In this document: positions 1-62,537 of the stretch, one piece after another
How positions within the stretch are numbered: position 1 is the first letter of the stretch
Layout: each line of letters begins with the position of its first letter
Assembly: GCA_016190625.1 (NCBI GenBank)
Contig: JACPQF010000075.1
Span: 1 to 62,537 of the forward strand
Length of the DNA stretch: 62,537 nucleotides
Direction: 5' to 3'
Source of the DNA: Chloroflexota bacterium
GTDB taxonomy: Bacteria > Chloroflexota > Dehalococcoidia > JACPQF01
The notes under the pieces: generated by a model
What the model was told of the DNA's origin: nothing
The model's database searches: none
Seen by the model: the letters and a program-made list of their open reading frames with translations, nothing else
Made by a program: the position numbers and the translations under genes

Positions 1-30
1 AAAAGCGGTGGGGAATCGCATCCGCTTTTT
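1..30. terminator. weak hairpin with A-run/T-run flanks (AAAAGCGG-N13-CCGCTTTTT); possible bidirectional intrinsic terminator
   Basis: Read directly from the sequence. Short GC stem extended by A:T pairs, with a T5 tail. Lies upstream of the kinase ORF. Confidence 0.3.
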
Positions 31-139
31 GGCACTATGTGGGGGGCAACAGCAGGTCTGGCAAACAATTCAGACCTCCTAGTGGGGACAGAATTCGCGG
101 GTCTCTGCATATTGCCAGTTTTCGGCTGCATTTCTAGGC

Positions 140-1378
140 ATGCTATTCGGCATGCTTCAGGAGGGCTATAACCTCTACCGTGCCGAGCGAACAGCAGCGC
201 TGCGTCTGGAAGCCCTGAATCAGGAAAACGCCCATCTCTACGAGCGGGCCAGAGGCATCAACGAGCGGCTGGCGGTGGCGACGATTCGGGCTCGGGATCT
301 GGCGGAGGAGGCCGAGCGCCGGGCCGACGATCTGAACGCGCTGGTCGAAAGCGTCGCCGAAGGGGTGGTCATCGTCGATCCGGCGGGCATCGTGGTAAAC
401 CTGAACCGCGCCGGCCGGGACGTCCTCGGCATACCGCCGGAAAAGTGGGTGAAGACCATCGAGGAGCTCCGCCTGGACCTTCGCACGCCGGAGGGCCGTC
501 CGCTTGCGGAGGATGAATGGCCCATCGTTCGCATCCTCCGGAGTGAAACCTTCGCACAGCAAGAGGTACTCTACCGGAGACCGGATGGCGGAGAACGCCA
601 CCTCCTCTTTGCCGGCAGCGCCACGCGAGACGACGCGGGAAACATCCTGCTGACCATTAGCGTCTTTCGGGACATCACGCCCATTCGTGACCTGGAGCGC
701 CAGCGGGAGGAGTTCATCTCCGTGGTCGCCCACGACCTGCGGGGAGCGCTCACCGCCATCAGGGGCTACACCGACCTGCTGGCAAGGCCGGCCTTCGCCC
801 ATGCCTTGCCGGAACAGATCCGCAAGGCTCTGGCCACTATCGGCGCCAACAGCCGGCGGATGGAGAGGATGATCTCCGACCTTCTCGACGTCTCCCGGAT
901 CGAGGCCCGCCAGCTCGCTTTGATGAGGAAGGAAGTCGACCTCCTCTCGCTTGTACAGGGCGCGGCCCAGCGAACGGCGGATATCGGGGCGGGGCATCCG
1001 GTACGGCTGGAAGCGCACGGCGAGATTCCGCCGCTGGAGGCCGACCCCGACCGGCTCGAGCAAGTGTTGACCAATCTGCTCTCTAATGCCGCCAAATACT
1101 CGTATCCGGGCACCGAGATCGTCGTGGAGGTCGAGGCCAGGCCGGGGGAGGCGCTTGTTTCCGTTACCAATCAGGGAAAGGGCGTCAAGCCGGAGGATAG
1201 AGACAAGCTGTTCACCCGCTTCCACCGCACGAGGCAGGCAAAGGAAGAGCGGGTGCCGGGCCTCGGCCTTGGCCTGTATATTGCAAAGGGTTTGGTCGAA
1301 GCCCACGGCGGGCGAATCTGGGTGGAAAGCCAGCCCGGAAAATTCGCGACCTTCCGCTTTACCCTTCCCGTCGCGTAG
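140..1378 (+). CDS. cytoplasmic sensor histidine kinase (coiled coil - PAS - HisKA - HATPase_c)
   Basis: H-box FISVVAHDLRGALTAIRGY, N-box LTNLLSNAAKYS and G-box GLGLGLYIAKGLVEAHGGRIWVES. PAS-like VAEGVVIVDPAGIVVNLNRAG. No TM segment and no adjacent response regulator. Confidence 0.9.
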   Translation: MLFGMLQEGYNLYRAERTAALRLEALNQENAHLYERARGINERLAVATIRARDLAEEAERRADDLNALVESVAEGVVIVDPAGIVVNLNRAGRDVLGIPPEKWVKTIEELRLDLRTPEGRPLAEDEWPIVRILRSETFAQQEVLYRRPDGGERHLLFAGSATRDDAGNILLTISVFRDITPIRDLERQREEFISVVAHDLRGALTAIRGYTDLLARPAFAHALPEQIRKALATIGANSRRMERMISDLLDVSRIEARQLALMRKEVDLLSLVQGAAQRTADIGAGHPVRLEAHGEIPPLEADPDRLEQVLTNLLSNAAKYSYPGTEIVVEVEARPGEALVSVTNQGKGVKPEDRDKLFTRFHRTRQAKEERVPGLGLGLYIAKGLVEAHGGRIWVESQPGKFATFRFTLPVA

Positions 1379-1393
1379 GGTCTTTGTCACCCT

Positions 1394-1481
1394 GGGCCGA
1401 GCGAATCCTTCTGCGGAAGGATGGACTGGTGAGGGGCCTCCCCCCACCAGCCTTCTACGGAAGGATTCGCTGCGGCTCGGC
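1394..1481. repeat. compound REP-like palindrome (outer stem GCCGAGCGAATCC / GGATTCGC..GCTCGGC enclosing three small hairpins)
   Basis: Inverted repeats read directly. Contains TCCTTC-N3-GAAGGA twice, plus a central CTGGTGAGGGGCCTCCCCCCACCAG. Confidence 0.6.
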
Positions 1482-1539
1482 ATGACAGTGGGGACCGAGG
1501 GGAAAGATGTCCCGAGCTGGTTCTCCAGCCGTCTGCCTT

Positions 1540-1595
1540 CAACCCTGAACCCTCTACCCTACAACCTCTACCCTCTACCCTATCCCTTATGCCCT
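1540..1595. repeat. tandem heptamer array (CTACCCT-type, about 8 units), single arm
   Basis: Units read as caaccct gaaccct ctaccct acaacct ctaccct ctaccct atccctt atgccct. The array overlaps the stop codon of the DUF3786 gene. Confidence 0.7.
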
Positions 1596-2303
1596 CACAA
1601 GAGCCGCCGACAGATACCCTCCCACCGCGGACAGGTCCTCGGTGGCAAGGTAGTCGCTGGCCGCCTTGTCGAACAGGATGTTTATGGAGGCGGGCATCTC
1701 TTCGTCTGCCAGAAAGAGAATGCACCCCAGCCTCACGCGGGGAAAGGCCATGAACCAGTGGGCGGCGTCGCCGGTCCGGTCCATCTTCACGCCCCCCAGC
1801 GACTCGCCGGCGCGCTTGAAGCCGGGGAGGTCCCGGCCAAACGCCCGTTCGAGTGGCTCGACCGCCCGCCCGGCGAAGGCCTTCTCGTAGATGTACCCGC
1901 CCGGCAGCTCCCGAAAGGTGATCCATTGGTCGGCAATAGGCGCACCGTTTGCAGTGATGAGGTAGTGAAGAACGACGATTTGTAGCCAGAGAGAAACCGG
2001 CTTGAATTCGGTCGACACGGGCAGGGGCGAACTTCCCCCCGGATGGGTTTGGTCTCCACAGGCATTGTCTTCCGGCTCTCTTAGGGGCGTCCTTCCGCCG
2101 AAGGACGCCCCTACGGATTTGGCACTATCTGACGCCAGTTCCAGGACCTCGACCTCCGGATAGCGAACGACGAACACCCTATTGAAGAATGGCACCCGGA
2201 ACTCGTGACCGTCGAACACCACGCCAGCCCTGTTGGCCGCTACGTAGGGGCTGAGCCGCCGCAGGTCTTGTACGGCCTTGTTGTAGGCTGGATCTAGAGG
2301 CAC
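1587..2303 (-). CDS. DUF3786 domain-containing protein
   Basis: The segment LQIVVLHYLITANGAPIADQWITFRELPGGYIYEKAFAGRAVEPL matches my recollection of the DUF3786 core. Family call is by eye. Confidence 0.65.
   Translation of the reverse strand: MPLDPAYNKAVQDLRRLSPYVAANRAGVVFDGHEFRVPFFNRVFVVRYPEVEVLELASDSAKSVGASFGGRTPLREPEDNACGDQTHPGGSSPLPVSTEFKPVSLWLQIVVLHYLITANGAPIADQWITFRELPGGYIYEKAFAGRAVEPLERAFGRDLPGFKRAGESLGGVKMDRTGDAAHWFMAFPRVRLGCILFLADEEMPASINILFDKAASDYLATEDLSAVGGYLSAALVRA
2082..2113. repeat. perfect REP-like palindrome TAGGGGCGTCCTTC-CGCC-GAAGGACGCCCCTA inside the DUF3786 CDS
   Basis: 14-bp perfect stem with a 4-nt loop, read directly. Translated in frame as GASFGGRTPL. Confidence 0.85.
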
Positions 2304-2325
2304 AATTGGATCCCTTTTATGGCGT

Positions 2326-2904
2326 TCAACCTGATTCTTCCTTTTCCCGCTTGTCCATGAATTCGAGCACGCTCATAATCGCCGCTAACGACGCGCAATC
2401 GCGGATCAACTCGTTCCGCCCGATCGCCTGTCGCAGTTCGGCCAGATCGACGAATTCTACTTCGATGTTCTCGCTCTCGTCCAGAGACTGTGCTCCCACC
2501 TGCTCGAGGTCGTCGCAGTAGAAGATGTGAGCGCGGGTGGTGAGAAGAGCGGGAGAGGGGTAGAGAACGGCTACCGGCAGGATGCGGCGGGCCCGGAAGC
2601 CGGTCTCCTCCAGTAGCTCCCGCTTTGCCGCCTGGGCCGGCTCTTCCCCTGGCTCGATATAGCCAGCGGGCAGCTCGCAGACCACCTCGCCGATGCCGTG
2701 CTTGTACTGCCGGACCAAGACCACCCGCCCATCGGGGGTGACGGCGAAGACCATGACAAAATCGAAGCGCTCGACCACGTAGTAGTCGTCGATTATCAGA
2801 CCGGAGGCCAGGCGGCAGCGATCCTTTCGTACCCGCAGCCAGCGGTTGGCGAACACCACCTCGGATTCGAGGACTTCCCAATGATCCATAATTGCGCCTC
2901 GCAT
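2326..2904 (-). CDS. NUDIX hydrolase (ADP-ribose pyrophosphatase-like)
   Basis: Nudix box GYIEPGEEPAQAAKRELLEETGF. The start may be ATG 2889 (MDHWEV, GAGG 8 nt upstream) rather than 2904. Confidence 0.9.
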   Translation of the reverse strand: MRGAIMDHWEVLESEVVFANRWLRVRKDRCRLASGLIIDDYYVVERFDFVMVFAVTPDGRVVLVRQYKHGIGEVVCELPAGYIEPGEEPAQAAKRELLEETGFRARRILPVAVLYPSPALLTTRAHIFYCDDLEQVGAQSLDESENIEVEFVDLAELRQAIGRNELIRDCASLAAIMSVLEFMDKREKEESG

Positions 2905-3252
2905 AGTGGTCAGCTATCAGCGATCAGCCGTCAGCGATCAGCTTTCAGCAATCAGCCTTCAGCCTTCAGGTATTAGCCTGCGGACTCATGAAGTTCAAAG
3001 AAAACGTCGGGTGCCGGCGGCCAGGACACGGCGTCAACGAATGGACAGCGAATAAGCGAATGAAGGTGTACTGGCTATTCGCTTATTCGCTGAACATTCG
3101 CTGACGCCGCACCCTCGTATTGTGTTGAGCTTCATTTCTCCGCAGGGCTGCTGACTGCCGATGGCCAATGGCTGACCGCTGATCGCTGATAGTTGACGGC
3201 TGATAGCTGATGGCTGATAGCTGACGGCTGATAGCTGACGGCTGATAGCTAT
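2905..3252. repeat. 348-bp foldback element with heptamer-array arms (TCAGCNN x~8.7 at 2910-2970; GCTGAYR x~14.4 at 3150-3250) around a non-repetitive inverted-repeat core
   Basis: Read directly. Core arms are 2977-2998 vs 3125-3146 and 3030-3062 vs 3075-3108. Fills the whole intergenic gap. Confidence 0.9.
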
Positions 3253-3777
3253 CTAAGTTCTTTGTGCCTTTGTGTTTAAGCCTCCTCGCCGGGCCGTCTC
3301 GAACGCCTCTTTCTCTTCGTCGGACAGCGGATACACGGGCTGGCCTTTCTGAATGGGCTTAGCGTACACCCTCGTGCTGGCGCGGTTGTGTAGCGAGGTT
3401 ATCACCACGCCGTTGTCGTAGTCGTCGAGGAGGGCTACACAGAAGCTCTGGTCGCTTCCCATGTCGGCGAACGGGTTGAAGCGGATGAGGCCGACGTGCT
3501 GGACCGAGCCGCGAACTACCTCGGCGAGACGCAGGAAATCGCGGCCGAGGTCCTCGACCCGCTTGCCCGTTCCCTCGACACGAGTCATGAAGGTCTCGAG
3601 CGCCTTTTCGAGGCTCTGCCCCTCCGAATCTTTGAGCAGCCGCTGGTAGTTCTGCCTCGTCCTCGACAGGCGCTGGTGAATCAAGACCACCTCGACGACG
3701 AGGCCGATCTGAATCAGCAGCATAACTACGCCAAGAACGTAATAAAAGCGGTCGTATAGGGCAATCAACTGGTCCAA
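3253..3777 (-). CDS. DUF4446 family protein (N-terminal TM helix)
   Basis: LIRFNPFADMGSDQSFCVALLDDYDNGVVITSLHNRASTRVYAKPIQKGQPVYPLSDEEKEA resembles the DUF4446 core. Confidence 0.8.
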   Translation of the reverse strand: MDQLIALYDRFYYVLGVVMLLIQIGLVVEVVLIHQRLSRTRQNYQRLLKDSEGQSLEKALETFMTRVEGTGKRVEDLGRDFLRLAEVVRGSVQHVGLIRFNPFADMGSDQSFCVALLDDYDNGVVITSLHNRASTRVYAKPIQKGQPVYPLSDEEKEAFETARRGGLNTKAQRT

Positions 3778-3792
3778 ACGTGCTACCTCGCT

Positions 3793-3821
3793 TTGCTACC
3801 TCATCGGCGATCTAGTATAAT
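3793..3821 (+). promoter_or_regulatory. sigma70-type promoter TTGCTA-17-TATAAT
   Basis: Hexamers at 3793-3798 and 3816-3821 with a 17-bp spacer. Lies about 40 nt upstream of the 3863 ORF. Confidence 0.55.
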
Positions 3822-3862
3822 GTGACGCAAGGCATTTACGCCGCGGTTTTAGGGAGGTCTCC

Positions 3863-4162
3863 ATGGCCAAGAAAACTCAGATGACGAGCAGATATGCCGC
3901 ACCAAAGAAATCCAAGCGGCGATCGAGGCCGGTCCTGCATCCGGCGCAACCCTTCCGACCCGAATCGGGCTATCCGGAAGCGAGTCAGGCGTTGCGACCG
4001 GCGCCGGCGCCGAGCTTGTCAATCGCCCGCAGCCGGTTTCGCTCCACCGTGCAGATGCTCTCCTCCGACTACCATTACGTGGTTGCCGACTTGAAGAGGA
4101 TCGGCATAACGGCTGGCGTACTCGTGGTCGCCATGGTCTTGCTCACCTTTGTCGTGAGGTAG
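3863..4162 (+). CDS. hypothetical basic protein with C-terminal TM anchor
   Basis: RBS AGGGAGG 6 nt upstream of the ATG and its own promoter. C-terminal helix ITAGVLVVAMVLLTFVV. No family recognised. Confidence 0.5.
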   Translation: MAKKTQMTSRYAAPKKSKRRSRPVLHPAQPFRPESGYPEASQALRPAPAPSLSIARSRFRSTVQMLSSDYHYVVADLKRIGITAGVLVVAMVLLTFVVR

Positions 4163-4219
4163 CTGCGAATATAACATACAAGTGGCAATGCCGGCAAGGC
4201 CGGCGAGGGTTGAGCGATC

Positions 4220-4247
4220 GTAGGGGCGAACGGCCGTTCGCCCCTAC
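4220..4247. repeat. perfect 28-nt palindrome GTAGGGGCGAACGG|CCGTTCGCCCCTAC (REP-like)
   Basis: Read directly. Intergenic, upstream of the recA promoter. Confidence 0.85.
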
Positions 4248-4262
4248 GCGACGATGATGGAG

Positions 4263-4291
4263 TTGTCGTCTCAGAACAGATGTGCTATAAT
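4263..4291 (+). promoter_or_regulatory. recA promoter TTGTCG-17-(TGc)TATAAT with a Cheo-like LexA half-match GAACAGATGTGC (4274-4285) in the spacer
   Basis: Hexamers and extended -10 read directly. GAAC-N4-GTGC differs at one base from GAAC-N4-GTTC. Confidence 0.5.
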
Positions 4292-4332
4292 GGCGGAGGA
4301 ATCAGGCACCTCGAGGCGATAGGAGGAAGGTC

Positions 4333-5358
4333 ATGACGGAACGAGAGCGAGCTTTGGACCTTGCGCTGGCCCAGATTGAGAAGCAGTTTGGCAAGGGGTC
4401 CATCATGAAGCTAGGTGAGGCGACGGCACGCCTGCAGGTCGACGCCATTTCGACTGGCTCGATAGCGCTGGACATGGCGCTGGGGATCGGCGGCGTCCCC
4501 CGGGGGCGGGTAACCGAGGTGTTCGGGCCGGAATCGTCGGGAAAGTCCACGCTGGCCCAGCACATCATCGCCGAAGCCCAGAAGGGCGGTGGTATGGCCG
4601 CCTACATCGACGCCGAGCACGCTCTGGACCCCATGTACGCGGCCATTTGCGGCGTAAGCGTCGACGAGCTTCTGGTCTCCCAGCCGGACACCGGGGAGCA
4701 GGCGCTGGAGATCACCGAGGCTTTGGTGCGAAGCGGAGCGGTCGACGTGGTGGTAGTCGACAGCGTGGCGGCTCTGGTGCCAAGGGCGGAGCTCGAGGGC
4801 GACATGGGCGACTCTCACGTCGGTTTGCAGGCCAGGCTCATGTCTCAGGCCCTGCGCAAGCTCACGGCCGCCATAAGCAAATCACACACTTCGGTCATAT
4901 TCATCAACCAATTGCGCGAGAAGGTGGGCGTCATGTACGGCAACCCCGAGGTGACGCCAGGCGGCAGGGCCCTGAAGTTCTACAGCTCCATCCGGGTCGA
5001 GCTTAGGCGGGTGGAGGCGATCAAACAGGGCACCGAGGTTGTGGGCAACCGGGTGCGGGCCAAGGTGGTCAAGAACAAGGTCGCTGCTCCTTTCCGACAG
5101 GCGGAGTTCGACATTATGTTCAGCCAGGGAATAAGCAAAGAGGGAAGCCTGATTGACCTCGGCGTCGAGCTTGGCGTCATCCGCAAGAGCGGCGCGTTCT
5201 TCAGCGTCGGCGAAACCCGTCTCGGCCAGGGGCGAGAGAACGCCAAGGAGTTTCTCAGGCAACATCCCGAGCTAGCAGAGCAGGTCGAGCGCCAGATCAG
5301 AGGCAGCACGCCGCAACAGCGCAATCTAGGATCGTTGCCTGAGGAAGCATCCGACTGA
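4333..5358 (+). CDS. recA: recombinase RecA
   Basis: Walker [11 protein letters not shown] plus canonical RecA sequence throughout. RBS AGGAGGAAGG. Confidence 0.99.
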
Positions 5359-5403
5359 CCCAACCGATCGGTCTGATCAGTCGGATCAACAACTGGCAAT
5401 CCA

Positions 5404-5445
5404 AAGAGAGAACGTTTCTATATTGCAACGTTCTCTTTTTTTCTG
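5404..5445 (+). terminator. intrinsic terminator after recA
   Basis: Stem AGAGAGAACGT / ACGTTCTCT followed by a T7 run. Confidence 0.75.
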
Positions 5446-5510
5446 TTTTATTGGGCGACAAATAGGATATAATAGATAATAAGACACAGCACTGAATCGA
5501 GCAGCATTAC

Positions 5511-6149
5511 GTGAGAACCATCACAGCCATCGAAGCCCAGCGAGGCGATCGACAACGCGTCAACGTGCATCTCGATGGATGCTATGCCTTTAGTCTTGAC
5601 GTGGCCCTCGCCCTGAAAGCTAACCTTTGTGTCGGCCAATCCCTCGCCGATGAGGAAATCGCCCATCTAGGCCAGCAGGACGAGGCCCAGCGCGGCTATG
5701 ACGCGGCTGTGCGATTCCTGGGCTATCGACCTCGTAGCAGCGCTGAGGTACGGCGGCGACTGCGCCAGCGGGGCTTCTCGGATGAGACGGCGGACGAGGT
5801 CCTCCAGAAGCTCGTGGAGGGGCGACTTGTCGACGATTCTGCCTTTGTCAAATACTGGGTGGAAAACCGTCGAACGTTCAAACCTTGTGGGGGGCGTTTA
5901 CTCGGCCTCGAGCTGCGCCAGAAAGGCGTCGACGCCGAAACGATTCGGGAGACGGTGGGCGAGGTCGACGAAGAGGCGGCGGCGTATAACGCCGGCAAGA
6001 AGAAGTCCCGCTCCCTAACCGGCTGCGACGAGAGACAATTTCGCCAGCGGCTCGGGGCATTCCTCCAAAGGCGAGGCTTCGATTATGAGGATGCGACCAG
6101 AGTGACAGCCCGCCTCTGGGACGAGCGAGAAGATGACGAGCAGCAGTGA
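5511..6149 (+). CDS. recX: recombination regulator RecX
   Basis: Position after recA and repeated three-helix modules (RRRLRQRGFSDETADEVLQKL ... LELRQKGVDAETIRE ... FLQRRGFDYEDA). GTG start. Confidence 0.85.
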   Translation: MRTITAIEAQRGDRQRVNVHLDGCYAFSLDVALALKANLCVGQSLADEEIAHLGQQDEAQRGYDAAVRFLGYRPRSSAEVRRRLRQRGFSDETADEVLQKLVEGRLVDDSAFVKYWVENRRTFKPCGGRLLGLELRQKGVDAETIRETVGEVDEEAAAYNAGKKKSRSLTGCDERQFRQRLGAFLQRRGFDYEDATRVTARLWDEREDDEQQ

Positions 6150-6179
6150 ACACGCCTCCCTGATATGCTGCTTCTCTCC

Positions 6180-6208
6180 TTGACACTATCGAGGAAAACG
6201 GCTAATAT
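6180..6208 (+). promoter_or_regulatory. sigma70-type promoter TTGACA-17-TAATAT upstream of rny
   Basis: Hexamers at 6180-6185 and 6203-6208. Confidence 0.55.
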
Positions 6209-6285
6209 TGGCGTATGTTTCTCGATTACGAACCTGACCATAGCAAGAATGAAACTGAGATATTCTGGACAGGGAGGAGGTGAGG

Positions 6286-7818
6286 ATGCCTTTCAACTTA
6301 ATAGAGCTGCTCGTAGCGCCGGGCGCCGCCGTCATTGGGGGTCTCGTGGGCTTCTACATCCGCCAGACTCTCAGCGCCTCGAAGGTCAAGGCCTGCGAAG
6401 AGGAAGCAACAAAGCTGCTTGACGAGTCAAAGACCACAGCCCGCGAGGCCATCCTCGAGGCTAGGGACGAGGCAATCAAAATACGAGCGGCCGCCGACAC
6501 GGAAAACCGAGAACGGAGAGCAGAGCTCCAGCGACAGGAAAGGCGCGTGGCGCAAAAGGACGAGGCGGTGGAGAGGAAGCTGGAGTCCATAGATCGACGA
6601 GACAAGTCGCTGGCCACCAAAGAAAAGGAGGCCGAGGCTCTTCGCAGCCAAGCGGAAGAGTACAGGCGCCAGCAGCGTCAGGAAATGGAACGGGTTGCCC
6701 GGCTATCTACTCAGGAAGCAAAGGAGCTACTCCTGCAGGCGATCGAGGATGAGGTCCGTCAGGACGCCTCTCGCCGCATAAGAGACATAGAGATTCAGGT
6801 CAAAGAGGAGTCTGAGCGACGAGCACGGGAAATAATCGCCTTGTCCATCCAGCGTTGCGCCACCGACGTAGTGTCGGAGACGGTGGTGTCCGCTGTCCCC
6901 TTGCCCAACGAGGAGATGAAGGGACGCATAATCGGACGAGAGGGACGCAACATCCGGGCCCTGGAACAGGCGACCGGCGTCGACCTCATAATCGATGACA
7001 CCCCGGATGCAGTTACGCTCTCGGCTTTCGACCCCGTTCGACGGGAGATAGCGCGAATCGCTCTGAACAGGCTCATCCTCGATGGCCGGATCCATCCGGC
7101 GAGGATCGAGGAGGTAGTGCAGAAGGCCCGCCACGAGGTCGAAGGAACGATACGCGAGGAGGGCGAGCAGGCAGCGTATAAGGCGGGCGTTCATGGATTG
7201 CACGCCGACCTGATAAAGCTGTTGGGAAGGCTCAAGTACCGGTACAGCTACGGCCAGAATGTTCTCCAGCACAGCTTGGAAGTGGCGTTCTTGGCCAGCG
7301 TGATGGCCTCCGAGTTGGGGGCCGACACGAACATATGTAAGCGAGCCGGTCTACTGCACGACATCGGCAAGGCGGTCGACCACGAGGTCGAGGGACCTCA
7401 TGCGCTGATCGGCGCCGATCTCGCCAGGAGGCTCAGCACGGCGCCCAAGGTGGTTCACGCCATTGCCGCTCACCATGGGGAGGAGGAACCCGCTAGCGTG
7501 GAGGCCTTCATCGTATCCACGGCCGATGCCATAAGCGGGGCCCGACCCGGAGCGAGGCGCGAATCCCTCGAACACTACGTGAAGCGACTGGAGGCCCTCG
7601 AGGGTGTAGCCAACAGCTTTACCGGTGTGGAGAAGTCTTTCGCTATCCAGGCCGGCCGCGAGGTTCGGATCATCGTCAAACCGGAAGAGATAGACGATCT
7701 GGCCTCAGTACGGCTGGCGAGAGATATCGTCAAAAAGATCGAAGATAGTTTGGAATATCCCGGTCAGATAAAGGTCACGGTCATACGAGAAACACGCGCA
7801 GTGGACTACGCGAAGTGA
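6286..7818 (+). CDS. rny: ribonuclease Y
   Basis: N-terminal TM helix, long charged coiled coil, KH domain ([15 protein letters not shown]) and HD domain (LLHDIGKA). ATG 6286 is preferred over the track start 6280 because RBS GGAGGAGG lies 6 nt upstream. Confidence 0.95.
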
Positions 7819-8014
7819 GGCCCTGATAGTCTGATGACGCGGCTCCGGCATCCGTCACTGGCTCTGCCGAGCCGCTGTTCATAGAAGCCAGCCACAGAGA
7901 GCGAGGTGGGCAGTCCCCGGCTTAACTGAATAGTTGACTAAACGGCAGATACTGCGGGTTCTTCGCCTTTTCTTTGCTGTCCCGCCCGCTAGATTCGCCA
8001 AGGAGGCACCCAAC

Positions 8015-8275
8015 ATGGAAGTCTTGAAAGTCTCTTCGTTGTCAAGACCAAGCGCGGTTGCAGGCGCAATCGCCGGAGTAATCAGGGAGTGTGGCAGGGC
8101 GGAAGTGCAAGCTATCGGGGCGGGAGCGGTAAATCAAGCGGTCAAAGCCATCGCCATCGCCCGCGGCTATGTCGCCGCAGCAGGAATGGATCTGATTTGT
8201 GTTCCCGCGTTTACAGATGTGTCAATAAATGACGGTGAGCGGACGGCCATCAGAATCATTGTCGAGCCAAGATGA
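8015..8275 (+). CDS. spoVS: stage V sporulation protein S family protein
   Basis: 86-aa protein MEVLKVSSLSRPSAVAGAIAGVIRE...IDLICVPAF-like. RBS AAGGAGG. The track ORF start at 7934 is an over-extension. Confidence 0.9.
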   Translation: MEVLKVSSLSRPSAVAGAIAGVIRECGRAEVQAIGAGAVNQAVKAIAIARGYVAAAGMDLICVPAFTDVSINDGERTAIRIIVEPR

Positions 8276-9113
8276 ACTAGTCGATTTACACTCCCATACT
8301 ACGGCATCGGACGGTGTTCTTTCTCCAACGGAGTTGGTGGATCTGGCAGCGTCCAGAGGTCTGAAGATCCTCGCGATCACGGATCACGATTCCACCGAGG
8401 GTATCGAGGAAGCGCTCGAAGCTGCGCGCTTCCACCCCAACCTCCAGATCGTTCCCGGCATCGAGATCGGCACCGACGTCACCAACGGTGAAGTGCACAT
8501 CTTGGGCTACCTTCTCGACTACCACAACCCGTCATTTCAGGAGCAACTGAAGGTGATGCGGGAGTCCAGACAGGGCCGGGGCAAACGGATCGTCGCCAAG
8601 CTGGCCAACCTGGGCATCAAGATCGAGTGGAAGCGGGTCCAGGAGATCGCCGGCGGGGGCTCCGTCGGTCGTCCCCACATCGCGCAGGCGATGTTCGAGA
8701 GGGGCTACATACCATCCCTACAGGAAGCGTTCATCAAGTACATCGGGCGCACCGGCCCCGCCTACGCCGAGCGGTACAAGCTCACGCCTTTAGAGGCCGT
8801 CAAGCTGATCGCTCGTGTGGGAGGCCTTCCGGTCATCGCTCATCCTGGCGACATCCAAAGCCTGGAAGCGCTGGTCAAGAAGCTCAAGCCGGCAGGTCTG
8901 GTGGGAATTGAAGTATACTACGACGGATACCCGCCTGAGGTAATGAACGACCTGCGGAAGCTGGCCGAAAGACATGGCCTCATCCCCTGCGGTGGCAGCG
9001 ACTTCCACGGGCGAACGCCGGGCGCCGAGTCGGAGCTCGGCTCCACCAAGGTGCCAATGCCGTCTGCTCAACGGCTGCTCGCCCTTGCTCAACAACAATC
9101 TGCTCGAGGGTAG
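8229..9113 (+). CDS. PHP-domain metal-dependent phosphoesterase (TrpH/YciV-like)
   Basis: [18 protein letters not shown] and GGSDFHG motifs. The start is uncertain: ATG 8229 overlaps spoVS, and an in-frame TTG at 8259 is possible. Confidence 0.85.
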
Positions 9114-9118
9114 CCGAA

Positions 9119-9544
9119 ATGATCGATGCCAGAGGTATTCAGGAAATCCTCCCCCATCGCTATCCCTTTCTGTTGGTCGATAGGATCGTCGAGCTAGAGA
9201 GCGGGGCACGGGCGGTAGGGATCAAGAACGTTTCTGCCAACGAGCCCTTCTTTCAGGGCCATTTCCCCGGCCATCCCATAATGCCAGGCGTGCTCATCGT
9301 CGAGGCCCTCGCCCAGGTCGGCGCCGTGGCCATCCTGAGCCTCGAGGCGAACCGGGGAAAGCTGGTGCTGTTCGCTGGCATCGACGGCCTTCGCTTTCGC
9401 AAACCCGTCATCCCGGGAGACACCCTCCGCCTCGAAGTGTCCCTGACCAAGATCAGGGGTCCCGTCGGCAAGGGCGCGGCCAAAGCCACGGTGGATGGCC
9501 AGGTCGCCGCCGAAGGCGAGCTTACCTTCGCCCTCTCGACGTGA
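9119..9544 (+). CDS. fabZ: 3-hydroxyacyl-ACP dehydratase FabZ
   Basis: [13 protein letters not shown] and [23 protein letters not shown]. Confidence 0.95.
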
Positions 9545-9642
9545 GGGTATAGGGCAAAGGGTAGAGGGTAAAGGGTAGAGGGTATTGGGGGGAGGCCCTC
9601 TACCCTCTACCCTCTACCCTCTACCCTCCGCCCTCAACCCTG
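9543..9642. repeat. hairpin element with heptamer-array arms (NAGGGTA x6 / CTACCCT-type x~6)
   Basis: Left arm 9543-9584, loop ttggggggaggcc, right arm about 9596-9642. Begins within the fabZ stop codon. Confidence 0.85.
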
Positions 9643-9656
9643 TTTCGTACCCCTGC

Positions 9657-9685
9657 TTGCGCCAGGGCCGTTCCTGTGGTAGTAT
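9657..9685 (+). promoter_or_regulatory. promoter TTGCGC-17-(TGg)TAGTAT for the GT9 operon
   Basis: Hexamers at 9657-9662 and 9680-9685, with an extended -10 TG. Confidence 0.5.
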
Positions 9686-9722
9686 TTCCCCTGCCTAGTG
9701 TAAGGGGACTTGTGGAAGAGAA

Positions 9723-10892
9723 ATGGGCCAGATACGCGATCTCCTTGTAAGCCTCGCTTGCCGTCTGCTTTCCCTGCCCTTTGCCGTTTTCTCGCCTGGC
9801 CTGCCGTCTGGCCGCTCCTTCTCCGCCATCGTCGTCTTCAAACCCTGCTGCATTGGCGACGTGGTGAATGCCACTCCCGCTCTCGCCGCCCTGCGCGAGG
9901 CCTACCCCAAGGCTCGCCTCGCCTTCGTGGTAGGCGACTGGGCCAGGGAGGCCATCCAGCATAACCACCTCGTCGACGAGGTGGTCGGGTGCGGAACAGT
10001 GGGCAGCGGACAGAAACAGAGCCGGCGGGAATACCTCGATCTGGTCCGGCGGATTCGCCGGGGCCGCTTCGATCTGGCAGTGGTGCTCGACCGGTCTCCC
10101 TTGGTGAGCATCATCCCCTTTCTGGCGGGAATCTCCCACCGGGCAGGCATCGACAGCGCCGACCGCGGCTTTTCTCTAACGATCAAGTCGCCTTTGCGGC
10201 GGAACCGGCATGAGGCAGAGCTCTACCTAGATGTTGTGAGGGCGCTGGGGATCAATCCGGGCCCGCACAGGTCATGCTTTCCCGTGGCGGACGCCGACAG
10301 ATCGCGGGCAGACGCCATCCTCGCCGGGGCGGAGAAAGACGCCGGCAGGCCAGGGGAAAAGCTGGCCATGGTCCATCCCGGCGGCGCCGTCAACCCCGGC
10401 ATGGTCCTTTCCGCCAAACGCTGGCTGCCCGATCGCTACGCGGCGATCGCCCGCCGCCTCGTCGAGGAGGGCTGGACGGTGCTGCTGGCCGGCGCTGCCT
10501 CTGATCGATCGGTGGTCGACGGGATCGTGAGTTCGCTCGACACCGCTGGCCAGCGAGCCACTAGTGGAATCGTCGACATGGTAGGCAGGCTGAGTCTCGG
10601 CGAATTTGCCGCTGTCGCCGCGCGTTGTGGTCTGTTCGTCGGCAACGATTCGGGACCCACTCATGTTGCCGCCGCCGTGGGTACGCCGACGGTCGCCGTT
10701 TTTGGCCCGTCCAACCCAGAGATGTACGCGCCCTACGGGCCGCGGGCGAGCGCCGTGTACAACAAGGTGACCTGCAGCCCCTGCTTCGTGGACGGCCGGT
10801 TCGTCGCCGACTGCCGTGATTTCAAGTGCATGCAGGCGGTAGAGGTCGAGCACGTGTGGCAGGCCATCGCGCAGGTGCGGGCAAAGCCATGA
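9723..10892 (+). CDS. glycosyltransferase family 9 (heptosyltransferase-like) protein 1
   Basis: IVVFKPCCIGDVVNATPALAALREAYPKARLAFVV and GNDSGPTHVAAAVGTPTVAVFGP, with a C-terminal Cys cluster. Confidence 0.85.
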   Translation: MGQIRDLLVSLACRLLSLPFAVFSPGLPSGRSFSAIVVFKPCCIGDVVNATPALAALREAYPKARLAFVVGDWAREAIQHNHLVDEVVGCGTVGSGQKQSRREYLDLVRRIRRGRFDLAVVLDRSPLVSIIPFLAGISHRAGIDSADRGFSLTIKSPLRRNRHEAELYLDVVRALGINPGPHRSCFPVADADRSRADAILAGAEKDAGRPGEKLAMVHPGGAVNPGMVLSAKRWLPDRYAAIARRLVEEGWTVLLAGAASDRSVVDGIVSSLDTAGQRATSGIVDMVGRLSLGEFAAVAARCGLFVGNDSGPTHVAAAVGTPTVAVFGPSNPEMYAPYGPRASAVYNKVTCSPCFVDGRFVADCRDFKCMQAVEVEHVWQAIAQVRAKP

Positions 10893-12052
10893 CGGGGCGG
10901 GAGAAGATCAGGCTATCTCTGCTGAGGGCGCTTGCCTTCGTGACCTTTCCCCCTGACCTGAGCAGGCTGGAGGAGACGGCGAGTATCCTCCTGGTGCGGC
11001 CAGACCACCTTGGCGACGTTCTGTTTGCTACCCCAGCGCTGCGCTTCCTCCGCCGGGCGCTGCCCAAGGCTCGCCTCACTCTACTCGTGGGTCCCTGGTC
11101 GAGAGACGCCGTGGCCAACAACCCCAATGTGGACGAGGTGATGACCTGCGAGTTCCCCGGCTTCACTCGCCGACCAAAGAGATCTCCGGTCTCGCCCTAC
11201 TCTTACCTCCGGCGGGAGGCCCGGCGCTTGAAAGAGCGGGAATACGACCTGGCCATCAACTTCCGCTTCGATTTCTGGTGGGGCGCCATGCTCACCTACT
11301 TCGCCGATATTCCCCACCGGATCGGCTACGCCACGCCCGAAACCAAGCCCTTCCTCACCTTGGCTCTGCCCCACCTTGGCGGCGTCCACGAGGTGCGCCA
11401 GAACTGGCGGCTGGCAGAAGTTGCCGCCCGGTTGGCCGGTGCGGACCTGTCTGGCTTGCCGAATGGCGTCGAGGGATCGAGTCTGGAGTTCCACGGGCAG
11501 CCGGTGGATGATGAGTTTGCTAGCAACTGGCTGAACGATAATCTGGCTGGAAGCTCGTTCGCCCTCCTCCATCCCGGGAGCGGCTCGCCGGTCAAGCTGT
11601 GGCGGGCGGATGGCTTCGCCCGCGTGGCCGACGAGCTGGTCGAGCGATTCGGGCTGCGGGTGGTGCTGAGCGGCGCAACGGCGGAGGAGCCGCTAGTCAA
11701 AGACGTCAGCCGGCAAATGCGGCAAGAGACGACCGAGCTCATAGGATTGACGCTTGGGCAGTTGGCCAGCGTGCTCGGCCGCAGCCGTTTGGCCATCGGC
11801 GTCGACAGCGGCGTCATGCACCTTGCGTCGGCGGTGAACACGCCTACCGTCCGCCTCTACGGCCCGGTGGACGACGCCACCTTCGGCCCCTGGGGAAGGG
11901 AGAGTCGGCACGTGGTGGTCAAATCTGACATGGATTGCATTCCGTGCGACCGACTCGACTACGACCCGCGTGACCTGGGCGAGCACCCCTGCGTGAGGAA
12001 CATCGACGTCGAGCAGGTCCTCGCCGCGGTGACGCGGATTCTCGCGACGTGA
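10889..12052 (+). CDS. glycosyltransferase family 9 protein 2
   Basis: ILLVRPDHLGDVLFATPALRFLRRALPKARLTLLV and GVDSGVMHLASAVNTPTVRLYGP. Its ATG overlaps the upstream stop (ATGA). The track start at 10826 is over-extended. Confidence 0.85.
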   Translation: MTGREKIRLSLLRALAFVTFPPDLSRLEETASILLVRPDHLGDVLFATPALRFLRRALPKARLTLLVGPWSRDAVANNPNVDEVMTCEFPGFTRRPKRSPVSPYSYLRREARRLKEREYDLAINFRFDFWWGAMLTYFADIPHRIGYATPETKPFLTLALPHLGGVHEVRQNWRLAEVAARLAGADLSGLPNGVEGSSLEFHGQPVDDEFASNWLNDNLAGSSFALLHPGSGSPVKLWRADGFARVADELVERFGLRVVLSGATAEEPLVKDVSRQMRQETTELIGLTLGQLASVLGRSRLAIGVDSGVMHLASAVNTPTVRLYGPVDDATFGPWGRESRHVVVKSDMDCIPCDRLDYDPRDLGEHPCVRNIDVEQVLAAVTRILAT

Positions 12053-13272
12053 GCGCGGCCGCCGGGGGACCGGCTCCGAAATTCCCGCTTCGGCGCCGGC
12101 TTAAGAGCGCCGGGCGCCGGCTACTCGTCCTGCTTGTCTGGTTTGCGGCGACGGCTGCCGGGCTAGCAGCCTGGCCTTTTGGTCGACGACGGACAGATTT
12201 CGTTCCGGAATCCGTCCAAAGGATTCTGGTGATCAGGTTAGATCTGCTCGGCGACCTGGTTCTATCACTGCCGGCAATAGAGGCCCTCCATACCGCCTAT
12301 CCCAGGGCCGCCATATCGGTCCTGGCGCTGCCCTACACGGCGCCCCTTCTCGACAGGTGCCCTCATCTCGCCAAAGTGTTTTCCTTCGACGTGAATCGGC
12401 TGCGCCCCTCGGGCGACCTGTTCCGGGCCTCAACGTATCGCGACCTCTGGCGCCTGCTGCGGTCACTGCGGGCCGAGCGCTTTGACCTCGCCGTAAGTCT
12501 GCATGGCCTGTGGGCCAGCCTGCTCGCCTTCGCCAGCGGCGCTCTTTTCCGCGCTGGCTACCGTGACGAAAGCTGCCCTTTGGTGTTGAACCTGGCGATT
12601 CCGGGCAAACGTTACGAAGAGAGGAAACACGAAGCGGAGTACTGCCTGCACCTCGCCCGCTCCCTGGGTGCGCGAGTTGGTGGATACCCGCCGGTACTGA
12701 CGCCTGCCCCGGCGGCGGTGGCTGCCATCGATCGTCTGGTGGGCCTGCGGTCCCCCAGTCTTGTCGTCCTTCATGCGGGCGCGGCAAACGGCGCAGCTAA
12801 ACGCTGGACGGCAAGAGGCATGGCCGCTCTGGCGGACCGGCTCATCGGAGAGGACAGACTGCAAGTGGTGTTCACGGGGTCGGCTGGCGACCTTCCGGTG
12901 GTGGAGAGCATCACGGCTCTCATGCGTCACGTTCCCCTGGTTCTTGCGGGAAGGACCTCCATACCCGAGCTGGCCGTCCTGCTTGCGCACTGCCGTCTTC
13001 TCGTCAGCGGCGACACGGGACCGATGCACCTGGCGAATGCCCTCGGCACGCCGGTCGTCGCCATCCACGGCCCCACTGACCCGGCGCTCTCCGGACCCTA
13101 CGGCGGGTCGGCCATCGTCGTTCGCAAAGAAGTTCCCTGCGGCCCCTGCTACGACCTCAGCGAGACCGCCGACTGCCCCAGAAACGATCCCGTCTGCATG
13201 ACCGGCATCACCGTGGATGAAGTCTACGCCGCGGCGAAGCGGCAGTTGGAGAGAAACCACCAGAATTCCTAG
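12049..13272 (+). CDS. glycosyltransferase family 9 protein 3
   Basis: ILVIRLDLLGDLVLSLPAIEAL and SGDTGPMHLANALGTPVVAIHGP. Its GTG overlaps the upstream stop (GTGA). Confidence 0.85.
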   Translation: MSAAAGGPAPKFPLRRRLKSAGRRLLVLLVWFAATAAGLAAWPFGRRRTDFVPESVQRILVIRLDLLGDLVLSLPAIEALHTAYPRAAISVLALPYTAPLLDRCPHLAKVFSFDVNRLRPSGDLFRASTYRDLWRLLRSLRAERFDLAVSLHGLWASLLAFASGALFRAGYRDESCPLVLNLAIPGKRYEERKHEAEYCLHLARSLGARVGGYPPVLTPAPAAVAAIDRLVGLRSPSLVVLHAGAANGAAKRWTARGMAALADRLIGEDRLQVVFTGSAGDLPVVESITALMRHVPLVLAGRTSIPELAVLLAHCRLLVSGDTGPMHLANALGTPVVAIHGPTDPALSGPYGGSAIVVRKEVPCGPCYDLSETADCPRNDPVCMTGITVDEVYAAAKRQLERNHQNS

Positions 13273-13565
13273 CGGTCTTTCGCCCGCCGGTAGGCGGTGT
13301 CGTGGACGCCGATGGCGACGATGCACACGCTTTGTCGGGCGTCGTCGACCTCAAAAACAATTCGATAGGGCACACCGCGAAAGGAAAAGCCGTAGGCCCG
13401 GACGTGGGATAGGTCGCCTTTTTTTCGCTCTCCGACCCCTATCGGGTCCTTAGCGATTAGAGGAATGTGCTCGGCAATCAGCCGCACGGCCAAAGTGGGA
13501 TTGTGCTTGATCAGCTTGCCCAGATCGTCCACTGCCGAGGTGAGGAACTCGAGGTCGCAGGCCAA
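13269..13565 (-). CDS. type II toxin, RelE/ParE family
   Basis: GVPYRIVFEVDDARQSVCIVAIGVHDTAYRR is typical of the ParE/RelE C-terminus. Small size and location 6 nt downstream of a small partner ORF. TTG start. Confidence 0.7.
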   Translation of the reverse strand: MACDLEFLTSAVDDLGKLIKHNPTLAVRLIAEHIPLIAKDPIGVGERKKGDLSHVRAYGFSFRGVPYRIVFEVDDARQSVCIVAIGVHDTAYRRAKDR

Positions 13566-13571
13566 GTCGAG

Positions 13572-13928
13572 CTACTTCAGACCAAGACGCGCCCTGGCTG
13601 CGGTGACGACTTCCGCACCCTGAACCCGCTTCTCGCCAAGCCGGGCGCGCACCAGCTCGTTTTCATCAGGCCCACCAAGTAATGGCACTCCCGATTGCGC
13701 CGCTAGTTGGCGCTCCAGCCCAGCGATCAGGTCGAGGAGCTCCGCATGGTCCGATGTCAACTCCACCAGTCCCTCCAGAGGCACCACAGCCATATCCTCG
13801 TGTTCGCCAAAGCGAAGGCTGTATACCATCCCCTCTTGGCCAACCTCCCGGTGAATGTCGTTTGCCTTCTTCTTGAGGTCGCTTATCGTCACGCTCTTCC
13901 TTCTCGCCACAGATGCCAGGTCGATCAT
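13572..13928 (-). CDS. putative antitoxin (Phd/YefM-like position)
   Basis: Immediately upstream of the toxin. RBS GGAGG lies 5 nt before ATG 13928. Family not recognisable by eye. Confidence 0.5.
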   Translation of the reverse strand: MIDLASVARRKSVTISDLKKKANDIHREVGQEGMVYSLRFGEHEDMAVVPLEGLVELTSDHAELLDLIAGLERQLAAQSGVPLLGGPDENELVRARLGEKRVQGAEVVTAARARLGLK

Positions 13929-13977
13929 GAATACCTCCATATCCTTCCGATATCCCTACCGTACTTTCCGCGTATTC

Positions 13978-14006
13978 ATTATAGGGCATGTAGAGTATGC
14001 TCGCAA
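13978..14006 (-). promoter_or_regulatory. promoter TTGCGA-17-TATAAT for the toxin-antitoxin operon
   Basis: Reverse complement of 14001-14006 and 13978-13983. The spacer contains GCAT-N7-ATGC. Confidence 0.55.
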
Positions 14007-14138
14007 CACCCATCCCGCCGAGGACACTGTTCAATGGTGTTAGTAGAGGTCCTCTTGCCCAACCGTCGGGGACGGCTGCTTGACTCCCCAAGAGCTTCGC
14101 ATGTACACTGGAACCCAGTTCGAGATGGAGGTGCGGAG

Positions 14139-15329
14139 ATGGCGCGGCCGTTGGAAGGCGTCACAATACTGGACCTAACGTGGGCGCTGTCGGGGCCGTT
14201 CGGGACGATGGTGCTGGCCGACCTGGGGGCGGAGGTCATCAAGGTAGAGCGACGGGTCGTCGGCGACCTCGCCCGGAGCACCGGCCCTTTCGTCGGCGGC
14301 GTCAGCACCTACTTCTTTAGCATCAATCGCGGCAAGAAGAGCGTCACGCTCGACTTGAAGACGGACAGGGGAAAGGATGTCTTCCTTGGGCTGGTCGAGC
14401 GCGTCGACGTGCTTACCGAGAACTTCGTCCCGGGAACAATGGCGAGCCTCGGCCTCGACTACGCGGTTCTCCGCCAGCGTAACCCCCGCCTCATCTACGC
14501 CGCCACCTCCGGTTTTGGCCAGACTGGACCATACGCCAACAGGCCGGCCCTCGACATTATCGTCCAGGCCATGTCGGGCCTGATGAGCATCACTGGTGAG
14601 CCGGACAGACCCCCCATGAGAGTTGGCGCCTCCGTTGGCGATACAACGGCCGGCCTGTTCATGGCTATTGGCATTCTCGCCGCTCTCCACGAGCGCAGCA
14701 GAAGCGGCCAGGGACAAATGATCGACGTCAGCATGCTCGACTGCCAGCTCTCGATAATGGAGAACGCCTATGTCAGGTACCTCAACACCGGCGAGATACC
14801 CCGTCGCATTGGCACTCGCCATCCGGTTATCGCGCCTTTTCAGGCCTTTCCCACCAGGGACAACTGGATCGTTATCGCCATGGGAGGCGGAACCAATCGT
14901 TGGGCGCTGTTCTGCGCTGCCATCGACCGGCTGGACCTGATCGACGACGAGCGCTTTCAATCCGGCTACTCTCGCAGTCGGAACGTGTACGAGCTGGAGC
15001 CGATCATCGCCGACGCGCTGAAGAAAAAGACGACGGCCGAGTGGCTCGCCGATTTCGCCTCCATCGGTCTACCCTGTGCCCCCATCAACCGAATCGACCA
15101 GGCAGTCGCAGATCCCCAAATCTCCGCCCGCCAGATGATCGCCGAGGTGCCGGCGGGAAACGGCACAAGCATGCGCCTCGTGAACACTCCAGTCAAGATG
15201 TCCCGCACGCCGTGTACGGTCGAGCAAGGCTCACCGGCCCTAGGCCAACACACCCGCGAGATCATCTCCTCCCTGCTCGGCCTGAGCGAGGAGGAGCTGG
15301 ACGGGCTGGAAAAGGAAGAGGTAATCTAG
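14139..15329 (+). CDS. family III CoA-transferase (CaiB/BaiF family)
   Basis: MARPLEGVTILDLTWALSGPFGTMVLADLGAEVIKVE. The track ORF start at 13707 is an antisense over-extension across the toxin-antitoxin genes. Confidence 0.9.
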   Translation: MARPLEGVTILDLTWALSGPFGTMVLADLGAEVIKVERRVVGDLARSTGPFVGGVSTYFFSINRGKKSVTLDLKTDRGKDVFLGLVERVDVLTENFVPGTMASLGLDYAVLRQRNPRLIYAATSGFGQTGPYANRPALDIIVQAMSGLMSITGEPDRPPMRVGASVGDTTAGLFMAIGILAALHERSRSGQGQMIDVSMLDCQLSIMENAYVRYLNTGEIPRRIGTRHPVIAPFQAFPTRDNWIVIAMGGGTNRWALFCAAIDRLDLIDDERFQSGYSRSRNVYELEPIIADALKKKTTAEWLADFASIGLPCAPINRIDQAVADPQISARQMIAEVPAGNGTSMRLVNTPVKMSRTPCTVEQGSPALGQHTREIISSLLGLSEEELDGLEKEEVI

Positions 15330-15330
15330 T

Positions 15331-15553
15331 AGCTGTCAGCTATCAGCCTACAGAATAGCCCACGAATCCTATGAAGATTAACAAATAAAGCGGATATTTG
15401 CCCGTAGGGGCGATGTCCTTCGGCTGAAGGATGCTCGCCCCCGTCCCCCACCTTGGCCGCCACGGAGGGTCGGCCACTGCGACGAACACTCGGTTGTGTT
15501 GTCAACGTTCATTCGTCCGCAGGCTGACGGCTGACGGCTGACGGCTGACGGCT
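15331..15553. repeat. second copy of the heptamer-armed foldback family (TCAGCNN x~2 at 15336-15349; GCTGACG x~4.4 at 15523-15553) with a nested REP palindrome (15404-15442)
   Basis: Core ends ..ATAGCC..CG.A.TC.TATGAAG.. and CTCGGTTGTGTTG..TTCATT..TCCGCAGG match the 2905-3252 element. Fills the whole gap. Confidence 0.85.
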
Positions 15554-15572
15554 AATGGGGTATAATGCAAGG

Positions 15573-16118
15573 GTGAAATGCGCTCAGCACCCTAACGTCG
15601 ATACCAACCTTCGCTGCGGGAAATGTGACAAGCCCATATGTCCCAAGTGCATGGTCTACACCCCGGTTGGAGCGCGGTGCAAGGCTTGCGCTCATCTCAA
15701 GCGGCTGCCTATGTTCGAGGTCACGGCTTCCCAATACGCTCTGGCCGCCGGGCTGGGCATCGCGCTCACTTTGGTCGCCGGCAGCCTGTGGGCGCTGCTG
15801 CTAGTCGCCATTCCCTTCGTCGCCGCCTTTGTCCCCCTTGCGGCGGGCTATCTCGTCGGCGAGGCTATCAGCCTGACGGTCAACCGCAAGCGAAGCGTCG
15901 GGCTTCAAGTCATCGCCGGCGTCACCGTTCTTGCCGCCTACGTTTTCAGCCGGATGGCTCCCTTTATCGTTGCCAGTCTGGCTAGCTCGCAGAGTCCCTT
16001 GAACGCCCGCATGCTTCTCCGGCTGGGTGGCTTGATCGTCGCCGGCACGGTCGGCCAACCGCTGGCCCTGTTGTTCCTGGCTCTGGGCATCTATCTGGGT
16101 GTTTCACGCCTGCGCTGA
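15573..16118 (+). CDS. zinc-ribbon (B-box-like CxxC x4) membrane protein, 4-5 TM
   Basis: CAQHPNVDTNLRCGKCDKPICPKCMVYTPVGARCKAC followed by hydrophobic helices. GTG 15573 is preferred because TATAAT (15561-15566) lies inside the track ORF start at 15555. Confidence 0.6.
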   Translation: MKCAQHPNVDTNLRCGKCDKPICPKCMVYTPVGARCKACAHLKRLPMFEVTASQYALAAGLGIALTLVAGSLWALLLVAIPFVAAFVPLAAGYLVGEAISLTVNRKRSVGLQVIAGVTVLAAYVFSRMAPFIVASLASSQSPLNARMLLRLGGLIVAGTVGQPLALLFLALGIYLGVSRLR

Positions 16119-16290
16119 CGCCCGGGCCCAACCAGACATTTGCGGCTAATCGCCGGCCTGGCGGCTTGAGTTTGCTTTGGCGGTCGCCCGGGAGACATAA
16201 ATCGCCGGACTGCGCACTAAACTCATTTGCATACCTGAGGCGAGCATTTGAAGAGATCTGACCCCGAGCTACCTGAGGGAGGGGAACTAG

Positions 16291-16485
16291 GCAGCTCCGA
16301 ATCCGGGCCGGGATCTACCCCGCCATCGCAGGGATGTTCCCGTCACGGTTGTCCTGCCGGAGTTCGTCCCCAACCACTGGTGGGAGTTCTTCTTGCACAA
16401 CCAGACGGCTCTCCGGCTGAATCTCGCCCTCTTCTTTCGGCCAAACACCATAGTGGTCGACGTGCCTTATCGCACGCGAGGCTGA
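16291..16485 (+). pseudogene. C-terminal remnant resembling the conserved tail of Actinobacteria/Chloroflexi-type amino-acid (APC) permeases
   Basis: Translated by me: ...VTVVLPEFVPNHWWEFFLHNQTALRLNLALFFRPNTIVVDVPYRTRG*. Bounded upstream by an in-frame TAG, with no start codon or N-terminal domain. Confidence 0.4.
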
Positions 16486-16533
16486 GAACCCTCCTTCTCC
16501 GGCGTTGTGATACAATAGGAGCGGGAGGCAGTC

Positions 16534-17490
16534 ATGCGCCTAGTTTTTATGGGAACCCCTGAGATAGCCGTGCCCATCCTCGAGGCTCTGGTCGGCGCCG
16601 GCCACGAGATCGTCGCCGTGTATACTCAGGCCGATAGGCCGGCAGGCAGGGGACAGACCGTATTCCCGTCACCGGTGAAGCAGGCCGCTTTGAAGCACAG
16701 CATTCCGGTCATGCAGCCCGCCAGCCTCCGCGACCCGGAGGAGTTCGAGAGGCTGAGTCGGTCGGCTCCCGATCTGATCGTGGTGGCCGCTTTCGGCCAG
16801 TTTCTTCCCAAAGCCGTTCTCGACCTTCCTCCTTTCAAATGCTTGAACGTTCACCCGTCACTTCTTCCGCGCCATCGGGGCCCGGCGCCCATCGTCAATG
16901 CCATACTGGAGGGCGACGAAGAGACTGGCGTCACTATCATGCGCCTAACCGCCAAAATGGACGCCGGGCCCATTCTAGCACAAAGAAGAGTGCCCATCGA
17001 CGCCAAAGACACGGCGGCGACTCTCCAAGCCCGGCTTGCCCAAGTGGGGGCCGATCTCCTTGTCGATACCCTGCCGCGCTGGCTTGGCGGCGAGATCGCA
17101 CCCCAACTTCAGGACGAAGCCAAGGTCACTTTCTCGAAAATGGTGGCCAAGGAGGACGGCTTTCTCGACTGGGGCCAGGCGGCGGTCGACCTCTGGCGCC
17201 GGGTTCGCGCCTTCCAACCCTGGCCGGGCGCTTACACTCGATGGCGGGGGAAGATGCTGAAAGTGATCGAGGCGAAACCGCTCGGCCGGGGGCAAGAGCA
17301 GAGGCCTGGCAGCGTCTTGAAGCTGGACCCCACCAAGACCGGCTTTGGCCTCGGCGTCCAGACCGGCGACGGAGTTCTCGCCTTGGGAATGGTCCAATTC
17401 GAAGGCCGCAAGTCCATGTCTGGCGAAGATTTTCTGCGCGGCCACCGCGAGATCGTGGGAGAGGTCCTTCCTGGGGAAGGAGCAACCTAG
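16534..17490 (+). CDS. fmt: methionyl-tRNA formyltransferase
   Basis: MRLVFMGTPEIAVPILEAL and NVHPSLLPRHRGPAPI. RBS GGGAGG. Confidence 0.95.
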   Translation: MRLVFMGTPEIAVPILEALVGAGHEIVAVYTQADRPAGRGQTVFPSPVKQAALKHSIPVMQPASLRDPEEFERLSRSAPDLIVVAAFGQFLPKAVLDLPPFKCLNVHPSLLPRHRGPAPIVNAILEGDEETGVTIMRLTAKMDAGPILAQRRVPIDAKDTAATLQARLAQVGADLLVDTLPRWLGGEIAPQLQDEAKVTFSKMVAKEDGFLDWGQAAVDLWRRVRAFQPWPGAYTRWRGKMLKVIEAKPLGRGQEQRPGSVLKLDPTKTGFGLGVQTGDGVLALGMVQFEGRKSMSGEDFLRGHREIVGEVLPGEGAT

Positions 17491-17512
17491 AGGTTTCTGG
17501 CTATCACATCGA

Positions 17513-17554
17513 TCGTATGGGCGGATCCTTCCGCCGAAGGATTCGCCCATACGA
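17513..17554. repeat. REP-like palindrome TCGTATGGGCGGATCCTTC-CGCC-GAAGGATTCGCCCATACGA
   Basis: Near-perfect stem of about 18 bp, read directly. Lies 3' of fmt. Confidence 0.85.
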
Positions 17555-17587
17555 CATTTGGGAATATCCCAGAGGCGGGCATGTGCC

Positions 17588-18088
17588 CTAGCGCCGCGGT
17601 GTGGCCGTGGCCGTCGGCGGTTTTGCAGTGGGTGTCCTGCCTACCGGTCGGGTGGCGGATGCCATTGGCGCTCTGGTCGCCGTGGGCGTGGATGGGCGCG
17701 GCGCGGAAGGAGCAGCACTGCCGCTGCGAGTAGCCGTCGGCACTGACGTATTCGCTGGCTTTGGCGTCTGCGTGGCGGCGACGTCGCCGCGCGGAGTGAC
17801 CAAAGCGGAATTCGATCTTGCTGGGGAAGTGACGCTAGCTAGAGCCGTTCTCGTAACCGCCACCGTCCCAGTAACGCCAATGGCGGACGTCTGAACCTGA
17901 GGCGGACCCGGGCTGGGGGTACTTTCGTCGGCCAACTCGTCCAGAGACATTGTCCCGCTCTGGCCATCATTAGTGTTGGCTGCCAGTGTCGGGTAGACGA
18001 CGACATAGATAAAGGCAGACAGAATCGCCAGAAAACTGAAGATCACGAACGAGTTTTCCATTAGAGTCTTTAGAAGGCCCTTGAACAT
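17588..18088 (-). CDS. membrane-anchored Thr/Pro/Ala-rich low-complexity protein
   Basis: N-terminal TM helix (FVIFSFLAILSAFIYVVVY) followed by about 120 aa of T/P/A/S-rich sequence. Start taken at MFKGLL. Coding status rests on the ORF and the TM helix only. Confidence 0.5.
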   Translation of the reverse strand: MFKGLLKTLMENSFVIFSFLAILSAFIYVVVYPTLAANTNDGQSGTMSLDELADESTPSPGPPQVQTSAIGVTGTVAVTRTALASVTSPARSNSALVTPRGDVAATQTPKPANTSVPTATRSGSAAPSAPRPSTPTATRAPMASATRPVGRTPTAKPPTATATPRR

Positions 18089-18138
18089 TGGCGCTAACAC
18101 CGGCGGCGGGCTCTGCCCGGTCAATCACCCAAAATAGG

Positions 18139-18167
18139 TTGAATACTTCGCGGGAAGCTGATATAAT
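18139..18167 (+). promoter_or_regulatory. promoter TTGAAT-17-TATAAT for the GT2-methyltransferase-DUF2079 operon
   Basis: Hexamers at 18139-18144 and 18162-18167. Confidence 0.6.
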
Positions 18168-18285
18168 CTGGCAAAATTGCCTTTCTTTCCATAATACGGG
18201 ACTGCACCAGTATAAAGCAAGGATTCCGGCAAGTCAAGGCGGTAGTCGGACAGCCTGGCCCGAGCAGAAAGAGTATGGAGGGAGC

Positions 18286-19071
18286 ATGAAGACAGACAAG
18301 AGCATCTCAGTGTTTTTCCCGGCATACAACGACGGCGGGACCATCGCCAGCATGGTCATCACTGCCCTGCTTACGTTGCGAGAAGTCACCGACGACTACG
18401 AGGTGATCGTCATCAACGACGGTAGCGCCGATTTCACCCCCCATATTCTCGACGAGCTGGCGAGGAAGTACCAGGAGGTACGGATCGTGCACCACCCACG
18501 AAACAGGGGCTACGGCGGGGCGCTGTGCAGCGGCTTCGCCAATGCCACCAAGGAACTGGTGTTTTACACGGATGGCGATGCCCAGTATGACGTTAGAGAG
18601 CTGAAGCTTCTGCTGCCGGCCCTCCACGACGACATAGACCTGGTCAACGGCTACAAGATCGAGCGCCACGATCCATTCCATCGCGTCGTCGTCGGCAAGC
18701 TCTATCAGCACTTCATCAAGCTGGCCTTCCAGTTGAGGCTGAGAGACGTGGACTGCGACTTCAGGCTGATGCGCCGCAGCATCTTTGACAAGGTGCAACT
18801 CAAGTCGAACAGCGGCGTTATTTGCGTCGAGCTCATGAAGAAGATTCAAGACGCTGGCTTCCGTCTGGCCGAAGTGCCCGTCCATCACTTCCACCGCGCC
18901 CATGGCAAGTCGCAGTTCTTCAACTTCCCGCGCGTTCACCGCACCTTGGTCAACCTGACCGAGCTCTGGCAAGAGCTGATGCTTCCCAAGCTCGCCCGGG
19001 GACGCCGGCCGAAATCCGCCGGCTTAGAGGTTGCCAATCCTTCCGGCGGAAGGACCAACGAGGCCCTCTAG
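18286..19071 (+). CDS. GT2 glycosyltransferase (polyprenyl-phosphate sugar synthase, DPM1/Ppm1-like)
   Basis: ISVFFPAYNDGGTI, VIVINDGSAD and YTDGDAQYD (DxD). RBS GGAGGGA. The track start at 18088 is over-extended. Confidence 0.9.
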   Translation: MKTDKSISVFFPAYNDGGTIASMVITALLTLREVTDDYEVIVINDGSADFTPHILDELARKYQEVRIVHHPRNRGYGGALCSGFANATKELVFYTDGDAQYDVRELKLLLPALHDDIDLVNGYKIERHDPFHRVVVGKLYQHFIKLAFQLRLRDVDCDFRLMRRSIFDKVQLKSNSGVICVELMKKIQDAGFRLAEVPVHHFHRAHGKSQFFNFPRVHRTLVNLTELWQELMLPKLARGRRPKSAGLEVANPSGGRTNEAL

Positions 19072-19073
19072 AA

Positions 19074-19817
19074 ATGAACAGCGAAGAGTACCACCTCATG
19101 TATCAGATCGAAGACGGATATTGGTGGTACAAAGGAATGCGGCAGATCACCTTCGCCCTTCTGAACGGGATCGCTTCAGGCCGGCAAGAACGGAGGGTCC
19201 TTGACGCCGGCTGCGGCACCGGCGGAAACATGGTACCACTCGGCCGGTTCGGCTCGGTCGTCGGCATGGACTATGCCGAAGAGGCGACGCGCTTGTCTCG
19301 CCAGCGGGAGCGCGGGGCGGTCCTGCGCGGCTCCATTGCCGACCTGCCCTTCCCCCAATCCACTTTCGACCTCGTCACCTGCTTCGACGTCCTCTACCAC
19401 CTGGCAGTGGTGGACGACGTAGCGGCGCTGGGGGAGATGGGCAGGGTACTCAAACCCGGCGGCATGTTGCTTGTTAGGGTTCCTGCCTACGACTTTCTGC
19501 GCGGCAACCACGACGTCGTCGTCCATACCCGGCACCGCTACACCCTGGGAGAGCTCACCGCCAAGGTTCGCCAGGCCGGATTGCAGCCGATAAGAGCAAC
19601 TCACGCCAACACGGTCCTTTTTCCGCTGGCCGGAGCCAAGCGCCTTTGGGAATCTCTGCCGACGTCGCGTTCGCGTGCCCAGTCCGATCTGAAGCCAGTG
19701 CCGAAGCTGCTAAACGAAGCTCTGGCGGGGATTCTAGGTTTCGAGGGCTGGTTGATTAGAAGGACCAGTCTTCCATTCGGCCTATCGGCAATCTGCCTTG
19801 CCGTGAAAACGGCATAG
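19074..19817 (+). CDS. class I SAM-dependent methyltransferase
   Basis: Motif I VLDAGCGTGGN and LKPGGMLLV. The ATG lies 2 nt after the GT2 stop. Confidence 0.85.
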   Translation: MNSEEYHLMYQIEDGYWWYKGMRQITFALLNGIASGRQERRVLDAGCGTGGNMVPLGRFGSVVGMDYAEEATRLSRQRERGAVLRGSIADLPFPQSTFDLVTCFDVLYHLAVVDDVAALGEMGRVLKPGGMLLVRVPAYDFLRGNHDVVVHTRHRYTLGELTAKVRQAGLQPIRATHANTVLFPLAGAKRLWESLPTSRSRAQSDLKPVPKLLNEALAGILGFEGWLIRRTSLPFGLSAICLAVKTA

Positions 19818-19835
19818 GGGAGGAGAAACCGGGTC

Positions 19836-21806
19836 TTGGCAGCCCTTGACGCGCTTCTATCCAAGTTCCTTCCCAGCCTGGTCGGCGGCCTCGCCGTTGC
19901 CGCCTTGTGCCTCCTCCTGTTGCGAGCCCACGGGGATTCTCTCAAGTCGCGCCTGCGGCCCTATCTATCGTTCGTCGACACATCTTCGGACCGTCTCATC
20001 TTCGTGTTCATGGCCATCTACTTTCTCGTCTTCGGGGCCTTGTCCGTTCTTCGCCATGATTCACTCCGCTCCAACGCCTACGACCTGGGAATTTTCGACC
20101 AGGTGATCTGGAACACTTCACAGGGCCGCCTGTTTGACGAAACGGTGATGATCGAGTACACTTCCACGCTTCTTGGCAACCACTTCTCACCCATTCTCCT
20201 ATTCTTCGTTCCGTTGTATTGGCTGTTTTCCGACGCTCGCGTTCTGCTGATCGCCCAGACTGCTGCGTTAGCCGCCGGGGCACTTCCCGTTTACTGGCTT
20301 GCCCGCGATAAACTCGGCAGCCGTCCGGCAGCTCTGGCTTTGGCCTCCAGTTACTTCCTCTTCCCCGCTTTGCATTATGTCAATCTGTTTGACTTTCACG
20401 AGGTGGCGATCGCTAGCCCATTTATAGGGTTCGCCATCTACTTTCTCGTCAACCGCCGCTATCGTCCTTTCGCCGTTTGCCTGTTCTTCGCACTTATCTC
20501 CCGGGAGGAGATAGCTGTCGTCACCGTGGGGTTGGGTGTTTGGATCATCATCCTGCAGAGACAGCGCCTGATCGGAACGGCAGTGCTCGCCACGGGAGCG
20601 ATATATGGTTATTTGACGATCATGGTTCTTATTCCTCATTTTCAAGGTGCTAACGAGTACTACTACGTCGTGCGCTACGCCCATTTGGGTAAGAGCGTAG
20701 GCGAGATCGCGAAAACCGTTTTTCTGAATCCCCTGTACGTCCTGGAGCTGCTTACTTCTCCCCAACGCATCGAGTATGTCCTGCATCTGCTCGTTCCCCT
20801 CGGCCTACTCCCGACCCTTGGACTCGACCTGCTGGCCTTGTCCTTTCCCAGCTTCACCTACCTCCTACTGAGCAATTACAAGGAGATGTACGACGTCACG
20901 AACCAATACAGCGCGGTCCTCATTCCCCCCATTTTTCTCGCCTCCGTCCATGGCGTGGGGGTTCTCATGAGGCGAAAGCGCGGCAATGGCAACCTGTATC
21001 TGTGGGCCGCAGTTAGCTACGTGCTGGTGAGCAGCGCCGTGAGCTACTATCTTTATAGCCCAGGCCCATTTTCCCAGCGATTCAGGCCTGAAAGGTACGT
21101 GATCGACGAGCACACGGCGCAAGGGCTGCAGATCATCGACACCATGATCTCGCCCAAGGCTTCGGTCTCTGCCCAAACCGATCTGGTGCCGCATCTATCA
21201 CATCGCAAAGAAATCTACGTGTTCCCCTATCTTCATAACGCCAAATACGTGCTGCTGGACCGCTACGGCCGGACCTGGCCGCTCAAGAAGTCCCAGTTCG
21301 ATTACGCCGTCGAGGACCTCCAGTCCAACCCGGCCTACGAGCTGATCCTCGACCAAAACGGCTATCTTCTGTTCCGCCGGAAGCCTGGCCCGCTGCCCTA
21401 TACCTATGCTGGCTTGAAGCTGGGCGATTCTCTCGAGGCGGTAGGCTACGAGCTTAGCCAGCCGTCCACCCACGTGGGTGGCTCCATCGAGATATCCGTT
21501 TATTGGCGGGCATCAGACGACATGGAAGATGATCGGAGGCTGCCCAGGTTGTTCACTGTTCTCGAACTCATGGACCGGGATGGGAACGTGGTTTCAGGCC
21601 ATGGCAAGGAGCCGGGCAACGGATCGTTGCAAACGGACCGCTGGACAGCAGGAGATCTGGTGAGGGAGCGCTACACCATTCCTGTACCCATCAATATCGA
21701 GGCCGGCGAGTACACCGTTACGGCTAACATTCGGACTGACAAGAAGAGCTCCCGGAATCCGTCCCTCAGCTATACCGGCGAGCTCACGAAGGTGAAGGTG
21801 CGCTGA
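19836..21806 (+). CDS. DUF2079 polytopic membrane protein (GT-C-like) with a C-terminal extracytoplasmic repeat module
   Basis: SNAYDLGIFDQVIWNTSQGRLF signature and many TM helices. The C-terminal module is shared with the 22444 gene. TTG start. Confidence 0.85.
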   Translation: MAALDALLSKFLPSLVGGLAVAALCLLLLRAHGDSLKSRLRPYLSFVDTSSDRLIFVFMAIYFLVFGALSVLRHDSLRSNAYDLGIFDQVIWNTSQGRLFDETVMIEYTSTLLGNHFSPILLFFVPLYWLFSDARVLLIAQTAALAAGALPVYWLARDKLGSRPAALALASSYFLFPALHYVNLFDFHEVAIASPFIGFAIYFLVNRRYRPFAVCLFFALISREEIAVVTVGLGVWIIILQRQRLIGTAVLATGAIYGYLTIMVLIPHFQGANEYYYVVRYAHLGKSVGEIAKTVFLNPLYVLELLTSPQRIEYVLHLLVPLGLLPTLGLDLLALSFPSFTYLLLSNYKEMYDVTNQYSAVLIPPIFLASVHGVGVLMRRKRGNGNLYLWAAVSYVLVSSAVSYYLYSPGPFSQRFRPERYVIDEHTAQGLQIIDTMISPKASVSAQTDLVPHLSHRKEIYVFPYLHNAKYVLLDRYGRTWPLKKSQFDYAVEDLQSNPAYELILDQNGYLLFRRKPGPLPYTYAGLKLGDSLEAVGYELSQPSTHVGGSIEISVYWRASDDMEDDRRLPRLFTVLELMDRDGNVVSGHGKEPGNGSLQTDRWTAGDLVRERYTIPVPINIEAGEYTVTANIRTDKKSSRNPSLSYTGELTKVKVR

Positions 21807-21815
21807 GCAAGCTGC

Positions 21816-22100
21816 TCATACCACTTCGTAGATCACGCTGGGTTCCCTCACCCTGAATCGACGCCCTTCCTCCAGGCTATGCCCTCGCTCCTCACTGTTC
21901 TTCCACTTGTTGTAGGCGTCCAAGCTCTCCCAGATTTGGACCACCATGTAGACCGATGGATCGTAGGACTTGCGCAAGATGATCTGTTCATTCATCCCCC
22001 ACTGCCGGCGGATGATCTCGCCATCTCGCAGCCAGCGGACCGCCTCGTCCGCTTTGCCAGGCAGCAAGTGCACAGTCTGCACGAGCGCTATTCGTCCCAT
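21816..22100 (-). CDS. ABM (antibiotic biosynthesis monooxygenase)-like small protein
   Basis: 94 aa with a ferredoxin-like pattern (MVVQIWESLDAYNKWKNSEE). RBS GAAGGAG. Confidence 0.65.
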   Translation of the reverse strand: MGRIALVQTVHLLPGKADEAVRWLRDGEIIRRQWGMNEQIILRKSYDPSVYMVVQIWESLDAYNKWKNSEERGHSLEEGRRFRVREPSVIYEVV

Positions 22101-22326
22101 CTGTCGAACTCCTTCAGTTGTCCCCAGTTAAGGCCGCCTTCAGCCTCTTCGGCCCGGTAGGAACCTTTCGTTGTTGGCCCCGACCGTCATACTGAGCCTG
22201 GTGGGGGAGGCTCCTCACCCCCCGAGACACTTCGCCGCGGCTTAGGGTGGTAACCACCAGACCGCGTCGAACTGCTGGTCTTACTAGCCCTCGACTATTG
22301 TAGCACATCTACCCAGCCAGACTCAA
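22101..22326 (-). promoter_or_regulatory. promoter TTGAGT-18-TACAAT (22297-22326) plus a structured leader of about 190 nt for the ABM gene
   Basis: Hexamers read on the minus strand. The leader contains several GC hairpins and a duplicated GTTCGAC, one copy next to the SD. Confidence 0.4.
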
Positions 22327-22340
22327 CAGCCATTCGGGAA

Positions 22341-22369
22341 TTGACCCTGCCCTCGCCAAATGCTATAGT
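22341..22369 (+). promoter_or_regulatory. promoter TTGACC-17-TATAGT for the large membrane protein gene
   Basis: Hexamers at 22341-22346 and 22364-22369. Divergent from the ABM promoter. Confidence 0.6.
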
Positions 22370-22443
22370 TGGCGCGGAGCCGGCCTGCTGGCCGCCATTC
22401 AAATTCAGCATGCGGCCGTCTCACGAAGCCGATTGTGGTGCCG

Positions 22444-25400
22444 ATGGACCGAAAACATAGCAAGTTCTGCGCTGTCGTGGTTGCGCTCTCCGCCGCGTTT
22501 TCCTTCATGCCCCTGCTTCAACCGTACTTCTTCGCCTCCAGCGACGGGCTGTTCCACCTGTACAGGCTGATGGAGTATGACCTACTCCTCAAGAGCGGCG
22601 TTTGGCTTCCCCGTTGGGCGCCCGACTTCAACTTTGGCTCAGGGATGCCCCTGTTCAATTTCTACGCGCCGCTGACTTACTACCTGGCGGAGATCTTTCG
22701 CCTGTTCGGCGCCGGCTATGTCGATTCCCTTCGCCTATTTGTGGCGGCAATGATGGTTCTGTCGGGTCTCGGCGCTTTCCTCTACTCCCGAACCCTGTTT
22801 TCGCCCCTAACCTCTTCGCTCGTGGCCGTGGTGTACATGTATGCTCCATATCACCTCGTCAACCTCTACTACCGGGGAGACGTCGCCGAGTACGCCGCTT
22901 TCACTTGGTTTCCCTTTATCCTGTGGACCACGACGAAGCTTATCCGGCGACAGAGTTACGCCTATCTGCTGGTTGGCGCCATCTTCTACGGTATGCTTAT
23001 CCTAACCCACAATCTATCGGCCTTCATCTTCTCCGGTTTCCTGGCTATCTATGCCATCGGCACCCTTGTGGAAAAACATCTGGCCGGTGGGCTACACTGG
23101 CGGGCGCTTCAGAACGATGCCCTTCGCCTGCTGGCCATGGTCGCGTCGGCCTTGACGCTAACCGCTTTCTTCTGGCTACCGGCGGCAGTGGAGAAATCTC
23201 AACTTAGCTTCGAGCGATTGCTCGCCGCTTTCGATTTCCGCGAGCACTTTCCCACCATGGGAGAGTTGGTCTCAACCGACCTGATACACCGGTACGGCGT
23301 CGTGTTCCGCAGCGCCGAGGTCTACGGCTATCGGCTGGGACTTCTCCAAACGGCGTTTCTGGTCGCAGGCTTGATCTTGTTGATTTGGCAGCGCCGCCGC
23401 CTAGGGCTGGGAACCAAAGCTCAGGCTATCGTCTCCCTAGCCGTAACGGCCGTTTCCCTGTTCTTCATTTTCCCCGTGTCTCAAGGGATTTGGGAAACGA
23501 TTCCTATGCTGGACCTGACGCAGTTCTCCTGGCGTTTTCTGGCTTTCATCGCTCTGCCCAGCGCCTTTCTGGCTGGCTTGCTGATCGAGCTGCTTTCGGA
23601 CCGATTGCGGACGCTGGCCGTGCTCGTAATAGCCCCGGCGGTGGTCGCTTCGAGCGTTGCCGCCATGTTCCCGATCATGTCCCACATCAGCGAGGCACAG
23701 GTCACGCCGCAGGGTAGCATGGTCTTCGAGATGATGACCGGTGCAGTCGGTACCACGGCGGCAGCCGAATACCTGCCACGCTGGGTGAAGGAGATTGCGC
23801 CTAATAGTCCCTATGCTCTGGCCAGCGCTCTCGATGAATCGACGGCCGGCTCATCGCGACGGTCGTCCTCTGGCGTGGCTGCCGTCCAGACCGAGAGAAC
23901 TGGTGACCGGATTGGCTACCGGGTGAATGCTACCAGCCCCGGCGCGTTCATTTCGGACATTGTCTACTTCCCCGGCTGGATCGCCCGTATCGACGGGCGA
24001 CAGGTGATAAGTTTCATCGACGAGCCTTCGGGATTGATAAAGCTAGAAGTGCCCGCCGGAGAGCATGTGGTCGGCCTCGAGTTCCAGAGCACGCCGCTGC
24101 GCTCGCTGGCCGATGCCGTCTCTCTCGCCACGCTGGTCGCGCTCGCCATCCCGGCGATTTGGCGCCGCCGACGATCGCTCGCCTCTGGCAGCCCGGCGAT
24201 TCGGCTCAGCCGCTTGGCGGCCGGATCAGACTCGGAGGCTAAGGCCGGTGGGCAGGGTCGGGATGGGATGATGCGGATTGCCGGCGTCCGTATTACCCGA
24301 GAGCATCTCGCCAAGGCGCTGATTCTGGTGGCGCTGGCGTCCGTTTGGCTGGTAGCCAAGTCATCCTACGATTCAACTTACGCTGCCGCACCGTCGTTTG
24401 GCTCTCCGCTGGTGGCGAATCTGGACGGCCAGGTGATGATCGACGGCTATGCCCTGTCGGGACAGGACGGGAAACTCGATCCCGCCACCCAAATTGCCCC
24501 GGGCTCCACGCTGAAAACAACCGTTTTCTGGCACAAGCTAGACGGCGGCCGGGGGAATGATTACAGGCCATTCGTGCGGCTGACCAATAGATTCGATCGG
24601 ACCTGGGCTTTCGCCGCCGCCTTCGACGAACGGCCCGACGCCGGCCCGGGGCGCCCGGACATCATGGCCACGACCTTCGAAATGGCGGTGCCGGCAGGCG
24701 TTCCACCGGGCATCTACGAGATCGAGGTGGCATTCGAGAGCGCCGCAACCAATAAGCTGCTCGAAGTCAAAAGGGTGTGGGTAGTTCCCGTTCTGCCAGC
24801 CCACTCCGGCGTGAGAATTGGCCCAGTTGTCGTGGGAAGAGATAAGTCTCACCTGGCCGGTGAGGTCCCACCGGCGGCGATTCAGGGAAAACCCTATTTG
24901 GCAAGCCCGGTTAGCTTCGGCGACGACCTGCGCCTGTTGGACCTCTCTGTGGTCAGCGGGGAGGCTACCAAGTCCGGCAAGCCTGGCGTAGCCTTGTCTC
25001 GGGAGGCGGGATCGGATTCCTGGCAGTTGCGGGCGGGTGAAGCGGTGCACATCGACCTGCTTTGGCATACCCTGCGGAAACTATCCAGCAACTTGACGGT
25101 CACAGCTCGTTTGGTGGGAGCGGACCGCAGCTTTTGGGCCATTCGCGATAGCCAGCCTGCCGATGGCACGTATCCCACCACTTACTGGGCGTCCGGTGAG
25201 CGAGTGCGCGATCAACTAGATATCCTCGTTCCCCCCGAAACTCCGCCAGGCCAGTACGAGCTGCAGTTGGAGGTAGTTTCTCCCACGGGACCTCTGAGCA
25301 TTATCGGCAACAACCGCGCACCGATCGGGCCAACGCTCCGGATCGGCAGCCTATCCCTGCTGCCGGCCGCAGTTCCCGCCCGGCTCAAGGACCTGAAGGT

Positions 25401-26241
25401 TCAGAAACATGCAGAGATACAAGTGATTGATGGCCTGGACCTCGTGGGCTACAGCTTGAGCAGACCGGAGATGAGGCCCGGGGAGTCCTTGACCGCGGAT
25501 TTGATTTGGCGGGCTACGAAGGCCATAGCCGCCGATCTGGTAGCAAGCGTCGAGCTAGTGGATCCCGCTGGGAACACGCTGGCAAGCGATAAGCGAAGAC
25601 CGGCTGGGAACGCCTACCCGACCACAGCCTGGCGCCCGGGTGAGTTTCTTCGTGGAAAACACACCTTCACGCTGCCGCCCGGCGCTCCCGAGGGCGAAGC
25701 CGGCCTGCGAGTCACTCTGAACAACGCCGGCGGGGGCGAACCGCTGGGCCACGTCGGCATAGGGAAAGTTCGTATACTGCCGCGCACCAGGATATTCAGC
25801 GCCACGCCCAGCCGCCCGCTGGGAGTCGATTTCGAGGACAGGGCGCGCCTCTTAGGATATGACCTGGCCGGCGACGCGGGGCTCGGCGGCGGTGAGACGC
25901 CCAGGTTAGCTCCTTCCAGCCTTCTCACCGTAACGCTGTACTGGCAAGACATTCGAGAGATGCAAACCGGCTACACAGTATTCGTTCAAGTCCTAAACAG
26001 CGCGGGCAGGCTGGTGGCGCAAAACGATTCGCCGCCGAAAGGCGGAGAAGCGCCCACGACGGCCTGGGTCCGTGGAGAGGTGGTCATCGACGACCACCAC
26101 ATTGCCATCCCGGCGGAGCTGCCGGATGGCATATATACGATCATAGCTGGTCTCTACGACGCGACCACGGGAAAACGACTCTCGCTAGAAGGAGGCGACT
26201 ACATTGCGCTCACACGCTTACTCGTCTCCTCCCGAGGATAG
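22444..26241 (+). CDS. very large polytopic membrane protein, PTPS-related/YfhO-like (GT-C-like) N-domain plus four C-terminal repeat modules
   Basis: The segment SSDGLFHLYRLMEYDLLLKSGVWLPRWAPDFNFGSGMPLFNFYAPLTYY is typical of the 6-pyruvoyl-tetrahydropterin-synthase-related membrane family. The start is moved to ATG 22444 because the promoter overlaps the track start. Confidence 0.85.
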   Translation: MDRKHSKFCAVVVALSAAFSFMPLLQPYFFASSDGLFHLYRLMEYDLLLKSGVWLPRWAPDFNFGSGMPLFNFYAPLTYYLAEIFRLFGAGYVDSLRLFVAAMMVLSGLGAFLYSRTLFSPLTSSLVAVVYMYAPYHLVNLYYRGDVAEYAAFTWFPFILWTTTKLIRRQSYAYLLVGAIFYGMLILTHNLSAFIFSGFLAIYAIGTLVEKHLAGGLHWRALQNDALRLLAMVASALTLTAFFWLPAAVEKSQLSFERLLAAFDFREHFPTMGELVSTDLIHRYGVVFRSAEVYGYRLGLLQTAFLVAGLILLIWQRRRLGLGTKAQAIVSLAVTAVSLFFIFPVSQGIWETIPMLDLTQFSWRFLAFIALPSAFLAGLLIELLSDRLRTLAVLVIAPAVVASSVAAMFPIMSHISEAQVTPQGSMVFEMMTGAVGTTAAAEYLPRWVKEIAPNSPYALASALDESTAGSSRRSSSGVAAVQTERTGDRIGYRVNATSPGAFISDIVYFPGWIARIDGRQVISFIDEPSGLIKLEVPAGEHVVGLEFQSTPLRSLADAVSLATLVALAIPAIWRRRRSLASGSPAIRLSRLAAGSDSEAKAGGQGRDGMMRIAGVRITREHLAKALILVALASVWLVAKSSYDSTYAAAPSFGSPLVANLDGQVMIDGYALSGQDGKLDPATQIAPGSTLKTTVFWHKLDGGRGNDYRPFVRLTNRFDRTWAFAAAFDERPDAGPGRPDIMATTFEMAVPAGVPPGIYEIEVAFESAATNKLLEVKRVWVVPVLPAHSGVRIGPVVVGRDKSHLAGEVPPAAIQGKPYLASPVSFGDDLRLLDLSVVSGEATKSGKPGVALSREAGSDSWQLRAGEAVHIDLLWHTLRKLSSNLTVTARLVGADRSFWAIRDSQPADGTYPTTYWASGERVRDQLDILVPPETPPGQYELQLEVVSPTGPLSIIGNNRAPIGPTLRIGSLSLLPAAVPARLKDLKVQKHAEIQVIDGLDLVGYSLSRPEMRPGESLTADLIWRATKAIAADLVASVELVDPAGNTLASDKRRPAGNAYPTTAWRPGEFLRGKHTFTLPPGAPEGEAGLRVTLNNAGGGEPLGHVGIGKVRILPRTRIFSATPSRPLGVDFEDRARLLGYDLAGDAGLGGGETPRLAPSSLLTVTLYWQDIREMQTGYTVFVQVLNSAGRLVAQNDSPPKGGEAPTTAWVRGEVVIDDHHIAIPAELPDGIYTIIAGLYDATTGKRLSLEGGDYIALTRLLVSSRG

Positions 26242-26242
26242 C

Positions 26243-26353
26243 GACCGGCGCCGCCGGGAACGGATCCTCAGAAGCCGGCACACCAGGCTGCTGCTCGTGC
26301 TGCTGGCGATCGCGGTTGCCGTGTTTTTCCGCACCTATCATCTCCACTCGTAG
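26243..26353 (+). pseudogene. N-terminal remnant resembling the first TM helix of GT39/ArnT-like glycosyltransferases
   Basis: Translated by me: DRRRRERILRSRHTRLLLVLLAIAVAVFFRTYHLHS*. It stops where the family normally continues with the PPG..DE loop. Confidence 0.3.
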
Positions 26354-26406
26354 CGTTGTCTATCCTCTCCGTAGGCGTGTAGCTGTGCCACCCACCAGAA
26401 AGTTTG

Positions 26407-27663
26407 TCACGCTCCCGCCCTCTCGATCTGGCCCCTCTCCACCTTGAAAATCGCCGCGTCGGCGAAAAAGTCCGAGCGGTAGCGGTCCAGATCGGTGGTG
26501 GTGATGAGAACTTGCTCATTCTGCCTCAAGCCTTCGAGAAGATGCCCCCGCCTTTCGCCGTCCAGCTCTGACATCATGTCGTCCAGCAGCAGAATTGGCT
26601 GTTCGCCCGTTTCGGCGAGCATTAACTTGGCTTCGGAGAGCTTTAGGGACAGGGCAGCCGTGCGCTGTTGTCCTCGCGAGCCGTAGACGTTCAGGTCTAC
26701 ACCGTCGGCTCTGAGCTGCAAGTCGTCTCGGTGGGGTCCTACTACCGACATCCCAAGCAGGACCTCTTTTTCTACCACCTGTCCGAGCCTAGCGCGAAAC
26801 GCGTCCTTGATTCCCGTGAGATCAAGCGAAGTTGCTGGGGCGTCTGGGAGGATTCTTGGAGAGTCGACAGACGACCCCCCGACGACGAGGGCCACGTCAT
26901 TCTCCTCCCTTGAGCCATTCACCATGAGGCTGGACAAATAGGAGACCTTCAAGTGCTCCTGTCGTCCCGTCAATCGAGGGTGCAGACCCTGGGCCAGGTC
27001 GCTCAGCTCTTCCACCGTTTGCTGGCGGCGGGCCATGATGTAGGCGCCCGAATCGACCAACTGCTGGTTCCAGAACTCCAGTTGGTCAGGCCTGGCCTGA
27101 TGGTCCCGAATCTGCCTGAGCAGATGGTTGCGCTGCACGAGGACGCGAGCGTAGACCTGCAGAGACCTCAGGTAGTGAGAGTCGACCTGCGAGTTCATGA
27201 TGTCGAGGTACCGGCGGCGCAAGTGGGGAGGGCCGCTGATCAGCTCGATGTCCTGCGGGCTGAACATGACGACGTTCACCTGTCCCACCAGGTCCGTGGC
27301 CCGCTTTGGCAGGCCATTCAGGCGGATGCGTTTGGACATGGCGAGCGGCGTCCCATTTCCCGACCCGTCCTCGTCCGCCCGGGGCAGCAAAGTGATATCT
27401 ACTTCGAGAGACGACCTTGCCCGGTGAACCTTGCCGGTTACTTTGGCGAATGGCATATCATCTTCTTGGGCCAGCCAGTTTACCAGCTCTCTGTCCGCCG
27501 AGGCGCGTGGCGAGCGGGTGGTGCCTAAGTAGAAAACCGCTTCCAGCAGGTTTGTCTTGCCCTGAGCATTGTCGCCGTGAAAAACGACGAAACACGCCGG
27601 TAAATCAAGCTCGAGACGAACATAATTGCGAAAGTTTGTTAGACTCAGGTGAGCAACATGCAT
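26407..27663 (-). CDS. recF: DNA replication/repair protein RecF
   Basis: LSLTNFRNY, Walker A GDNAQGKTNLLEA, signature SRGQQRTAALSLKL and Walker B ILLLDD. Confidence 0.95.
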   Translation of the reverse strand: MHVAHLSLTNFRNYVRLELDLPACFVVFHGDNAQGKTNLLEAVFYLGTTRSPRASADRELVNWLAQEDDMPFAKVTGKVHRARSSLEVDITLLPRADEDGSGNGTPLAMSKRIRLNGLPKRATDLVGQVNVVMFSPQDIELISGPPHLRRRYLDIMNSQVDSHYLRSLQVYARVLVQRNHLLRQIRDHQARPDQLEFWNQQLVDSGAYIMARRQQTVEELSDLAQGLHPRLTGRQEHLKVSYLSSLMVNGSREENDVALVVGGSSVDSPRILPDAPATSLDLTGIKDAFRARLGQVVEKEVLLGMSVVGPHRDDLQLRADGVDLNVYGSRGQQRTAALSLKLSEAKLMLAETGEQPILLLDDMMSELDGERRGHLLEGLRQNEQVLITTTDLDRYRSDFFADAAIFKVERGQIERAGA

Positions 27664-27822
27664 TACTATCCTTGCTCGTGCTAGTACGGATGCCGTGCGA
27701 ATGAATTATACCATACCGGACAATACCTCATCGGTCTCGATCTTGCTCCAATGCAAATCAGAGATCCTTCATATTTTGAGGAATAATGTCTTGCAATCTG
27801 CGAAGCAGAGCGCCGTCTCGCC

Positions 27823-28077
27823 ATGATCCGTCAACTGCCGGTCATCTGGCTAGATCGCGTCGATGAACCCGTACTGACCGCCGCGGGCCGATTCAAGGCG
27901 CAGCATCGGCTGTCCTTCGCCGATGCCATCATCGCCGCCTTCGCTCATGTCGCCGGAGCGATTCTAGTCCACAAGGATCCGGAATATTTGCTGCTAAAAT
28001 CCATCGTCGTTCAAGAGCAATTGCCTTTGAAGGACTCGTCCTCGCAGGCTGGGTTTTCGTCGCATACTGGAAGTTAG
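27823..28077 (+). pseudogene. PIN-domain (VapC-like) C-terminal fragment
   Basis: LSFADAIIAAFAHVAGAILVHKDPEY matches the distal acidic-residue region of VapC. The N-terminal half and the antitoxin are absent. Confidence 0.5.
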
Positions 28078-28303
28078 TCTAAGGTTAAGGCGACTCACTC
28101 ATCAGCGATTTTTCTTTTCCCCTGGTCTCTGCTGGCGACTATAGCGCCACCTGAAGTCCCGAACCGCCAGCACCGTGGCCAGATCGCCACCGCGGCGAGC
28201 ACGAGGAATGACCCTCCGTTCCAACCACCCTGAAAACCGTAGGTTTTCCGGAGGTACTCGACCTCGATGACCCGCATCATCGCCCCCCGCTGCGAACAAT
28301 TCG

Positions 28304-29746
28304 CTAATCGGGAACCGGTTTCACTGCTCGCCGCCGCTCTTCACGCGCTGCAACATGGCGCTGGCGGGCAGTGTCCGGAATCAGGAAGACCACCGGCACG
28401 GCAAGAATCGAGACCAGCCCAAAAGCAAAGAATACCCCCTGCACGCCCATCGCCTGCTGCTGTTGCTCGAATTGGCTAGCTACCAGGATTACGATTGCCG
28501 TTCCGAACACGCCGCCCGTCGACCGGAACATGCCACGCAAGCCCACCATGGCCGCCACTTTTCCCGGCATCAGGTCTAGGCACGCGTTGTTGGAGGCCGG
28601 CGCCGCTATCCCTTGGCCCGCACCTGCGAGCAGGACTATGAGCGACAAGAGCACGAAATTCGGCACCTGCAGGCCCAGCAGAGACACGTCATGGAAGCCC
28701 TGACTAACCAGAAACAAACTCGGCGCGTTGAGCACCAGGCCCAGCACCATGGGTAGACGAAAGCCCCAGCGAATCACAAAGATGCTGCTCAACGCCGAAG
28801 CGGTCGCCATGGCCACCGAACGCGGCGCCAAAATCGAACCGCTTTCCGCCGCGCTCATCCCATAGGCCACGGTCGCATAATAAGGCACGAACGACGAAAA
28901 ACCGAACAGGACCAGCCCAAAGAGAAAATTGTAGATATTGCTAGCCGCGAGCGGGCGGCTGGTGAGCAACTCCAGCTCGATGACCGGCGAAGGGGTACGG
29001 CCCTCGTGCCAGAGGAATACTACCATGGCGACCATTCCCACGACGATAAGCATCAAGACCAGCGGGTGTCGGATAGACTGCGCGTCGTTGGCCCAGGCGG
29101 TCATCGCCAGCAAGATGGCGACCATCGAGCCGGTGAAAAGTCCACCGCCGATAGCGTCGACCCGCTTTCTCTGGCTCAGCAGCTTAGTCTGGGGGATAAG
29201 CGCTAGAGCGGCCAGGAATATGGCCACGGAGATCGGCACGCAACCATAGAACAACCAGCGCCAGGAGAAGTGGTCGATGACGAATCCCCCAATAGTGGGT
29301 CCGACCACGCCGCCGACGGGATAGATGCTAGAGAAGAGGCCGATGGCGGTGGCGCGCCGTTCGCCGAAAGAATCGCTTACTATGCTCGTTGCCGACGGCA
29401 ACTGGGCGCCAGAAGCGACCGCCTGCAGTATGCGGGCGAAGATGAGCACGTAAACGTTTGGAGCAAAGCCAGCCATGAAGGTGCCGACCGCAAAGCCGAC
29501 CATTGAGACGAAAAGCACCCGGCGGGCGCCCCATTCGTCGCTTATCTTGCCTGCCAATGCCATCGCGATGCCCTGAGCGAGCATGAATCCAGTCAGAGTC
29601 CAACCCACCCAGGCGAGGCTAGTATTCAAATCGTCCAGCATCCTCGGTAGGGCAACCGCAACTATGGTCCCATTGATCGAGGTAATCAGAAAGGCGGCGG
29701 ATACGATGCCAAAGACGATGTACGAACGGCGATTGGGCAGAGTCAT
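28304..29746 (-). CDS. MFS transporter, DHA2/EmrB-like (14 TM), paralog 1
   Basis: MTLPNRRSYIVFGI..., LAGKISDEWGARRV and FARILQAVASGAQLP motifs, with about 14 hydrophobic segments. Confidence 0.9.
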   Translation of the reverse strand: MTLPNRRSYIVFGIVSAAFLITSINGTIVAVALPRMLDDLNTSLAWVGWTLTGFMLAQGIAMALAGKISDEWGARRVLFVSMVGFAVGTFMAGFAPNVYVLIFARILQAVASGAQLPSATSIVSDSFGERRATAIGLFSSIYPVGGVVGPTIGGFVIDHFSWRWLFYGCVPISVAIFLAALALIPQTKLLSQRKRVDAIGGGLFTGSMVAILLAMTAWANDAQSIRHPLVLMLIVVGMVAMVVFLWHEGRTPSPVIELELLTSRPLAASNIYNFLFGLVLFGFSSFVPYYATVAYGMSAAESGSILAPRSVAMATASALSSIFVIRWGFRLPMVLGLVLNAPSLFLVSQGFHDVSLLGLQVPNFVLLSLIVLLAGAGQGIAAPASNNACLDLMPGKVAAMVGLRGMFRSTGGVFGTAIVILVASQFEQQQQAMGVQGVFFAFGLVSILAVPVVFLIPDTARQRHVAAREERRRAVKPVPD

Positions 29747-29804
29747 CTATCGCTCACAGACAGTCGTGTGGTCGGTCAAGGGCATGTTGTCCTATCGGAT
29801 GACG

Positions 29805-29842
29805 GCAGTATAGCCTGCTCTTACGGTTACGTCAAGGTTAGA
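29805..29842 (-). promoter_or_regulatory. conserved 38-nt promoter/operator block, copy A (TTGACG-17-TATACT)
   Basis: -35 at 29830-29835 and -10 at 29807-29812 (minus strand). 37 of 38 positions are identical in all three copies (copy B has C for T at one site). Confidence 0.7.
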
Positions 29843-29999
29843 GACAAGAACATCAACGGTCAGGCTGACTGGCGTCTCATTGGTGTTTCCAGACAGAGCC
29901 CATGTCATGATGTACCCAATCTATGAATGGCCTCCGTCCCCGGTAGACTGATCGGCTGGCTATTCCACGTAATCTGACATGGACGCCAATGGCTGATCC

Positions 30000-31436
30000 C
30001 TAATCGCGGGCCGGCGGCCCCGCCGCTCGCCGGCGCTCCCTCCGCGCCGCCACGTAGCGCTCGTGAGCAGAATCTGGAATGAGTAAAGCCAACGGCACGG
30101 CGAGCAAGCCAAGCAAGGCAAGTGCCAAGATTATCGTTTGCATGCCAGATGCCTGCTGTTCCCCAAATCGACTGGCTGCCAGTACAATCGCGGCTGTTCC
30201 GAGCAGGGCGCCCGTAGTCCGGAACGTGCCACGCAGCCCCACCGCAGCCGCTAGCTTTCCCGGCACCAGGTCCAGCGACGCGTTGTTAGAAGGTGGCGCC
30301 TGAATTCCATGTCCAAATCCTGCCATCATAACCATGGACGATAAGAGCACGAGGTTTGGCACTTGCAAGCCTAATAGCGATAGGTCGTGAAAACCCCGAC
30401 TGACCATGAGCATGCTCACCGAGTTGAGGACAAAGCCTAAAACCATCGGCATTCGATAGCCCCAACGCATCAGAAAGACGCTGCTAACGATCGAGGCAAT
30501 GGCCATGGCCGCGGAACGTGGCGCCAGGACCGCGCCGCTCTCGCCGGCGCTCATCCCGTAGACAACCGCCGCATAATAGGGAATAAAGGAAGAGACAGTA
30601 GACAGCACCAACCCGTATAGGAAATTGTAGAGGTTGGCCGCCACAAGTGAGCGACTGGTAAGCAGCTCAAGCTCGATCACCGGCGACGGAGTTCGCCCCT
30701 CATGCCAGAGAAATATGCCCAAAGCCACCGCGCCGGCGACGACGAGCAGCCAGGTGAGCGGATTTTCAATAGATTGCACGTCGTTTCCCCACGCCGTCAT
30801 CGCCGACAATATGGCCACCATGGAGCCGGAGAACAAGCCAACGCCGATCAAGTCAAGCCCCTTGCCTTGGCTGAGGGATTTGCTCGGCGGAATGAATGCC
30901 AAGCCCACGAGGTATAACGCCGCTCCGATAGGTGCGCTACCGTAGAACATCCACCGCCAGGAGAAGTGGTCGATAACGACTCCTCCGACGGTGGGGCCGA
31001 GTACACCACCCAAGGGAAAAATGCTGGTGAAGAGGCCAATGGCGGTCGCTCGCCGTTCGCCAAAGGCGTCGCTCACTATGCTCGTGGCCGATGGCAACTG
31101 GGCGCCTGCAGCGACTGCCTGCAAAATGCGCGCAAAGATGAGCACGTAGACATTCGGGGCAAATCCGGCGAGAATCGTGCTCGCGGTGAACACGATCATG
31201 GATACCGAGAATACCCGGCGGGCGCCCCAATCATCGCTCAGCTTTCCAGCCAGTGGCATGACAATACTTTGGCCCAGTTGGTAGCCCGTGAGGGTCCAGC
31301 CAACCCAGGTTAGACTAGTATCCAAATCCGCCAGCATCTTCGGAAGGGCAACCGCCACAATGGTGGCACTAACGGAAGTGATTGTCAAGCCAGCAGATAC
31401 GATGCCGAAAACAATATAAGAGCGCAGAGACGTCAT
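30000..31436 (-). CDS. MFS transporter, DHA2-like, paralog 2
   Basis: Homologous along its full length to paralogs 1 and 3. Start taken at MTSLRSY, 22 nt after the paralog 3 stop. The track start at 31556 is over-extended. Confidence 0.9.
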   Translation of the reverse strand: MTSLRSYIVFGIVSAGLTITSVSATIVAVALPKMLADLDTSLTWVGWTLTGYQLGQSIVMPLAGKLSDDWGARRVFSVSMIVFTASTILAGFAPNVYVLIFARILQAVAAGAQLPSATSIVSDAFGERRATAIGLFTSIFPLGGVLGPTVGGVVIDHFSWRWMFYGSAPIGAALYLVGLAFIPPSKSLSQGKGLDLIGVGLFSGSMVAILSAMTAWGNDVQSIENPLTWLLVVAGAVALGIFLWHEGRTPSPVIELELLTSRSLVAANLYNFLYGLVLSTVSSFIPYYAAVVYGMSAGESGAVLAPRSAAMAIASIVSSVFLMRWGYRMPMVLGFVLNSVSMLMVSRGFHDLSLLGLQVPNLVLLSSMVMMAGFGHGIQAPPSNNASLDLVPGKLAAAVGLRGTFRTTGALLGTAAIVLAASRFGEQQASGMQTIILALALLGLLAVPLALLIPDSAHERYVAARRERRRAAGPPARD

Positions 31437-31458
31437 CCTGCCTTCCGTCCGCCGATAG

Positions 31459-32895
31459 CTAATGGACAACCGGTGTCGCCCCACGCCGCCGCTCCCGCGT
31501 CGCGACAAAGCGCTGGCGGGCGGTGTCCGGGATCGCGAAAACGGCAGGCACGGCAACCAGGCCGATTAGGCCAAGAGCCAAGAATACCGTTTGCATGCCC
31601 TCTGCTTTCTGCGGCCCGAACTGGCTGACCACCAGAATAGTGGCCGCCATGCCGAACACGCCGCCTGTCGCCCGAAACATGCCCCGCAGTCCCACGGCCG
31701 CCGCGATCTGCCCCGGCACCAGGTCGAGAGAGGCGTTATTGGCCGGCGGCCCACACACTCCCTGTCCGAGGCCGGCCAGCATCACTATGGACGATAGCAG
31801 CACAACGTTGGGCACTTGCAGGCCCAACAAGGACAGATCGTGAAAGCCCTGGCTGACCAGGAACAAGCTCACCGAGTTGAGGACCAGGCCCAAGATCATG
31901 GGCATGCGATAGCCCCAGCGAATGAGAAGAACACTACTCACCGTCGAGGCGATGACCATTGCCGCCGACCGCGGCGCTAGCACTGCCCCGCCTTCCCCTG
32001 CGCTCATTCCGTAGGCAACCGTAGCATAATAGGGAACAAAAGAAGACAGGGTGAAAATCGAGACCCCGAAGAGGAAATTGTAGAAGTTGCTAGCCAGGAG
32101 AGGGCGATCGGTAAGCAACTTGAGCTCGATTACCGGCGCCGGACTGCGCTTTTCGTGTCGAAGGAACACCACCAAAGCGATCACTCCCGCGATGACGAGG
32201 AGCCACGTGAGAGGGTTTCGCATGGACTGAGCGTCATCGCCCCAGGCCGTCATTGCCGACAAGATGGCAACCATCGAGCCGGCGAACAGTCCGGCGCCGA
32301 CGACGTCCACCGGCTTTCCTCCTTCCAGGCGTTCACTCCGGGGAATGAGGGCCAATCCCGCGAGGAGAGTCAGAGCCGAGACTGGAACGCCCCCGTAAAA
32401 CATCCACCGCCAGGAGAAATGGTCGATGACAAACCCGCCGATGTTGGGGCCGATCACGCCACCCAGAGGATAGATGGCGGTGAACAGGCCAATGGCCGTG
32501 GCCCTTCGCTCGCCAAACCCATCGCTCGCTATGCTGGTAGCTGCCGGCAGCAGGGCACCCCCCGCAATTGACTGCAGCACGCGGGCAAAGATGAGGACGA
32601 ATATGTTGGGAGCAAACCCACAAAGAAAGGAACCGACCGTGAACAAGGCCGTTGCCCAAAGGAACACCCGCCGTGCTCCCCAATCGTCGCTCAGCTTGCC
32701 AGCCAGTGGCATGGAGACGCTCTGGGCCAACTGATAACCGGTCAGGGTCCAGCCGGCCCAGGCGAGGTTGGTTTCGAGATCTTCCATCATTTTCGGCAGG
32801 GCAACCGCCACCATGGTGTTGCTAATGGAACTGGTGAGAAAGCCAACGGATATGATGCCGAAGACAATGTAGGAGCGCCGGTTGGGCAATGTCAT
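31459..32895 (-). CDS. MFS transporter, DHA2-like, paralog 3
   Basis: The N-terminus MTLPNRRSYIVFGI is identical to paralog 1, with the same motif set. Confidence 0.9.
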   Translation of the reverse strand: MTLPNRRSYIVFGIISVGFLTSSISNTMVAVALPKMMEDLETNLAWAGWTLTGYQLAQSVSMPLAGKLSDDWGARRVFLWATALFTVGSFLCGFAPNIFVLIFARVLQSIAGGALLPAATSIASDGFGERRATAIGLFTAIYPLGGVIGPNIGGFVIDHFSWRWMFYGGVPVSALTLLAGLALIPRSERLEGGKPVDVVGAGLFAGSMVAILSAMTAWGDDAQSMRNPLTWLLVIAGVIALVVFLRHEKRSPAPVIELKLLTDRPLLASNFYNFLFGVSIFTLSSFVPYYATVAYGMSAGEGGAVLAPRSAAMVIASTVSSVLLIRWGYRMPMILGLVLNSVSLFLVSQGFHDLSLLGLQVPNVVLLSSIVMLAGLGQGVCGPPANNASLDLVPGQIAAAVGLRGMFRATGGVFGMAATILVVSQFGPQKAEGMQTVFLALGLIGLVAVPAVFAIPDTARQRFVATRERRRGATPVVH

Positions 32896-32954
32896 CTTTC
32901 GATCACAGTTGGTCGACCTCGAAGAGCCAAGGAATGTCGTTCCAAGGAATGACA

Positions 32955-32992
32955 GCAGTATAGCCCGCTCTTACGGTTACGTCAAGGTTAGA
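32955..32992 (-). promoter_or_regulatory. conserved 38-nt promoter/operator block, copy B
   Basis: -35 at 32980-32985 and -10 at 32957-32962 (minus strand). Confidence 0.7.
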
Positions 32993-33078
32993 GCCAGAAT
33001 TATCCTGCTTGACTGGTTGACGACCACCTGAACACCGTGATAAACTGGCGCAGGATTGGTTGCGCTAAGGAGGAAGGA

Positions 33079-33627
33079 ATGGCCCGCATACCCGAGGTTC
33101 TCTTCAAGTCAGCGCTCCCCAAAGATAAGCAGCACATCTTCGATTCCATCGCCGAGAGCAGGGGAAGGGTAGCCGGCCCTTTCTCCTTTCTGCTACAAAG
33201 CCCGGAAGTGGCAGGCCGGGTGGCCCACCTTGGCGCCTACATCCGCTTCGAATCCGGCCTGTCTGGGGCGGAAAAGGAGCTGGCGATTATCACTGCGGCT
33301 AGAGAGAACGATTGCGGATATGAGTGGGCAGCCCACGTCAAGCTGGCCCGCAAGGCTGGCGTGCGCGATGAGGCCATTGACGCCGTAGGCCGTCGTGCTC
33401 CCCTCGATTCGCTCACCGAAGCAGAAACGGCCATCGTGGAGTATGGGCGCGAGCTACTGCGCGATCATCGCGTGTCCGACCAAACCTTCGAGGCGGCCAG
33501 ATCCCGCTTCGGCGATTCCGGCCTCATTGAGTTGACGACCACTTTTGGCTACTACGCCATGTTGGCTTGCGTGCTCAATGCTTGCGGTGCCGAGCCACCT
33601 CCCGGCTCCGAACGCCTGCCCGTGTAG
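33079..33627 (+). CDS. carboxymuconolactone decarboxylase (AhpD-like) family protein
   Basis: ELAIITAARENDCGYEWAAH core. RBS AAGGAGGAAGG. Confidence 0.8.
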   Translation: MARIPEVLFKSALPKDKQHIFDSIAESRGRVAGPFSFLLQSPEVAGRVAHLGAYIRFESGLSGAEKELAIITAARENDCGYEWAAHVKLARKAGVRDEAIDAVGRRAPLDSLTEAETAIVEYGRELLRDHRVSDQTFEAARSRFGDSGLIELTTTFGYYAMLACVLNACGAEPPPGSERLPV

Positions 33628-33694
33628 GAGTCGGGAGACAGGGGTCAAGCCATCGTCCCCGGAATCCTGCCTCCCTTTCCCCTGCCCCCACAAC

Positions 33695-33967
33695 CTAACC
33701 GCCCTGAAGCGCCGGCAGGAACTCGATCTCCGACTCGTCCCCCACGGGCTGGAGTAGGCGTAGGTCTGTCACGACGCCGTCGACGGCCACGCCGAGATAA
33801 GGGTTGATCTGGTCGCCCTGGCACAGGCGACCACGAAACCCTGGATAGGTCGACTCTAAAGCCCTCAGCACCTGGTCGACCGTCGCTCCCGGAGCCGCCA
33901 CTCGTGCCTTGCCGCCGGTCAGGTCCCGCATAAGCGGAGGAACCAGCACACTGGCCAAGACTTGCAT
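33695..33967 (-). CDS. MoaD/ThiS-family ubiquitin-like sulfur-carrier protein
   Basis: 90 aa ending in ...EIEFLPALQGG (C-terminal Gly-Gly). Start taken at MQVLAS. Confidence 0.75.
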   Translation of the reverse strand: MQVLASVLVPPLMRDLTGGKARVAAPGATVDQVLRALESTYPGFRGRLCQGDQINPYLGVAVDGVVTDLRLLQPVGDESEIEFLPALQGG

Positions 33968-34234
33968 CCACCCCCTTCTGTGTCGAGATTCTCGAGCCGA
34001 GGTCGCCTCCCTCACGCCGGAGTCATGGCAGGCCGTTGCAGCTATGGTATACTTAGGGCGACGAGAAGCCCAGGATCGAGGGAGTTGCGGCGTCCATTCT
34101 AGCATCCGTCGCTCGTGTCGTCAACGTCCGTAGCGATGAGGGGTTGAATGGGAGGAAAGACATATCCGTGCAATCTCTACAGAAATCCGTTGACAGCCGC
34201 GTCCCCACGCTCGTCCAAGAAGAGGGGACATGCA

Positions 34235-34840
34235 ATGAAGCGAGACAAAGCGAAGATTGCTGGCTTGGTCCTGGCCGCCGGCTACTCTAGCCGTATGGGC
34301 AGCTTCAAGCCTTTGCTCCCCCTTGGTGACGCTACCGTGATTGAAAAGTCCGTGGGCAGTCTCCTCGGAGCCGGCGTGAAGGACGTGAGTGTGGTCGTCG
34401 GCTGGCGGGCCAACGAGATCGTCTCCCTCTTGGGCACACCCGGAGTGAAGGCGGTTTACAATCCCCATTATGACTTGGGCATGTACTCCTCGGTTGTGGC
34501 CGGCGTTGGCAGCCTGGGTCCGGCAGTCGACGCCTTCCTCCTGCTGCCAGGCGACTATCCGCTGGTAAAGCCCCATACCGTGCAGTCTCTGATTGGCGCC
34601 TACCTAAACAGCCGGGCGGGAATCGTCTACCCCCGCTATCTGGGTCGCCGGGGCCATCCCCCCCTTATCGAAAGGAGGTACGTGGAAGAAGCCCCCGACG
34701 CTAGCCAGCCAGGCGGACTAAGAACAGTGCTGAGACGTCATGAAGACGAAGCGATAGACGTCGTGGTAGACGATCAGGGTGTAATCATGGATCTGGATAT
34801 TCCTGACGATTACGCGAAGGCGCTGTTCCGTTGCAAGTAG
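34235..34840 (+). CDS. MobA/MocA-like nucleotidyltransferase (molybdenum cofactor cytidylyl/guanylyl-transferase family)
   Basis: GLVLAAGYSSRMGSFKPLLPL and LLPGDYPLV. Confidence 0.8.
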   Translation: MKRDKAKIAGLVLAAGYSSRMGSFKPLLPLGDATVIEKSVGSLLGAGVKDVSVVVGWRANEIVSLLGTPGVKAVYNPHYDLGMYSSVVAGVGSLGPAVDAFLLLPGDYPLVKPHTVQSLIGAYLNSRAGIVYPRYLGRRGHPPLIERRYVEEAPDASQPGGLRTVLRRHEDEAIDVVVDDQGVIMDLDIPDDYAKALFRCK

Positions 34841-34854
34841 CTCGCAGCTAGCCT

Positions 34855-36300
34855 TTAGTCCGTCGTCGAGACAGCGTCCCGCCGCTGCTTGTCTCGCGCG
34901 GCCACAAAGCGCTGACGCGCCGCATCCGGGATGAGAAACACCAGCGGAATAGCTGCTAGGGCGGCGAGACCAAGTCCCAGAAACACCACCTTTAGTCCCA
35001 TTGCTTCATCCTGAAACTGGCTGACCACCAGGACGGTGGTCGCCAACCCGAACGTGCCGCCTGTCGAGCGAAACATGCCGCGGATGCCAACCACTGCTGC
35101 CACCTTCCCTGGCACGAGGTCCAGGGAGGCGTTGCTGGATGGCGGCGCCGCCGTCCCGTGTCCGAGGCCTAACAGCATCACTATCGCCGAGAGCAGCACA
35201 ACGTTTGGTATCTGCAGACCCATGAGCGATGCGTCGTGATAGTACTGGCTTACCAGCAGCAAGCTCGTCGCACTGAAGAGAAAGCCCAAGATCATCGGGA
35301 AGCGATAGCCCCAGCGAATGAGGAACACGCTGCTCACCGTCGAGGCGGCTATCATTGCCAATGAACGGGGCGTCAGGATCATGCCGCTCTCTGCGGCGGT
35401 CATGTCATAGACTTTAGTGGCCAAATACGGGATATACCCCATTGCGCTGAACAGCACAAGTCCGTAGAGAAAGTTATACAAGTTCGTCGCCAGAAACGGG
35501 CGAGTGCGGAGCAGTTCCAGCTCGATTATCGGCGAGGGAGTGCGGCCCTCGTGCCGCAGGAATAACACCAGGATGATCAGGCCGACGACAGCCACCACCC
35601 AGGTAGTCGGGTTCCCGAGAGATGTTGTATCGTTGCTCCAAGTGGTCATGGCCGCCAGGACGGCGACCATACCGCCGGCGAAGAGGCCGATGCCGAAGGT
35701 ATCTACCTGCTTGCCCCCGGCGGACCGTCCTCCCCGGGGAATGAGCACTAGCCCGAGGAGAAATATGATGGCCCCAAAGGGGATGTTGCCGTAGAACATC
35801 CAGCGCCAGGAGAAGTGGTCGATGATAAACCCGCCGATGTTGGGGCCGATCACGCCGCCGATTGGCATGACCGAGGTGAACATGCCGATGGCGGCCGCCC
35901 GGCGGTCGCCAAAGCAATCGCTTACGATACTCGTCGCCGAAGTCATCAGGCCGGCATGCGACAGCGCCTGCAGCATACGAGCGAGAACAAGAACGTAGAC
36001 GTCGGGCGCCGCTCCCGCCAGAATAGAGCTGAAGACGAAGAGCACCACCGCCCCCAGGAAAACCCGGCGGGCCCCCCAATCGTCGGCTAGCTTACCCGAG
36101 ATCGGCATGAGTATGCTCGAAGCGAGCTGATAGCCGGTCAGCGTCCAGCCTACCCAGGCGAGGTTGGTATCCAAGTCCTTCAGCATAGTCGGAAGAGCAA
36201 CCGACACAATGGTACCCGTTATGGAGGTCATCAGGAAACCACCGGACAGAGCCGCAAAGATCAAGTAGGCTCGCCTGTCAACCAAGCTCATCTCTCGCAC
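34855..36300 (-). CDS. MFS transporter, DHA2-like, paralog 4
   Basis: Same architecture and motifs (ISGKLADDWGARRV). The start may be ATG 36291 (MSLVDRR). Confidence 0.9.
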   Translation of the reverse strand: MREMSLVDRRAYLIFAALSGGFLMTSITGTIVSVALPTMLKDLDTNLAWVGWTLTGYQLASSILMPISGKLADDWGARRVFLGAVVLFVFSSILAGAAPDVYVLVLARMLQALSHAGLMTSATSIVSDCFGDRRAAAIGMFTSVMPIGGVIGPNIGGFIIDHFSWRWMFYGNIPFGAIIFLLGLVLIPRGGRSAGGKQVDTFGIGLFAGGMVAVLAAMTTWSNDTTSLGNPTTWVVAVVGLIILVLFLRHEGRTPSPIIELELLRTRPFLATNLYNFLYGLVLFSAMGYIPYLATKVYDMTAAESGMILTPRSLAMIAASTVSSVFLIRWGYRFPMILGFLFSATSLLLVSQYYHDASLMGLQIPNVVLLSAIVMLLGLGHGTAAPPSSNASLDLVPGKVAAVVGIRGMFRSTGGTFGLATTVLVVSQFQDEAMGLKVVFLGLGLAALAAIPLVFLIPDAARQRFVAARDKQRRDAVSTTD

Positions 36301-36350
36301 ATCGTCAATTAAAGCGGACGTATCTCAAACGGCGTCTCTAGCGAATAGGA

Positions 36351-36388
36351 GCAGTATAGCCTGCTCTTACGGTTACGTCAAGGTTAGA
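36351..36388 (-). promoter_or_regulatory. conserved 38-nt promoter/operator block, copy C
   Basis: -35 at 36376-36381 and -10 at 36353-36358 (minus strand). Confidence 0.7.
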
Positions 36389-36426
36389 CTGGCGAACAAC
36401 TGCCTGCTCTATTGCGACAGGGCGGC

Positions 36427-36475
36427 GAGAAAAGACACAGGCGAGAGAATGGCATTTGCTGTCATCTCTCGCCTG
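36427..36475 (-). terminator. intrinsic terminator after the cytochrome gene
   Basis: Stem CAGGCGAGAGA / TCTCTCGCCTG followed on the minus strand by TGTCTTTTCTC. Confidence 0.6.
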
Positions 36476-36500
36476 CGCGATGCTCACGTGATCTTACGAA

Positions 36501-38522
36501 CTATCTAGCGTGTACCTTGCTTACGGCGAACTCACGCCCCTCATTGTGGCAGACTTTGCAGCTCTCAGCGCCGTCCACAGTCTGAGCAGCGGCATGAGTC
36601 TTGGCCGGCCCACTGTCGTGGCAGCCTGTACAGGCAGCCGTGATCGGCGGTATCGAGGTGACGACCTTATCGCCAACTTTCACCGTCGTCGGAATGACAC
36701 CCCGAGCGAAGTTCAGCAACTGGGAGCCGGGCACGTGGCACTTCTCGCAGTTCCGTCGGTCGCCTGGGAAGCGCACCTCAGACAGATCGATCGGTCGGAC
36801 GTTGCTTGCGCCTCCGCCATAGATGACGAGCTTATCGTTCTGCTCCTCGCCGGTGTGGATCTTGTGGATCAACCGCTTGAAGTCGATAGGCTCGGGTGGC
36901 AGCGGGCCGCCAACGGATGCTCTCTTGACAGCGTCGCTGTTGTTGGGATTGTGGCAGAGCACGCAGAACTCCGTGTTGACGCGGCTACCGCCGTGCAGCG
37001 CCAGCTTCTCGTGGCAGACGTTGCAGTTATTGACGTCGACGATCTGTTTGCGCGACTGAGCTACAGTGCCGGTCACGGCGGCGTACGCAACCTTGTTGAA
37101 CCCAACGTTCCGAGCTGCAACTGTATTGCCTGCCCAATCCTTGAGATTCTGATTCAAGATGCCCTGAACACCTGCCGCATACGTGCCTGTGGCGTCAGCG
37201 GGTATCTTTGCCGTGAAGGTGTAGCTGTAGTTGCCGTCACCAGTCGCCGTGGCGCCGGTGGCCGTCTCTGCTACGGGAATGGTAGCATAGTCGGTGGTCG
37301 GCCCGGAAAGGACGAAAGATAGGCTGGACATCTCCGATGGTTTGATGGGCTGGCCGGCGTTGTCCTTGATATTGAACACAACCGTCGGCGACTGGCCGGG
37401 CTTCGCCGTCAAGTTCACGATCTCGAAGTTGACTCCCCTCAGTTGTTTCGACCGGTCGGGAATCGTGTGAGCTCCGGTCACCGATAGGTCAAACTCCTGG
37501 CCGTCCGCCGGGTGGCAGGTTTTGCAAGCCGTATTGGGCTGTGCGCCACCGCCATGATTGGCGCCTGTCTGGAAGTTGACATTGTCGTGGCAGGCCCCAC
37601 AGGCCTCGGCGCTGGGTTGAGTCTTCCATACATCGCCCTGCTTTCCTTTATGGCAGGTCGTGCAATTGCGGGTATCCTGCGGAAAGACGATGTCGCTGAA
37701 ATTGTGATTCTCGCCGCCGATAAAGTAGGCCTTGCCTGCCTTCACGCTGGGAAGATTCGCTCCGCTATGGATTTTGTGGACGAGAACACGGAATTCCACG
37801 GAGTTTCCGCTTTGCGGGTCGACGTTTTGCCCGGTGTGGCAGGTTACACAGTAATCAGTTTCCCGACGCGTCGTTCCGTGAACGGCCAGCGGATCGTGGC
37901 ATTGATTACAGGCCGCTGTCGTGACAACCTCCCGCTGGGCTTTCGTTCCGCCTGACGGAACAAAATCGAAGGTAGCATTGCTAACGGCTGCCCGATTGTC
38001 TCGCGTGACCTGGCTACCGATGCGATACGTGGCCGCCGGGTCGAATCCGGCTGGCACGGCAGCCTTGAACGCGTACTGAAACGAGCCGCCGCCCTGGTCG
38101 GTAAACGTTCCGCCGCTATCGGCGCCAGGCTGAGTCGCGGTGTCGAGAGCGGGCTTGCGAGTCTCGCCCTTGAACACGAAATCCCTTCCCTGAACCTGAT
38201 TCACGACGAAGTTTTCCCAAAAGGTGCGCCCGGTACCTGTCTCCTGCTTGAGCACGGCAATGTCGAACCGCAGGCTGTTGGCGTCGACATCGGTCAGGCG
38301 AAGCGGGCTTCCCTTGGCGTCGGTCAGCTTGAACGACACCACGGGCTTGCGGTCGCCGGGAATGGACGCGCTGGTGATAGCCAGCTTCACGCCACCTGTA
38401 GCCGGCGTAGATTCACCATTCACGACCGAGTTGGAATGAACAAGCTGATACACAACCATGAACAGGGACAATGTTACGATTGAGCCGACGATTGTCAGAA
38501 TCGTTCTGACGCGATGGTGCAT
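36501..38522 (-). CDS. membrane-anchored decaheme c-type cytochrome (MtrC/OmcA-like four-domain architecture)
   Basis: Ten CxxCH motifs arranged 5 + 5 around beta-rich segments, with an N-terminal TM helix. RBS AGGAGGGAGA. Start taken at MHHRVRT, so the track start at 38684 is over-extended. Confidence 0.9.
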   Translation of the reverse strand: MHHRVRTILTIVGSIVTLSLFMVVYQLVHSNSVVNGESTPATGGVKLAITSASIPGDRKPVVSFKLTDAKGSPLRLTDVDANSLRFDIAVLKQETGTGRTFWENFVVNQVQGRDFVFKGETRKPALDTATQPGADSGGTFTDQGGGSFQYAFKAAVPAGFDPAATYRIGSQVTRDNRAAVSNATFDFVPSGGTKAQREVVTTAACNQCHDPLAVHGTTRRETDYCVTCHTGQNVDPQSGNSVEFRVLVHKIHSGANLPSVKAGKAYFIGGENHNFSDIVFPQDTRNCTTCHKGKQGDVWKTQPSAEACGACHDNVNFQTGANHGGGAQPNTACKTCHPADGQEFDLSVTGAHTIPDRSKQLRGVNFEIVNLTAKPGQSPTVVFNIKDNAGQPIKPSEMSSLSFVLSGPTTDYATIPVAETATGATATGDGNYSYTFTAKIPADATGTYAAGVQGILNQNLKDWAGNTVAARNVGFNKVAYAAVTGTVAQSRKQIVDVNNCNVCHEKLALHGGSRVNTEFCVLCHNPNNSDAVKRASVGGPLPPEPIDFKRLIHKIHTGEEQNDKLVIYGGGASNVRPIDLSEVRFPGDRRNCEKCHVPGSQLLNFARGVIPTTVKVGDKVVTSIPPITAACTGCHDSGPAKTHAAAQTVDGAESCKVCHNEGREFAVSKVHAR

Positions 38523-38989
38523 TCTTCTCTCCCTCCTACAGATTACGGTGCAGGCTACGTAATCTCGGTTCTCATTATCGTTGCTACGTGATAACCGATG
38601 GCCCGGACTTCTGACCTGACCTTCCGACCTTTGCCTGCCTTCCACCACGCAGTAGAAGTCCCCGATTCTCCTATTCCATCGCAATCACCCCCCTTTCCCA
38701 CCAGGTCGGTCGCCAGCAGGCCATTAGCTGCCTTGACAGGCAAAAGAAGAAAGCCCATGGCTGGGCACGTGAGCCGCCAAGCCATAGGCGTTCATCATTG
38801 CCTACAGTCGGGATGCCAACGTCAACATCCACTGGTTCGACCTTATGCTAGTGCGATTGAGTTATAGCATACACACGAACCAAATACAACGGGTTGCCGG
38901 TCTAATTGTAAAGTAATTCACGAATCGATATCGGCAGAAAAGGGCCTGTTTGGCTATCAATCGTATCCTTTCGCCATCGCACTGTCCTG

Positions 38990-39181
38990 TTGAGTGACCC
39001 CAACGCCCCTGCCGTGACGCCATTCACCTTTGAAGGCCGCCCGGTAGTCGAGATCGCCCGGTCGGGCGATGCGCCGGGCAGCGTCGAGACGTCAACCGGT
39101 GTGGCCGTTGGCGTGAAGGGCGATGTGTTCGTCGCCGACCGGGCGAAAAAACAAATACTGCGGTTCATCGCCGAGCATTAA
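38990..39181 (+). pseudogene. isolated NHL-repeat-like fragment
   Basis: GVAVGVKGDVFVADRAKKQILRF resembles a single NHL blade. 63 aa with no context. Confidence 0.25.
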
Positions 39182-39363
39182 CATTACTTTCATGAGATGA
39201 TCATGGTCGAGTCGTCGTATCCCGCCAGAAAACCAGGGATGGAAAGTAGCATTTGTCAGTTCTCAGCCGAATTGGCACAGATGTTGCATCCCTTTGATAT
39301 CACTGCTCTTTGAAGACCGATGGAAAAGACAGGCTTAGGCCTGCAGACATGAGGGTGAGCGCG

Positions 39364-40482
39364 ATGGTACGACGACAGAAGTTGGTTTTCGCCACAGTTA
39401 TCTTGGCTGCCGCACTCCTGTTGCTGCCAGCCTCGGTCGCGACGTTTCCTTCGCCCGGCGCCGTTCGCGGCCCAACAGGTGATAGCATCTCCTCTCTGCC
39501 GTCTGAGGATGATGGCGCGGCAGAGCCGGCGCGCGCCAGGTTCCTCAAACCCGGGCCGTCACAGGTGGCGGTCGGGTCCTTGGCCAACGGCGACCAGCTT
39601 CAAGTTGTGTCCAAGATAACCCACTCTTTCATCAGTTGGCGACCTGAAGATTTGCCGTCAATCGAGAACGCCGCACGCAAAGCCACGGAAAACGGCCAGG
39701 TGGCCATGATCAGTTGGGAGCCGAGGCTAGCCGAGAGACCCGATCCTTCGTCCACAGGCCCCGACCGACTCGTTCTGCAACGCATCGCCGATGGCGAGCT
39801 TGACGACTACATCAGAGATGCGGCCCGCGTCCTGAAAGGTAGCTCACAGCCCATCATCCTGCGTTTCGCCCACGAGATGGACCTGCCCTTCGACAATTAT
39901 CATGGCTGGTACGGCCTGGCGCCAGATGTCTACATCGTCGCTTTCCGGCACGTCCACGACATCTTCGCCGAGGAGCAGGTCGACAACGTCATCTGGCTAT
40001 GGTCTCCTGGAGGGCGCCTCGACGATAACGGCAAGCTCACCTCTCTAGCGTGGTATCCGGGCAATGACTACGTGGACATGGTAGGCCTCTCGGTATTTGT
40101 GTATTGGCGGTGGGAGGAGATAGTCTCGCCGAGCAGGCAGCCGGCGCATTCCTTTCGGTCTCCCCAAGAGGCCATCGAGCCGGCGTACAGAGATCTAGCG
40201 CTGCTGAACAAGCCCATAATCCTCGCCGAGGTCGGGGCGGATCTTCATCCTAGTCGAAAGGGCGAAAGAGCTCGCTGGCTGTTATCCCTTCTCGACCTGG
40301 TCAAGCAGCCGTCCTTCGACAAGATCGTGGCGGTCGTCTTCTTCAACGCCCCTCACCCCGTCGACAACTACAGCGCCGACTGGCGCCTTGGTCCCGACGA
40401 AATGAACGCGGTCATAAATGCCATGAAGGGCGACGCGTTGTTTGATGCCGGGCCACGGCAGGATAGTGGAAACACGCCATAA
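39364..40482 (+). CDS. secreted glycoside hydrolase, GH26-like (beta-mannanase/endoglucanase COG4124-like)
   Basis: ISWEPR, LRFAHEMD, WLWSPGG, YPGNDYVDMVGLS and ILAEVGA. Signal-peptide-like MVRRQKLVFATVILAAALLLL. Alternative starts at 39349 and 39310. Confidence 0.65.
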   Translation: MVRRQKLVFATVILAAALLLLPASVATFPSPGAVRGPTGDSISSLPSEDDGAAEPARARFLKPGPSQVAVGSLANGDQLQVVSKITHSFISWRPEDLPSIENAARKATENGQVAMISWEPRLAERPDPSSTGPDRLVLQRIADGELDDYIRDAARVLKGSSQPIILRFAHEMDLPFDNYHGWYGLAPDVYIVAFRHVHDIFAEEQVDNVIWLWSPGGRLDDNGKLTSLAWYPGNDYVDMVGLSVFVYWRWEEIVSPSRQPAHSFRSPQEAIEPAYRDLALLNKPIILAEVGADLHPSRKGERARWLLSLLDLVKQPSFDKIVAVVFFNAPHPVDNYSADWRLGPDEMNAVINAMKGDALFDAGPRQDSGNTP

Positions 40483-40535
40483 CCCGCCAATGGCCGAGAC
40501 GCTGTCCGAAGCAGTCAGAGACGATCTATGATCCT

Positions 40536-40925
40536 TCATGGGGCAGCGAACTTCCGCTTCAAACTTGAGCCGCCCCGGCTCTCATGGATACTCCGATCTA
40601 GGACCTCTCTGACGTTGGCCCGGAGTGCCGGTAGCTTGTTGACAACCACATCCCACACGATGTCAAAGTCAACGCCAAAGTAGCCATGAATGAGACGATC
40701 GCGCATTCCTGCCGTGGCGCGCCATTCGATGGCAGGATACTTCTGGCGGAAGGAAGGAGGGATCTGCTTAACCGCTTCGCCAATAATCTCAATGCTGCGT
40801 ACCCAGGCGCGCTTAAGGGTCTCATCCTCCAAGAATGTTGCCATTTCGAGTCCTTTGGCGCTCCTTAAGAGAAAGTCCGCCTCGTCCATAATATGCTGGA
40901 GGTATTCACGCACCGACAGGGGCAT
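40536..40925 (-). CDS. hepT: HepT-like (DUF86) ribonuclease toxin
   Basis: Rx4HxY motif RDRLIHGY. Overlaps the upstream MntA gene. Confidence 0.85.
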   Translation of the reverse strand: MPLSVREYLQHIMDEADFLLRSAKGLEMATFLEDETLKRAWVRSIEIIGEAVKQIPPSFRQKYPAIEWRATAGMRDRLIHGYFGVDFDIVWDVVVNKLPALRANVREVLDRSIHESRGGSSLKRKFAAP

Positions 40926-41217
40926 ACTCAACCTCGCGTAGGATATACGGGCCGATGTACGGACTCAACGACTCAGTTGTGATGAGATCGACTGGCCGTC
41001 CAAACAAATCTTCGAGGTAGAAGGCAATCTGCATAAAGTGGTCAAATGTCTTCTGACCCGGCTCGAAGTCGACGAGGATATCAACGTCACTCTGATCCCT
41101 CGAAACATTCCGCACGAACGAGCCAAAGAGACCGCAGCGCCGCACGCCCAGTCGCCGCAGCTCCGCATGGTGCTTCTGCAAAAGAGCCAGGATTTCTTCT
41201 TTGTTTTGAACTGTCAT
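40906..41217 (-). CDS. mntA: MntA-type nucleotidyltransferase antitoxin
   Basis: LFGSFVRNVSRDQSDVDILVDF (GSx10DxD). Confidence 0.85.
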   Translation of the reverse strand: MTVQNKEEILALLQKHHAELRRLGVRRCGLFGSFVRNVSRDQSDVDILVDFEPGQKTFDHFMQIAFYLEDLFGRPVDLITTESLSPYIGPYILREVEYAPVGA

Positions 41218-41388
41218 TCCGTACCTCGCATTCAGATTTCGCGCTTAGACAGGCAGGAAGAACGCCTGTGCTCTCAACGGCAACCTGAGAGCGCAGGCGT
41301 CCTGCCCTGCAGTGTCGGAACATGGTGAGTGTGAACTCGCCTGTGAACCACCCTCGCGGCCATGCTTGGCAATCGTCGCCTTCGCATT

Positions 41389-41973
41389 CTAGCCGGCGTG
41401 AGGCACCCAACTTATGTCCAGTATCGTATTCGTCGGATTCTCCGTGCGGAAGCGGGCTTCCACCTGCATCCCGATGGTGGGAGTCCCGTGCTCCAAGCAG
41501 CCCTTGAAGATGGTGCAAACGCCGGGCAGCTCGACGTCCACCTGATAATAGGGCGTTGTCGGCTCGATAGCGGTGCCAGCGTACTCCACACGGGCGTAGG
41601 TATGCACCGTACCGATCACGGGTTGCAGTATCTCCTGCCAGGCCATGGGCTGGTTGCAGTCCGGACAGTCGGCCCGGGGCGGCAGCCAGAGCCTCTTCTC
41701 CTCGCACTCAGGATTGACACACCTGGTGGCCAATAGTCTGCCTTCGGTTAGGGCCTTGAAGAAGGGGGTCAGTTTCCCATAGGTGTGCCTGTGAGTCAAG
41801 CTTCTCGGCCACTCGATCACCACGGCGCGCTCCGAAGACAGCACTGTGGCAGGTTCGCCGATGTATTTGGTACATTCATCAGTCGATTTCATCTTTTTCC
41901 CCTCTGTCATATCTCTGCGAGTGACCAGCAGGCGATCAATCGTATCGCTGTGGTCGCCGTCCGTTCCCGCCAT
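41389..41973 (-). CDS. DUF35 Zn-ribbon/OB-fold protein
   Basis: CVNPECEEKRLWLPPRADCPDCNQPM zinc ribbon followed by an OB-like segment. The start is uncertain (internal MTEGKK or MKSTDE). Confidence 0.7.
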   Translation of the reverse strand: MAGTDGDHSDTIDRLLVTRRDMTEGKKMKSTDECTKYIGEPATVLSSERAVVIEWPRSLTHRHTYGKLTPFFKALTEGRLLATRCVNPECEEKRLWLPPRADCPDCNQPMAWQEILQPVIGTVHTYARVEYAGTAIEPTTPYYQVDVELPGVCTIFKGCLEHGTPTIGMQVEARFRTENPTNTILDISWVPHAG

Positions 41974-41992
41974 GCTGATAGCTGACCTCTAC

Positions 41993-42337
41993 CTAGAAAG
42001 CCTTCCTCATCATCCCCACCGTCACGTGCGATCCCACGCCGGCATGGGAAACCCACAGCGCCTGTTTGGCAGCCGGAACCTGCAGGCTAGACCAGTCGTC
42101 CGGCTTCTTCTTGCCGAAGGACTCCCAGATCTTGGGGTCGCCGTGAAACTTGTCGTACTTGTTCTGGAGCTGCCAGAGGCATTCAACCCCCTGGAAGATG
42201 CCCGTGGCGCCCACGGCGTGCATAGTGCCGATCAGGCCACCGGACAAGTTGGCCGGGCATTTGCCGCCGTAGTAGGCGTCCCCCGATTCGATGTAGTCTG
42301 GCTCCCGCCCAGTGGTCGGCGAAACTGCCGGCGGCAA
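41993..42337 (-). pseudogene. thiolase-superfamily C-terminal fragment
   Basis: PANLSGGLIGTMHAVGATGIFQGVECLWQL corresponds to the last ~100 aa of SCP-x-type thiolases. About 280 N-terminal residues are missing. Confidence 0.6.
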
Positions 42338-42915
42338 TGAAATTGATGAGACCTTTGACCTCGCGCGGCGACAGTTTCAGATCATTCTGTCGAGCATCTG
42401 GCGAAAGGCCACCATCACCTGTTCCTCGACCCTCATTTCCGAACAGAATTTCTTATACTCGGTCATCCGCCGGCAACGGCGAATACTCTTCTGTTTCACT
42501 TGGGAACCCGCCAGTTGCCCTCCTTCAGAACTATCATCGATTGCTCCTTTCCCGCCCAAGCGGTTCATGGCAAGGGTGATCCTCAGATCTATTATACAGG
42601 ATATTAAGATACGAGTAGAACGGGAACCAGCCCACCATCGGCCAACCCTGGGACAGGCCAACCCTGGGATGTTGATACTTTCGCCTGTTGCCCGTATACT
42701 GGAAGTAAGGTGACAGTAGACTTCACAAACTACCAGCTCGGACCCCAGCCAGATAGTCTTTTCGAGCTTCCGCCGGGGACCAAGGTCATCGACCTTCCGT
42801 CGAACCTGCTGGGCATGCCTGGCAGCATGCCGACGCCAGGGCGCTAGAGGCTCACCAGGTCGCTGAGATTTGCGTCGTGCAAGGAATAAGAGAACAGTAG
42901 AAGGAGGATCCCGAT

Positions 42916-43203
42916 ATGTATGGCACCATAGCTAAGCTACGCGTCAAGCCGGGCCACGTGGGTGGCCTGAAACTTGTGATGGAGGGCAGTGCAACGCCGC
43001 CGGGAGCGGTGGCCATCTACGGCTATGAGATGGATGCCAACCCCAACGAGGTCTGGTTGGCAGTGGTTTTCGAGAGCAAAGAGGCCTACGTGGCCAACGC
43101 CAACAGCCCGGAGCAACACCAGCGATATCTGGAGATGATGGCCTACCTCGAGGCCGAGCCGGAATGGCACGATGGAGGATTATTGTTCTCAAAAACGATC
43201 TAG
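42916..43203 (+). CDS. ABM-like small protein
   Basis: 95 aa with VWLAVVFESKEAYVANANSPEQHQRY. RBS GAAGGAGGA. Confidence 0.6.
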   Translation: MYGTIAKLRVKPGHVGGLKLVMEGSATPPGAVAIYGYEMDANPNEVWLAVVFESKEAYVANANSPEQHQRYLEMMAYLEAEPEWHDGGLLFSKTI

Positions 43204-43354
43204 CGGTCTACAAGCTGCGTGCGCAGGGCGTAACGGCGAGTGCCTATGTCTTGCGGAGAAGCCAACCGATCACCGGAAGGGAATGATCGCTGAGCCCGCG
43301 TCGGTTAACGAGATGCATAGACGAATTGTAGACGATTAATAGTCGATTTTCAAC

Positions 43355-45088
43355 CTACCTCCTCCCGAACTCCTTCTCAAGGAGGGAGGAGCTCAGGTGG
43401 ACCATCGTTGGCCTGCCGTGAGGACAAGTGCGGGGAAGGTTAGTCTTTTCCAGTTGCTTGATGAGCTCTCTCATCTCGTCGAGGGTGAGCGTCTGACCTG
43501 CCCGCACGGCGCCGTGGCAGGACAGGGTCATGGCCAGCTTTTCTTTCCACTCCAGAGTTGCCGAGCCCGCGCTTAGCTCGTCCAGAATCGCCACAAACGC
43601 GTCCTTGGGATTTGACTCCTGGAGAAGCCAGGGAACGGCGCGGAGAAGACAGGCGTTGCTGCCAAAGGCTTCTACCTCGAATCCGCCCGAGGCCAGGGTC
43701 GAAAGATTCGACTCAAGGCGATCGCCTTGGGAAGGGGTCAGCTCGACCAGCAGTGGCTCCAGCAGACCCTGTGACTGCACCCGGCTCTCCTCCAGTTGGC
43801 GCCTTATCTTCTCGAACAAGATCCGCTCGTGCGCCGTGTGCTGGTCGATCAGGTACATGCCGTCAGGACCCTCGGCGACCACGTAGGTTTCTCCCAGTTG
43901 ACCCACCACACGCAGTACCGGCAGCCCGCAAACGACTTCCTGAGTCTGTGGACTCCGGGCCTCAGCCCGGTCGTCCCTGCGATCCGTTGTCAAGCTGGTG
44001 GTCCAGCCTCCGGCATCAAAGGCAGCGGGCGGGGCGCTGGCCCCATCTTGGCGCCTGACCTCGGCCGGCAGATGCATTGCCGGCACCGACGACGAGCCGA
44101 CGATGACCGCCCGTATCGGCCTGTAGACCGCATCGAAGACCTCGTCCTCTCGCGTGAACTTGACCTCCCCCTTGGCCGGATGGACGTTCACGTCCACGTC
44201 GGTGGGCGGAAGCTCAACGTTGAGCACGACAACTGGGTGCCGGCCAACCTGCAGCATTCCCCGATAGGCTTCCTCCGTGGCAACGGCGATACGCCGGTTC
44301 TGAACCCAGCGCCGGTTGACAAACAGGCTGATGTAGGTGCGATTGTTTCTCGTGATAGATGGAGGGCTGACGCAGCCCCAAACCCGCACGCCATCTTTAT
44401 CCTCCCGGCTACGTCGGTCGATCTCGATCATCTGTTTGGCGGTTTCCAGACCGTAGAGTTGGGCAACGACGTCGAGAAGCTTGCCGCTCCCGGGAGCACG
44501 GAAGACGTCCCTGCCGTCTATGAGCAAGCTGAACCGCACCTGGGGATAGGCAAGGGCGTACTGCGTCACCAACTGGCTGATGTGGCTGACCTCCGTCGAA
44601 GACGCTTTCAGGAACTTGAGACGGGCGGGAACAGTAGCAAAGAGATGGCGCACGGTAACGGTAGTTCCCTCGGGGCAGCCCCGGCTGCCCTGCTCCACCA
44701 TCATTCCCCGCTTGAAGGCGACGTAGGTCCCGGCAAGCTCTGTTCTGGTTCGCGTCAACAGGGAGATTTCCGCCACGGCGATGATGCTGGGTAGCGCTTC
44801 ACCCCGGAAGCCCAAGGTATTCACGGACTGCAGATCCGCCAGGCCGGAGATCTTGCTCGTGGCGTGGCGCCGAAACGCCAGGTCCACCTCGTCCGCCGGA
44901 ATACCGCCGCCATCGTCGGTGACTCTGATGAGCTGGGTTCCCCCGCCTCTCACCTCTACCGTCACCTGCGTGGATCCCGCGTCCAACGAGTTCTCGACTA
45001 GCTCCTTGACGACCGAAGCAGGCCGCTCGATTACCTCGCCGGCGGCGATCTTCATGGCGACCTCTGGCTGCAGGACCCTGATTGGCAT
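43355..45088 (-). CDS. mutL: DNA mismatch repair protein MutL
   Basis: IAAGEVIERPASVVKELVENSLDAGS and GFRGEALPSI, with a C-terminal CPHGRP motif. Start taken at MPIRVL. Confidence 0.95.
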   Translation of the reverse strand: MPIRVLQPEVAMKIAAGEVIERPASVVKELVENSLDAGSTQVTVEVRGGGTQLIRVTDDGGGIPADEVDLAFRRHATSKISGLADLQSVNTLGFRGEALPSIIAVAEISLLTRTRTELAGTYVAFKRGMMVEQGSRGCPEGTTVTVRHLFATVPARLKFLKASSTEVSHISQLVTQYALAYPQVRFSLLIDGRDVFRAPGSGKLLDVVAQLYGLETAKQMIEIDRRSREDKDGVRVWGCVSPPSITRNNRTYISLFVNRRWVQNRRIAVATEEAYRGMLQVGRHPVVVLNVELPPTDVDVNVHPAKGEVKFTREDEVFDAVYRPIRAVIVGSSSVPAMHLPAEVRRQDGASAPPAAFDAGGWTTSLTTDRRDDRAEARSPQTQEVVCGLPVLRVVGQLGETYVVAEGPDGMYLIDQHTAHERILFEKIRRQLEESRVQSQGLLEPLLVELTPSQGDRLESNLSTLASGGFEVEAFGSNACLLRAVPWLLQESNPKDAFVAILDELSAGSATLEWKEKLAMTLSCHGAVRAGQTLTLDEMRELIKQLEKTNLPRTCPHGRPTMVHLSSSLLEKEFGRR

Positions 45089-45211
45089 CGCTCGGTTCCT
45101 CCAAGCCATATTATAACATAGTCGGGGCGTCCGGAGCCTCTGGCACCCTTCCTGCACTCTGTTGTTGGTCGTCATGCCCAGATCAGTTCCGGCAAAAGGA
45201 GGGATGACATC

Positions 45212-46414
45212 ATGCCGCGGCCAATTCTGGCCCTATTTGCCCTCTTCTTCGCTCTGGCCGCCTCCCCGGCCTATTCCCGGGGAGCCCCCGTTGGCCAGAG
45301 CTTCGTACGCGATGATAAGAGCTACAGCGACAGAATAACCCTAACGATGGTCGGGATGTCCGCCATTCCCAGAGACAAGATATACGAGGCCTGGCTGGTC
45401 ACCGATAACGGACTCGAGCAGAGCAGCCTAGGCAATCTCAAAGTGGAATCTGACGGCACGGTCAGACACAGCCTTACCAGAGACGAGAACTTCCTGGCAA
45501 GATACAACCGCGTGCGGATCAGCGTCGAGCCGCGAGGCAAGGAGGATCCCAAGCAAGCCGGCGAGACGGTGGTCGAAGGAGATATCCCGATGCCAGTCCT
45601 CGCCGAGCTTCGCCTGATGCTCGTCTTTTCTTCGGATGCGCCCGGCGGAACCGCCCTGGCCGTTGGCATTAGAACGCAGACGAGTCTGATGTTAAAGCAC
45701 ACCAACCTTGCGGCATCCGCTTTGGCCGGTGGCGACCTTGGCAAGGCCAAGGAGAACGCCGAAGCGGTTGTCAACGTCGTCGAGGGATCCAGAGGCCCCC
45801 AATACGGCGATCTAAACCAGGATAGCAGCATCCAGAACCCCGGCGATGGCTACGGCCTCCTCACCTACATCGACAAGCTCATAGAACACGCCGAGGCGTT
45901 GGCGAGCGCCGACGGCGCCACTTCCGACGTGGCAGCCAAGGTCAGGAGCGCCGAGGTCGCCGCCAACAACGTGGCCAACTGGGCCAAGGCCGGTAGAGAT
46001 GATGCGGCAATGCTGGTGCTCCAGGGCGACAGCCTCGACGCCGCCAAGCCCCTACTCGACAACATGACCAAGAACGGGATCGCCGCCTTGAATGGCCAAG
46101 ATGCCAACGACAACGGTCTGGTCGAGCCGATCGAAGGCGAAGGCGGGGCGACCACCGTTTATGCAACCGTCCAATCCATTGCCAGATACGACATGCACTC
46201 CGTCGATTCAGCGCCGTCAGGCGAGCAGACTGGAAACCAGACGAAGCAGGGTGAAAGCCATGCCGGAAGCAAGGCTGAGGGAGCCCTTTCGCCTGCGCCT
46301 TTAAATGCGGGCGTGATTCCCATAATCGCGGTCGGCCTGCTGGCAGGCGGACTGCTCTTCACTGTCCTCGCCCTGCTCTGGGCACGGTCACGGGAGAGCC
46401 TTATGCGGCAGTAG
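45212..46414 (+). CDS. hypothetical secreted protein with signal peptide and C-terminal TM anchor
   Basis: Signal-like LALFALFFALAASPAYS and C-terminal IPIIAVGLLAGGLLFTVLALLW. The N-terminal segment KIYEAWLVTDNG is faintly RskA-C-like. RBS AAGGAGGGA. Confidence 0.7.
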   Translation: MPRPILALFALFFALAASPAYSRGAPVGQSFVRDDKSYSDRITLTMVGMSAIPRDKIYEAWLVTDNGLEQSSLGNLKVESDGTVRHSLTRDENFLARYNRVRISVEPRGKEDPKQAGETVVEGDIPMPVLAELRLMLVFSSDAPGGTALAVGIRTQTSLMLKHTNLAASALAGGDLGKAKENAEAVVNVVEGSRGPQYGDLNQDSSIQNPGDGYGLLTYIDKLIEHAEALASADGATSDVAAKVRSAEVAANNVANWAKAGRDDAAMLVLQGDSLDAAKPLLDNMTKNGIAALNGQDANDNGLVEPIEGEGGATTVYATVQSIARYDMHSVDSAPSGEQTGNQTKQGESHAGSKAEGALSPAPLNAGVIPIIAVGLLAGGLLFTVLALLWARSRESLMRQ

Positions 46415-46537
46415 CCATCGTGCATGGCGGGCAGCCCACCGTCGGGGCTGTGCCCTGAACGCGCCTCGGTAGCGAGTCCGGCCGTCGACACGTCTGATGA
46501 CGTCAAGTAATGAGTAGCAGAGACGTGGCCAATCATG

Positions 46538-47203
46538 TCACAGCTCGATCTCCCTGATGTCTGTGGCCACGATAAGCTTCGGCTCCGTCACTGCCTGTAC
46601 TTCTTCCACGGTGTAGCCAGGGGCGATTTCCTTGAGAACCAATCCATCTTTCGTTACGTCGATCACTGCCAGGTCGGTGACGATCAAATCGACGCATTCT
46701 TTCGCCGTCAGCTCGTAGGTGCATTCCCTCAGTATCTTCGGCTCACCTTCCTTGGTCGTGTGCTCCATCACGACGATTAGCCTCTTGGCACCCACGGCGA
46801 TATCCATTCCCCCACCGACGTTCCCCACTCCCCGGCGGGGATTGAGCCAGTTGGCCAGGTCGCCTCTCTCCGAGACCTGCAGGCCGCCTAAGACGGCCAC
46901 GTCCAGATGTCCTCCCCTGACAATGGCGAAAGAAAGAGCCGAGTCGAAGAAAGAGATGCCGGGCATTAGAGTAATAAACTGGCCACCGGCATTTATCAGG
47001 TTTATGTCGTACTCCGCGGGGTCACTGGCGAGCGGGCCAAAGCCAATGGCGCCGTTTTCGGTGTGGAACAGCACGGTTCTTCCCTCCGGCACGAAGTCGG
47101 AGGCTAGAGTGGGGATGCCGATCCCAAGGTTTACAATGTCACCATCCTGAAATTCCTTGGCTACCCTCAGGGCCATGGTCGTCCGCTCGAGTCTAGCCTT
47201 CAT
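46538..47203 (-). CDS. scoB: 3-oxoacid CoA-transferase subunit B
   Basis: NLGIGIP, ENG and SERGDLANW motifs. ATGA overlap with subunit A. Confidence 0.9.
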   Translation of the reverse strand: MKARLERTTMALRVAKEFQDGDIVNLGIGIPTLASDFVPEGRTVLFHTENGAIGFGPLASDPAEYDINLINAGGQFITLMPGISFFDSALSFAIVRGGHLDVAVLGGLQVSERGDLANWLNPRRGVGNVGGGMDIAVGAKRLIVVMEHTTKEGEPKILRECTYELTAKECVDLIVTDLAVIDVTKDGLVLKEIAPGYTVEEVQAVTEPKLIVATDIREIEL

Positions 47204-47925
47204 TGGTCACCTTCCCTTGTCCTCTTGACAATACGCTTCACAAACACGCCGGGAGTAACGATGGCTTCCGAGTCAAGCCCGCCCGGCTCCACAATCTCGT
47301 CGACTTCGACGATCGTGACGTTGGCCGCTGTGGCCATGATTGGATTGAAATGGCGAGAGGTCATGTTGTAGATGAGGTTTCCATAGGTGTCGGCTCGGAG
47401 CGCCCTGATCAGGGCAAAGTCGGCCCGGAGCGGCTTTTCGAAGATGTACTCCTCCCCATCGATCACCCTGTGCTCCTTGCCCACAGCCATGCGGGTGCCC
47501 ACGCCTGTGCGCGTGAAGAATCCCCCGATGCCTGCGCCACCGGCCCGAATTCGCTCCGCAAGAGTTCCCTGCGGCACCACCTCCAGCTCGGCTTTGCCTT
47601 CGAGATAGAGCTTCTCGAAGGCTGTGGGACGGGAGGACGACGGAGACACGGGAAAGGAGGCGATTGCCTTGCTTACCTGTCCGTTTTCCACCAGCATCGT
47701 CACGTTTGGGAAGGACAAAGCTGTAGCAGTCTTGGGCACGCCGGGTTCCGGATCGAAGCCGTACATGCCGACGCTATTGGAGATGATGGTCAGATTCTTA
47801 GCCCCCTGGTCGCGAAGGGCAACCAGCAACTGACTCGGCGCGCCGCCCGGCCCGCCGAAGGAAGCCACCATCATAGTAGCGCCGTCGCGAATGTCTTTCA
47901 CCGCCTCTGCGCAGTTTCTCCACAC
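47200..47925 (-). CDS. scoA: 3-oxoacid CoA-transferase subunit A
   Basis: AVKDIRDGATMMVASFGGPGGAP and EVVPQGTLAERIRAGGAGI. GTG start. A rare CTG start nearer the RBS cannot be excluded. Confidence 0.9.
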   Translation of the reverse strand: MWRNCAEAVKDIRDGATMMVASFGGPGGAPSQLLVALRDQGAKNLTIISNSVGMYGFDPEPGVPKTATALSFPNVTMLVENGQVSKAIASFPVSPSSSRPTAFEKLYLEGKAELEVVPQGTLAERIRAGGAGIGGFFTRTGVGTRMAVGKEHRVIDGEEYIFEKPLRADFALIRALRADTYGNLIYNMTSRHFNPIMATAANVTIVEVDEIVEPGGLDSEAIVTPGVFVKRIVKRTREGDQ

Positions 47926-48142
47926 TTTGTTGATTGCCAGCGCCGTTCACCTCCTTAGTTTGGATGGAGCGTCACTTCTCGGTGTCCGGCCCCTCTGTCG
48001 CCACCGCCATGCCAGGCGGTTGGCCGGAGTTCCCGTGGAACCAGAACCTCCCACACGAGCTTGCAGCAGCCCATGAAGAAGTTGATGGCAGTTCCTGCTA
48101 TGGCCCAAGACGCCTATCCTTAGGCCACCGTGGGAGGCGAGG

Positions 48143-48559
48143 TCACGGCTTGCCGAGCGGGCGAAACTTGGGTAGAGCGAACTCAGCCGTAATATCCTCG
48201 AACGCCACTTCTACCGGCATACCAATGTCTATCTCGTCAAGCGGGCACGCAATAATGTTCGTCAGCATGCGTGGCCCCTCTGCCAGCTCAACTATGGCCA
48301 CCGCGTAAGGAACGATACCCGCGAAAAACGCTCCGTAAGCCTGGTGAAAAACGACCCATGAGTAGATGGTTCCTTTCCCACTCATCGACGCCCACTCGGA
48401 GTTCTCGGAATAACACTTGGGGCAGATGACGCTGGCCGGATAGCGAACGTGGCCACAGTCGAGACATTTCTGCATACGAAGCTCATGCTTCCGACAATGC
48501 TCCCAGAATGGAGCAGTGTCGATAGTAGGAGTTGGCAACGGTCCGGCGTACTCAGTCAT
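48143..48559 (-). CDS. DUF35 Zn-ribbon/OB-fold protein
   Basis: MQKCLDCGHVRYPASVICPKC. RBS AAAGGAGG before ATG 48559. Confidence 0.85.
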   Translation of the reverse strand: MTEYAGPLPTPTIDTAPFWEHCRKHELRMQKCLDCGHVRYPASVICPKCYSENSEWASMSGKGTIYSWVVFHQAYGAFFAGIVPYAVAIVELAEGPRMLTNIIACPLDEIDIGMPVEVAFEDITAEFALPKFRPLGKP

Positions 48560-48601
48560 TTCTGCCTCCTTTCTGTTCATAGTATCCCCCGGTTCGGGGG
48601 G

Positions 48602-49735
48602 TCAACGCCGTAAGATCAGCGTAGCGTGGGTGGTGAGTATGCCGCCTTGGCTGCTGGCGATGGCGATTTCGGCATTGTTGACCTGTCTCGGGCCGCACTC
48701 GCCACGCAGTTGGCGTACCGCCTCGACGAGCAACAGCATCCCCGGCATACCGCTCTCGGATAGCAGGCCCCCCGCCGTGTTGCATGGTAGCTCGCCGCCG
48801 AGTTCTATGCGCCCATTCTGGACAAACGATCCCCCCTCGCCCTTCTTGCAGAAGCCGTAGTCTTCCAGCGTAACGAGCGCGGTATAGGTGAAGCAGTCAT
48901 AGATCTCGGCCAGGTCGATATCCTTCGGGGACACGCCGGCCATCTTGAACGCCATCTCGCCAGAGCGCTTGGCGCCGGTAACGGTCAGGCTCTCCCTCTG
49001 AGCGATGTCCCACGCTGGGTGCGCCTGTCCCCAACCCATCACGTAAACCGGCTTCTTGTTCAGCGTTTTCGCTCGCTCGGCAGAGGTTACAACTACCGCC
49101 GCGCCTCCATCTGAGACGAGGCAGCAATCGAGCAGATGGAAAGGCTCGACTACCCAACGGGATCTCTGATGATCTTCCAGCGTTATGGGCTTCTGCATCT
49201 GGGCATTGCGATTCATTGAGGCATGCTTGCGGAAAGCAACGGCGATAGCGCCCAGTTGCTCACTTGTGGTGCCATACTCTTTCATGTGACGTCTTGCGGC
49301 CATTGCGTATCCGGCAGGCGCGCCGACGAAGCCAAAGGCGGCGTCGTCACTATTTACCCTGCCGTAGGTTCCGGGCGGTCCTGTTAGCGGATTATCCCCA
49401 TAGCTGCATACCACAGTGGTCGCCAGGCCGGCGTCGATGGCCATGGCAGCATACTGAACCATTGTACCGATTGTCGCACCAGCTAGGTCGATAACCGCCA
49501 TCAGCTTGTTCGTGATTCCTAGGGCCTGACATAGTTTTCCAGAGAAGAGCGAACTAAAGCCTGAGGTCGGATACTTCACCAGAACGCCGTCCACGTCCTC
49601 GCGTGTCAAACCGGCATCTTCCAACGCCGCCTTGATTGCTAGCACGTTAAAACCTATCGAGCTGACGCCGGGTACCTTCCCCAGCTTAGTATGCCCCACA
49701 CCAACAATAGCATATTTGTCTCCTAGGGAGCCCAT
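48602..49735 (-). CDS. thiolase-like protein (SCP-x / lipid-transfer-protein type)
   Basis: YAIVGVGHTKLGK, LLDCCLVSDGGAAVVV and NTAGGLLSESGMPG. Confidence 0.85.
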   Translation of the reverse strand: MGSLGDKYAIVGVGHTKLGKVPGVSSIGFNVLAIKAALEDAGLTREDVDGVLVKYPTSGFSSLFSGKLCQALGITNKLMAVIDLAGATIGTMVQYAAMAIDAGLATTVVCSYGDNPLTGPPGTYGRVNSDDAAFGFVGAPAGYAMAARRHMKEYGTTSEQLGAIAVAFRKHASMNRNAQMQKPITLEDHQRSRWVVEPFHLLDCCLVSDGGAAVVVTSAERAKTLNKKPVYVMGWGQAHPAWDIAQRESLTVTGAKRSGEMAFKMAGVSPKDIDLAEIYDCFTYTALVTLEDYGFCKKGEGGSFVQNGRIELGGELPCNTAGGLLSESGMPGMLLLVEAVRQLRGECGPRQVNNAEIAIASSQGGILTTHATLILRR

Positions 49736-49749
49736 TGCCACTTCCTTTC

Positions 49750-50523
49750 TCATCTCCCTTTCCAAACAGGCTTTCGCTTGGCCTTAAATGCTTCACGTCC
49801 CTCGACGGCATCCTCGGTTTCCTGCAAGAGGCTGCCAAGAAACCCTTCGAGCTTGATGCCTTCGTTCAGCGTCAGGTCATAACCCTTTATCGCAGCCTCC
49901 TTGATCGCCCGCACAGCTAAGGGGGGGCAATCGAGCAACCTCCGGGCGTAATCGAGGGCGGTGGGCATTAGTTCCTCCTTGGGCACGATCTTGTTTAACA
50001 TGCCCAGACGATAGGCTGCCTGAGCGTCAATACGGTCGCCGATGAGGAGGAGTTCCATAGCCAGGGGATAGGGTAACTGACGAATGGCCCGCTGGGTACC
50101 ACCGTTTCCTGGGAGGATGCCGCGCTTGACTTCTGAAAGGCCGAAGGTGGCGTGCTCGGCCGCGACGCGGATGTCACAAGCAAACAGCAGAGTAAGCCCG
50201 CCGCCCAGACAGTAGCCGTTCACGGCGGCGATCACCGGCTTGAACACGTCTAGGCCGCGGTTCAGAATGGGGAAAGGCGGGCGAATGAAGTAAGCTTCGG
50301 ACGGGCTCATGCGCCCGAAATTCGTCTTGAGGTCCGCCCCCGCCGAAAAGGCCCGATCCCCGGCGCCGGTGATGACCGCCACCCACATGTCCGGATCGTC
50401 GCGGAAGTCGACCCAGGCCTCCGAAATGCGCTGGTACATGTCCGGATCCATGGCGTTCATGGCCTCCGGCCGATTCATGGTAAGGAAAGCAATGTGGTCT
50501 TTTTTCTCGTAGATTAGTCCCAT
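49750..50523 (-). CDS. enoyl-CoA hydratase/isomerase (crotonase) family protein
   Basis: AFLTMNRPEAMNAM, VITGAGDRAFSAGADL and AAVNGYCLGGG. The track start at 50790 is over-extended. Confidence 0.9.
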   Translation of the reverse strand: MGLIYEKKDHIAFLTMNRPEAMNAMDPDMYQRISEAWVDFRDDPDMWVAVITGAGDRAFSAGADLKTNFGRMSPSEAYFIRPPFPILNRGLDVFKPVIAAVNGYCLGGGLTLLFACDIRVAAEHATFGLSEVKRGILPGNGGTQRAIRQLPYPLAMELLLIGDRIDAQAAYRLGMLNKIVPKEELMPTALDYARRLLDCPPLAVRAIKEAAIKGYDLTLNEGIKLEGFLGSLLQETEDAVEGREAFKAKRKPVWKGR

Positions 50524-50548
50524 GGTTCCGCCTTTCCTATTGCTAGTC

Positions 50549-51700
50549 CTAGTCGCGAAGCAAGTTGCGCGCGATGATGAACCGGTGAATCTCCGAAGGG
50601 CCCTCCCCGATTCGCATGACCCGAGCCTCACGATACCATCTCTCCAGAATGAGATCCTTCGATACCCCAAGACCGCCGTGAATCTGAATTGCCCTGTCGA
50701 CCACACGTCCGACCATCTCCGTGGAATAGACCTTGGCGATGGAGGCCTCGCTGCGCACGTCTTCGCCTCTCTCCGCCTTGAAGGCGGCATCCCAAGTGAG
50801 CCAGCGGGCTGCCCGCAGTTCTATTTCCGAATCAACCAGCATCCACTGGACCGCCTGCCGTTCGGCTAACAATCGGCCAAAGGTGGTCCTCTGCTTGGAG
50901 TAATCGATGGCCATCTTAAGGCTTCGCGACGCCATACCAAGCGGACGGGCGGCGTAGGTGATGCGGCCGTGAGTGAGGAAGTCCTGTGCCAGCATGAAGC
51001 CACGGCCAACTTCGCCTAGCCGGTTGGCATCCGGCACCACACAGTCCTCTAACACCAACTCGGAAGGATAGAGAGGCCTTATCACCTCCACGAGTCGGGC
51101 GACCTTGAATCCCGGCGTGCCTTTGTCGACCAAAAAGCAGGTTACGCCGTTCCGACCGGTGGTCCCGGGGATTCGCGCGAAGATCATGACGAAGTCGGCC
51201 TTATCACCCCCGGTGATGAAGATCTTGGTGCCGTTTAGGATCCAGTTGTCGCCATCTCTCACGGCGGTGGTGGCCAGCATCGAGGGATCGGCGCCCGCCC
51301 CGGGTTCGGTTTGGCCGAAAGCGGATTTCTTCTCGCCACGAATTGAAGGATAAAGGTAATGCTCCTTCTGGTCTTCGGTGCTTTCGTAGAGGGCCGCCGG
51401 TATGTCGCCACCGAATATGGGAGTGGAGGTGCCGGTGAGTACCCAGAGGCAGTGTCCCATCTCCTCGCCCACGATCACCTGCCCGAAGAGGCCAATACCC
51501 GGTCCGCCGAACTCCTCCGGAACGTCAAGGCACCACAGGCCCATCTCCTTAGCCATACCCTGCAGTCGGCCGATATGTGGCTCGGGAATCTCCACCGTGT
51601 CGACGGGCAACTCCTTTTCCAACGGGATGACCTCGCTATAGACGAAGCGCCTCACCGTGTCGCGCAGCATCTTCAACTCTTCCGGGATTTCGAAAGCCAT
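50549..51700 (-). CDS. acyl-CoA dehydrogenase
   Basis: FGQTEPGAGADPS, ITGG and IHGGLGVSKDLILERWYREARVMRIGEGPSEI. Confidence 0.9.
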   Translation of the reverse strand: MAFEIPEELKMLRDTVRRFVYSEVIPLEKELPVDTVEIPEPHIGRLQGMAKEMGLWCLDVPEEFGGPGIGLFGQVIVGEEMGHCLWVLTGTSTPIFGGDIPAALYESTEDQKEHYLYPSIRGEKKSAFGQTEPGAGADPSMLATTAVRDGDNWILNGTKIFITGGDKADFVMIFARIPGTTGRNGVTCFLVDKGTPGFKVARLVEVIRPLYPSELVLEDCVVPDANRLGEVGRGFMLAQDFLTHGRITYAARPLGMASRSLKMAIDYSKQRTTFGRLLAERQAVQWMLVDSEIELRAARWLTWDAAFKAERGEDVRSEASIAKVYSTEMVGRVVDRAIQIHGGLGVSKDLILERWYREARVMRIGEGPSEIHRFIIARNLLRD

Positions 51701-51711
51701 AACGTCTCCTT

Positions 51712-52962
51712 TCACAATGGTTCATCGCCGATGACCCCTTCTCGCCTCAAAGCGTCTCGTTCCTCACGCGACAGGCCTAAGATTTCGCCGAGTACGAAGT
51801 CGTTATGCTCGGCGAAAAGAGGCGGCGGCCGATGGATGCTTCCCGCGGTCTTGCTCAGCTTCCAAGCAACCCCCGGATAGGGGTAGGTTCCGGTGGCGGA
51901 ATGGAAAACGTTCTCAAAATAGCCACGGGAGACAAAATGCGGATTCGCCAGGATCTGCCTGATATTGAGGACGGCCGCGGCGGGAACCCCCGCTTCTTGG
52001 AGGATATGCATCACTTCGTCGTTGTCATGGCGTCGAGTCCATTCGTCTACCAGTTGGTCGAGATCGTCACCGTGGCGCCAGCGACTACTGGCACCAGTAA
52101 ACCGGTTGTCCTGCGCCAACCCAGGCTTGTCCATAGCCCGACAGAAGGCCTGCCATTCCTGGTCGTCGCTTACGGCGATGGCGACCCAGTTATCCTCGCC
52201 CTTGCAGCGATAGCAACCATGAGGCGCCATAGATGGATGGCGGTTTCCCTCCCGGCGCTGGACGCGGCCATTCATCGTGTAGTCCATGACTGCGTCGCCG
52301 AACATTTGGATGAGACTCTCGCGCAGGGACAGATCCACATATTGCCCCCGTCCCGTTTTGTTTCGGTATCGGATCGCCGCCAATAGGGCAAATGCGGCAA
52401 ACATACCCCCCGTAGGGTCGCCATAGGCAATGCCAGGCTTGAGAGGCGCCCCGTCAGCATAGCCTGTTAGGTCGGAGCATAAGGCCATTGCTTCGGTGCC
52501 CGTTCCATAGGTTACATAATCCCGATAGGGCCCCGACATGCCATAGCCGGGCATGGACACCATAACGAGGTCTGGCTTGATCGCACGCAGGGTTCCATAG
52601 TCGAGGCCGAAGTTTTTCATCACACGGGCGCTGTAGTTCTCGACCACCGCGTCGCTTACCTTCACCAGCTTGTTGAATACCTCTTTGCCCGTCGCATGAG
52701 TTAGGTCCAGAGTGATGGCATACTTGCTCCGGTTGAGCTCGTTGTAGTAGGCACCCCTGTTGTAGGGTTCGTCCCCTGGCTTGTCGTCGGGAAACATGCC
52801 TGTACCGGGGGCAACCGGTCCGTGGGGCCTGTCACATCGCACGCAGGACTCGATCTTAATGACCTCTGCCCCCATATCGGCGAGCAACTTCGTCGCATAG
52901 GGCCCGGCAAATACCTGCGTCAGATCTGCGATTCGCAACCCCTCAAGAGCCAGCCTAGGCAC
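51712..52962 (-). CDS. family III CoA-transferase (CaiB/BaiF family)
   Basis: LEGLRIADLTQVFAGPYATKLLADMGAEVIKIE. Confidence 0.9.
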   Translation of the reverse strand: MPRLALEGLRIADLTQVFAGPYATKLLADMGAEVIKIESCVRCDRPHGPVAPGTGMFPDDKPGDEPYNRGAYYNELNRSKYAITLDLTHATGKEVFNKLVKVSDAVVENYSARVMKNFGLDYGTLRAIKPDLVMVSMPGYGMSGPYRDYVTYGTGTEAMALCSDLTGYADGAPLKPGIAYGDPTGGMFAAFALLAAIRYRNKTGRGQYVDLSLRESLIQMFGDAVMDYTMNGRVQRREGNRHPSMAPHGCYRCKGEDNWVAIAVSDDQEWQAFCRAMDKPGLAQDNRFTGASSRWRHGDDLDQLVDEWTRRHDNDEVMHILQEAGVPAAAVLNIRQILANPHFVSRGYFENVFHSATGTYPYPGVAWKLSKTAGSIHRPPPLFAEHNDFVLGEILGLSREERDALRREGVIGDEPL

Positions 52963-53009
52963 TCTATTCCACCTTCCCCAAATAATCGAGAGTCCTTCTC
53001 TATCCTACC

Positions 53010-54197
53010 TCACACCACTCCCAACTCCCCTAGTCTCACTAAATCATCCTCCGCATATCCCAAACGCCCACCCAGAGTCTCGGTTGTGTGCTCCCCCAGA
53101 AGAGGGGCTCGTCCCGCCTGCCAGGGTGTCTCGCTCATCTTAAACGGCGCTCCCGGGTAGAAGATGGGGCCCGTCACCGGGTGATGGATCTCGGCGAAGA
53201 AGTCGCGACTGCTGAACTGAGGGTCGTCGAGCAGCTCGTCGACGCGGCAAACTATGGCAAATGGCAGACGCCAGAGCTGGGCCATAGCGAAGATCTCCTG
53301 CTTGTTGTGCTGCATTAGCCACGGCAGGATGAGGGCGTCGATCTCGTCGGCGTGCACTCTCGGCGCCTTTTGCAACTCCTCGTCCAACAGGCGTGGCTCG
53401 TCTACAAAAGCCGCCAGGCGCTCCCACTCATGAACTGCGCCGTGCACATGGACGTAGCCATCTTTGCAGGGCAAGATCGTCGACGGATAGGCGACGTGAT
53501 GGCGAGCTCCATTGCGAGTTCTGATCTGGCCAGTGTAGTTGTGCATCATGGTTGTGGCTTCCATTATCGAGGTTATGCATTCGACCACCGCGATGTCCAC
53601 GTGCTGGCCAATGCCCGAGACATCGCGACAGTAAAGGGCGGTTAACGTGGCTACGGCGGCGTTAAGGCCGGCCTGCATCTCGGCCTGCGAACCGCCCGTT
53701 TTTAGCGGCTCCCGCTCTGGGAGGCCGGTAACGTGCATTAGACCACCAAGGGCGAGGGCAATCATGTCCGAGCCTTTGTAGTCGCGGTAAGGCCCTGTTT
53801 GTCCAAAATAGGAGATGGAAGTGACAATGATGTCGGGTTTAATTGCCTCCAGATCCTCGTAGCCCAGGCCTAGGCTGGTCATGACGCCGGGAGAAGAGCT
53901 TTCCACCACTATGTCGGCCTGTTTGACTAGCTTCTTGAAGATACTGGCGCCGGTTTGGCAGGCAATGTCGAGGGTTAGGCTCTTCTTATTGGTATTGAGG
54001 AAGAGGAAGGTCCCACTGCGCTCCGGCCCCGGATGATCCTCGAGACAAGGGCCGAGGCGGCGCGTCGGCTCGCCTGAGAGGGGTTCCACCTTAATCACTT
54101 CGGCACCAAAATCGGCCAGCAATTTGGTGCAAAAAGCCCCCGAGATACCCTGGCTGAGGTCGAGAACCAGCATACCAGTTAGAGCCTGATCATGCAC
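53010..54197 (-). CDS. family III CoA-transferase (CaiB/BaiF family)
   Basis: LTGMLVLDLSQGISGAFCTKLLADFGAEVIKVE. GTG 54197 with GGGAGGG 6 nt upstream. The track start at 54341 is over-extended. Confidence 0.85.
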   Translation of the reverse strand: MHDQALTGMLVLDLSQGISGAFCTKLLADFGAEVIKVEPLSGEPTRRLGPCLEDHPGPERSGTFLFLNTNKKSLTLDIACQTGASIFKKLVKQADIVVESSSPGVMTSLGLGYEDLEAIKPDIIVTSISYFGQTGPYRDYKGSDMIALALGGLMHVTGLPEREPLKTGGSQAEMQAGLNAAVATLTALYCRDVSGIGQHVDIAVVECITSIMEATTMMHNYTGQIRTRNGARHHVAYPSTILPCKDGYVHVHGAVHEWERLAAFVDEPRLLDEELQKAPRVHADEIDALILPWLMQHNKQEIFAMAQLWRLPFAIVCRVDELLDDPQFSSRDFFAEIHHPVTGPIFYPGAPFKMSETPWQAGRAPLLGEHTTETLGGRLGYAEDDLVRLGELGVV

Positions 54198-54370
54198 GAA
54201 AGACCCTCCCTTACGAGCCTGTTCACTCCAATGGCTTCGAGTGGAAACACCCTCAAAGCATCTTTGTCGCACCGCTCTCCCCAGTAGATATATGCTTGGA
54301 ATGTCATACGTTGCTTGATAGTAACAGAGGCTTCGCCCCAAGTCAATTCACCAGTTGATCCAATGATCAT

Positions 54371-56161
54371 CTAATCTGTTGGCGCGTCGGCCGGTTCCAA
54401 ATGATGTCCAGGGTCACAGGGTCGTACTGCGTATCTGCTCCTTCTATCAAAACACCATTTCCCTACCGGCCGAGACCCTCTCAGCTTTTTCGTGCCTTCC
54501 CAGTCCACCCTTTCCGTCGCCATATCTAGCGCTACCCCGTAGCTCGCGTCCGCTTGCTCCGGGGAAACCAGCCCCGAAATCACATCCTCTAGCACCAACG
54601 CCGGGTCTCGCTCCAAGGGGTCACCAACGCCCCCTCCTCCATCCATTTTTACGCTTATTAGGTCGCCACCTCTCACGTCAAACGTTCGCATGGCTGGAAG
54701 CGGAGACCCATTGATGGCAAGATTACCTCCTTCACCCGGATGGCCGCCGAGCAAGCCACGTGCCTGATGCATGGTTCCCTTCATCTTAGGCAAACATGCC
54801 CCAGATGCCTTACCCATGATCCGCACATCGTACTCCACACCACATCCCCCTCGATGCCTCCCCGGTCCGCCTGAATCAGGCCTCAACTGGACCCTCTCGA
54901 CGAGGAGGGCAGGCGTAACGTACTCCTGAACCTCCGTGGGTGTACTTGTGATGGTGCTAGGCCAGGCAACACCAGACGGCCCATCGCCGCTATACCGGCC
55001 GCCCATGCCGGATGAGTGGAGCAGCACAGCCTCGAACAACCTACCATAGTCGTCGACGCCCTGTATCCTGAACGCCCCGGTGCAGCCACGGGTTTCTGCC
55101 TGCAACCGCTCTGGAAGGGCTTTAGCCAGCGCAGCGTATACTGCAGATAGGCATAAGTCACCCAGAACAGTGCGAGAGGCAGCGCCAACCGACCGTGGCC
55201 TCGGGTTCACTATGGTTCCCAAAGGCATTGTCACTGTCACCGGCCGCATCTGCCCACTGTTGTTGGGCAAATGGGGAGCCACTAGTGCTTTGATGCCGAT
55301 GAGGGTCTGAGCCTTGCTGTACAGGGGCATAGAGTTGATAGACCACTCGCTTTGCGGAGAGGTGCCAGTGTAGTCAACATGTATGTCTGTGCCCCGAACG
55401 CTTACGCTCACCTTGACGGTAAAGTCGCCGTCAATGCCATCCCCCTCGATCTCGCCCTCGAAGTCCCCATCTGGTATCTTGGCTACGGCCTCCCGCATCG
55501 CCCCTTCCGAGCGGGAGAGAATGGTCTCCGACAACGTGCCAAAATCCGCGATCCCCTGCATTTCAATCAGCTCTATCAGCTTGTTCCTCATTAGGTTGTT
55601 ACCGACAAGCTGAGAGTTAAAGTCCCCCATCACCTCGTCGGGGTAGCGCACGTTGTCGCGAATGATCTGCAGCACCTCCTCGTTGAACTGCCCTTTCTTG
55701 GCGATCTTGACCGACCACAAGAGGAGGCCTTCCTCGAAGATGGAGCGATTATCCGGCATGGGGCCACGGCCGCCGATGTCAGGCCAGTGGACGACACTGC
55801 CAGCTAAAGCCACCAGCTTTCCCTTGTAGAAGATGGGTTCCAACGCGAAGATGTCGTAAAGGTGGCCGGAGTTCTCCCAGGGGTTGTTGTTGATTACGAC
55901 ATCCCCTGGTTCCAGCGTCTCCGCCGGAACTCTTTGCAGAACTTCCTTTGCAATGAGAGGTATGCAGCCGGCGAAGACGGCAATGCCGAGGGAGCCCTGA
56001 GCTATGCAATCACCCTTGGGGTCAAGCAGGCAACAGCAGAAATCCCTCGACTCTCTGATGACGAGGGAGAAGGCCGTCCTAATTACCCCGGCCTCCGCTT
56101 CGTCACAGATCGAGATCAGTCTGCTCCAGAAGGTATTCAGGGCGACCGAATCGTACTGCAT
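54371..56161 (-). CDS. hydantoinase B/oxoprolinase (HyuB) family protein
   Basis: FWSRLISICDEAEAGVIRTAFSLVIRESRDFCCCLLDPKG and PGGGGVGDP-like GGGGVGDPLERD. RBS AAGGAG. Confidence 0.9.
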   Translation of the reverse strand: MQYDSVALNTFWSRLISICDEAEAGVIRTAFSLVIRESRDFCCCLLDPKGDCIAQGSLGIAVFAGCIPLIAKEVLQRVPAETLEPGDVVINNNPWENSGHLYDIFALEPIFYKGKLVALAGSVVHWPDIGGRGPMPDNRSIFEEGLLLWSVKIAKKGQFNEEVLQIIRDNVRYPDEVMGDFNSQLVGNNLMRNKLIELIEMQGIADFGTLSETILSRSEGAMREAVAKIPDGDFEGEIEGDGIDGDFTVKVSVSVRGTDIHVDYTGTSPQSEWSINSMPLYSKAQTLIGIKALVAPHLPNNSGQMRPVTVTMPLGTIVNPRPRSVGAASRTVLGDLCLSAVYAALAKALPERLQAETRGCTGAFRIQGVDDYGRLFEAVLLHSSGMGGRYSGDGPSGVAWPSTITSTPTEVQEYVTPALLVERVQLRPDSGGPGRHRGGCGVEYDVRIMGKASGACLPKMKGTMHQARGLLGGHPGEGGNLAINGSPLPAMRTFDVRGGDLISVKMDGGGGVGDPLERDPALVLEDVISGLVSPEQADASYGVALDMATERVDWEGTKKLRGSRPVGKWCFDRRSRYAVRPCDPGHHLEPADAPTD

Positions 56162-56214
56162 GTTGCTCCTTGATGAGTGGTCTAATGCCGGTTGTGATTG
56201 CCTGCGCGCCGAAT

Positions 56215-56238
56215 AGGGGCGAGCGGCCGCTCGCCCCT
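56215..56238. repeat. perfect 24-nt palindrome AGGGGCGAGCGG|CCGCTCGCCCCT (REP-like)
   Basis: Read directly. Lies between the SBP and HyuB genes. Confidence 0.85.
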
Positions 56239-56422
56239 GCACTCCCTTGCGTCACCTCGTTTGGGACCTACCCTGCAGGGGCACTCCTGATCTGTTTTCA
56301 TCCTCGGTAGCGCCCCGACTGGAGCATCAATGACTTCACATTGGTCAAGGATGCCGTGAAGCCTTCCTCATAAAGTCAAACTCTGGCGAGTTCCCCTGAT
56401 GACAGGATCGAGACATGCTCGG

Positions 56423-58072
56423 TCACTTGGCATGGGTGATCGTAGCGTAGACGGGTCCCCACATTGACGCGCCGCCCTTGACGGGGGTAAACTCGCCAAT
56501 CTTCGGGCCAATGGCAAGTATGGTCTCGATGTCCAGGTAGGAGATATGGGCGTGATTTTGCTGGCCCATAATGGCAATCTTAGCTGCCACCTGCTTTCTC
56601 TCCGCTTGGTCCTTGATCAGGGGAAGCGAGTCCAGCAGCTTGTCTAGCTCGGGGATGTTGATATTGTGATAGCTACCTGCCGAGTGGTAGATCGACGCCA
56701 GGCTTTCATCTTGCCACAGGTTTCCCCCGCTGGTACCGGGTTGAATCGTATTCCAGACTTCCGGTTTCGCGGGACCGGCAAGCCACAGGGGCGTGAAGGC
56801 GCTGTATTGTATGGGCGTGATCTTTGCCTCAATCCCAACCTTGCGCCAGTAAGCAGCCAGAGCTTGGGTTGACGTGCTGCCAATGCCACCTGCGGAGGTG
56901 TCCCACACCGTCACGTTAAAGCCACTGGGGTATCCCGCCTCAGCTATCAGCTTCTTTGCTCGGTCGGGGTCAAAGGGGTCTGGCTTCATCGTGTTTGCAT
57001 CGAAAAAGTAAGCCGTGGGGGGCACCTGAAATGCGAAGCCCGGCTTCGCGTATCCCGCGAATAGGGTGTTGGCTAGCTCTTGCCGGTTGACTGCTAGAGA
57101 TATCGCAGTACGCACCTTAACGTTCCCTAGCGGCTGCTTCTCCGGATTGCTAAGATCATACCATGACACAGAGTAGAGCCTGCTCTGTCCATCGAAGGAT
57201 GAAACACGAAGGCCGGCCGCCTTGAGGCCGGCTACGGAATCGGGCGCTACCTGAGCTAGGTCGAGCTCTCCGGTCTTCAGCATGGCAACCTTGGTCGACT
57301 CCTCTGTCAAATTGAGGATAGTCAGGTTCTTGAACTTGGGGATCTCGCCCCAGTAGTTCTCGTTGGCCTCGAGCTCGAGCCGATCTCCAGGCACATAGTT
57401 CACGACCTTCCACGCCCCGCTGCCCATAGGATGCGCGGTCAGGTAGTCTTCGCCGCGTTCCTGAACATACTTCTTGGACAGGACCATCGTAGATGCAGTA
57501 AAGCCGGGCCGCTCGAAGCCAGCCAGAACCCGAAACTGCGGCTGTTTTAGGTGAAGGATCACGGTGTAGCCGTCCTTGACCTCGATGCTGTCTATCTGCT
57601 TAGGCCAACTGGCGCGCTCATTATTGCTGGCGTGGACGACCTTGGGATCCATGATCCTCTCGAGGCTGAACTTGGCATCCTCCCCGGTGAGGTCGCTGCC
57701 ATCGTGAAACTTGACCCCTTTTCGGAGATAGAACGTATGGGTCAAGCCATCGGCGGAAATCTCCCACCGCTCCGCCAGCCCCGGTGCTAGCTGGCCATCT
57801 GACGTCAGCTTGAGGAAAGAGTCGTAGATGGCGGAACCCTTGCCAGCGCCGGCGTTGCCGTATTCATGGACGCGACCGACATCTTGGTAACTCCAAGCGA
57901 CTCTGAGGGTGCCGGAGGGCCTTGCAGGCGTCGGGGTAGCCGCCGCTGTAGGTTGAGAAGCAGGGGAACCCACGGACGTAGTGGGCGCTGTGGGCGTCGT
58001 CGAGCAAGCGGTCGCCAGCAGGATACCGACCAGCGTAGCAACCAGAGTTAACCTCACTGATTTGGAACGCAT
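56423..58072 (-). CDS. ABC transporter substrate-binding lipoprotein, family 5 (Opp/Dpp/Nik-like)
   Basis: Lipobox LLATAC, with family 5 length and pattern (WKVVNYVPGDRLELEANENYWG). RBS AAGGAGG. No permease or ATPase genes nearby. Confidence 0.85.
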   Translation of the reverse strand: MRSKSVRLTLVATLVGILLATACSTTPTAPTTSVGSPASQPTAAATPTPARPSGTLRVAWSYQDVGRVHEYGNAGAGKGSAIYDSFLKLTSDGQLAPGLAERWEISADGLTHTFYLRKGVKFHDGSDLTGEDAKFSLERIMDPKVVHASNNERASWPKQIDSIEVKDGYTVILHLKQPQFRVLAGFERPGFTASTMVLSKKYVQERGEDYLTAHPMGSGAWKVVNYVPGDRLELEANENYWGEIPKFKNLTILNLTEESTKVAMLKTGELDLAQVAPDSVAGLKAAGLRVSSFDGQSRLYSVSWYDLSNPEKQPLGNVKVRTAISLAVNRQELANTLFAGYAKPGFAFQVPPTAYFFDANTMKPDPFDPDRAKKLIAEAGYPSGFNVTVWDTSAGGIGSTSTQALAAYWRKVGIEAKITPIQYSAFTPLWLAGPAKPEVWNTIQPGTSGGNLWQDESLASIYHSAGSYHNINIPELDKLLDSLPLIKDQAERKQVAAKIAIMGQQNHAHISYLDIETILAIGPKIGEFTPVKGGASMWGPVYATITHAK

Positions 58073-58207
58073 CGTCGAACCTCCTTTGCAGTTTTGTCTT
58101 CTACATCACGATACGCCTCGTCGTGGCCTGTGGCATGGCAAGAACCCATTGATGCCTTCCACCGCCTCTTCGTAGGTCTTTCTTATCTTGCTCGTGGCCC
58201 TGATTAG

Positions 58208-58669
58208 CTAATTGGCCGGCCTAAAGTAGCTGATGTCCAGAATACTCGCCTTGCGGGACTCGCTGTATACTGGCTCTACCTTCATGCCCACCTTGATTTT
58301 CTCCAGGTCAATTTCACCCAGCAAATGTGTCAAACTGGTATCAGCCCCATCGAGCTTGATCAATGCGAAGGCAAAGGGCGCCGCCATGGGGTGGACGGGC
58401 AGGCTGTAACGGACAACGGTGTAGCTTTCCACCGTGCCGGAACCTTCGAGTTCAACCCACTCATCCATCCTGCCGAAGCAGTGCAGGCACGTCTCTCGGG
58501 GAGGCACATAGACCATATTGCACCGGCTACACCTGATACCAAGGGTCTTCTTGCTGTCGCGCAGAGCAATCAGGAACCGGCTCATCACTCCGCCCGCTGC
58601 ATATCGATAAGGCAGAATTATCGCGCCCTCTATTGATAGCGGAGCTTTTGGCTTTGTCTCTTGACTCAA
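58208..58669 (-). CDS. DUF35 Zn-ribbon/OB-fold protein
   Basis: GIRCSRCNMVYVPPRETCLHC. TTG start with GAGGAGG 5 nt upstream. Confidence 0.85.
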   Translation of the reverse strand: MSQETKPKAPLSIEGAIILPYRYAAGGVMSRFLIALRDSKKTLGIRCSRCNMVYVPPRETCLHCFGRMDEWVELEGSGTVESYTVVRYSLPVHPMAAPFAFALIKLDGADTSLTHLLGEIDLEKIKVGMKVEPVYSESRKASILDISYFRPAN

Positions 58670-58679
58670 CTTGGCCTCC

Positions 58680-59180
58680 TCATTCCTGAACTGTTTTGAA
58701 GTGAATGATGTCCCCCAGGTCGCCCTTACGCTGCGCCTCTGGCTTGAGCACCGCTTCTACCCTCATTCCCACCTTCAGATTCTCAGGATTGGTCTCTTTC
58801 AGGAAGTGTTCGAGGGCGCAGGGAGCACCATCAAGCTGGATGGTGGCCACACAGTAAGGGACATGCCTCGGCTTGCCGGTTTCTGGGTCAAGGAACGGAG
58901 CCAGTGTGACAGTGTAGACCAGCACGGTACCCCGGGGACCCACCTGCACCCACTTGTCAAAGCCATCCATCTCGACATGGCACCTGCCGCAGACTTTTCG
59001 GGGTGGTAGATGATAGCGCCCGCACTGGGGACACTCGTTGGCATATATCTTGCCATTATCCCGCAGTTCCTCGAACGCCTTGCTCAGAAAATCGCCGGCG
59101 CCCCAACGATAGGTCATGTTCATCTCCCCGTGAATCCCGCAGGGAACAATGATAAGGTCCTGAGTCTGTTCCGTAGCCAT
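58680..59180 (-). CDS. DUF35 Zn-ribbon/OB-fold protein
   Basis: ANECPQCGRYHLPPRKVCGRC. RBS AGGAGGG. Confidence 0.85.
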   Translation of the reverse strand: MATEQTQDLIIVPCGIHGEMNMTYRWGAGDFLSKAFEELRDNGKIYANECPQCGRYHLPPRKVCGRCHVEMDGFDKWVQVGPRGTVLVYTVTLAPFLDPETGKPRHVPYCVATIQLDGAPCALEHFLKETNPENLKVGMRVEAVLKPEAQRKGDLGDIIHFKTVQE

Positions 59181-59188
59181 TTACCCTC

Positions 59189-60361
59189 CTAGTCCAAGTT
59201 CTTCTTGAGGAGAAACAGGTTCGTCCAGTTGGCACCGCCAAAGGAACTGGCGAGGGCCGAATTAACATTCTTGGTTACTTGGTGTCCCCCGGCATCGCCG
59301 CGGATCTGTAGTGCGGCCTCAGCCACGCGAATCATAGCCGTTGCCCCGATCGGGTTGGTCGACTGCACACCGCCCGAGGGGTTTACGGGGAAGGCACCGT
59401 CCAGAGCGGTAACGCCCTTTTCCGCCAGCTTCCACGCCTCCCCCTTTTCGCAGATAAGAAAGTCTTCCAGCCAGGCGATCTCTGCCCAGGCAGCAGGGTC
59501 ATACATTTCAAACATATCAACCTGTTTCATCGGATTGGTTATGCCGTTCCTCTTGAACAGTTTGATCGCTGAATCAGTCTGTGATTGCATGCTGGGTATT
59601 GGGTCAGGCGCAAACGTTGCCCTCCACGCTTCCATATGCGAGGTGACGAAGTCGGTAATCCACACCGGCTTCTTCGTCATCTTTTTGGCCTTCTCCTCGG
59701 ACGCTAACACTATGGCGCAGGCTCCGCTGGACTGCGGACACATGTGCAAAAGCCTCAACGGCCAGATAAGGATGGCCGAGTCTAGAACGTCGTCAACAGT
59801 CAGTGTTAGCTTCAGATGGGAATAAGGGTTCTTCAAGGCATTCCCAGCAGCTTTGACCCGGACTATTGCCCCCGGCTCCTCTCCGCAGCGATATTGGTTC
59901 ATATAGCTCGCTGCAACAATGGCCAGTGCGCCTACTGCCCCGGTATGATAGGGTCGCAAAGTCAGCGGGTCAGCGCAGGTGATAATGGCCGAAGTCGTGT
60001 TGCCGCCACTTTCCTCCAGCTTCTCGCTGCCTATGATAAGCACCACGTCATATTTCCCTGAAGCCACGTGATACCATCCCGATGCGACCATCGTACCGCC
60101 GGTAGTACCCCCCGTATTCATCTTGAGGCCGGGCTTCATGTAGGCACCGCTTCCCTCGACAGTCATCGCATCCATAAGGTTATGCCCCTCGAACAGGTCC
60201 ATATTACCATTAAGGACGGCATCAACGTCCTCGATGGTAATCTCCGCATCTTGGAGTGCCTTCCTGGCGGCCTCATTAATAAGCTCGGTATGGTTGCGGT
60301 CGATGTGACGCTTCTTGTGCAAGGTTTGACCGATACCTACAATTGCAACTCTTCTTCCCAA
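59189..60361 (-). CDS. thiolase-like protein (SCP-x/Ltp type)
   Basis: VAIVGIGQT, LLHMCPQSSGACAIVL and NPSGGVQSTNPIGATA. TTG 60361 with GGAGG 5 nt upstream. The track start at 60412 overlaps the upstream gene. Confidence 0.85.
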   Translation of the reverse strand: MGRRVAIVGIGQTLHKKRHIDRNHTELINEAARKALQDAEITIEDVDAVLNGNMDLFEGHNLMDAMTVEGSGAYMKPGLKMNTGGTTGGTMVASGWYHVASGKYDVVLIIGSEKLEESGGNTTSAIITCADPLTLRPYHTGAVGALAIVAASYMNQYRCGEEPGAIVRVKAAGNALKNPYSHLKLTLTVDDVLDSAILIWPLRLLHMCPQSSGACAIVLASEEKAKKMTKKPVWITDFVTSHMEAWRATFAPDPIPSMQSQTDSAIKLFKRNGITNPMKQVDMFEMYDPAAWAEIAWLEDFLICEKGEAWKLAEKGVTALDGAFPVNPSGGVQSTNPIGATAMIRVAEAALQIRGDAGGHQVTKNVNSALASSFGGANWTNLFLLKKNLD

Positions 60362-60372
60362 AGCAGCCTCCT

Positions 60373-61527
60373 CTAAATACCAAGCACCATGACGTTGTGC
60401 AACTGCCCGCAAGCCCCGTCTACCCCATGGGCAACGGCCACCCTGGCACCGGGCACCTGCCTGGCTCCCGCTTGATTACTTAGCTGTAAGAAAGCCTCGG
60501 CGACGCGTACCGCGCCGTCTACTGTCACCGGGTTGCCCACGAGCGAACCACCAGAAGGGTTGACCGGCAACCTGCCGCCCATGTCTGTAACGCCTTTGGC
60601 CAGCAACTCTTTGGCCTCTCCCTCTCCACATAGCCCAAGTCCCTCGGTATACATCAGTTCCTGATAGGCGTAGGAAGCCGATATTTCGGCCAGGCTGATC
60701 TCTTTGGCCGGGTCCTTGATACCAGCCTCTTTGTAAGCCTGCCTGGCGGCTGACACCAGTGCATCGCACTTGGCGAGGTCCCGGTCTCCCGGCATATGCG
60801 CATCATAGCAACTGCCAAAACCCTTGATCCAAATCGGATTGCTGGTGATCTTCTTGGCCTTGTCCTCGCGCGCCAGGATTATGGCGCAGGCTCCGTCAGA
60901 GGTCGGCTTAGCGTCCAGCTCACGAATCGGCGAAGCCAACTCCTTAGACTTGAGCACATCCTCAACGCTGAGTTTCCGGGGCGATTGAGCATACGGGTTG
61001 TTCCGAGCATTGCTGTGCGCCCTCACGACAACCCTGGCGCAGTCTTCGGGAGTGACGGAATACTTATCCATATACCTTCTGGCCTGGAGCGCCGCTGCCG
61101 CGCAGAAGTCCATGCCCAACATCCGGTGGACGAACGGCTCCATCGACATCCATTCGACCAGCCTTCCGTTGGTTATGGACTCGCGGCACCATGCGACCAT
61201 GAGCACAACGTCATAGTGCCCCGAGAGTATCTGCATGCAGCCGTAAGCGGCTGCACTCACACCGTTACCAGCCACCTTTTCCTCAGGGCGTAGGTGCGCG
61301 CCAGCCACATCAGATGCAAACATCCCCGAGATGGTGCGACCATCCCAAAGGTCCTGAGAGCAAGTCACCGTTGAGTCAATTCCGGTGCCATCCAAAGTAA
61401 ATTTGAGGCCGGTCTGCTCTCGGACCTGTTTTACCACATCAAAGATCATCTCGCTGAGATCGACACCTTCTTTTAGCGGCTCGTATTTGGTCTGGGCTTG
61501 CGCTACAATGCCTACCTTTTCATTCAT
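60373..61527 (-). CDS. thiolase-like protein (SCP-x/Ltp type)
   Basis: VGIVAQAQTKY, DAKPTSDGACAIIL and NPSGGSLVGNPVTVDG. ATG 61527 with GGAGA 6 nt upstream. Confidence 0.85.
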   Translation of the reverse strand: MNEKVGIVAQAQTKYEPLKEGVDLSEMIFDVVKQVREQTGLKFTLDGTGIDSTVTCSQDLWDGRTISGMFASDVAGAHLRPEEKVAGNGVSAAAYGCMQILSGHYDVVLMVAWCRESITNGRLVEWMSMEPFVHRMLGMDFCAAAALQARRYMDKYSVTPEDCARVVVRAHSNARNNPYAQSPRKLSVEDVLKSKELASPIRELDAKPTSDGACAIILAREDKAKKITSNPIWIKGFGSCYDAHMPGDRDLAKCDALVSAARQAYKEAGIKDPAKEISLAEISASYAYQELMYTEGLGLCGEGEAKELLAKGVTDMGGRLPVNPSGGSLVGNPVTVDGAVRVAEAFLQLSNQAGARQVPGARVAVAHGVDGACGQLHNVMVLGI

Positions 61528-61546
61528 CAATTATCTCCACACACCG

Positions 61547-61900
61547 CTATTGGGTCTTGACGGACTCCCTTTCTTTTGCCGAGTCGAGGAACTGGGCCAG
61601 CCAGTTCAATTCATAGGGAACTACCTCAGCCATCCAAGTCCCGAAATCCCTCGCCCTCTGGATTGTCCCCATCTCTCCAAAGTAGGGGCGGCAAATGGAA
61701 TGAAGCCACGCAATTGTTTACCGCTTGCCGTTCCTGTGGCAAGGGCCAGGGGCAAGCTGCTCCGTTTCGAGCATTATACCATGCATGTCAAGTGCCATCG
61801 CAGCGACCACCGATTTGTCCAACGACGATCCAATCATCTCAGCGGCATAAAAACGAACTTGGCGTTCTGGGTCCCGCAAGTCAAGAGAACCGCCCGCCAT
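61547..61900 (-). pseudogene. hypothetical gene interrupted by an in-frame TAA (61718-61720)
   Basis: My translation reads MAGGSLDLRDPERQVRFYAAEMIG...HRNGKR*TIAWLHSICRPYFGEMGTIQRARDFGTWMAEVVPYELNWLAQFLDSAKERESVKTQ*. Both halves are in the same frame. Confidence 0.35.
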
Positions 61901-61903
61901 TCC

Positions 61904-62419
61904 TCAACCGACAGCTTTAGCCACAGCTTCTTCTAGCAGCTCCATGAATTGGGCGAAGGTCGTCTGCTGAAAATCCAGCACGGATTGAGCCTCGGCTGTG
62001 TCATACCAGTCAGAGTAGTGTGGACTATCAGGATACACCGCCTCCTCGATAGGAATATCCAGGATGGGGAAGACCCGAGCGACGTATTCGCGGCCAAGCA
62101 TTTGCCAGGTCCTGCCGCCAGCGATGTTGAAGACCTTGTCGGCCGCCTCACTCCGCTCGACAGCGGCGATGAGCGCCTTGACCACGTCGGCCCTGTTTAT
62201 GAACTCCATTCTCTGTTCCGCTACGAAAGGCCACTCGGGCGGATCCTGAAGGGCTGGCACGACTATCGCCGATATTCTCAAGATAGTGAAAGGAATTCCC
62301 GCTGCAAGAATGAGCCGTTCTGCCTCGACTTTGCTTTCACTGTATAGGCTGTTGGGCCGCTGCAGATGATCGATGCGAATGGGAGGCTGATCGTGCGTCG
62401 TATCGCCATAGGTGGCGAC
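61904..62419 (-). pseudogene. NAD-dependent epimerase/dehydratase (extended SDR) gene, apparently interrupted by an in-frame TAG (62420-62422); runs off the window
   Basis: My translation reads ..FGVFVSSFTGPL*VATYGD..PNSLYSESKVEAERLILAAGIPFTILRISAIV... The catalytic YxxxK region is present and the Rossmann N-terminus lies beyond the stop and window edge. Confidence 0.5.
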
Positions 62420-62537
62420 CTATAGTGGACCCGTAAAACTGGACACGAAAACGCCGAATAATAAGTTAGAATGGCGACATGAGAAAGCGCTACTCGAACA
62501 CGTTTAAGGCACAAGTTGTCCACGAGGTCCTGAGGGA

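Follow-up and report, generated by a model that had tools for sequence, protein, structure and literature searches.

In most prokaryotic genomes, heptamers are reported to outnumber all other long simple-sequence repeats (Mrazek 2007, as cited in PMC4679880). [quoted passage not shown] 2015, PMC4692102). In Beggiatoaceae, Cyanobacteria and Bacteroidetes, direct repeats of the heptamer TAACTGA were found to precede start codons (MacGregor 2015, PMC4679880), and MTYCTGA x5 sites are known from Geobacter metallireducens (PMC2700814).

The window considered here is the whole stretch of DNA that was analysed, 62,537 nt in length, and represents a complete stand-alone metagenomic contig. One of its intergenic gaps is filled with an element that shares features with these heptamer repeats and with several other families of small bacterial repeats. 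Among the latter, the STRR heptamers of heterocystous cyanobacteria, which Mazel et al. are said to have described in 1990, are reportedly amplified in tandem outside coding regions, and a single genome has several types of unit. Correia/NEMIS elements of Neisseria and ERIC elements are MITEs of less than 500 bp, which are non-coding and bounded by terminal inverted repeats of approximately 20–26 nt. They are intergenic, are co-transcribed with their neighbours and fold into long hairpins, and the hairpins of Correia/NEMIS are substrates of RNase III that change mRNA stability.

The window contains ordinary chromosomal genes, and no transposase was found among the scanned genes of its 62 kb. 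The nearest relatives of its RecA protein (at most 89% identity) belong to Dehalococcoidia/Chloroflexota MAGs, as do the best relatives of its DUF4446 protein. Heptamer arrays of three types, TCAGCNN, AGGGTAN and ACCCTCT, occur in the window, and the TCAGCNN/GCTGAYN unit is present in 3 of its 64 gaps.

The element under study is a 343-nt non-coding, rod-like foldback at 2910–3252 composed of three nested layers (Table 1). It occupies the gap between two minus-strand genes, DUF4446 upstream (3253–3777; Pfam match with E = 1.7e-41) and NUDIX downstream, and leaves the DUF4446 stop codon and the NUDIX ribosome-binding site intact. An earlier note on this DNA had described an element that takes up the whole gap between two genes of the same strand, from next to the start codon of one to within 2 nt of the stop codon of the other. 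The filling of the gap and the closeness to the stop codon were borne out, but the start codon probably lies farther away. Alignment with an orthologue suggests that NUDIX starts at ATG 2887–2889 and not at 2902–2904; the left arm stops 20 nt upstream of the former codon and spares the ribosome-binding site.

Table 1. Features of the two element copies and of the flanking genes in the window.
Feature	Positions	Strand	Remarks
NUDIX, probable true start codon ATG	2887–2889	-	aligned with the start of the L131 orthologue (MNDWEV vs MDHWEV)
NUDIX, Shine-Dalgarno sequence GAGG	2897–2900	-	left free by the element; read from the sequence; GAGG kept in L131
Left arm	2910–2976		about 9 TCAGCNN units as read on the plus strand, decaying into TCAGGTA and TTAGCCT
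Core, left terminal inverted repeat CCTGCGGACTCATGAAGTTCAA	2977–2998		pairs with 3125–3146
Left connector	2999–3028		partly paired with 3110–3124 (GGGUG/CACCC) in the folds
Unique inner hairpin	3029–3109		33-nt arms at 91%; apical loop 3062–3076
Core, right terminal inverted repeat TTGAGCTTCATTTCTCCGCAGG	3125–3146
Right arm	3150–3252		about 14.4 GCTGAYN units as read on the plus strand; core-proximal units degenerate
DUF4446, stop codon TAG	3253–3255	-	directly adjoins the last partial heptamer unit
Remnant (5′ half) of an older palindrome, AAACACAAAGGCAC	3264–3277	-	now the last DUF4446 codons
Second element copy	15330–15557		same polarity as the first copy
Copy 2, left mini-array	15330–15353
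Copy 2, degenerate left 22-nt repeat	15359–15382
Copy 2, nested REP-like hairpin	~15407–15441
Copy 2, right 22-nt repeat	15502–15523
Copy 2, right array	15523–15557		(GCTGACG)x4.6

Using Tandem Repeats Finder, arrays of period 7, 14 and 21 were detected at 2910–2969 and from 3170/3178 to 3250, while the start of the right array at 3150 was set by eye, with the degenerate core-proximal units GCTGACT, GCCGATG and GCCAATG included. A foldback with heptamer arms of about 8.7 and 14.4 units, as it had been drawn in the earlier note, was confirmed; the inner inverted repeats reported there are also real, but their coordinates had been off by 1–2 nt, and the arms of the inner hairpin lie at 3029–3061 and 3077–3109. 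The two-unit motif GCTGAYNGCTGAY, taken with no more than one mismatch, has 25 matches in the window against 1.5 expected, a number reached by none of 100 shuffled sequences. The segment 3213–3250 in the outer part of the right arm consists of 2.7 perfect copies of the 14-mer GCTGATAGCTGACG.

In the sense (minus-strand) transcript, the right arm becomes the 5′ arm (UCAGCNN)n and the left arm the 3′ arm (GCUGANN)n. Complementarity of the arms amounts to 77–84% over 51–75 nt, and the NN positions contribute almost nothing to this pairing, because the five fixed bases of each seven alone give a baseline of about 80%. Folding of both strands, a check proposed in the earlier note, showed the whole region as a single rod in either case, with −192.1 kcal/mol (z = −13.7) for the minus-strand RNA and −203.8 (z = −12.3) for the plus-strand RNA; the corresponding DNA fold has −106.6 (z = −11.7).

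The GCTGA arm carries TGA in all three frames, and the element is non-coding. No Rho-independent terminator was found on the sense strand, where the 3′ arm is followed by CCACUAUGCGAGG without a U-tract, and for lack of this tract the element is not a classical terminator; the sole terminator-like match is antisense (3230–3253). No promoter-like site was found at the first copy. The search of Rfam gave no match at the gathering score in the whole window and none with E ≤ 1 on either copy of the element. With a period of 7 and without spacers, the locus is not a CRISPR, in which repeats of 23–50 nt alternate with unique spacers of comparable size, as had been noted before for the period and the spacers. 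A further copy of the inner hairpin was found neither elsewhere in the window nor among the loci fetched.

Among the known systems, the GGGAATC pairs of Xanthomonas are the closest precedent. The element has the features of such a heptameric inverted pair, namely tandem 7-nt units and a convergent partner array, with which a stem-loop or cruciform can be formed, in a non-coding gap between aligned ORFs, near stop and start codons. However, the Xanthomonas unit is G-rich and forms G-quadruplexes, which TCAGCNN cannot do, neither a nested core with terminal repeats nor a polarity rule has been reported for the Xanthomonas pairs, and the phylum is different. The TAACTGA and MTYCTGA repeats share the CTGA core with the unit of the element, and TAGCTGA, which is frequent in the arms of the window, is one substitution away from TAACTGA. 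The likeness extends to the forward orientation just upstream of start codons, the stops in all three frames, the mostly intergenic position and the patchy phylogenetic distribution. In contrast to the element, these arrays are direct (one inverted example only was reported, in the BOGUAY genome), AT-rich and composed of 2–6 units, with neither a hairpin partner nor a core.

With STRR, the element has in common the tandem non-coding heptamers and the several unit types in one genome. The STRR units CCCCAGT, TTGGTCA and CAACAGT differ from the TCAGCNN/GCTGAYN of the element, and STRR are not defined as inverted pairs. Their hosts are heterocystous cyanobacteria, whereas the host of the element is an uncultured bacterium of the Dehalococcoidia, with its best RecA and DUF4446 relatives in Dehalococcoidia/Chloroflexota MAGs, so that the connection with these cyanobacteria drawn in the earlier note is an analogy only. 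Like MITEs, the element is small and non-coding and has terminal inverted repeats (22 nt, 82% in the first copy), but it possesses neither a target-site duplication nor a known partner transposase, its two copies are similar at the ends only, and these ends grade into heptamer arrays; it corresponds to the definition of a MITE only in part. Small extragenic palindromes of several families, nested in gaps downstream of stop codons and subject to fast turnover between relatives, are reminiscent of REP/BIME. Unlike REP/BIME, the arms of the element contain no conserved REP-type hairpin unit and are microsatellites, not single palindromes.

The characterization of the locus as heptamer arrays combined with MITE-like architecture is a fair one, but the accompanying statement that no family of this structure had been described was too strong in view of the Xanthomonas pairs (PMC4692102) and the CTGA-core heptamers (PMC4679880). 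As for the TCAGCNN hairpin class itself, its polarity and the nested core, no description was found in the part of the open-access literature that was covered, and the literal repeat sequence led, in full-text literature, to unrelated papers only, mostly biomedical and none of them on repeats.

The nearest DUF4446 protein (75% identity) is encoded on a groundwater contig, designated L131, which carries the same DUF4446–NUDIX pair. Comparison of the orthologous gaps, suggested in the earlier note, showed that the element is absent there: the gap of L131 measures 66 nt and has no heptamers. It contains a small palindrome, CTAAACACTAAGGCACAAAGGC/GCCATAGTGCCTTTGTGTTTAG, whose 5′ flank is rich in A and whose 3′ flank is rich in U, so the relative also has a hairpin at the position of the element, with an unrelated sequence. 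The full AAACACAAAGGCAC palindrome, half of which is retained in the window, occupies this site in L131 and also follows a different gene in L255, a syntenic relative contig of 10.9 kb (RecA 89%) without any heptamer arrays. Downstream of a FabA-like gene, the window has an AGGGTAN/CCCTCTA heptamer hairpin (9543–9641), and L255 has in the corresponding place a foldback with the AAACACAAAGGCAC motif at its boundaries. Since the sites of the relatives lack heptamers and hold the older palindrome, the heptamer foldbacks are recent and have replaced an older family at two sites. As judged from these comparisons, the element between DUF4446 and NUDIX has replaced most of a small A-tract/stem/U-tract palindrome. 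The arms of the AGGGTAN hairpin stand in the opposite order, and a general rule that the stop-rich arm must face a start codon was rejected on this ground.

According to the earlier note, the locus would be a one-off slippage artefact if it had no other copies and no conservation of its core. A second copy with conserved core ends was found 12 kb away, between a CoA-transferase gene, the end of which is at 15329, and a small ORF whose match to the B-box zinc finger is weak and below the threshold. The terminal motif CCTGCGGA-N3-ATGAAG is common to both copies, and their interiors are unrelated. All four ends of the two copies can be aligned as TCAGCC..CCTGCGGA-N3-ATGAAG-N-T-N-AAC; with three mismatches at most, this end motif has three matches in the window against 0.12 expected, each of which abuts a heptamer array. 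No target-site duplication was found at the four junctions (TTAGCC/TGCGGA, CAGCCC/TGCGGA, TCAGCC/TGCGGA and ATAGCC/CACGAA), which contain heptamer units only, and the terminal repeats pass gradually into degenerate heptamers. No small ORF is common to both copies, and a conserved core peptide was rejected as a candidate, because the ORFs that follow the ATGAAG in the different terminal repeats bear no relation to one another.

The interior of the second copy houses a REP-like hairpin, GGGCG..TCCTTC-N4-GAAGGA..CGCCC, also present at 1406, 1450, 2090 and 17526 (5 occurrences against 0.18 expected), and the gaps are therefore mosaics of nested independent palindromes. This copy folds better on the strand antisense to the neighbouring genes, where three C–A mismatches in the 8-bp part CCCACGAA/TCCGCAGG of the end stem turn into G–U pairs, as established by hand.

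Both substantial TCAGC arrays of the window (at least 3 units per arm) carry the core. Because the second copy has the same ends, the core has probably spread or been copied within the source genome. The 62 kb contain two copies, which agree at their ends alone; no IS with matching ends is known. Two readings stand side by side: the core may have been inserted into existing hairpins, or the arrays may be amplified termini of the element.

Beyond the window, a core-pattern scan of GTDB genomes gave three matches, all by chance and inside coding regions, two scans of IMG/VR for the core or the terminal repeat gave chance matches only, and a BLAST search with the two cores found nothing in any of the loci fetched. 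A metagenome scan with TCCGCAG and two heptamers was discarded as too loose, the matches listed being mostly coding chance matches of the 'LIAD' type; hairpins with CTGCGGA in the loop are not evidence, because the search pattern itself selected them. TGCGGA at the loop end was found in none of the 103 IMG/VR hairpin loops examined, and therefore the core should be considered a separate, lineage-specific component.

The arms, by comparison, belong to a widespread but little-described class of heptamer hairpins that stand between genes in GC-rich metagenomic contigs, including those of phages. At least 120 IMG/VR stretches contain (GCTGAYN)x4, mostly in contigs of 55–70% GC. As many as 102 distinct short-loop hairpins in the order 5′-TCAGC...GCTGA-3′ were recognized in 76 IMG/VR stretches. 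In a set of 62 hairpins of the class, 28 have unequal arms; the medians for the hairpins are 4 units per arm and 20 nt in the loop. Exact scans of all IMG/VR revealed two hairpins of the mirror order, though the helices are identical in either order. The polarity of the class is almost absolute, and both elements of the window follow it. Complementarity of the NN spacers within hairpins is 0.367, compared with 0.461 ± 0.026 for swapped arms, and none of 500 swaps gave a value as low. Since the spacers are less complementary than expected by chance, the stems are 5-bp helices split by kept 2x2 mismatches. The idea of the earlier note that the arms pair as reverse complements holds for their 5-nt cores and fails for the spacers, class-wide.

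The gene context of the arrays was derived with a crude GC3-based gene caller. By this caller, 174 of the 223 intergenic arrays (approximately 78%) lie between same-strand genes, and 69 further arrays were placed within ORFs. The latter have TCAGC on the sense strand in practically every case, since GCTGA arrays contain a TGA in each of the three frames. An arm begins, in the median, 9 nt after a stop codon and ends 19 nt before a start codon; the caller absorbs TCAGC arrays into ORFs, and the position of lone arrays relative to genes is uninformative. One contig with the head and packaging genes of a tailed phage (portal, capsid, protease and terminase) has arrays in 15 of its 23 gaps. Its capsid protein, whose best matches among isolate phages have less than 40% identity, did not lead to a host. 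Homologous loci in two related IMG/VR phage contigs, L063 and L099, differ in unit number (4 versus 7).

Summarizing these data, we favour, with moderate confidence, the explanation that the element is a slippage-prone heptamer microsatellite hairpin with a MITE-like palindromic insert, co-transcribed and tolerated as an intercistronic stem. The outer arms would be heptamer microsatellite arrays, which probably grow and shrink independently of each other by replication slippage. Slippage, proposed in the earlier note on the basis of the unequal arms, is plausible in the light of the perfect 14-mer copies in the right arm, the different unit numbers in the homologous phage loci and the unequal arms in other hairpins of the class. 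The core would be a MITE-like unit of about 170 nt with 22-nt inverted-repeat ends (CCTGCGGA-N3-ATGAAG-N-T-N-AA), the interior of which may vary freely and can house other small palindromes; in the first copy, its centre would be the unique 33-bp hairpin.

Since both genes lie on one strand, the ribosome-binding site is intact and the relative has a gap of only 66 nt, the element is probably transcribed within the DUF4446–NUDIX mRNA, where it would fold into a rod of roughly 170 bp with imperfect pairing. At its base, this rod would bring the DUF4446 stop codon beside the ribosome-binding site and start codon of NUDIX, and it is probably owing to this geometry that an insert of 343 nt is tolerated at a site formerly occupied by another hairpin. 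The element may act as an intercistronic stem, and its likeliest effect, if any, would be that of a barrier to 3′ exonucleases or of a target for a double-strand RNase, by analogy with Correia/NEMIS.

A slippage-prone microsatellite with an insert does not account for the strictness of the polarity or for the retention of mismatches in the spacers, both of which point to a sequence-specific mechanism or function. Being unexpected from hairpin stability alone, these two regularities indicate a sequence-reading factor or a directional origin. It is possible, though on the whole rather unlikely, that the element is a selected cis-acting signal of RNA processing, stability or pausing at gene boundaries, the heptamer being read by a factor and mobility being secondary. 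Both rules of the class, the 102 hairpins against 2 mirror ones and the spacers below every one of 500 swaps, agree with such a signal, and so do the arrays in most gaps of the tailed-phage contig, the arms that abut stop and start codons and the hairpin of unrelated sequence at the same position in the relative. Its weak points are the orthologous sites of relatives, which do without heptamers, the presence of the unit in only 3 of 64 gaps of the window, and the lack of both an Rfam match and a candidate binding protein.

A protein-binding or promoter element acting at the DNA level, with GCTGAC/TTGACG units as −35-like or regulator sites facing the downstream gene, seems quite improbable to us. 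The second copy has CTGACG-17 nt-TATAAT at 15538–15566, just upstream of the next ORF, but this likeness to a −35 box covers 4 of 6 bases at a single site, none was found at the first copy, and half of the arms point into the 3′ end of the upstream gene. Heptamer arrays in other organisms lend this explanation some credit: in other phyla, arrays with the CTGA core precede start codons (PMC4679880), in Geobacter arrays of this kind were proposed as sites of a global regulator (PMC2700814), and in Nostoc deletion of heptamer repeats altered the expression of a reporter (bioRxiv 10.1101/2022.06.06.494920).

An independent small RNA gene, or structured non-coding RNA that is not part of an mRNA, is very improbable. 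The structure is very stable, and the preference of the second copy for the antisense strand, with its C–A mismatches becoming G–U pairs, would suit such a gene; there is, against it, no Rfam match and no promoter/terminator pair around the first copy, and the interior differs between the copies. Finally, a one-off product of local slippage or duplication, or an artefact of assembly, which belongs to no family, is largely refuted. In its favour are the origin of the window from one metagenomic contig, the uniqueness of the inner hairpin and the exact scans for the core, which gave only chance matches elsewhere. Against it, there is a second copy with conserved ends; the arms are imperfect, unlike those of fold-back chimeras; neither flanking gene is disrupted, and both keep their synteny with relatives; the arrays of 61 and 103 nt are shorter than a typical read; and arms of this class are plentiful in samples of independent origin.

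The locus between DUF4446 and NUDIX thus unites three roles, those of a microsatellite, of a host for a nested palindromic element and of a substitute for a small terminator-like palindrome. Inverted heptamer arrays were already known, and their combination with a MITE-like core is new; the interest of the finding stems chiefly from the rules of polarity and spacers that the wider class obeys. It is an unlikely but attractive prospect that TCAGCNN/GCTGANN is a distinct, hitherto undescribed gene-boundary element which uncultured bacteria of high GC content share with their phages and which a specific machine reads, and that the core is a mobile dweller of its loops. If so, the reader might be, for example, RNA polymerase in pausing, an RNase or a repeat-binding protein, and the core with its 22-nt repeats would be a small mobile element specialised for the loops of these hairpins. 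The array-rich phage contig suggests an experimental route, given a cultivable pair of host and phage with such arrays.

Hairpins with arms of tandem TCAGCNN and GCTGANN units have an almost absolute polarity at the studied IMG/VR loci (L008–L127 and L278–L331), where the order TCAGC...GCTGA was found in 102 distinct hairpins and the mirror order in 2. Complementarity of the spacers in these hairpins was below chance (0.367 vs 0.461). The related contigs IMGVR_UViG_3300045933_000102 (locus L108), which encodes portal, capsid, protease and terminase, and IMGVR_UViG_3300045936_000120 (loci L020, L041 and L044) are rich in such arrays. Tandem units occupy 15 of the 23 intergenic gaps in L108, 10/15 in L044, 8/20 in L041 and 7/12 in L020, and at these four loci the GCTGA arm often directly abuts an ATG without an obvious Shine-Dalgarno sequence. 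In the window, a two-unit GCTGATAGCTGAC was observed at 41974–41986, directly before an ATG in the 19-nt gap between two minus-strand genes; this could be an array in its shortest form or could have arisen by chance.

Coordinates of repeats, palindromes and motifs (window positions unless a relative is named)
Feature	Position	Details
Heptamer foldback, unit unlike TCAGCNN	9543–9641	(AGGGTAN)x6 then (CCCTCTA)x6.6, 6-nt loop
REP-like hairpin copies	1406, 1450, 2090, 15416, 17526	
Palindrome	1400–1471	35-nt arms, two REP-like units
Lone (ACCCTCT)x4.7 array	1549–1581	after palindrome 1400–1471
AAACACWAAGKCAC palindrome family	L131 976–1028; L255 5759–5956; window 3264–3277	one half in the window
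Sigma-70-like site, CTGACG-17 nt-TATAAT	15538–15566	-35 hexamer supplied by heptamer unit
Inward-facing GGA(G)-like motif, then ATGAAG or ATGAAC	2984–2993, 3130–3139, 15366–15375, 15510–15519	in each 22-nt terminal repeat

The foldback built of AGGGTAN and CCCTCTA units starts at the TGA of a FabA-like gene and has a calculated folding energy of −90.6 kcal/mol (z = −7.4); it is missing from the orthologous gap of the syntenic contig L255. A G-quadruplex could form in its G3N4 arm, as in the GGGNATC repeats (PMC4692102). The arm containing stops comes first, which is the opposite of the logic of the TCAGC class.

The family of REP-like hairpins GGGCG..TCCTTC-N4-GAAGGA..CGCCC gave 5 matches in the window at 0.18 expected. 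One copy (2090) lies in frame within the DUF3786 gene, the orthologue of which in the groundwater contig L131 has a shorter linker at this place, and another (15416) is nested in element 2, the second copy of the foldback. The palindrome with two REP-like units and the lone array are both flanked by the convergent histidine-kinase and DUF3786 genes.

The sigma-70-like site is located just 5' of a small ORF that weakly matches the B-box zinc finger. The paired motifs in the 22-nt repeats look like a small translation start, but the ORFs behind them are unrelated to one another and comprise 5–44 codons.

Among other regions of the window, those at 29747–30633 (887 nt) and 42338–42915 (578 nt) had no gene in crude calls and no Rfam match. 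A gene for an MtrC/MtrF-like multihaem cytochrome was also noted at 36501–38684, and one for a HepT-like RNase toxin at 40536–40931; the closest relatives of the contig carrying them are Dehalococcoidia MAGs.

The AAACACWAAGKCAC palindromes are situated directly 3' of stop codons in both relatives, L131 and L255, and resemble bidirectional terminators in having A-rich and U-rich flanks. One half of the palindrome is kept in the window, and the DUF4446 reading frame is longer by a few codons through it.

Follow-up and report, generated by a model that had tools for sequence, protein, structure and literature searches.

The 223-base spacer that separates a CoA-transferase gene from the gene for a small B-box zinc-finger membrane protein in a Chloroflexota contig is a composite, partly decayed member of an abundant class of intergenic foldbacks whose arms are tandem heptamers. 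We analysed the whole contig of 62,537 nucleotides (GCA_016190625.1, JACPQF010000075.1:1-62537), hereafter the window, in which this spacer (15331-15553, copy 2) is the second copy of a family whose intact member lies at 2905-3252 (copy 1). On the reading that we favour, and which we hold to be probably right, copy 2 joins an old left arm to a newer core and right arm next to a promoter that is native to the B-box gene; its arrays would change by slippage and recombination, and its RNA would form a hairpin. The structural and evolutionary side of this account is very likely correct, and the functional side is offered tentatively.

The upstream gene encodes a family-III CoA-transferase (Pfam CoA_transf_3, E = 2e-132). 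From its stop onwards, the features are:

15327-15332, + strand: CoA-transferase stop, two TAG codons in tandem (TAG TAG), of which the downstream one overlaps the first bases of the left arm
15331-15353, + strand: left-arm remnant AGC TGTCAGC TATCAGC CTACAG, built of TCAGCNN units and ancestral at this site
15354-15403, + strand: left core end, decayed, weakly resembling the left end of copy 1 around ATGAAG
15407-15442, + strand: nested REP-like hairpin GGGGCG-ATG-TCCTTC-GGCT-GAAGGA-TGCT-CGCCCC, of the TCCTTC-N4-GAAGGA family
15489-15523, + strand: right core end CTCGGTTGTGTTGTCAACGTTCATTCGTCCGCAGG, homologous to 3114-3146 of copy 1
15522-15553, + strand: right arm (GGCTGAC)x4.6, perfectly homogeneous (TRF, 100% matches, score 64)
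15538-15543, + strand: arm unit CTGACG, a candidate -35 box separated from the -10 by 17 nt
15555-15557, + strand: alternative in-frame ATG, one base past the array, which would add MGYNAR to the protein
15556-15575, + strand: promoter-and-start block TGGGG-TATAAT-GCAAGG-GTG (TATAAT at 15561-15566, GTG at 15573), native, outside the repeat and conserved in the Dehalococcoidia comparator L222

All the features that a preliminary description had listed for 15331-15553 are present in the sequence, with slightly different boundaries. The left arm, given there as TCAGCTA TCAGCCT at 15336-15349, begins already at AGC (15331); the right arm, given as GCTGACG x4.4 at 15523-15553, is returned by TRF as GGCTGAC x4.6 at 15522-15553; and the GGGGCG..TCCTTC-GGCT-GAAGGA..CGCCCC palindrome exists as described, except that its proposed start at 15404 was 3 nt early and its true extent is 15407-15442. 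The arms of copy 2, its right core end and its inner palindrome are non-random. The left arm is reduced to two or three units, the polarity is TCAGCNN on the left and NNGCTGA on the right, and the right arm places TGA in all three frames. Two-unit matches to CTGAYNG number 24 in the window against 1.25 expected, an excess of about 20-fold that none of 100 shuffles reached.

Copy 1 shows what a complete element of the family looks like:

2905-3252, unstranded: intact 350-nt, near-perfect foldback
2909-2969: left arm
2977-2998 and 3125-3146: internal terminal inverted repeat (TIR)
3029-3109: nested palindrome
3151-3250: right arm

Its predicted RNA fold reaches -203.8 kcal/mol (z = -15), and its terminal inverted repeat is significant, none of 1000 shuffles reaching the observed value. 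That 15331-15553 is a second copy of the 2905-3252 family, as had been proposed, is borne out by the shared arm logic and by significant homology of the right core ends: copy 2 and copy 1 align there with local scores of 25-27 against shuffle means of 11-16, values reached by 0 of 1000 and 2 of 500 shuffles. Core-end homology to copy 1, with CCTGCGGA..ATGAAG on the left and CTTCAT..TCCGCAGG on the right, stands for the right end (0 of 1000 shuffles) and is marginal for the left, where 44 of 1000 shuffles reach the observed score. The two ends of copy 2 show no significant inverted match to each other (88 of 1000 shuffles). Aligning the copies, one of the proposed checks, succeeded for the right core ends. 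The window holds just these two copies of the core, and the search for a third, through species genomes totalling 596 Gb and through the metagenomes of JGI, gave only chance matches. Among these, 21 species-genome matches to core end plus arm were taxonomically scattered, and the sole Chloroflexota match, when inspected, was coding sequence; 28 metagenome matches to TCAT-N3-TCCGCAGG plus arm, from a single scan, were mostly coding sequences. A second heptamer family, AGGGTAN/CCCTCTA, builds a like architecture at 9544-9641 of the window, directly on a stop codon.

The interior of each copy holds a different nested palindrome. That of copy 1 (3029-3109) is repeated in the metagenome, at 10-60 times the depth of its flanks. 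That of copy 2 had been described as a nested REP, and it is indeed one of a family of REP-like hairpins repeated along the window: TCCTTC-N4-GAAGGA hairpins occur 5 times against 0.18 expected, further members of the family lie at 2083-2112, 17512-17553 and 1400-1471, and the first two of these have the outer stem GGGCG...CGCCC in common. Metagenome depth over 15407-15442 is 4-5 times that of the flanks. REP/BIME and REPIN sequences are palindromes outside genes, found where neighbours converge or run in the same direction, and nesting occurs among them. The 15407-15442 hairpin behaves in like manner, with 5 related copies in the window; unlike them, the element around it has heptamer arms, which are not REP-like.

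The age of the parts of copy 2 can be read from L222, a Dehalococcoidia MAG contig that holds the closest B-box orthologue (76% amino acid identity), is fully syntenic and opens with the C-terminus of a CoA-transferase about 80% identical to that of the window. Its order is CoA-transferase, foldback, enoyl-CoA hydratase gene, 54-nt spacer and B-box gene. The foldback, which has a short loop, follows the CoA-transferase stop (ATC TAG ATAGCTATTGGCCG(ACAGCCG)x4 ... (GCTGAAA)2 GCTAATT ...), and the junction of a stop followed by TAGCT is common to L222 and the window. By blastn, L222 1-223 aligns with window 15132-15353 at 76.7% identity; this block runs through the left arm, which is therefore orthologous and old, and the array at copy 2 has diverged unit by unit from that of L222. 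Homology restarts right after the right array, with L222 1132-1459 aligning to window 15556-15889. Between the two blocks, 202 nt of the window (15354-15555, comprising core, REP hairpin and right arm) correspond in position to 908 nt of L222, where the foldback is completed and is followed by the hydratase gene and by the -35 region belonging to the B-box gene. In a more distant relative (L457) the hydratase gene lies directly downstream of the CoA-transferase gene, and in the window the only hydratase is a 50%-identical paralogue located elsewhere.

The simplest reading of these alignments would be that the lineage of the window underwent a replacement or deletion, with breaks inside the array and beside the B-box -10; whether the hydratase gene was gained or lost is judged from two comparators, of which one is only 66% identical. 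Other CoA-transferase homologues were at most 66% identical, and B-box synteny was absent from the two contexts inspected (P0156/L457 and P0157/L455). Recent growth of the right arm would account for its perfect homogeneity. A metagenome contig that skips 177 bases, a candidate core-less allele, proved to come from another locus, and only the window allele crosses 15305-15352.

For copy 1 the comparator is L226, a groundwater contig in which the DUF4446-NUDIX synteny is kept and the NUDIX protein is 82% identical. The DUF4446-NUDIX spacer measures 66 nt there against 363 nt in the window, and copy 1 is absent. Homology breaks and resumes at the outer arm ends of copy 1, with about 39 nt replaced and no clean duplication. 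As regards the marks of a MITE, terminal inverted repeats are present (the inverted arms, and in copy 1 the significant core TIR), copy 1 varies in presence and absence, and copy 2 differs from its comparator only in the inner 202 nt. A target-site duplication was found neither at the two copies nor in 20 related loci, where the flanks sometimes merely continue the palindrome; no clean-ended empty site and no transposase were found, and the only cargo seen was PF05635, described below.

We then consider the start of the B-box gene, for which the preliminary description had proposed that an arm unit serves as a -35 box. CTGACG (15538-15543), the 17-bp spacing, TATAAT (15561-15566) and, 6 nt further on, GTG 15573 are all present as claimed and score 10 of 12 as a sigma-70 promoter. 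The combination CTGACG-N17-TATAAT is the sole promoter-like match in 14800-16300, and TATAAT by itself is not rare in the window (10 occurrences against 5.9 expected). GTG 15573 is also well chosen as the start, since 12 of 20 homologues begin M[KRQ]C at this position and L222 has no other in-frame start. In L222 an upstream stop is followed by no possible in-frame start before the GTG, and CTG replaces the ATG 15555 of the window. The two promoter blocks, TGGGT-TATAAT-GCGGGG-GTG in L222 and TGGGG-TATAAT-GCAAGG-GTG in the window, are identically spaced. Upstream of TATAAT, L222 carries a different sequence without heptamers and a poor -35 region (ATGAAG), so that the -10 is conserved and the -35 is not. 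Because the -10 and the GTG are conserved, and are non-coding in L222, they are native to the B-box gene. The proposal that the element supplies the promoter consequently fails in that form: the -10 and the start predate the right part of copy 2, and L222 keeps both without the array.

The accompanying proposal of a leaderless or near-leaderless mRNA fares better and is plausible from the TGGG-TATAAT-GC-N4-GTG spacing conserved in L222. A -10 that ends 6 nt before a start codon, with no Shine-Dalgarno (SD) sequence, is a signature of leaderless mRNAs, and no SD precedes GTG 15573; only AAGG (window) or GGGG (L222) abuts the start. Leaderless mRNAs that initiate at GUG are poorly translated in some bacteria. 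More distant B-box orthologues have an SD and an ATG, and the predicted leaderless-type expression would therefore be specific to the closest pair. A search of the window for a general leaderless habit gave only 4 candidate pairs of -10 and start, which lend no support either way, and no exact match to the B-box protein, from either start, is on record. For annotation, GTG 15573 is the favoured start.

It remains to be asked what the array contributes. That a mobile foldback of the Correia type donates promoters, the arm-borne -35 creating that of the B-box gene, is in our view unlikely. The array has indeed replaced the ancestral -35 region, the resulting site is the only promoter-like one in 1.5 kb, and CTGACG differs by a single base from the TTGACG box in a promoter block, TTGACG-N17-TATACT, that is conserved upstream of three MFS-transporter paralogues in the window. 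However, besides the -10 and start being native, the poor -35 region of L222 indicates that a -35 may be dispensable here; with a 7-nt period, chance alone puts some unit at a spacing of 16-18 nt about 3 times in 7; neither flank of copy 1 bears a promoter of this kind; and in other genomes an array-borne -35 with a suitably placed -10 accompanies 3 of 175 arrays, against 3.05 expected. For the family, then, the array-borne -35 looks coincidental and is not a family property, and consensus promoters beside such arrays should mostly be taken as coincidences. At this locus the arm at most replaces the -35, a role that is plausible from the sequence. The promoter-proximal unit stays put when the copy number changes, so phase variation by spacing would be unlikely.

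A second reading of the junction, which we also judge improbable, is translational coupling: the B-box gene would be expressed mainly from read-through mRNA, in which the hairpin would bring the stop at 15327-15332 near ATG 15555 for re-initiation, and TATAAT would be no more than part of the codons GGG-TAT-AAT. The layout of the window (TAG TAG, foldback, A, ATG 15555, the ATG lying 1 nt past the array) fits this, as does the lack of an SD before GTG 15573. A comparable layout recurs in a phage contig, IMGVR_UViG_3300045936_000120, which encodes a tape-measure protein, a head-tail adaptor and methyltransferases and has arrays at a density of about 2 per kb, so that few of its gene junctions are without one; many of these junctions read stop, 0-5 nt, foldback, AGCT, 0-4 nt, ATG. 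By analogy, the phage layout suggests intercistronic punctuation, or a juxtaposition of stop and start for re-initiation. For the former, the RNase III sites that separate the early genes of phage T7 offer a comparison. Coupling has been proposed for the hairpins of cyanobacterial STRR repeats (PMC2670836), and TAACTGA repeats stand a few nucleotides upstream of start codons without an SD (PMC4679880). Against coupling, L222 retains TATAAT-N6-GTG although its codon at the ATG position is CTG and no upstream start is available; the GTG position is the start in the 12 of 20 homologues noted above; and start codons are near arrays at most twofold more often than random positions are, by a crude ORF-based test that is undiscriminating in high-GC DNA.

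The arms of copy 2 are far more widespread than its core. In the source metagenomes the right-arm array reaches a depth of about 22,700 against about 10 in its flanks, with unrelated loose ends; its sequence is present in hundreds of unrelated metagenome contigs, and dozens of contigs join left-type and right-type arms via short, differing loops. We surveyed the class by scanning species-representative genomes and viral contigs for (CTGANNG)x4, which gives lower bounds: at least 120 loci in the genomes and at least 120 in the viral contigs. Among the genome matches listed, Acidobacteriota are commonest, followed by Chloroflexota, Planctomycetota, Verrucomicrobiota, Poribacteria, Nostoc and Okeania (Cyanobacteria) and others. 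The foldbacks inspected start 0-5 nt past a stop codon and finish shortly before the next gene, and their loops range from a few bases to cargo. Arm polarity is fixed: among the matches listed, TCAGC on the left with GCTGA on the right accounts for 43 pairs against 5 opposite ones in genomes and for 61 against 9 in viral contigs. The variable bases of opposite arms agree no better than chance, with a best-register identity of 0.59 against 0.61 +/- 0.02 for shuffles of unit order. Since the variable bases are not complementary beyond chance and the polarity is fixed, it is the GCTGA word that defines the arms, and neither selection for a perfect stem nor the copying of one arm from the other does so. 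With its GCTGA core retained, the class is a matter of sequence rather than of structure.

These survey results bear on the reading that nothing mobile or functional is involved, the heptanucleotide repeats having been born by slippage at pre-existing palindromes and the core similarity reflecting local duplication. This too seems to us a poor bet. Heptamers are the commonest long simple repeats of prokaryotes and have been ascribed to slippage (Mrazek 2007, as reported in PMC4679880); the AGGGTAN/CCCTCTA family has a like layout at 9544-9641; and the array at the copy 2 site is old and differs unit by unit from that of L222. Slippage leaves unexplained, however, that phages and diverse phyla have the GCTGA core in common, the polarity ratios of 43:5 and 61:9 among the matches listed, the cargo between arms, the absence of copy 1 from the close relative L226 and the roughly 2 arrays per kb in one phage. 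Finally, it is extremely unlikely that the spacer encodes a structured non-coding RNA or precedes the B-box gene as a leader of the riboswitch type: the predicted RNA fold of 15331-15560 is strong (-98.5 kcal/mol, z = -4.5), but Rfam gave no match at the gathering threshold for the window or for 16 related foldbacks and none for 15331-15553 at a relaxed one, the interior is conserved neither between the two copies nor with L222, and no covariation links the arms. A search for tRNA and tmRNA genes found none.

Returning to the composite foldback beside a native promoter, the reading that we prefer, we picture the following course of events. Heptamer arrays would grow and shrink by replication slippage and would serve as substrates for recombination. 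An exchange within the array, for which a copy-1-like element would be the probable partner, may have combined with a deletion to remove the hydratase gene and move the array up to the -10. The B-box gene would still be transcribed from its own leaderless-type promoter, with CTGACG now at the -35 position. In read-through RNA the arms would form a long, imperfectly paired hairpin in which 5-bp GCUGA/UCAGC blocks alternate with 2x2 internal loops, and the paired arms would insulate or process the transcript in the fashion of RNase III substrates, in a structure resembling a 23S rRNA intervening sequence (IVS). Actual cleavage by RNase III is a guess from the modelled structure, whose stems hold many mismatches.

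Among known systems, copy 2 falls with the heptamer repeats and hairpins of the STRR kind, but its host is not a cyanobacterium and its cargo is MITE-like and REP-like. STRR sequences, for example those at hupS-hupL, are likewise tandem 7-bp intergenic units whose inverted sets form hairpins between co-oriented genes, for which roles in transcript stability, termination or translational coupling have been proposed (PMC2670836). They differ in that their hosts are heterocystous cyanobacteria, whereas the unit here is GCTGACG and the host a Chloroflexota/Dehalococcoidia-like groundwater bacterium, its best fmt match being 54% identical (Dehalococcoidia) and other homologues being named Chloroflexota; moreover, the loops of the window foldbacks carry a MITE-like core and a REP-like hairpin. 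The GCTGANN unit of the window also differs from those of STRR1-3.

The TAACTGA repeats of Beggiatoaceae, Cyanobacteria and Bacteroidetes (MacGregor 2015, PMC4679880) are a second relative, since they can be read as CTGATAA and share the CTGA core, although CTGA is all that they share with the window unit GGCTGAC. They are intergenic, are often unaccompanied by an SD, are mixed with other heptamers and can be missing when the corresponding spacer of a close relative is examined; a part in rearrangement has been suggested for them (PMC4679880); for heptamers at large, an origin by slippage was proposed by Mrazek 2007, as related in the same source. In contrast to the arms described here, TAACTGA repeats are AT-rich and mostly form direct arrays, with one inverted set in BOGUAY and with no cargo or foldback described (PMC4679880).

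The foldback transposons of Drosophila (FB, Galileo) have long inverted arms with variable numbers of tandem subrepeats and a variable or absent middle, and some carry genes (PMC3573991, PMC4079207). They differ in being eukaryotic, in their longer subrepeats and in the P-like transposase known for Galileo, none being known here. The IVS elements of 23S rRNA also place a long stem around a loop that may carry a gene, of the PF05635 (23S_rRNA_IVP) family; they lie in rRNA helices, whereas the elements here lie between protein-coding genes and the window copies have no PF05635. Correia elements, which are MITEs of Neisseria, are small intergenic inverted repeats that can contribute promoter hexamers and form mRNA hairpins cleaved by RNase III. 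Their TIRs are 26 bp long, they duplicate TA and contain an IHF site, and they lack heptamer arms, unlike copy 2, in which the -10 is native and no duplication was found. In the searchable literature we found no description of bacterial heptamer foldbacks outside cyanobacteria and Beggiatoaceae, no account of the fixed polarity or of the phage and PF05635 associations, and no paper tying PF05635 to heptamer repeats.

Heptamers are the commonest long simple repeats of bacteria, and for decades no function or origin proposed for them has won acceptance. The present locus, together with L222 and L226, provides a concrete case in which an old array persists, a core and a young array replace a gene, and a native promoter of leaderless type abuts the array. 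The rules that emerge from the survey (fixed polarity, arms that do not covary, the filling of phage junctions and frequent PF05635 cargo) are checkable, and they make the choices between mobile element and slippage, and between function at the level of DNA or of RNA, experimentally approachable.

The PF05635 link came from a foldback in a member of the Blastocatellia (L165), whose arms enclose a PF05635 gene (E = 8e-41). Neither window copy contains this gene or traces of it; decayed PF05635 genes were tried as an origin of the cores with tblastn and with HMM searches of six-frame translations, and were rejected, the best E value being 0.22. The association was followed in 80 loci that hold relatives of the L165 protein, drawn from Acidobacteriota, Planctomycetota, Anaerolineales, Poribacteria, Bacteroidota, Verrucomicrobiota and others. 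By a strict test, period-7 arrays adjoin the gene upstream in 33 of 79 loci, downstream in 23 and on both sides in 19, against 9 of 519 control windows from the same loci; with a looser detector, 64 of the 80 loci have a period-7 array, mostly beside the gene. Where both sides carry one, the two arrays are reverse complements of each other in 14 of 19 cases.

This flanking of PF05635 genes by inverted arrays suggests that the foldbacks are IVS-like elements. The IVS of 23S rRNA is a stem with an ORF in its loop that is removed by RNase III, and the PF05635 four-helix-bundle protein is a relative of the DGR accessory protein Avd. One might go further and place all heptamer foldbacks in a single pan-bacterial and phage class of IVS-like insertions, with arms of fixed polarity and an AGC/GCT core, PF05635 elements as the full-length form and the window copies as miniature derivatives. 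In such a class, this protein or another heptamer-reading factor would propagate the arms or maintain them, RNase III would cut the stem, and the elements would act as punctuation and as recombination sites that delete or swap genes, such as the hydratase here. We consider this synthesis rather doubtful but worth stating: STRR/heptamer repeats have been known since 1990, and if it is true, the class would connect them with the TAACTGA repeats and with the function of the 23S rRNA IVS protein. The units found at PF05635 loci depend on the lineage and comprise TCAGCNN/GCTGANN, TTAGCNN/GCTAANN, TAAGCTN/AGCTTAA, TCAGTTN/AACTGAN and CCAGCNN/GCTGGNN.

The DUF4446 gene beside the intact foldback, copy 1, was compared (window 3253-3282, L226 970-990) with that of L226, a groundwater relative that lacks the element, and its ORF was found to be 6 codons longer. 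The TAA stop of the relative is replaced by CAA in the window and the window gene ends instead at a TAG that adjoins the foldback; the stop codon of DUF4446 is therefore provided by element-boundary sequence. At the locus of the composite foldback, copy 2, the nearest relative (L222) carries an enoyl-CoA hydratase gene between its CoA-transferase and B-box genes. The syntenic counterpart of this gene is absent from the window, and a paralogue encoded elsewhere (49753-50523, minus strand) is 50% identical to the L222 hydratase.

Further repeats were identified in the window, comprising heptamer arrays, some of a second family, and a TCCTTC-N4-GAAGGA family of REP-like hairpins:

1400-1471, REP-like hairpin
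1549-1581, solo ACCCTCT array, second heptamer family
2083-2112, REP-like hairpin
9544-9641, foldback of the second heptamer family, (AGGGTAN)x6 and (CCCTCTA)x6.6, 46-nt arms and 6-nt loop
17512-17553, REP-like hairpin
29985-30007, decayed heptamer remnant GCCAATGGCTGATCCCTAATCGC, located in the spacer that follows an MFS paralogue
41975-41988, second decayed heptamer remnant CTGATAGCTGACCT

The first bases of the second-family foldback lie on a TGA stop, and its G-rich arm is spaced G3-N4, as in a G-quadruplex motif. The first remnant resembles the inner right arm of copy 1. Copy 1 also shares, in its nested palindrome (3047-3091), the AGCGAAT motif that ends the double palindrome at 1400-1471. 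The hairpin at 2083-2112 is located within a long minus-strand ORF (1587-2303).

Outside the window, approximately 60 GCTGANN/TCAGCNN arrays were found in a single 34 kb tailed-phage contig, IMGVR_UViG_3300045936_000120 (L285, L326, L329), which encodes a tape measure, a head-tail adaptor and DNA methyltransferases. Almost every gene junction of this contig is occupied by such an array, often with only 0-4 nt and no SD before the start codon.

Separately, inverted tandem heptamer arrays commonly flank genes for PF05635 (23S rRNA IVS/four-helix-bundle) proteins, with unit sequences that are lineage-specific. Arrays were found upstream at 33 of 79 loci and downstream at 23 of 79, compared with 9/519 control windows. 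The genes, with L165 and L210 as additional cases, are:

L375-L454, each with its gene at about 1001-1351
L165, 2183-2659
L210, 1656-2098

Two acidobacterial loci with heptamer foldbacks also contain Acido-Lenti-1 RNA (RF01687) matches:

L208, 53-98
L192, 6435-6480

These matches lie kilobases from the foldbacks and are probably unrelated to them.

Lastly, the window encodes several transporters:

28304-36392, minus strand, four paralogous MFS-transporter genes

A conserved block lies upstream of three of the four (29781-29846, 32931-32996 and 36327-36392) and reads TTGACG-N17-TATACT on the minus strand. Because the spacer is likewise fully conserved, this sequence may represent a promoter plus operator.

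Follow-up and report, generated by a model that had tools for sequence, protein, structure and literature searches.

A solitary OmcA/MtrC-family decaheme cytochrome gene in a Dehalococcoidia-like member of the Chloroflexota, a candidate for the surface end of extracellular electron transfer

The gene described here encodes a true full-length homologue of MtrC, OmcA and MtrF, and we find it probable that this protein, with ten predicted bis-His hemes, is the distal surface end of extracellular electron transfer in its host, an uncultured Dehalococcoidia-like member of the Chloroflexota. Its family and fold, the conservation of its heme motifs and ligands, the export signal, the solitary position of the gene and the phylum of the host are directly supported by the analysis of the window, by which we mean the whole 62.5-kb stretch of DNA. 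The gene lies as follows.

36501 to 38522, minus strand: OmcA/MtrC-family decaheme c-type cytochrome gene, a complete open reading frame of 673 aa with its stop codon at 36501-36503.

Membership of the family is clear from both sequence and structure. The NCBIfam model TIGR03507 scored 483.1 bits against a cutoff of 209.3 and was matched over profile positions 7-672 of 672, while Pfam PF22113 (MtrC-MtrF_II-IV domain), with a cutoff of 30, was matched in two stretches and reached 180 bits. Among proteins in the PDB, the sequence matched MtrF (2.4e-29) and OmcA (2.4e-23). The AlphaFold (AF2) model, with a pLDDT of 91 and a pTM of 0.83, has a predicted four-domain fold of beta-barrel I, pentaheme II, beta-barrel III and pentaheme IV. 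When it was compared with the PDB by Foldseek, the best 15 matches were all MtrC, OmcA, UndA or MtrF, with TM scores of 0.60-0.70 and alignments spanning 656-838 columns for the 14 full-length entries, and the next matches fell to a TM of 0.13. The sequence-only reading had proposed an MtrC/OmcA-like domain order, and the full-length TIGR03507 match, the double PF22113 match and the fold search together place this on firmer ground than was claimed.

The four domains and their heme motifs are arranged as follows.

37953 to 38393, minus strand: domain I, beta-barrel, about residues 44-190, with model strands at 46-187 (pLDDT >90); paralogous to domain III.
37458 to 37937, minus strand: domain II, pentaheme, about residues 196-355, with CNQCH, CVTCH, CTTCH, CGACH and CKTCH in this order; Pfam PF22113.
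37068 to 37445, minus strand: domain III, beta-barrel, about residues 360-485, with model strands at 365-482; lacks the CX8-15C disulfide.
36504 to 37052, minus strand: domain IV, pentaheme, about residues 491-673, with CNVCH, CVLCH, CEKCH, CTGCH and CKVCH in this order; best PF22113 stretch 492-671.

The protein contains exactly ten CxxCH motifs (residues 205, 225, 287, 308, 333, 500, 520, 592, 631 and 655), five in each pentaheme domain, with the sequences and order that had been read from the DNA before, and all 20 of its cysteines sit inside them. Besides the histidines of these motifs, exactly ten more are invariant or near-invariant across 55 homologues, five per pentaheme domain: residues 215, 249, 252, 323 and 352 are the distal histidines of domain II, and residues 510, 553, 556, 643 and 671 those of domain IV. 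A scan of the protein sequence found no CxxCK motif. With the ten extra histidines, each of the ten predicted hemes could be ligated by two His. The pentaheme halves II and IV share 33% identity (E = 2e-23) and the beta domains I and III share 25% (E = 3e-5). By these alignments the internal duplication, noticed earlier in the pentaheme halves, is statistically real and includes the beta domains, and the two beta-rich segments described at the same time coincide with the strands of the model.

The gene appears to be a transcription unit of its own, bounded by the following sites.

38527 to 38535, minus strand: Shine-Dalgarno sequence AGGAGGGAG, 5-13 nt upstream of the ATG start.
36427 to 36478, minus strand: intrinsic-terminator-like hairpin (36435-36478, stem of about 16 bp) followed by the U-rich tail CUUUUCUC (36427-36434).
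36353 to 36381, minus strand: promoter-like site TTGACG-17-TATACT (10/12, a consensus match only), past the terminator and ahead of the MFS gene that lies downstream.

The ATG start was preferred over an upstream TTG at 38684 because a homologue with 73% identity (P0002) begins with the same residues, MHHRVR. The 101-nt stretch holding the terminator folds with -40 kcal/mol (z = -3.83), and none of 200 shuffled sequences was as stable. A consensus terminator scan missed this hairpin because of its interrupted loop, and its negative result was discarded when direct reading and folding of the region showed the structure. The ribosome binding site and terminator previously ascribed to the gene are thus both present, and the promoter-like site suggests that the downstream MFS gene is transcribed separately. 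The GC content of the gene (0.591) equals that of the window (0.594), so the gene looks native, and with the locus also syntenic with that of a related MAG (L047, 70% DNA identity over the cytochrome and MFS genes), a recent horizontal acquisition is unlikely.

No other multiheme open reading frame was found in any frame of the 62.5 kb, and Pfam scans of essentially all sizeable open reading frames of the window gave no porin, MtrB/PioB, MtrA-like cytochrome or Ccm/Ccs protein. MtrA, MtrB and porins were also absent from seven related contexts (L044-L051), so that the picture of a monocistronic gene with no MtrAB partners or Ccm genes nearby holds in the window and, for MtrAB, in these contexts too. 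Across the eight contexts of the clade there was no recurring neighbour that could serve as electron donor or anchoring partner. A NarI-like and CCG pair in L044 was considered as a partner and rejected, because this pair, which is not conserved, forms part of a corrinoid methyltransferase cluster. The syntenic locus in L047 differs from the window in having an extra tandem paralogue, distantly related and of 748 aa, and a tblastn search of the 787-bp upstream intergenic region for a remnant of it found the cytochrome gene alone. The window gave no match in Rfam and tRNA scans. Among its genes, those of acyl-CoA metabolism and beta-oxidation are abundant, and not obvious genes of anaerobic respiration.

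The named matches of RecA were all from Dehalococcoidia or Chloroflexota (best 89%), which identifies the host as a Dehalococcoidia-like member of the Chloroflexota and agrees with the type of host suspected earlier. The Chloroflexi are treated as monoderm and without porin-cytochrome complexes, and LPS and BamA are reported absent from the phylum (PMC7399161, PMC5808234); an envelope without an outer membrane is assumed for this host from its phylum. [quoted passage not shown] The most likely role of the protein in such an envelope would be that of an extracytoplasmic terminal electron-transfer module, and we infer as follows where it is located, how it is retained, what donates its electrons, in which direction they flow and what its substrate is. 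The protein would be exported by Sec via its N-terminal signal, have its hemes attached at the outer side of the cytoplasmic membrane, and then be either tethered by the uncleaved signal or released into the wall/S-layer space. As the distal, surface-exposed end of the chain, it would be fed by a quinol oxidase in the membrane whose gene lies elsewhere in the genome (a NapC/NrfH/CymA-like multiheme or a b-type cytochrome), and pass the electrons along its heme chain to an acceptor outside the cell, for example a partner cell, humics or Fe(III)/Mn(IV) oxides. With no outer membrane, as is the general view for Chloroflexota, the cell would have no use for an MtrA/MtrB conduit, and this would account for the solitary gene.

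How the protein is held at the cell depends on its N-terminus.

38439 to 38504, minus strand: N-terminal export signal, residues 7-28, with no other hydrophobic segment in the protein; an uncleaved anchor or a cleavable Sec signal peptide.

The sequence-only reading had described a single N-terminal transmembrane helix rather than a lipobox. There is indeed a single hydrophobic segment and, with no cysteine outside the CxxCH motifs, no lipobox. A retained anchor is not established, however, because the many relatives with a lipobox, which are necessarily cleaved, have hydrophobic cores as long as the one found here (median 21 residues). These relatives were taken as the certainly cleaved class in the comparison of core lengths, and core length was dropped as a means of telling an anchor from a cleaved signal. 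A cleaved signal peptide is therefore just as possible as a transmembrane anchor. If cleaved, the protein could be a soluble extracytoplasmic carrier or shuttle, free in the wall/S-layer space or secreted, and not a tethered reductase. We regard this as possible though doubtful. The permissible signal peptidase I sites VHS|N and SNS|V, candidates by the (-3,-1) rule, come immediately after the hydrophobic residues. At this position the clade keeps a motif of small residues, [IVTSA]-[QH]-S, and some members of the family (P0036-P0040 and P0054) have classical short cleavable signals ending in AYA|Q. In the model, a helix at residues 2-30 is followed by a linker at 30-39 with a pLDDT below 50. 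VHS|N is, however, preceded by no helix-breaking Pro or Gly and by almost no polar c-region, and a free 70-kDa cytochrome would escape from a cell without an outer membrane. Sister groups moreover carry explicit tethers, either a lipobox or a hydrophobic helix, in both cases with a collagen-like stalk, which suggests that retention matters in the OmcA/MtrC family; the protein studied here has neither the lipobox nor the collagen-like tether of these relatives. A literature search for collagen-like tethers on multiheme cytochromes gave nothing relevant.

The same architecture could also work in the opposite direction, with electrons taken up into the cell from Fe(II), reduced humics, a cathode-like mineral or a syntrophic partner. 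In principle, heme chains of this kind can run either way: in other lineages Fe(II) oxidation relies on decaheme Mtr homologues, as discussed in PMC3669403, and Ardenticatena maritima, a cultured member of the Chloroflexota, transfers electrons both anodically and cathodically (PMC5808234). The sequence itself gives no sign of direction, and the acyl-CoA and beta-oxidation gene content of the window says nothing about it. The characterised four-domain MtrC/OmcA proteins are reductases, and the known Fe(II)-oxidising systems MtoAB and PioAB typically do without an MtrC-type component. Uptake is unlikely, and an outward flow of electrons remains our preferred reading.

It is very unlikely that the protein is an ordinary outer-membrane MtrC in a host that has an outer membrane and encodes MtrA and MtrB elsewhere. 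Many homologues in Acidobacteriota are likewise unlinked to an MtrA-like gene, and genes of the GT9 (heptosyltransferase) family, which is best known from LPS core synthesis, occur three times in the window and twice near the homologue in L049. Against this stand the phylum of the host, from which LPS, BamA and porin-cytochrome complexes are reported missing, the missing lipobox for outer-membrane lipoprotein sorting, and a porin or MtrA-like gene in none of the eight contexts of the clade. The Pfam scans also gave no outer-membrane marker gene among the open reading frames of the window. The last alternative, a catalytic periplasmic nitrite or hydroxylamine reductase-type multiheme (NrfA/HAO/OcwA-like) that resembles MtrC in motif spacing alone, can be rejected with near certainty: its trace consists of very weak sub-threshold matches, confined to single heme motifs, to models of NrfH, DsrJ and HmcA, whereas in that search every model other than TIGR03507 scored far under its cutoff, no NrfA or HAO structure was among the fold matches, and distal histidines conserved for all ten hemes, with no CxxCK, leave no open catalytic site. 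A grouping with such multihemes, named beforehand as the outcome that would overturn the assignment, was thus found in neither the HMM nor the fold search.

Taking the relatives together, the MtrC component alone is, on sequence comparison, widespread and conserved in Chloroflexota, with its partners and the oxygen/flavin switch apparently lost. This suggests that the decaheme "staggered cross" is portable, a module put to use differently by different cell envelopes. We tentatively propose, as an idea that could well prove wrong, that the protein is one of a large radiation of MtrC/OmcA-type decahemes, centred on the Chloroflexota and adapted to envelopes that lack an outer membrane. In this radiation MtrAB and the flavin-gating disulfide would have been lost, and other retention devices would have taken the place of the outer-membrane lipid anchor. 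These devices may be a signal anchor in the clade of this protein and, in sister clades, a lipobox or a transmembrane helix with a collagen-like stalk that may trimerise. Textbooks present MtrC and OmcA as the terminal reductases of mineral respiration, and Dehalococcoidia-like bacteria are usually seen as fermenters or organohalide respirers. If the proposal is true, these bacteria could use minerals for respiration or trade electrons with partner cells via a single-gene surface "wire end", and if the protein is functional at the cell surface, extracellular electron transfer would be extended to an abundant subsurface and soil lineage, with a single-gene, partner-free candidate for heterologous expression at hand.

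The earlier suggestion of a candidate terminal component of extracellular electron transfer with a different anchoring solution is upheld as to family and host, but its novelty was overstated. Novelty is only moderate because annotation pipelines already name the type: close relatives in Chloroflexota/Dehalococcoidia MAGs are called "OmcA/MtrC family decaheme c-type cytochrome" by NCBI and JGI, and the family comprises 814 clusters at 50% identity. The advance is in the context, that is, the anchoring, the loss of partners and the host. A literature search for MtrC/OmcA in Chloroflexota, Dehalococcoidia or Anaerolineae gave gene-presence tables and no dedicated analysis.

The closest known proteins are these MAG relatives (P0002 at 73%, P0005 at 62% and P0012 at 56% identity), which share the clade, the length, the type of N-terminus, the solitary gene and the absence of any cysteine outside the heme motifs, the last being general in the Chloroflexota-rich clade. 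A Chloroflexia locus (L035) may serve as a model for the supply chain of electrons to an MtrC-family protein: here the gene adjoins an NrfH/NapC-like 12-heme protein, FdnI-like and b6-like cytochromes b, and 9- and 10-heme proteins, and there is no porin. Ardenticatena maritima and Anaerolineales genomes from bioanodes resemble our proposal in that a Chloroflexota envelope with no porin-cytochrome complex is thereby equipped with multihemes at its surface, but theirs are a seven-heme protein and very large multiheme cytochromes (PMC5808234, PMC7399161), and neither MtrC nor OmcA occurs in these two papers.

The mtrCAB-type clusters of Gammaproteobacteria and of Acidobacteriota MAGs (L036, L030, L011, L012, L037 and others) contain proteins of the same family with 33-45% identity to ours, and the Acidobacteriota members mostly lack a lipobox and extra cysteines as well. 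In these loci the MtrC-family gene is directly followed by an MtrA-like decaheme of 311-441 aa and a heme-free open reading frame of about 670-800 aa, both of which are missing from the clade studied here. In L036 the heme-free frame is clearly recognised as MtrB/PioB (365 bits), and in Acidobacteriota it is divergent; an adjacent MtrA-like decaheme is found for about half of the Acidobacteriota homologues, while the gammaproteobacterial homologues have an adjacent MtrA.

Shewanella outer-membrane cytochromes have a conserved CX8-15C pair in domain III, a redox-active disulfide that acts as a flavin/O2 switch (PMC4486940). Our protein lacks this pair, and therefore the flavin-binding and O2-reactivity switch, as well as the CX2-3C of domain I, the lipobox and any adjacent mtrA or mtrB, and its host is a member of the Chloroflexota and not a Gram-negative proteobacterium. 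A further mark of the Shewanella type is a host that has an outer membrane and brings the protein to its surface by type II secretion. Its homology with MtrC, MtrF, OmcA and the undecaheme UndA (PDB 4lm8, 6qyc, 3pmq, 4lmh and 3ucp) is nevertheless full-length. Structural alignment gives just 18-22% identity, but the four-domain order, the internal duplication and the bis-His CxxCH motifs are alike, and the model superimposes with a TM of 0.6-0.7.

The 673-residue cytochrome almost certainly belongs genuinely to the OmcA/MtrC family and is no mere look-alike, and the assignment proved firmer than a sequence-only reading had supposed. The protein matches NCBIfam TIGR03507 at 483 bits (cutoff, 209), covering profile positions 7-672 of 672, and Pfam PF22113 (MtrC/MtrF domains II/IV) matches it twice. 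The closest solved structures by sequence are MtrF (2.4e-29) and OmcA (2.4e-23), along with MtrC and UndA, and an AlphaFold2 model built with 55 homologues (pLDDT 91, pTM 0.83) consists of an N-terminal helix (2-30) and a disordered linker (30-39) followed by beta, heme, beta and heme domains. The top 15 Foldseek matches in the PDB were MtrC, OmcA, UndA and MtrF only, with TM scores of 0.60-0.70 (spanning the whole protein in the 14 entries that are full-length), and beyond them came only spurious beta-sandwich matches (TM ~0.13).

The CxxCH motifs number exactly ten, agree with that reading in sequence and order, and account for all 20 cysteines of the protein. The internal duplication that it described is also present: the pentaheme domains II and IV share 33% identity (E = 2e-23) and the beta-barrel domains I and III share 25% (E = 3e-5), and these alignments show a paralogy between the two halves that exceeds chance. 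None of the ten motifs varies among the 55 aligned sequences, and exactly ten further histidines (215, 249, 252, 323 and 352 in domain II; 510, 553, 556, 643 and 671 in domain IV) are likewise entirely or nearly invariant, the count that bis-His ligation of ten hemes would require.

The reading frame (36501-38522, minus strand) gives 673 residues when translated from the ATG at 38522, with AGGAGGGAG at -13 to -5 ahead of the start codon. We favor this ATG over a TTG at 38684 because P0002, a 73% identical homologue, has the identical N-terminus MHHRVR. The terminator claimed 3' of the gene does exist: the hairpin region has a fold energy of -40 kcal/mol (z = -3.8), a stability that no sequence among 200 shuffles reached. 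A simple consensus terminator scan did not detect this hairpin (36427-36478). Between the hairpin and the downstream MFS gene, a consensus scan placed a promoter-like site matching at 10 of 12 positions, and the upstream neighbor is divergent, so the gene looks monocistronic, as had been proposed. The features concerned, with the other MFS_1 genes, are as follows.

28304-29746, minus strand, MFS_1 gene
30000-31556, minus strand, MFS_1 gene
31459-32895, minus strand, MFS_1 gene
34855-36300, minus strand, MFS_1 gene, immediately downstream of the cytochrome gene
36427-36434, minus strand, CUUUUCUC tail after the hairpin stem (direct reading)
36435-36478, minus strand, terminator hairpin with a stem of ~16 bp (direct reading and folding)
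39310-40482, divergent orientation, GH26-like gene, upstream neighbor of the cytochrome gene

The four MFS_1 transporter genes are paralogous and near-tandem (28304-36300, minus strand), and their DNA identity to the MFS genes at L047, the locus of a close homologue, is 65-74%.

The best named relatives of the RecA encoded in the window are all from Dehalococcoidia and Chloroflexota MAGs (top identity, 89%), in agreement with the suspected Chloroflexota host, and the nearest cytochrome homologues are labeled likewise. The cytochrome gene looks native, because its GC content equals that of the window (0.591 vs 0.594) and a contig from a Dehalococcoidia MAG is collinear with the window across the cytochrome and MFS genes (70% DNA identity). 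In a six-frame scan it was the only multiheme ORF across the 62.5-kb window, and no porin, MtrA-like protein or Ccm/Ccs gene was found there, which bears out the statement that MtrAB partners are absent nearby. Rfam and tRNA scans of the window gave no matches. The window also encodes the housekeeping proteins RecA, RecX, RNase Y, Fmt and MutL, envelope glycosyltransferases and abundant acyl-CoA metabolism. A large gene set for side-chain beta-oxidation of a steroid- or branched-chain-like kind is present, with recurring DUF35/ChsH2-type OB-fold, thiolase-like (SCP-x type) and family III CoA-transferase genes, an enoyl-CoA hydratase gene and an acyl-CoA dehydrogenase gene (41389-41973, 58208-59180 and 48602-61530, minus strand). 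A HepT-like RNase and an MNT-type nucleotidyltransferase, encoded some 2 kb upstream of the cytochrome and overlapping by 26 nt (40536-41217, minus strand), make a typical toxin-antitoxin pair of type VII. At 9723-13272 (plus strand) lie three GT9 (heptosyltransferase-family) genes in tandem, and genes for a GT2, a methyltransferase, a DUF2079 protein and a 1290-aa membrane protein related to PTPS follow further downstream. GT9 enzymes are best known for their role in LPS core synthesis, and these genes are odd for a supposedly monoderm Chloroflexota; L049:15213-17644 likewise has GT9 genes and Fmt close to a cytochrome homologue, giving loose synteny with the window.

The family is large, with 814 clusters at 50% identity (E <= 1e-30) or 1909 (E <= 1e-10), and NCBI and JGI already label relatives from Chloroflexi, Dehalococcoidia, Anaerolineaceae, Binatia and Acidobacteriota as "OmcA/MtrC family decaheme c-type cytochrome". 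We compared its groups on a neighbor-joining tree with features mapped.

Table. Groups of the OmcA/MtrC family (N-terminus; cysteines outside heme motifs; neighboring genes)
Gammaproteobacteria and Desulfuromonadales: lipobox; Cys pair at the domain-III position (loci L036, L030, L041); decaheme adjacent or nearby
Acidobacteriota: mostly without lipobox; Cys pair in few; about half with an MtrA-like neighbor
Chloroflexota-rich clade including the query: three N-terminus types; no non-motif Cys except the lipobox Cys; no MtrA-like neighbor seen in the query's clade

L036 carries a clear MtrB/PioB porin (365 bits). In about half of the Acidobacteriota members, the gene is followed directly by one for a decaheme of 311-392 aa and by a heme-free ORF of ~700 aa. 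The heme-free third ORFs of such mtrC-mtrA-like clusters (~670-870 aa; L011:12786-14987, L012:12370-14994, L037:12710-14707) gave no or sub-threshold Pfam MtrB_PioB matches (L011, 0 families; L037, 19 bits) and, if porins, diverge too far for the current model. Within the query's own clade, the gene is solitary in all eight contexts (the window and L044-L051) except for a tandem paralogue at L047, and no neighbor gene recurs among them. That paralogue (L047:417-2663), directly upstream of the closest relative, is a highly divergent 748-aa MtrC-family decaheme (23-30% identity to the query; TIGR03507 133 bits, under the cutoff) with an additional CxxCH toward its N-terminus (CIICH at ~residue 43); the 787-bp upstream intergenic region of the window holds no remnant of it. 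Homologues 45-46% identical to the query occur on two contigs binned as archaeal, L007 (labeled Bathyarchaeia MAG), where a divergent 380-aa decaheme is divergently encoded beside the homologue, and P0103 (labeled Thaumarchaeota archaeon); these labels could reflect mis-binning or real transfer to archaea.

The sequence-only reading had a single transmembrane helix in place of a lipobox. The query indeed has no lipobox and its sole hydrophobic segment is residues 7-28, but the transmembrane anchor is unproven. Lipobox proteins are necessarily cleaved, and the median hydrophobic-core length is 21 both in the lipobox class and in the query's clade, so core length is uninformative on anchoring versus cleavage in these organisms. 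Permissible signal-peptidase sites follow the core of the query (VHS/N and SNS/V, cleavage at the slash), and members of its clade share a conserved [QH]-S motif just after the core; on the other side, there is almost no polar c-region and no helix breaker. We regard an uncleaved anchor and a cleaved signal, which would make the protein a soluble carrier, as roughly evenly balanced.

Three N-terminus types occur within the family:
Type 1, a lipobox and then a collagen-like G-x-y run of 30-60 residues
Type 2, a Cys-free hydrophobic helix and then the same run
Type 3, a hydrophobic stretch with a short linker in the query's clade, or, in Binatia-like members, a short signal of classical type that ends in AYA/Q

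About 60% of the best 120 homologues have such a run of 30-60 residues immediately after the lipobox and ahead of domain I (e.g., P0019, P0021-P0026, P0029-P0035, L035:9797-10576 and the N-termini of L036, L030 and L040), with a Pfam Collagen match and weak NCBIfam Scl/Lcl adhesin matches. Among them are proteins from MAGs of Chloroflexi and Anaerolineaceae, alongside gammaproteobacterial and Geomonas members. The stalk could trimerize and hold the decaheme 9-17 nm off the membrane. The helix-plus-collagen class (P0028, P0050, P0056, P0060, P0063, P0072 and L007:6604-8736) looks like a transmembrane anchor with a stalk and gives the best indirect support for transmembrane anchoring in the family. 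Most of the query's clade (P0004-P0012) has a twin-arginine-like T/S-R-R-x-hydrophobic n-region (e.g., ITRRIAV, FTRRTAV), where the query has HHRVR; c-type cytochromes are normally Sec exported, and a twin-arginine motif would be unexpected in one.

What is established is a decaheme of MtrC fold, with predicted Sec export, whose gene stands alone in a Chloroflexota genome, and on balance we lean toward a role in surface electron transfer. If the host cell lacked an outer membrane, as has been reported for Chloroflexota (PMC5808234, PMC7399161), no trans-outer-membrane conduit would be required; the decaheme, directly outside the cytoplasmic membrane, would be the distal component of an electron-transfer chain supplied by a quinol oxidase encoded elsewhere in the genome. 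A concrete model for such a supply may be the porin-free multiheme cluster adjoining an MtrC-family gene in a Chloroflexia MAG (L035:826-11939, CAVQYN010000027.1), by analogy a candidate for a complete monoderm electron-export pathway. It encodes a 9-heme DmsE-like protein, a 593-aa FdnI-like cytochrome b fusion, a 12-heme protein with an NrfH/NapC-like N-terminus, a cytochrome b6/ExtP-like protein and a 10-heme protein. Its MtrC-family gene has a collagen-like N-terminus and is in two ORFs (9797-10576 and 10350-11939) through a frameshift or assembly error. Electron uptake instead of export is a less likely alternative, and the sequence gives no sign of the substrate or of whether electrons pass out to Fe/Mn oxides or humics or are taken up. 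An ordinary outer-membrane MtrC with unlinked partners is unlikely. An NrfA/HAO-type enzyme, set beforehand as the outcome that would overturn the assignment, is refuted by the 483-bit TIGR03507 match and by the Foldseek search of the PDB, which returned no nitrite or hydroxylamine reductase-type structure.

MtrC homologues have been treated for Acidobacteria (PMC3669403, PMC9671151), and mtrC is used as a marker in MAG tables (e.g., PMC9326234), while the treatment of Chloroflexota multihemes has been general and mentions neither MtrC nor OmcA (PMC5808234, PMC7399161). Baker et al. did not detect mtrCAB in organisms without an outer membrane and stated that the proteins would require adaptation to another envelope (PMC8805035). 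A non-exhaustive literature search found no account dedicated to collagen-like tethers or to the Chloroflexota clade with its solitary genes. The variant is already abundant and automatically annotated in public databases, yet apparently uncharacterized. Its novelty is moderate, that of a variant of a well-known protein type differing in anchoring and in the loss of the disulfide switch and of MtrAB.

All Shewanella outer-membrane multiheme cytochromes have a conserved CX8-15C disulfide in domain III, which gates FMN binding and guards against O2-dependent damage (PMC4486940), whereas this disulfide is absent from the query and its whole clade. The query thus lacks three Shewanella hallmarks, the disulfide, the lipobox and, as judged within the window, MtrAB, but keeps the fold and cofactor architecture of the Shewanella system.
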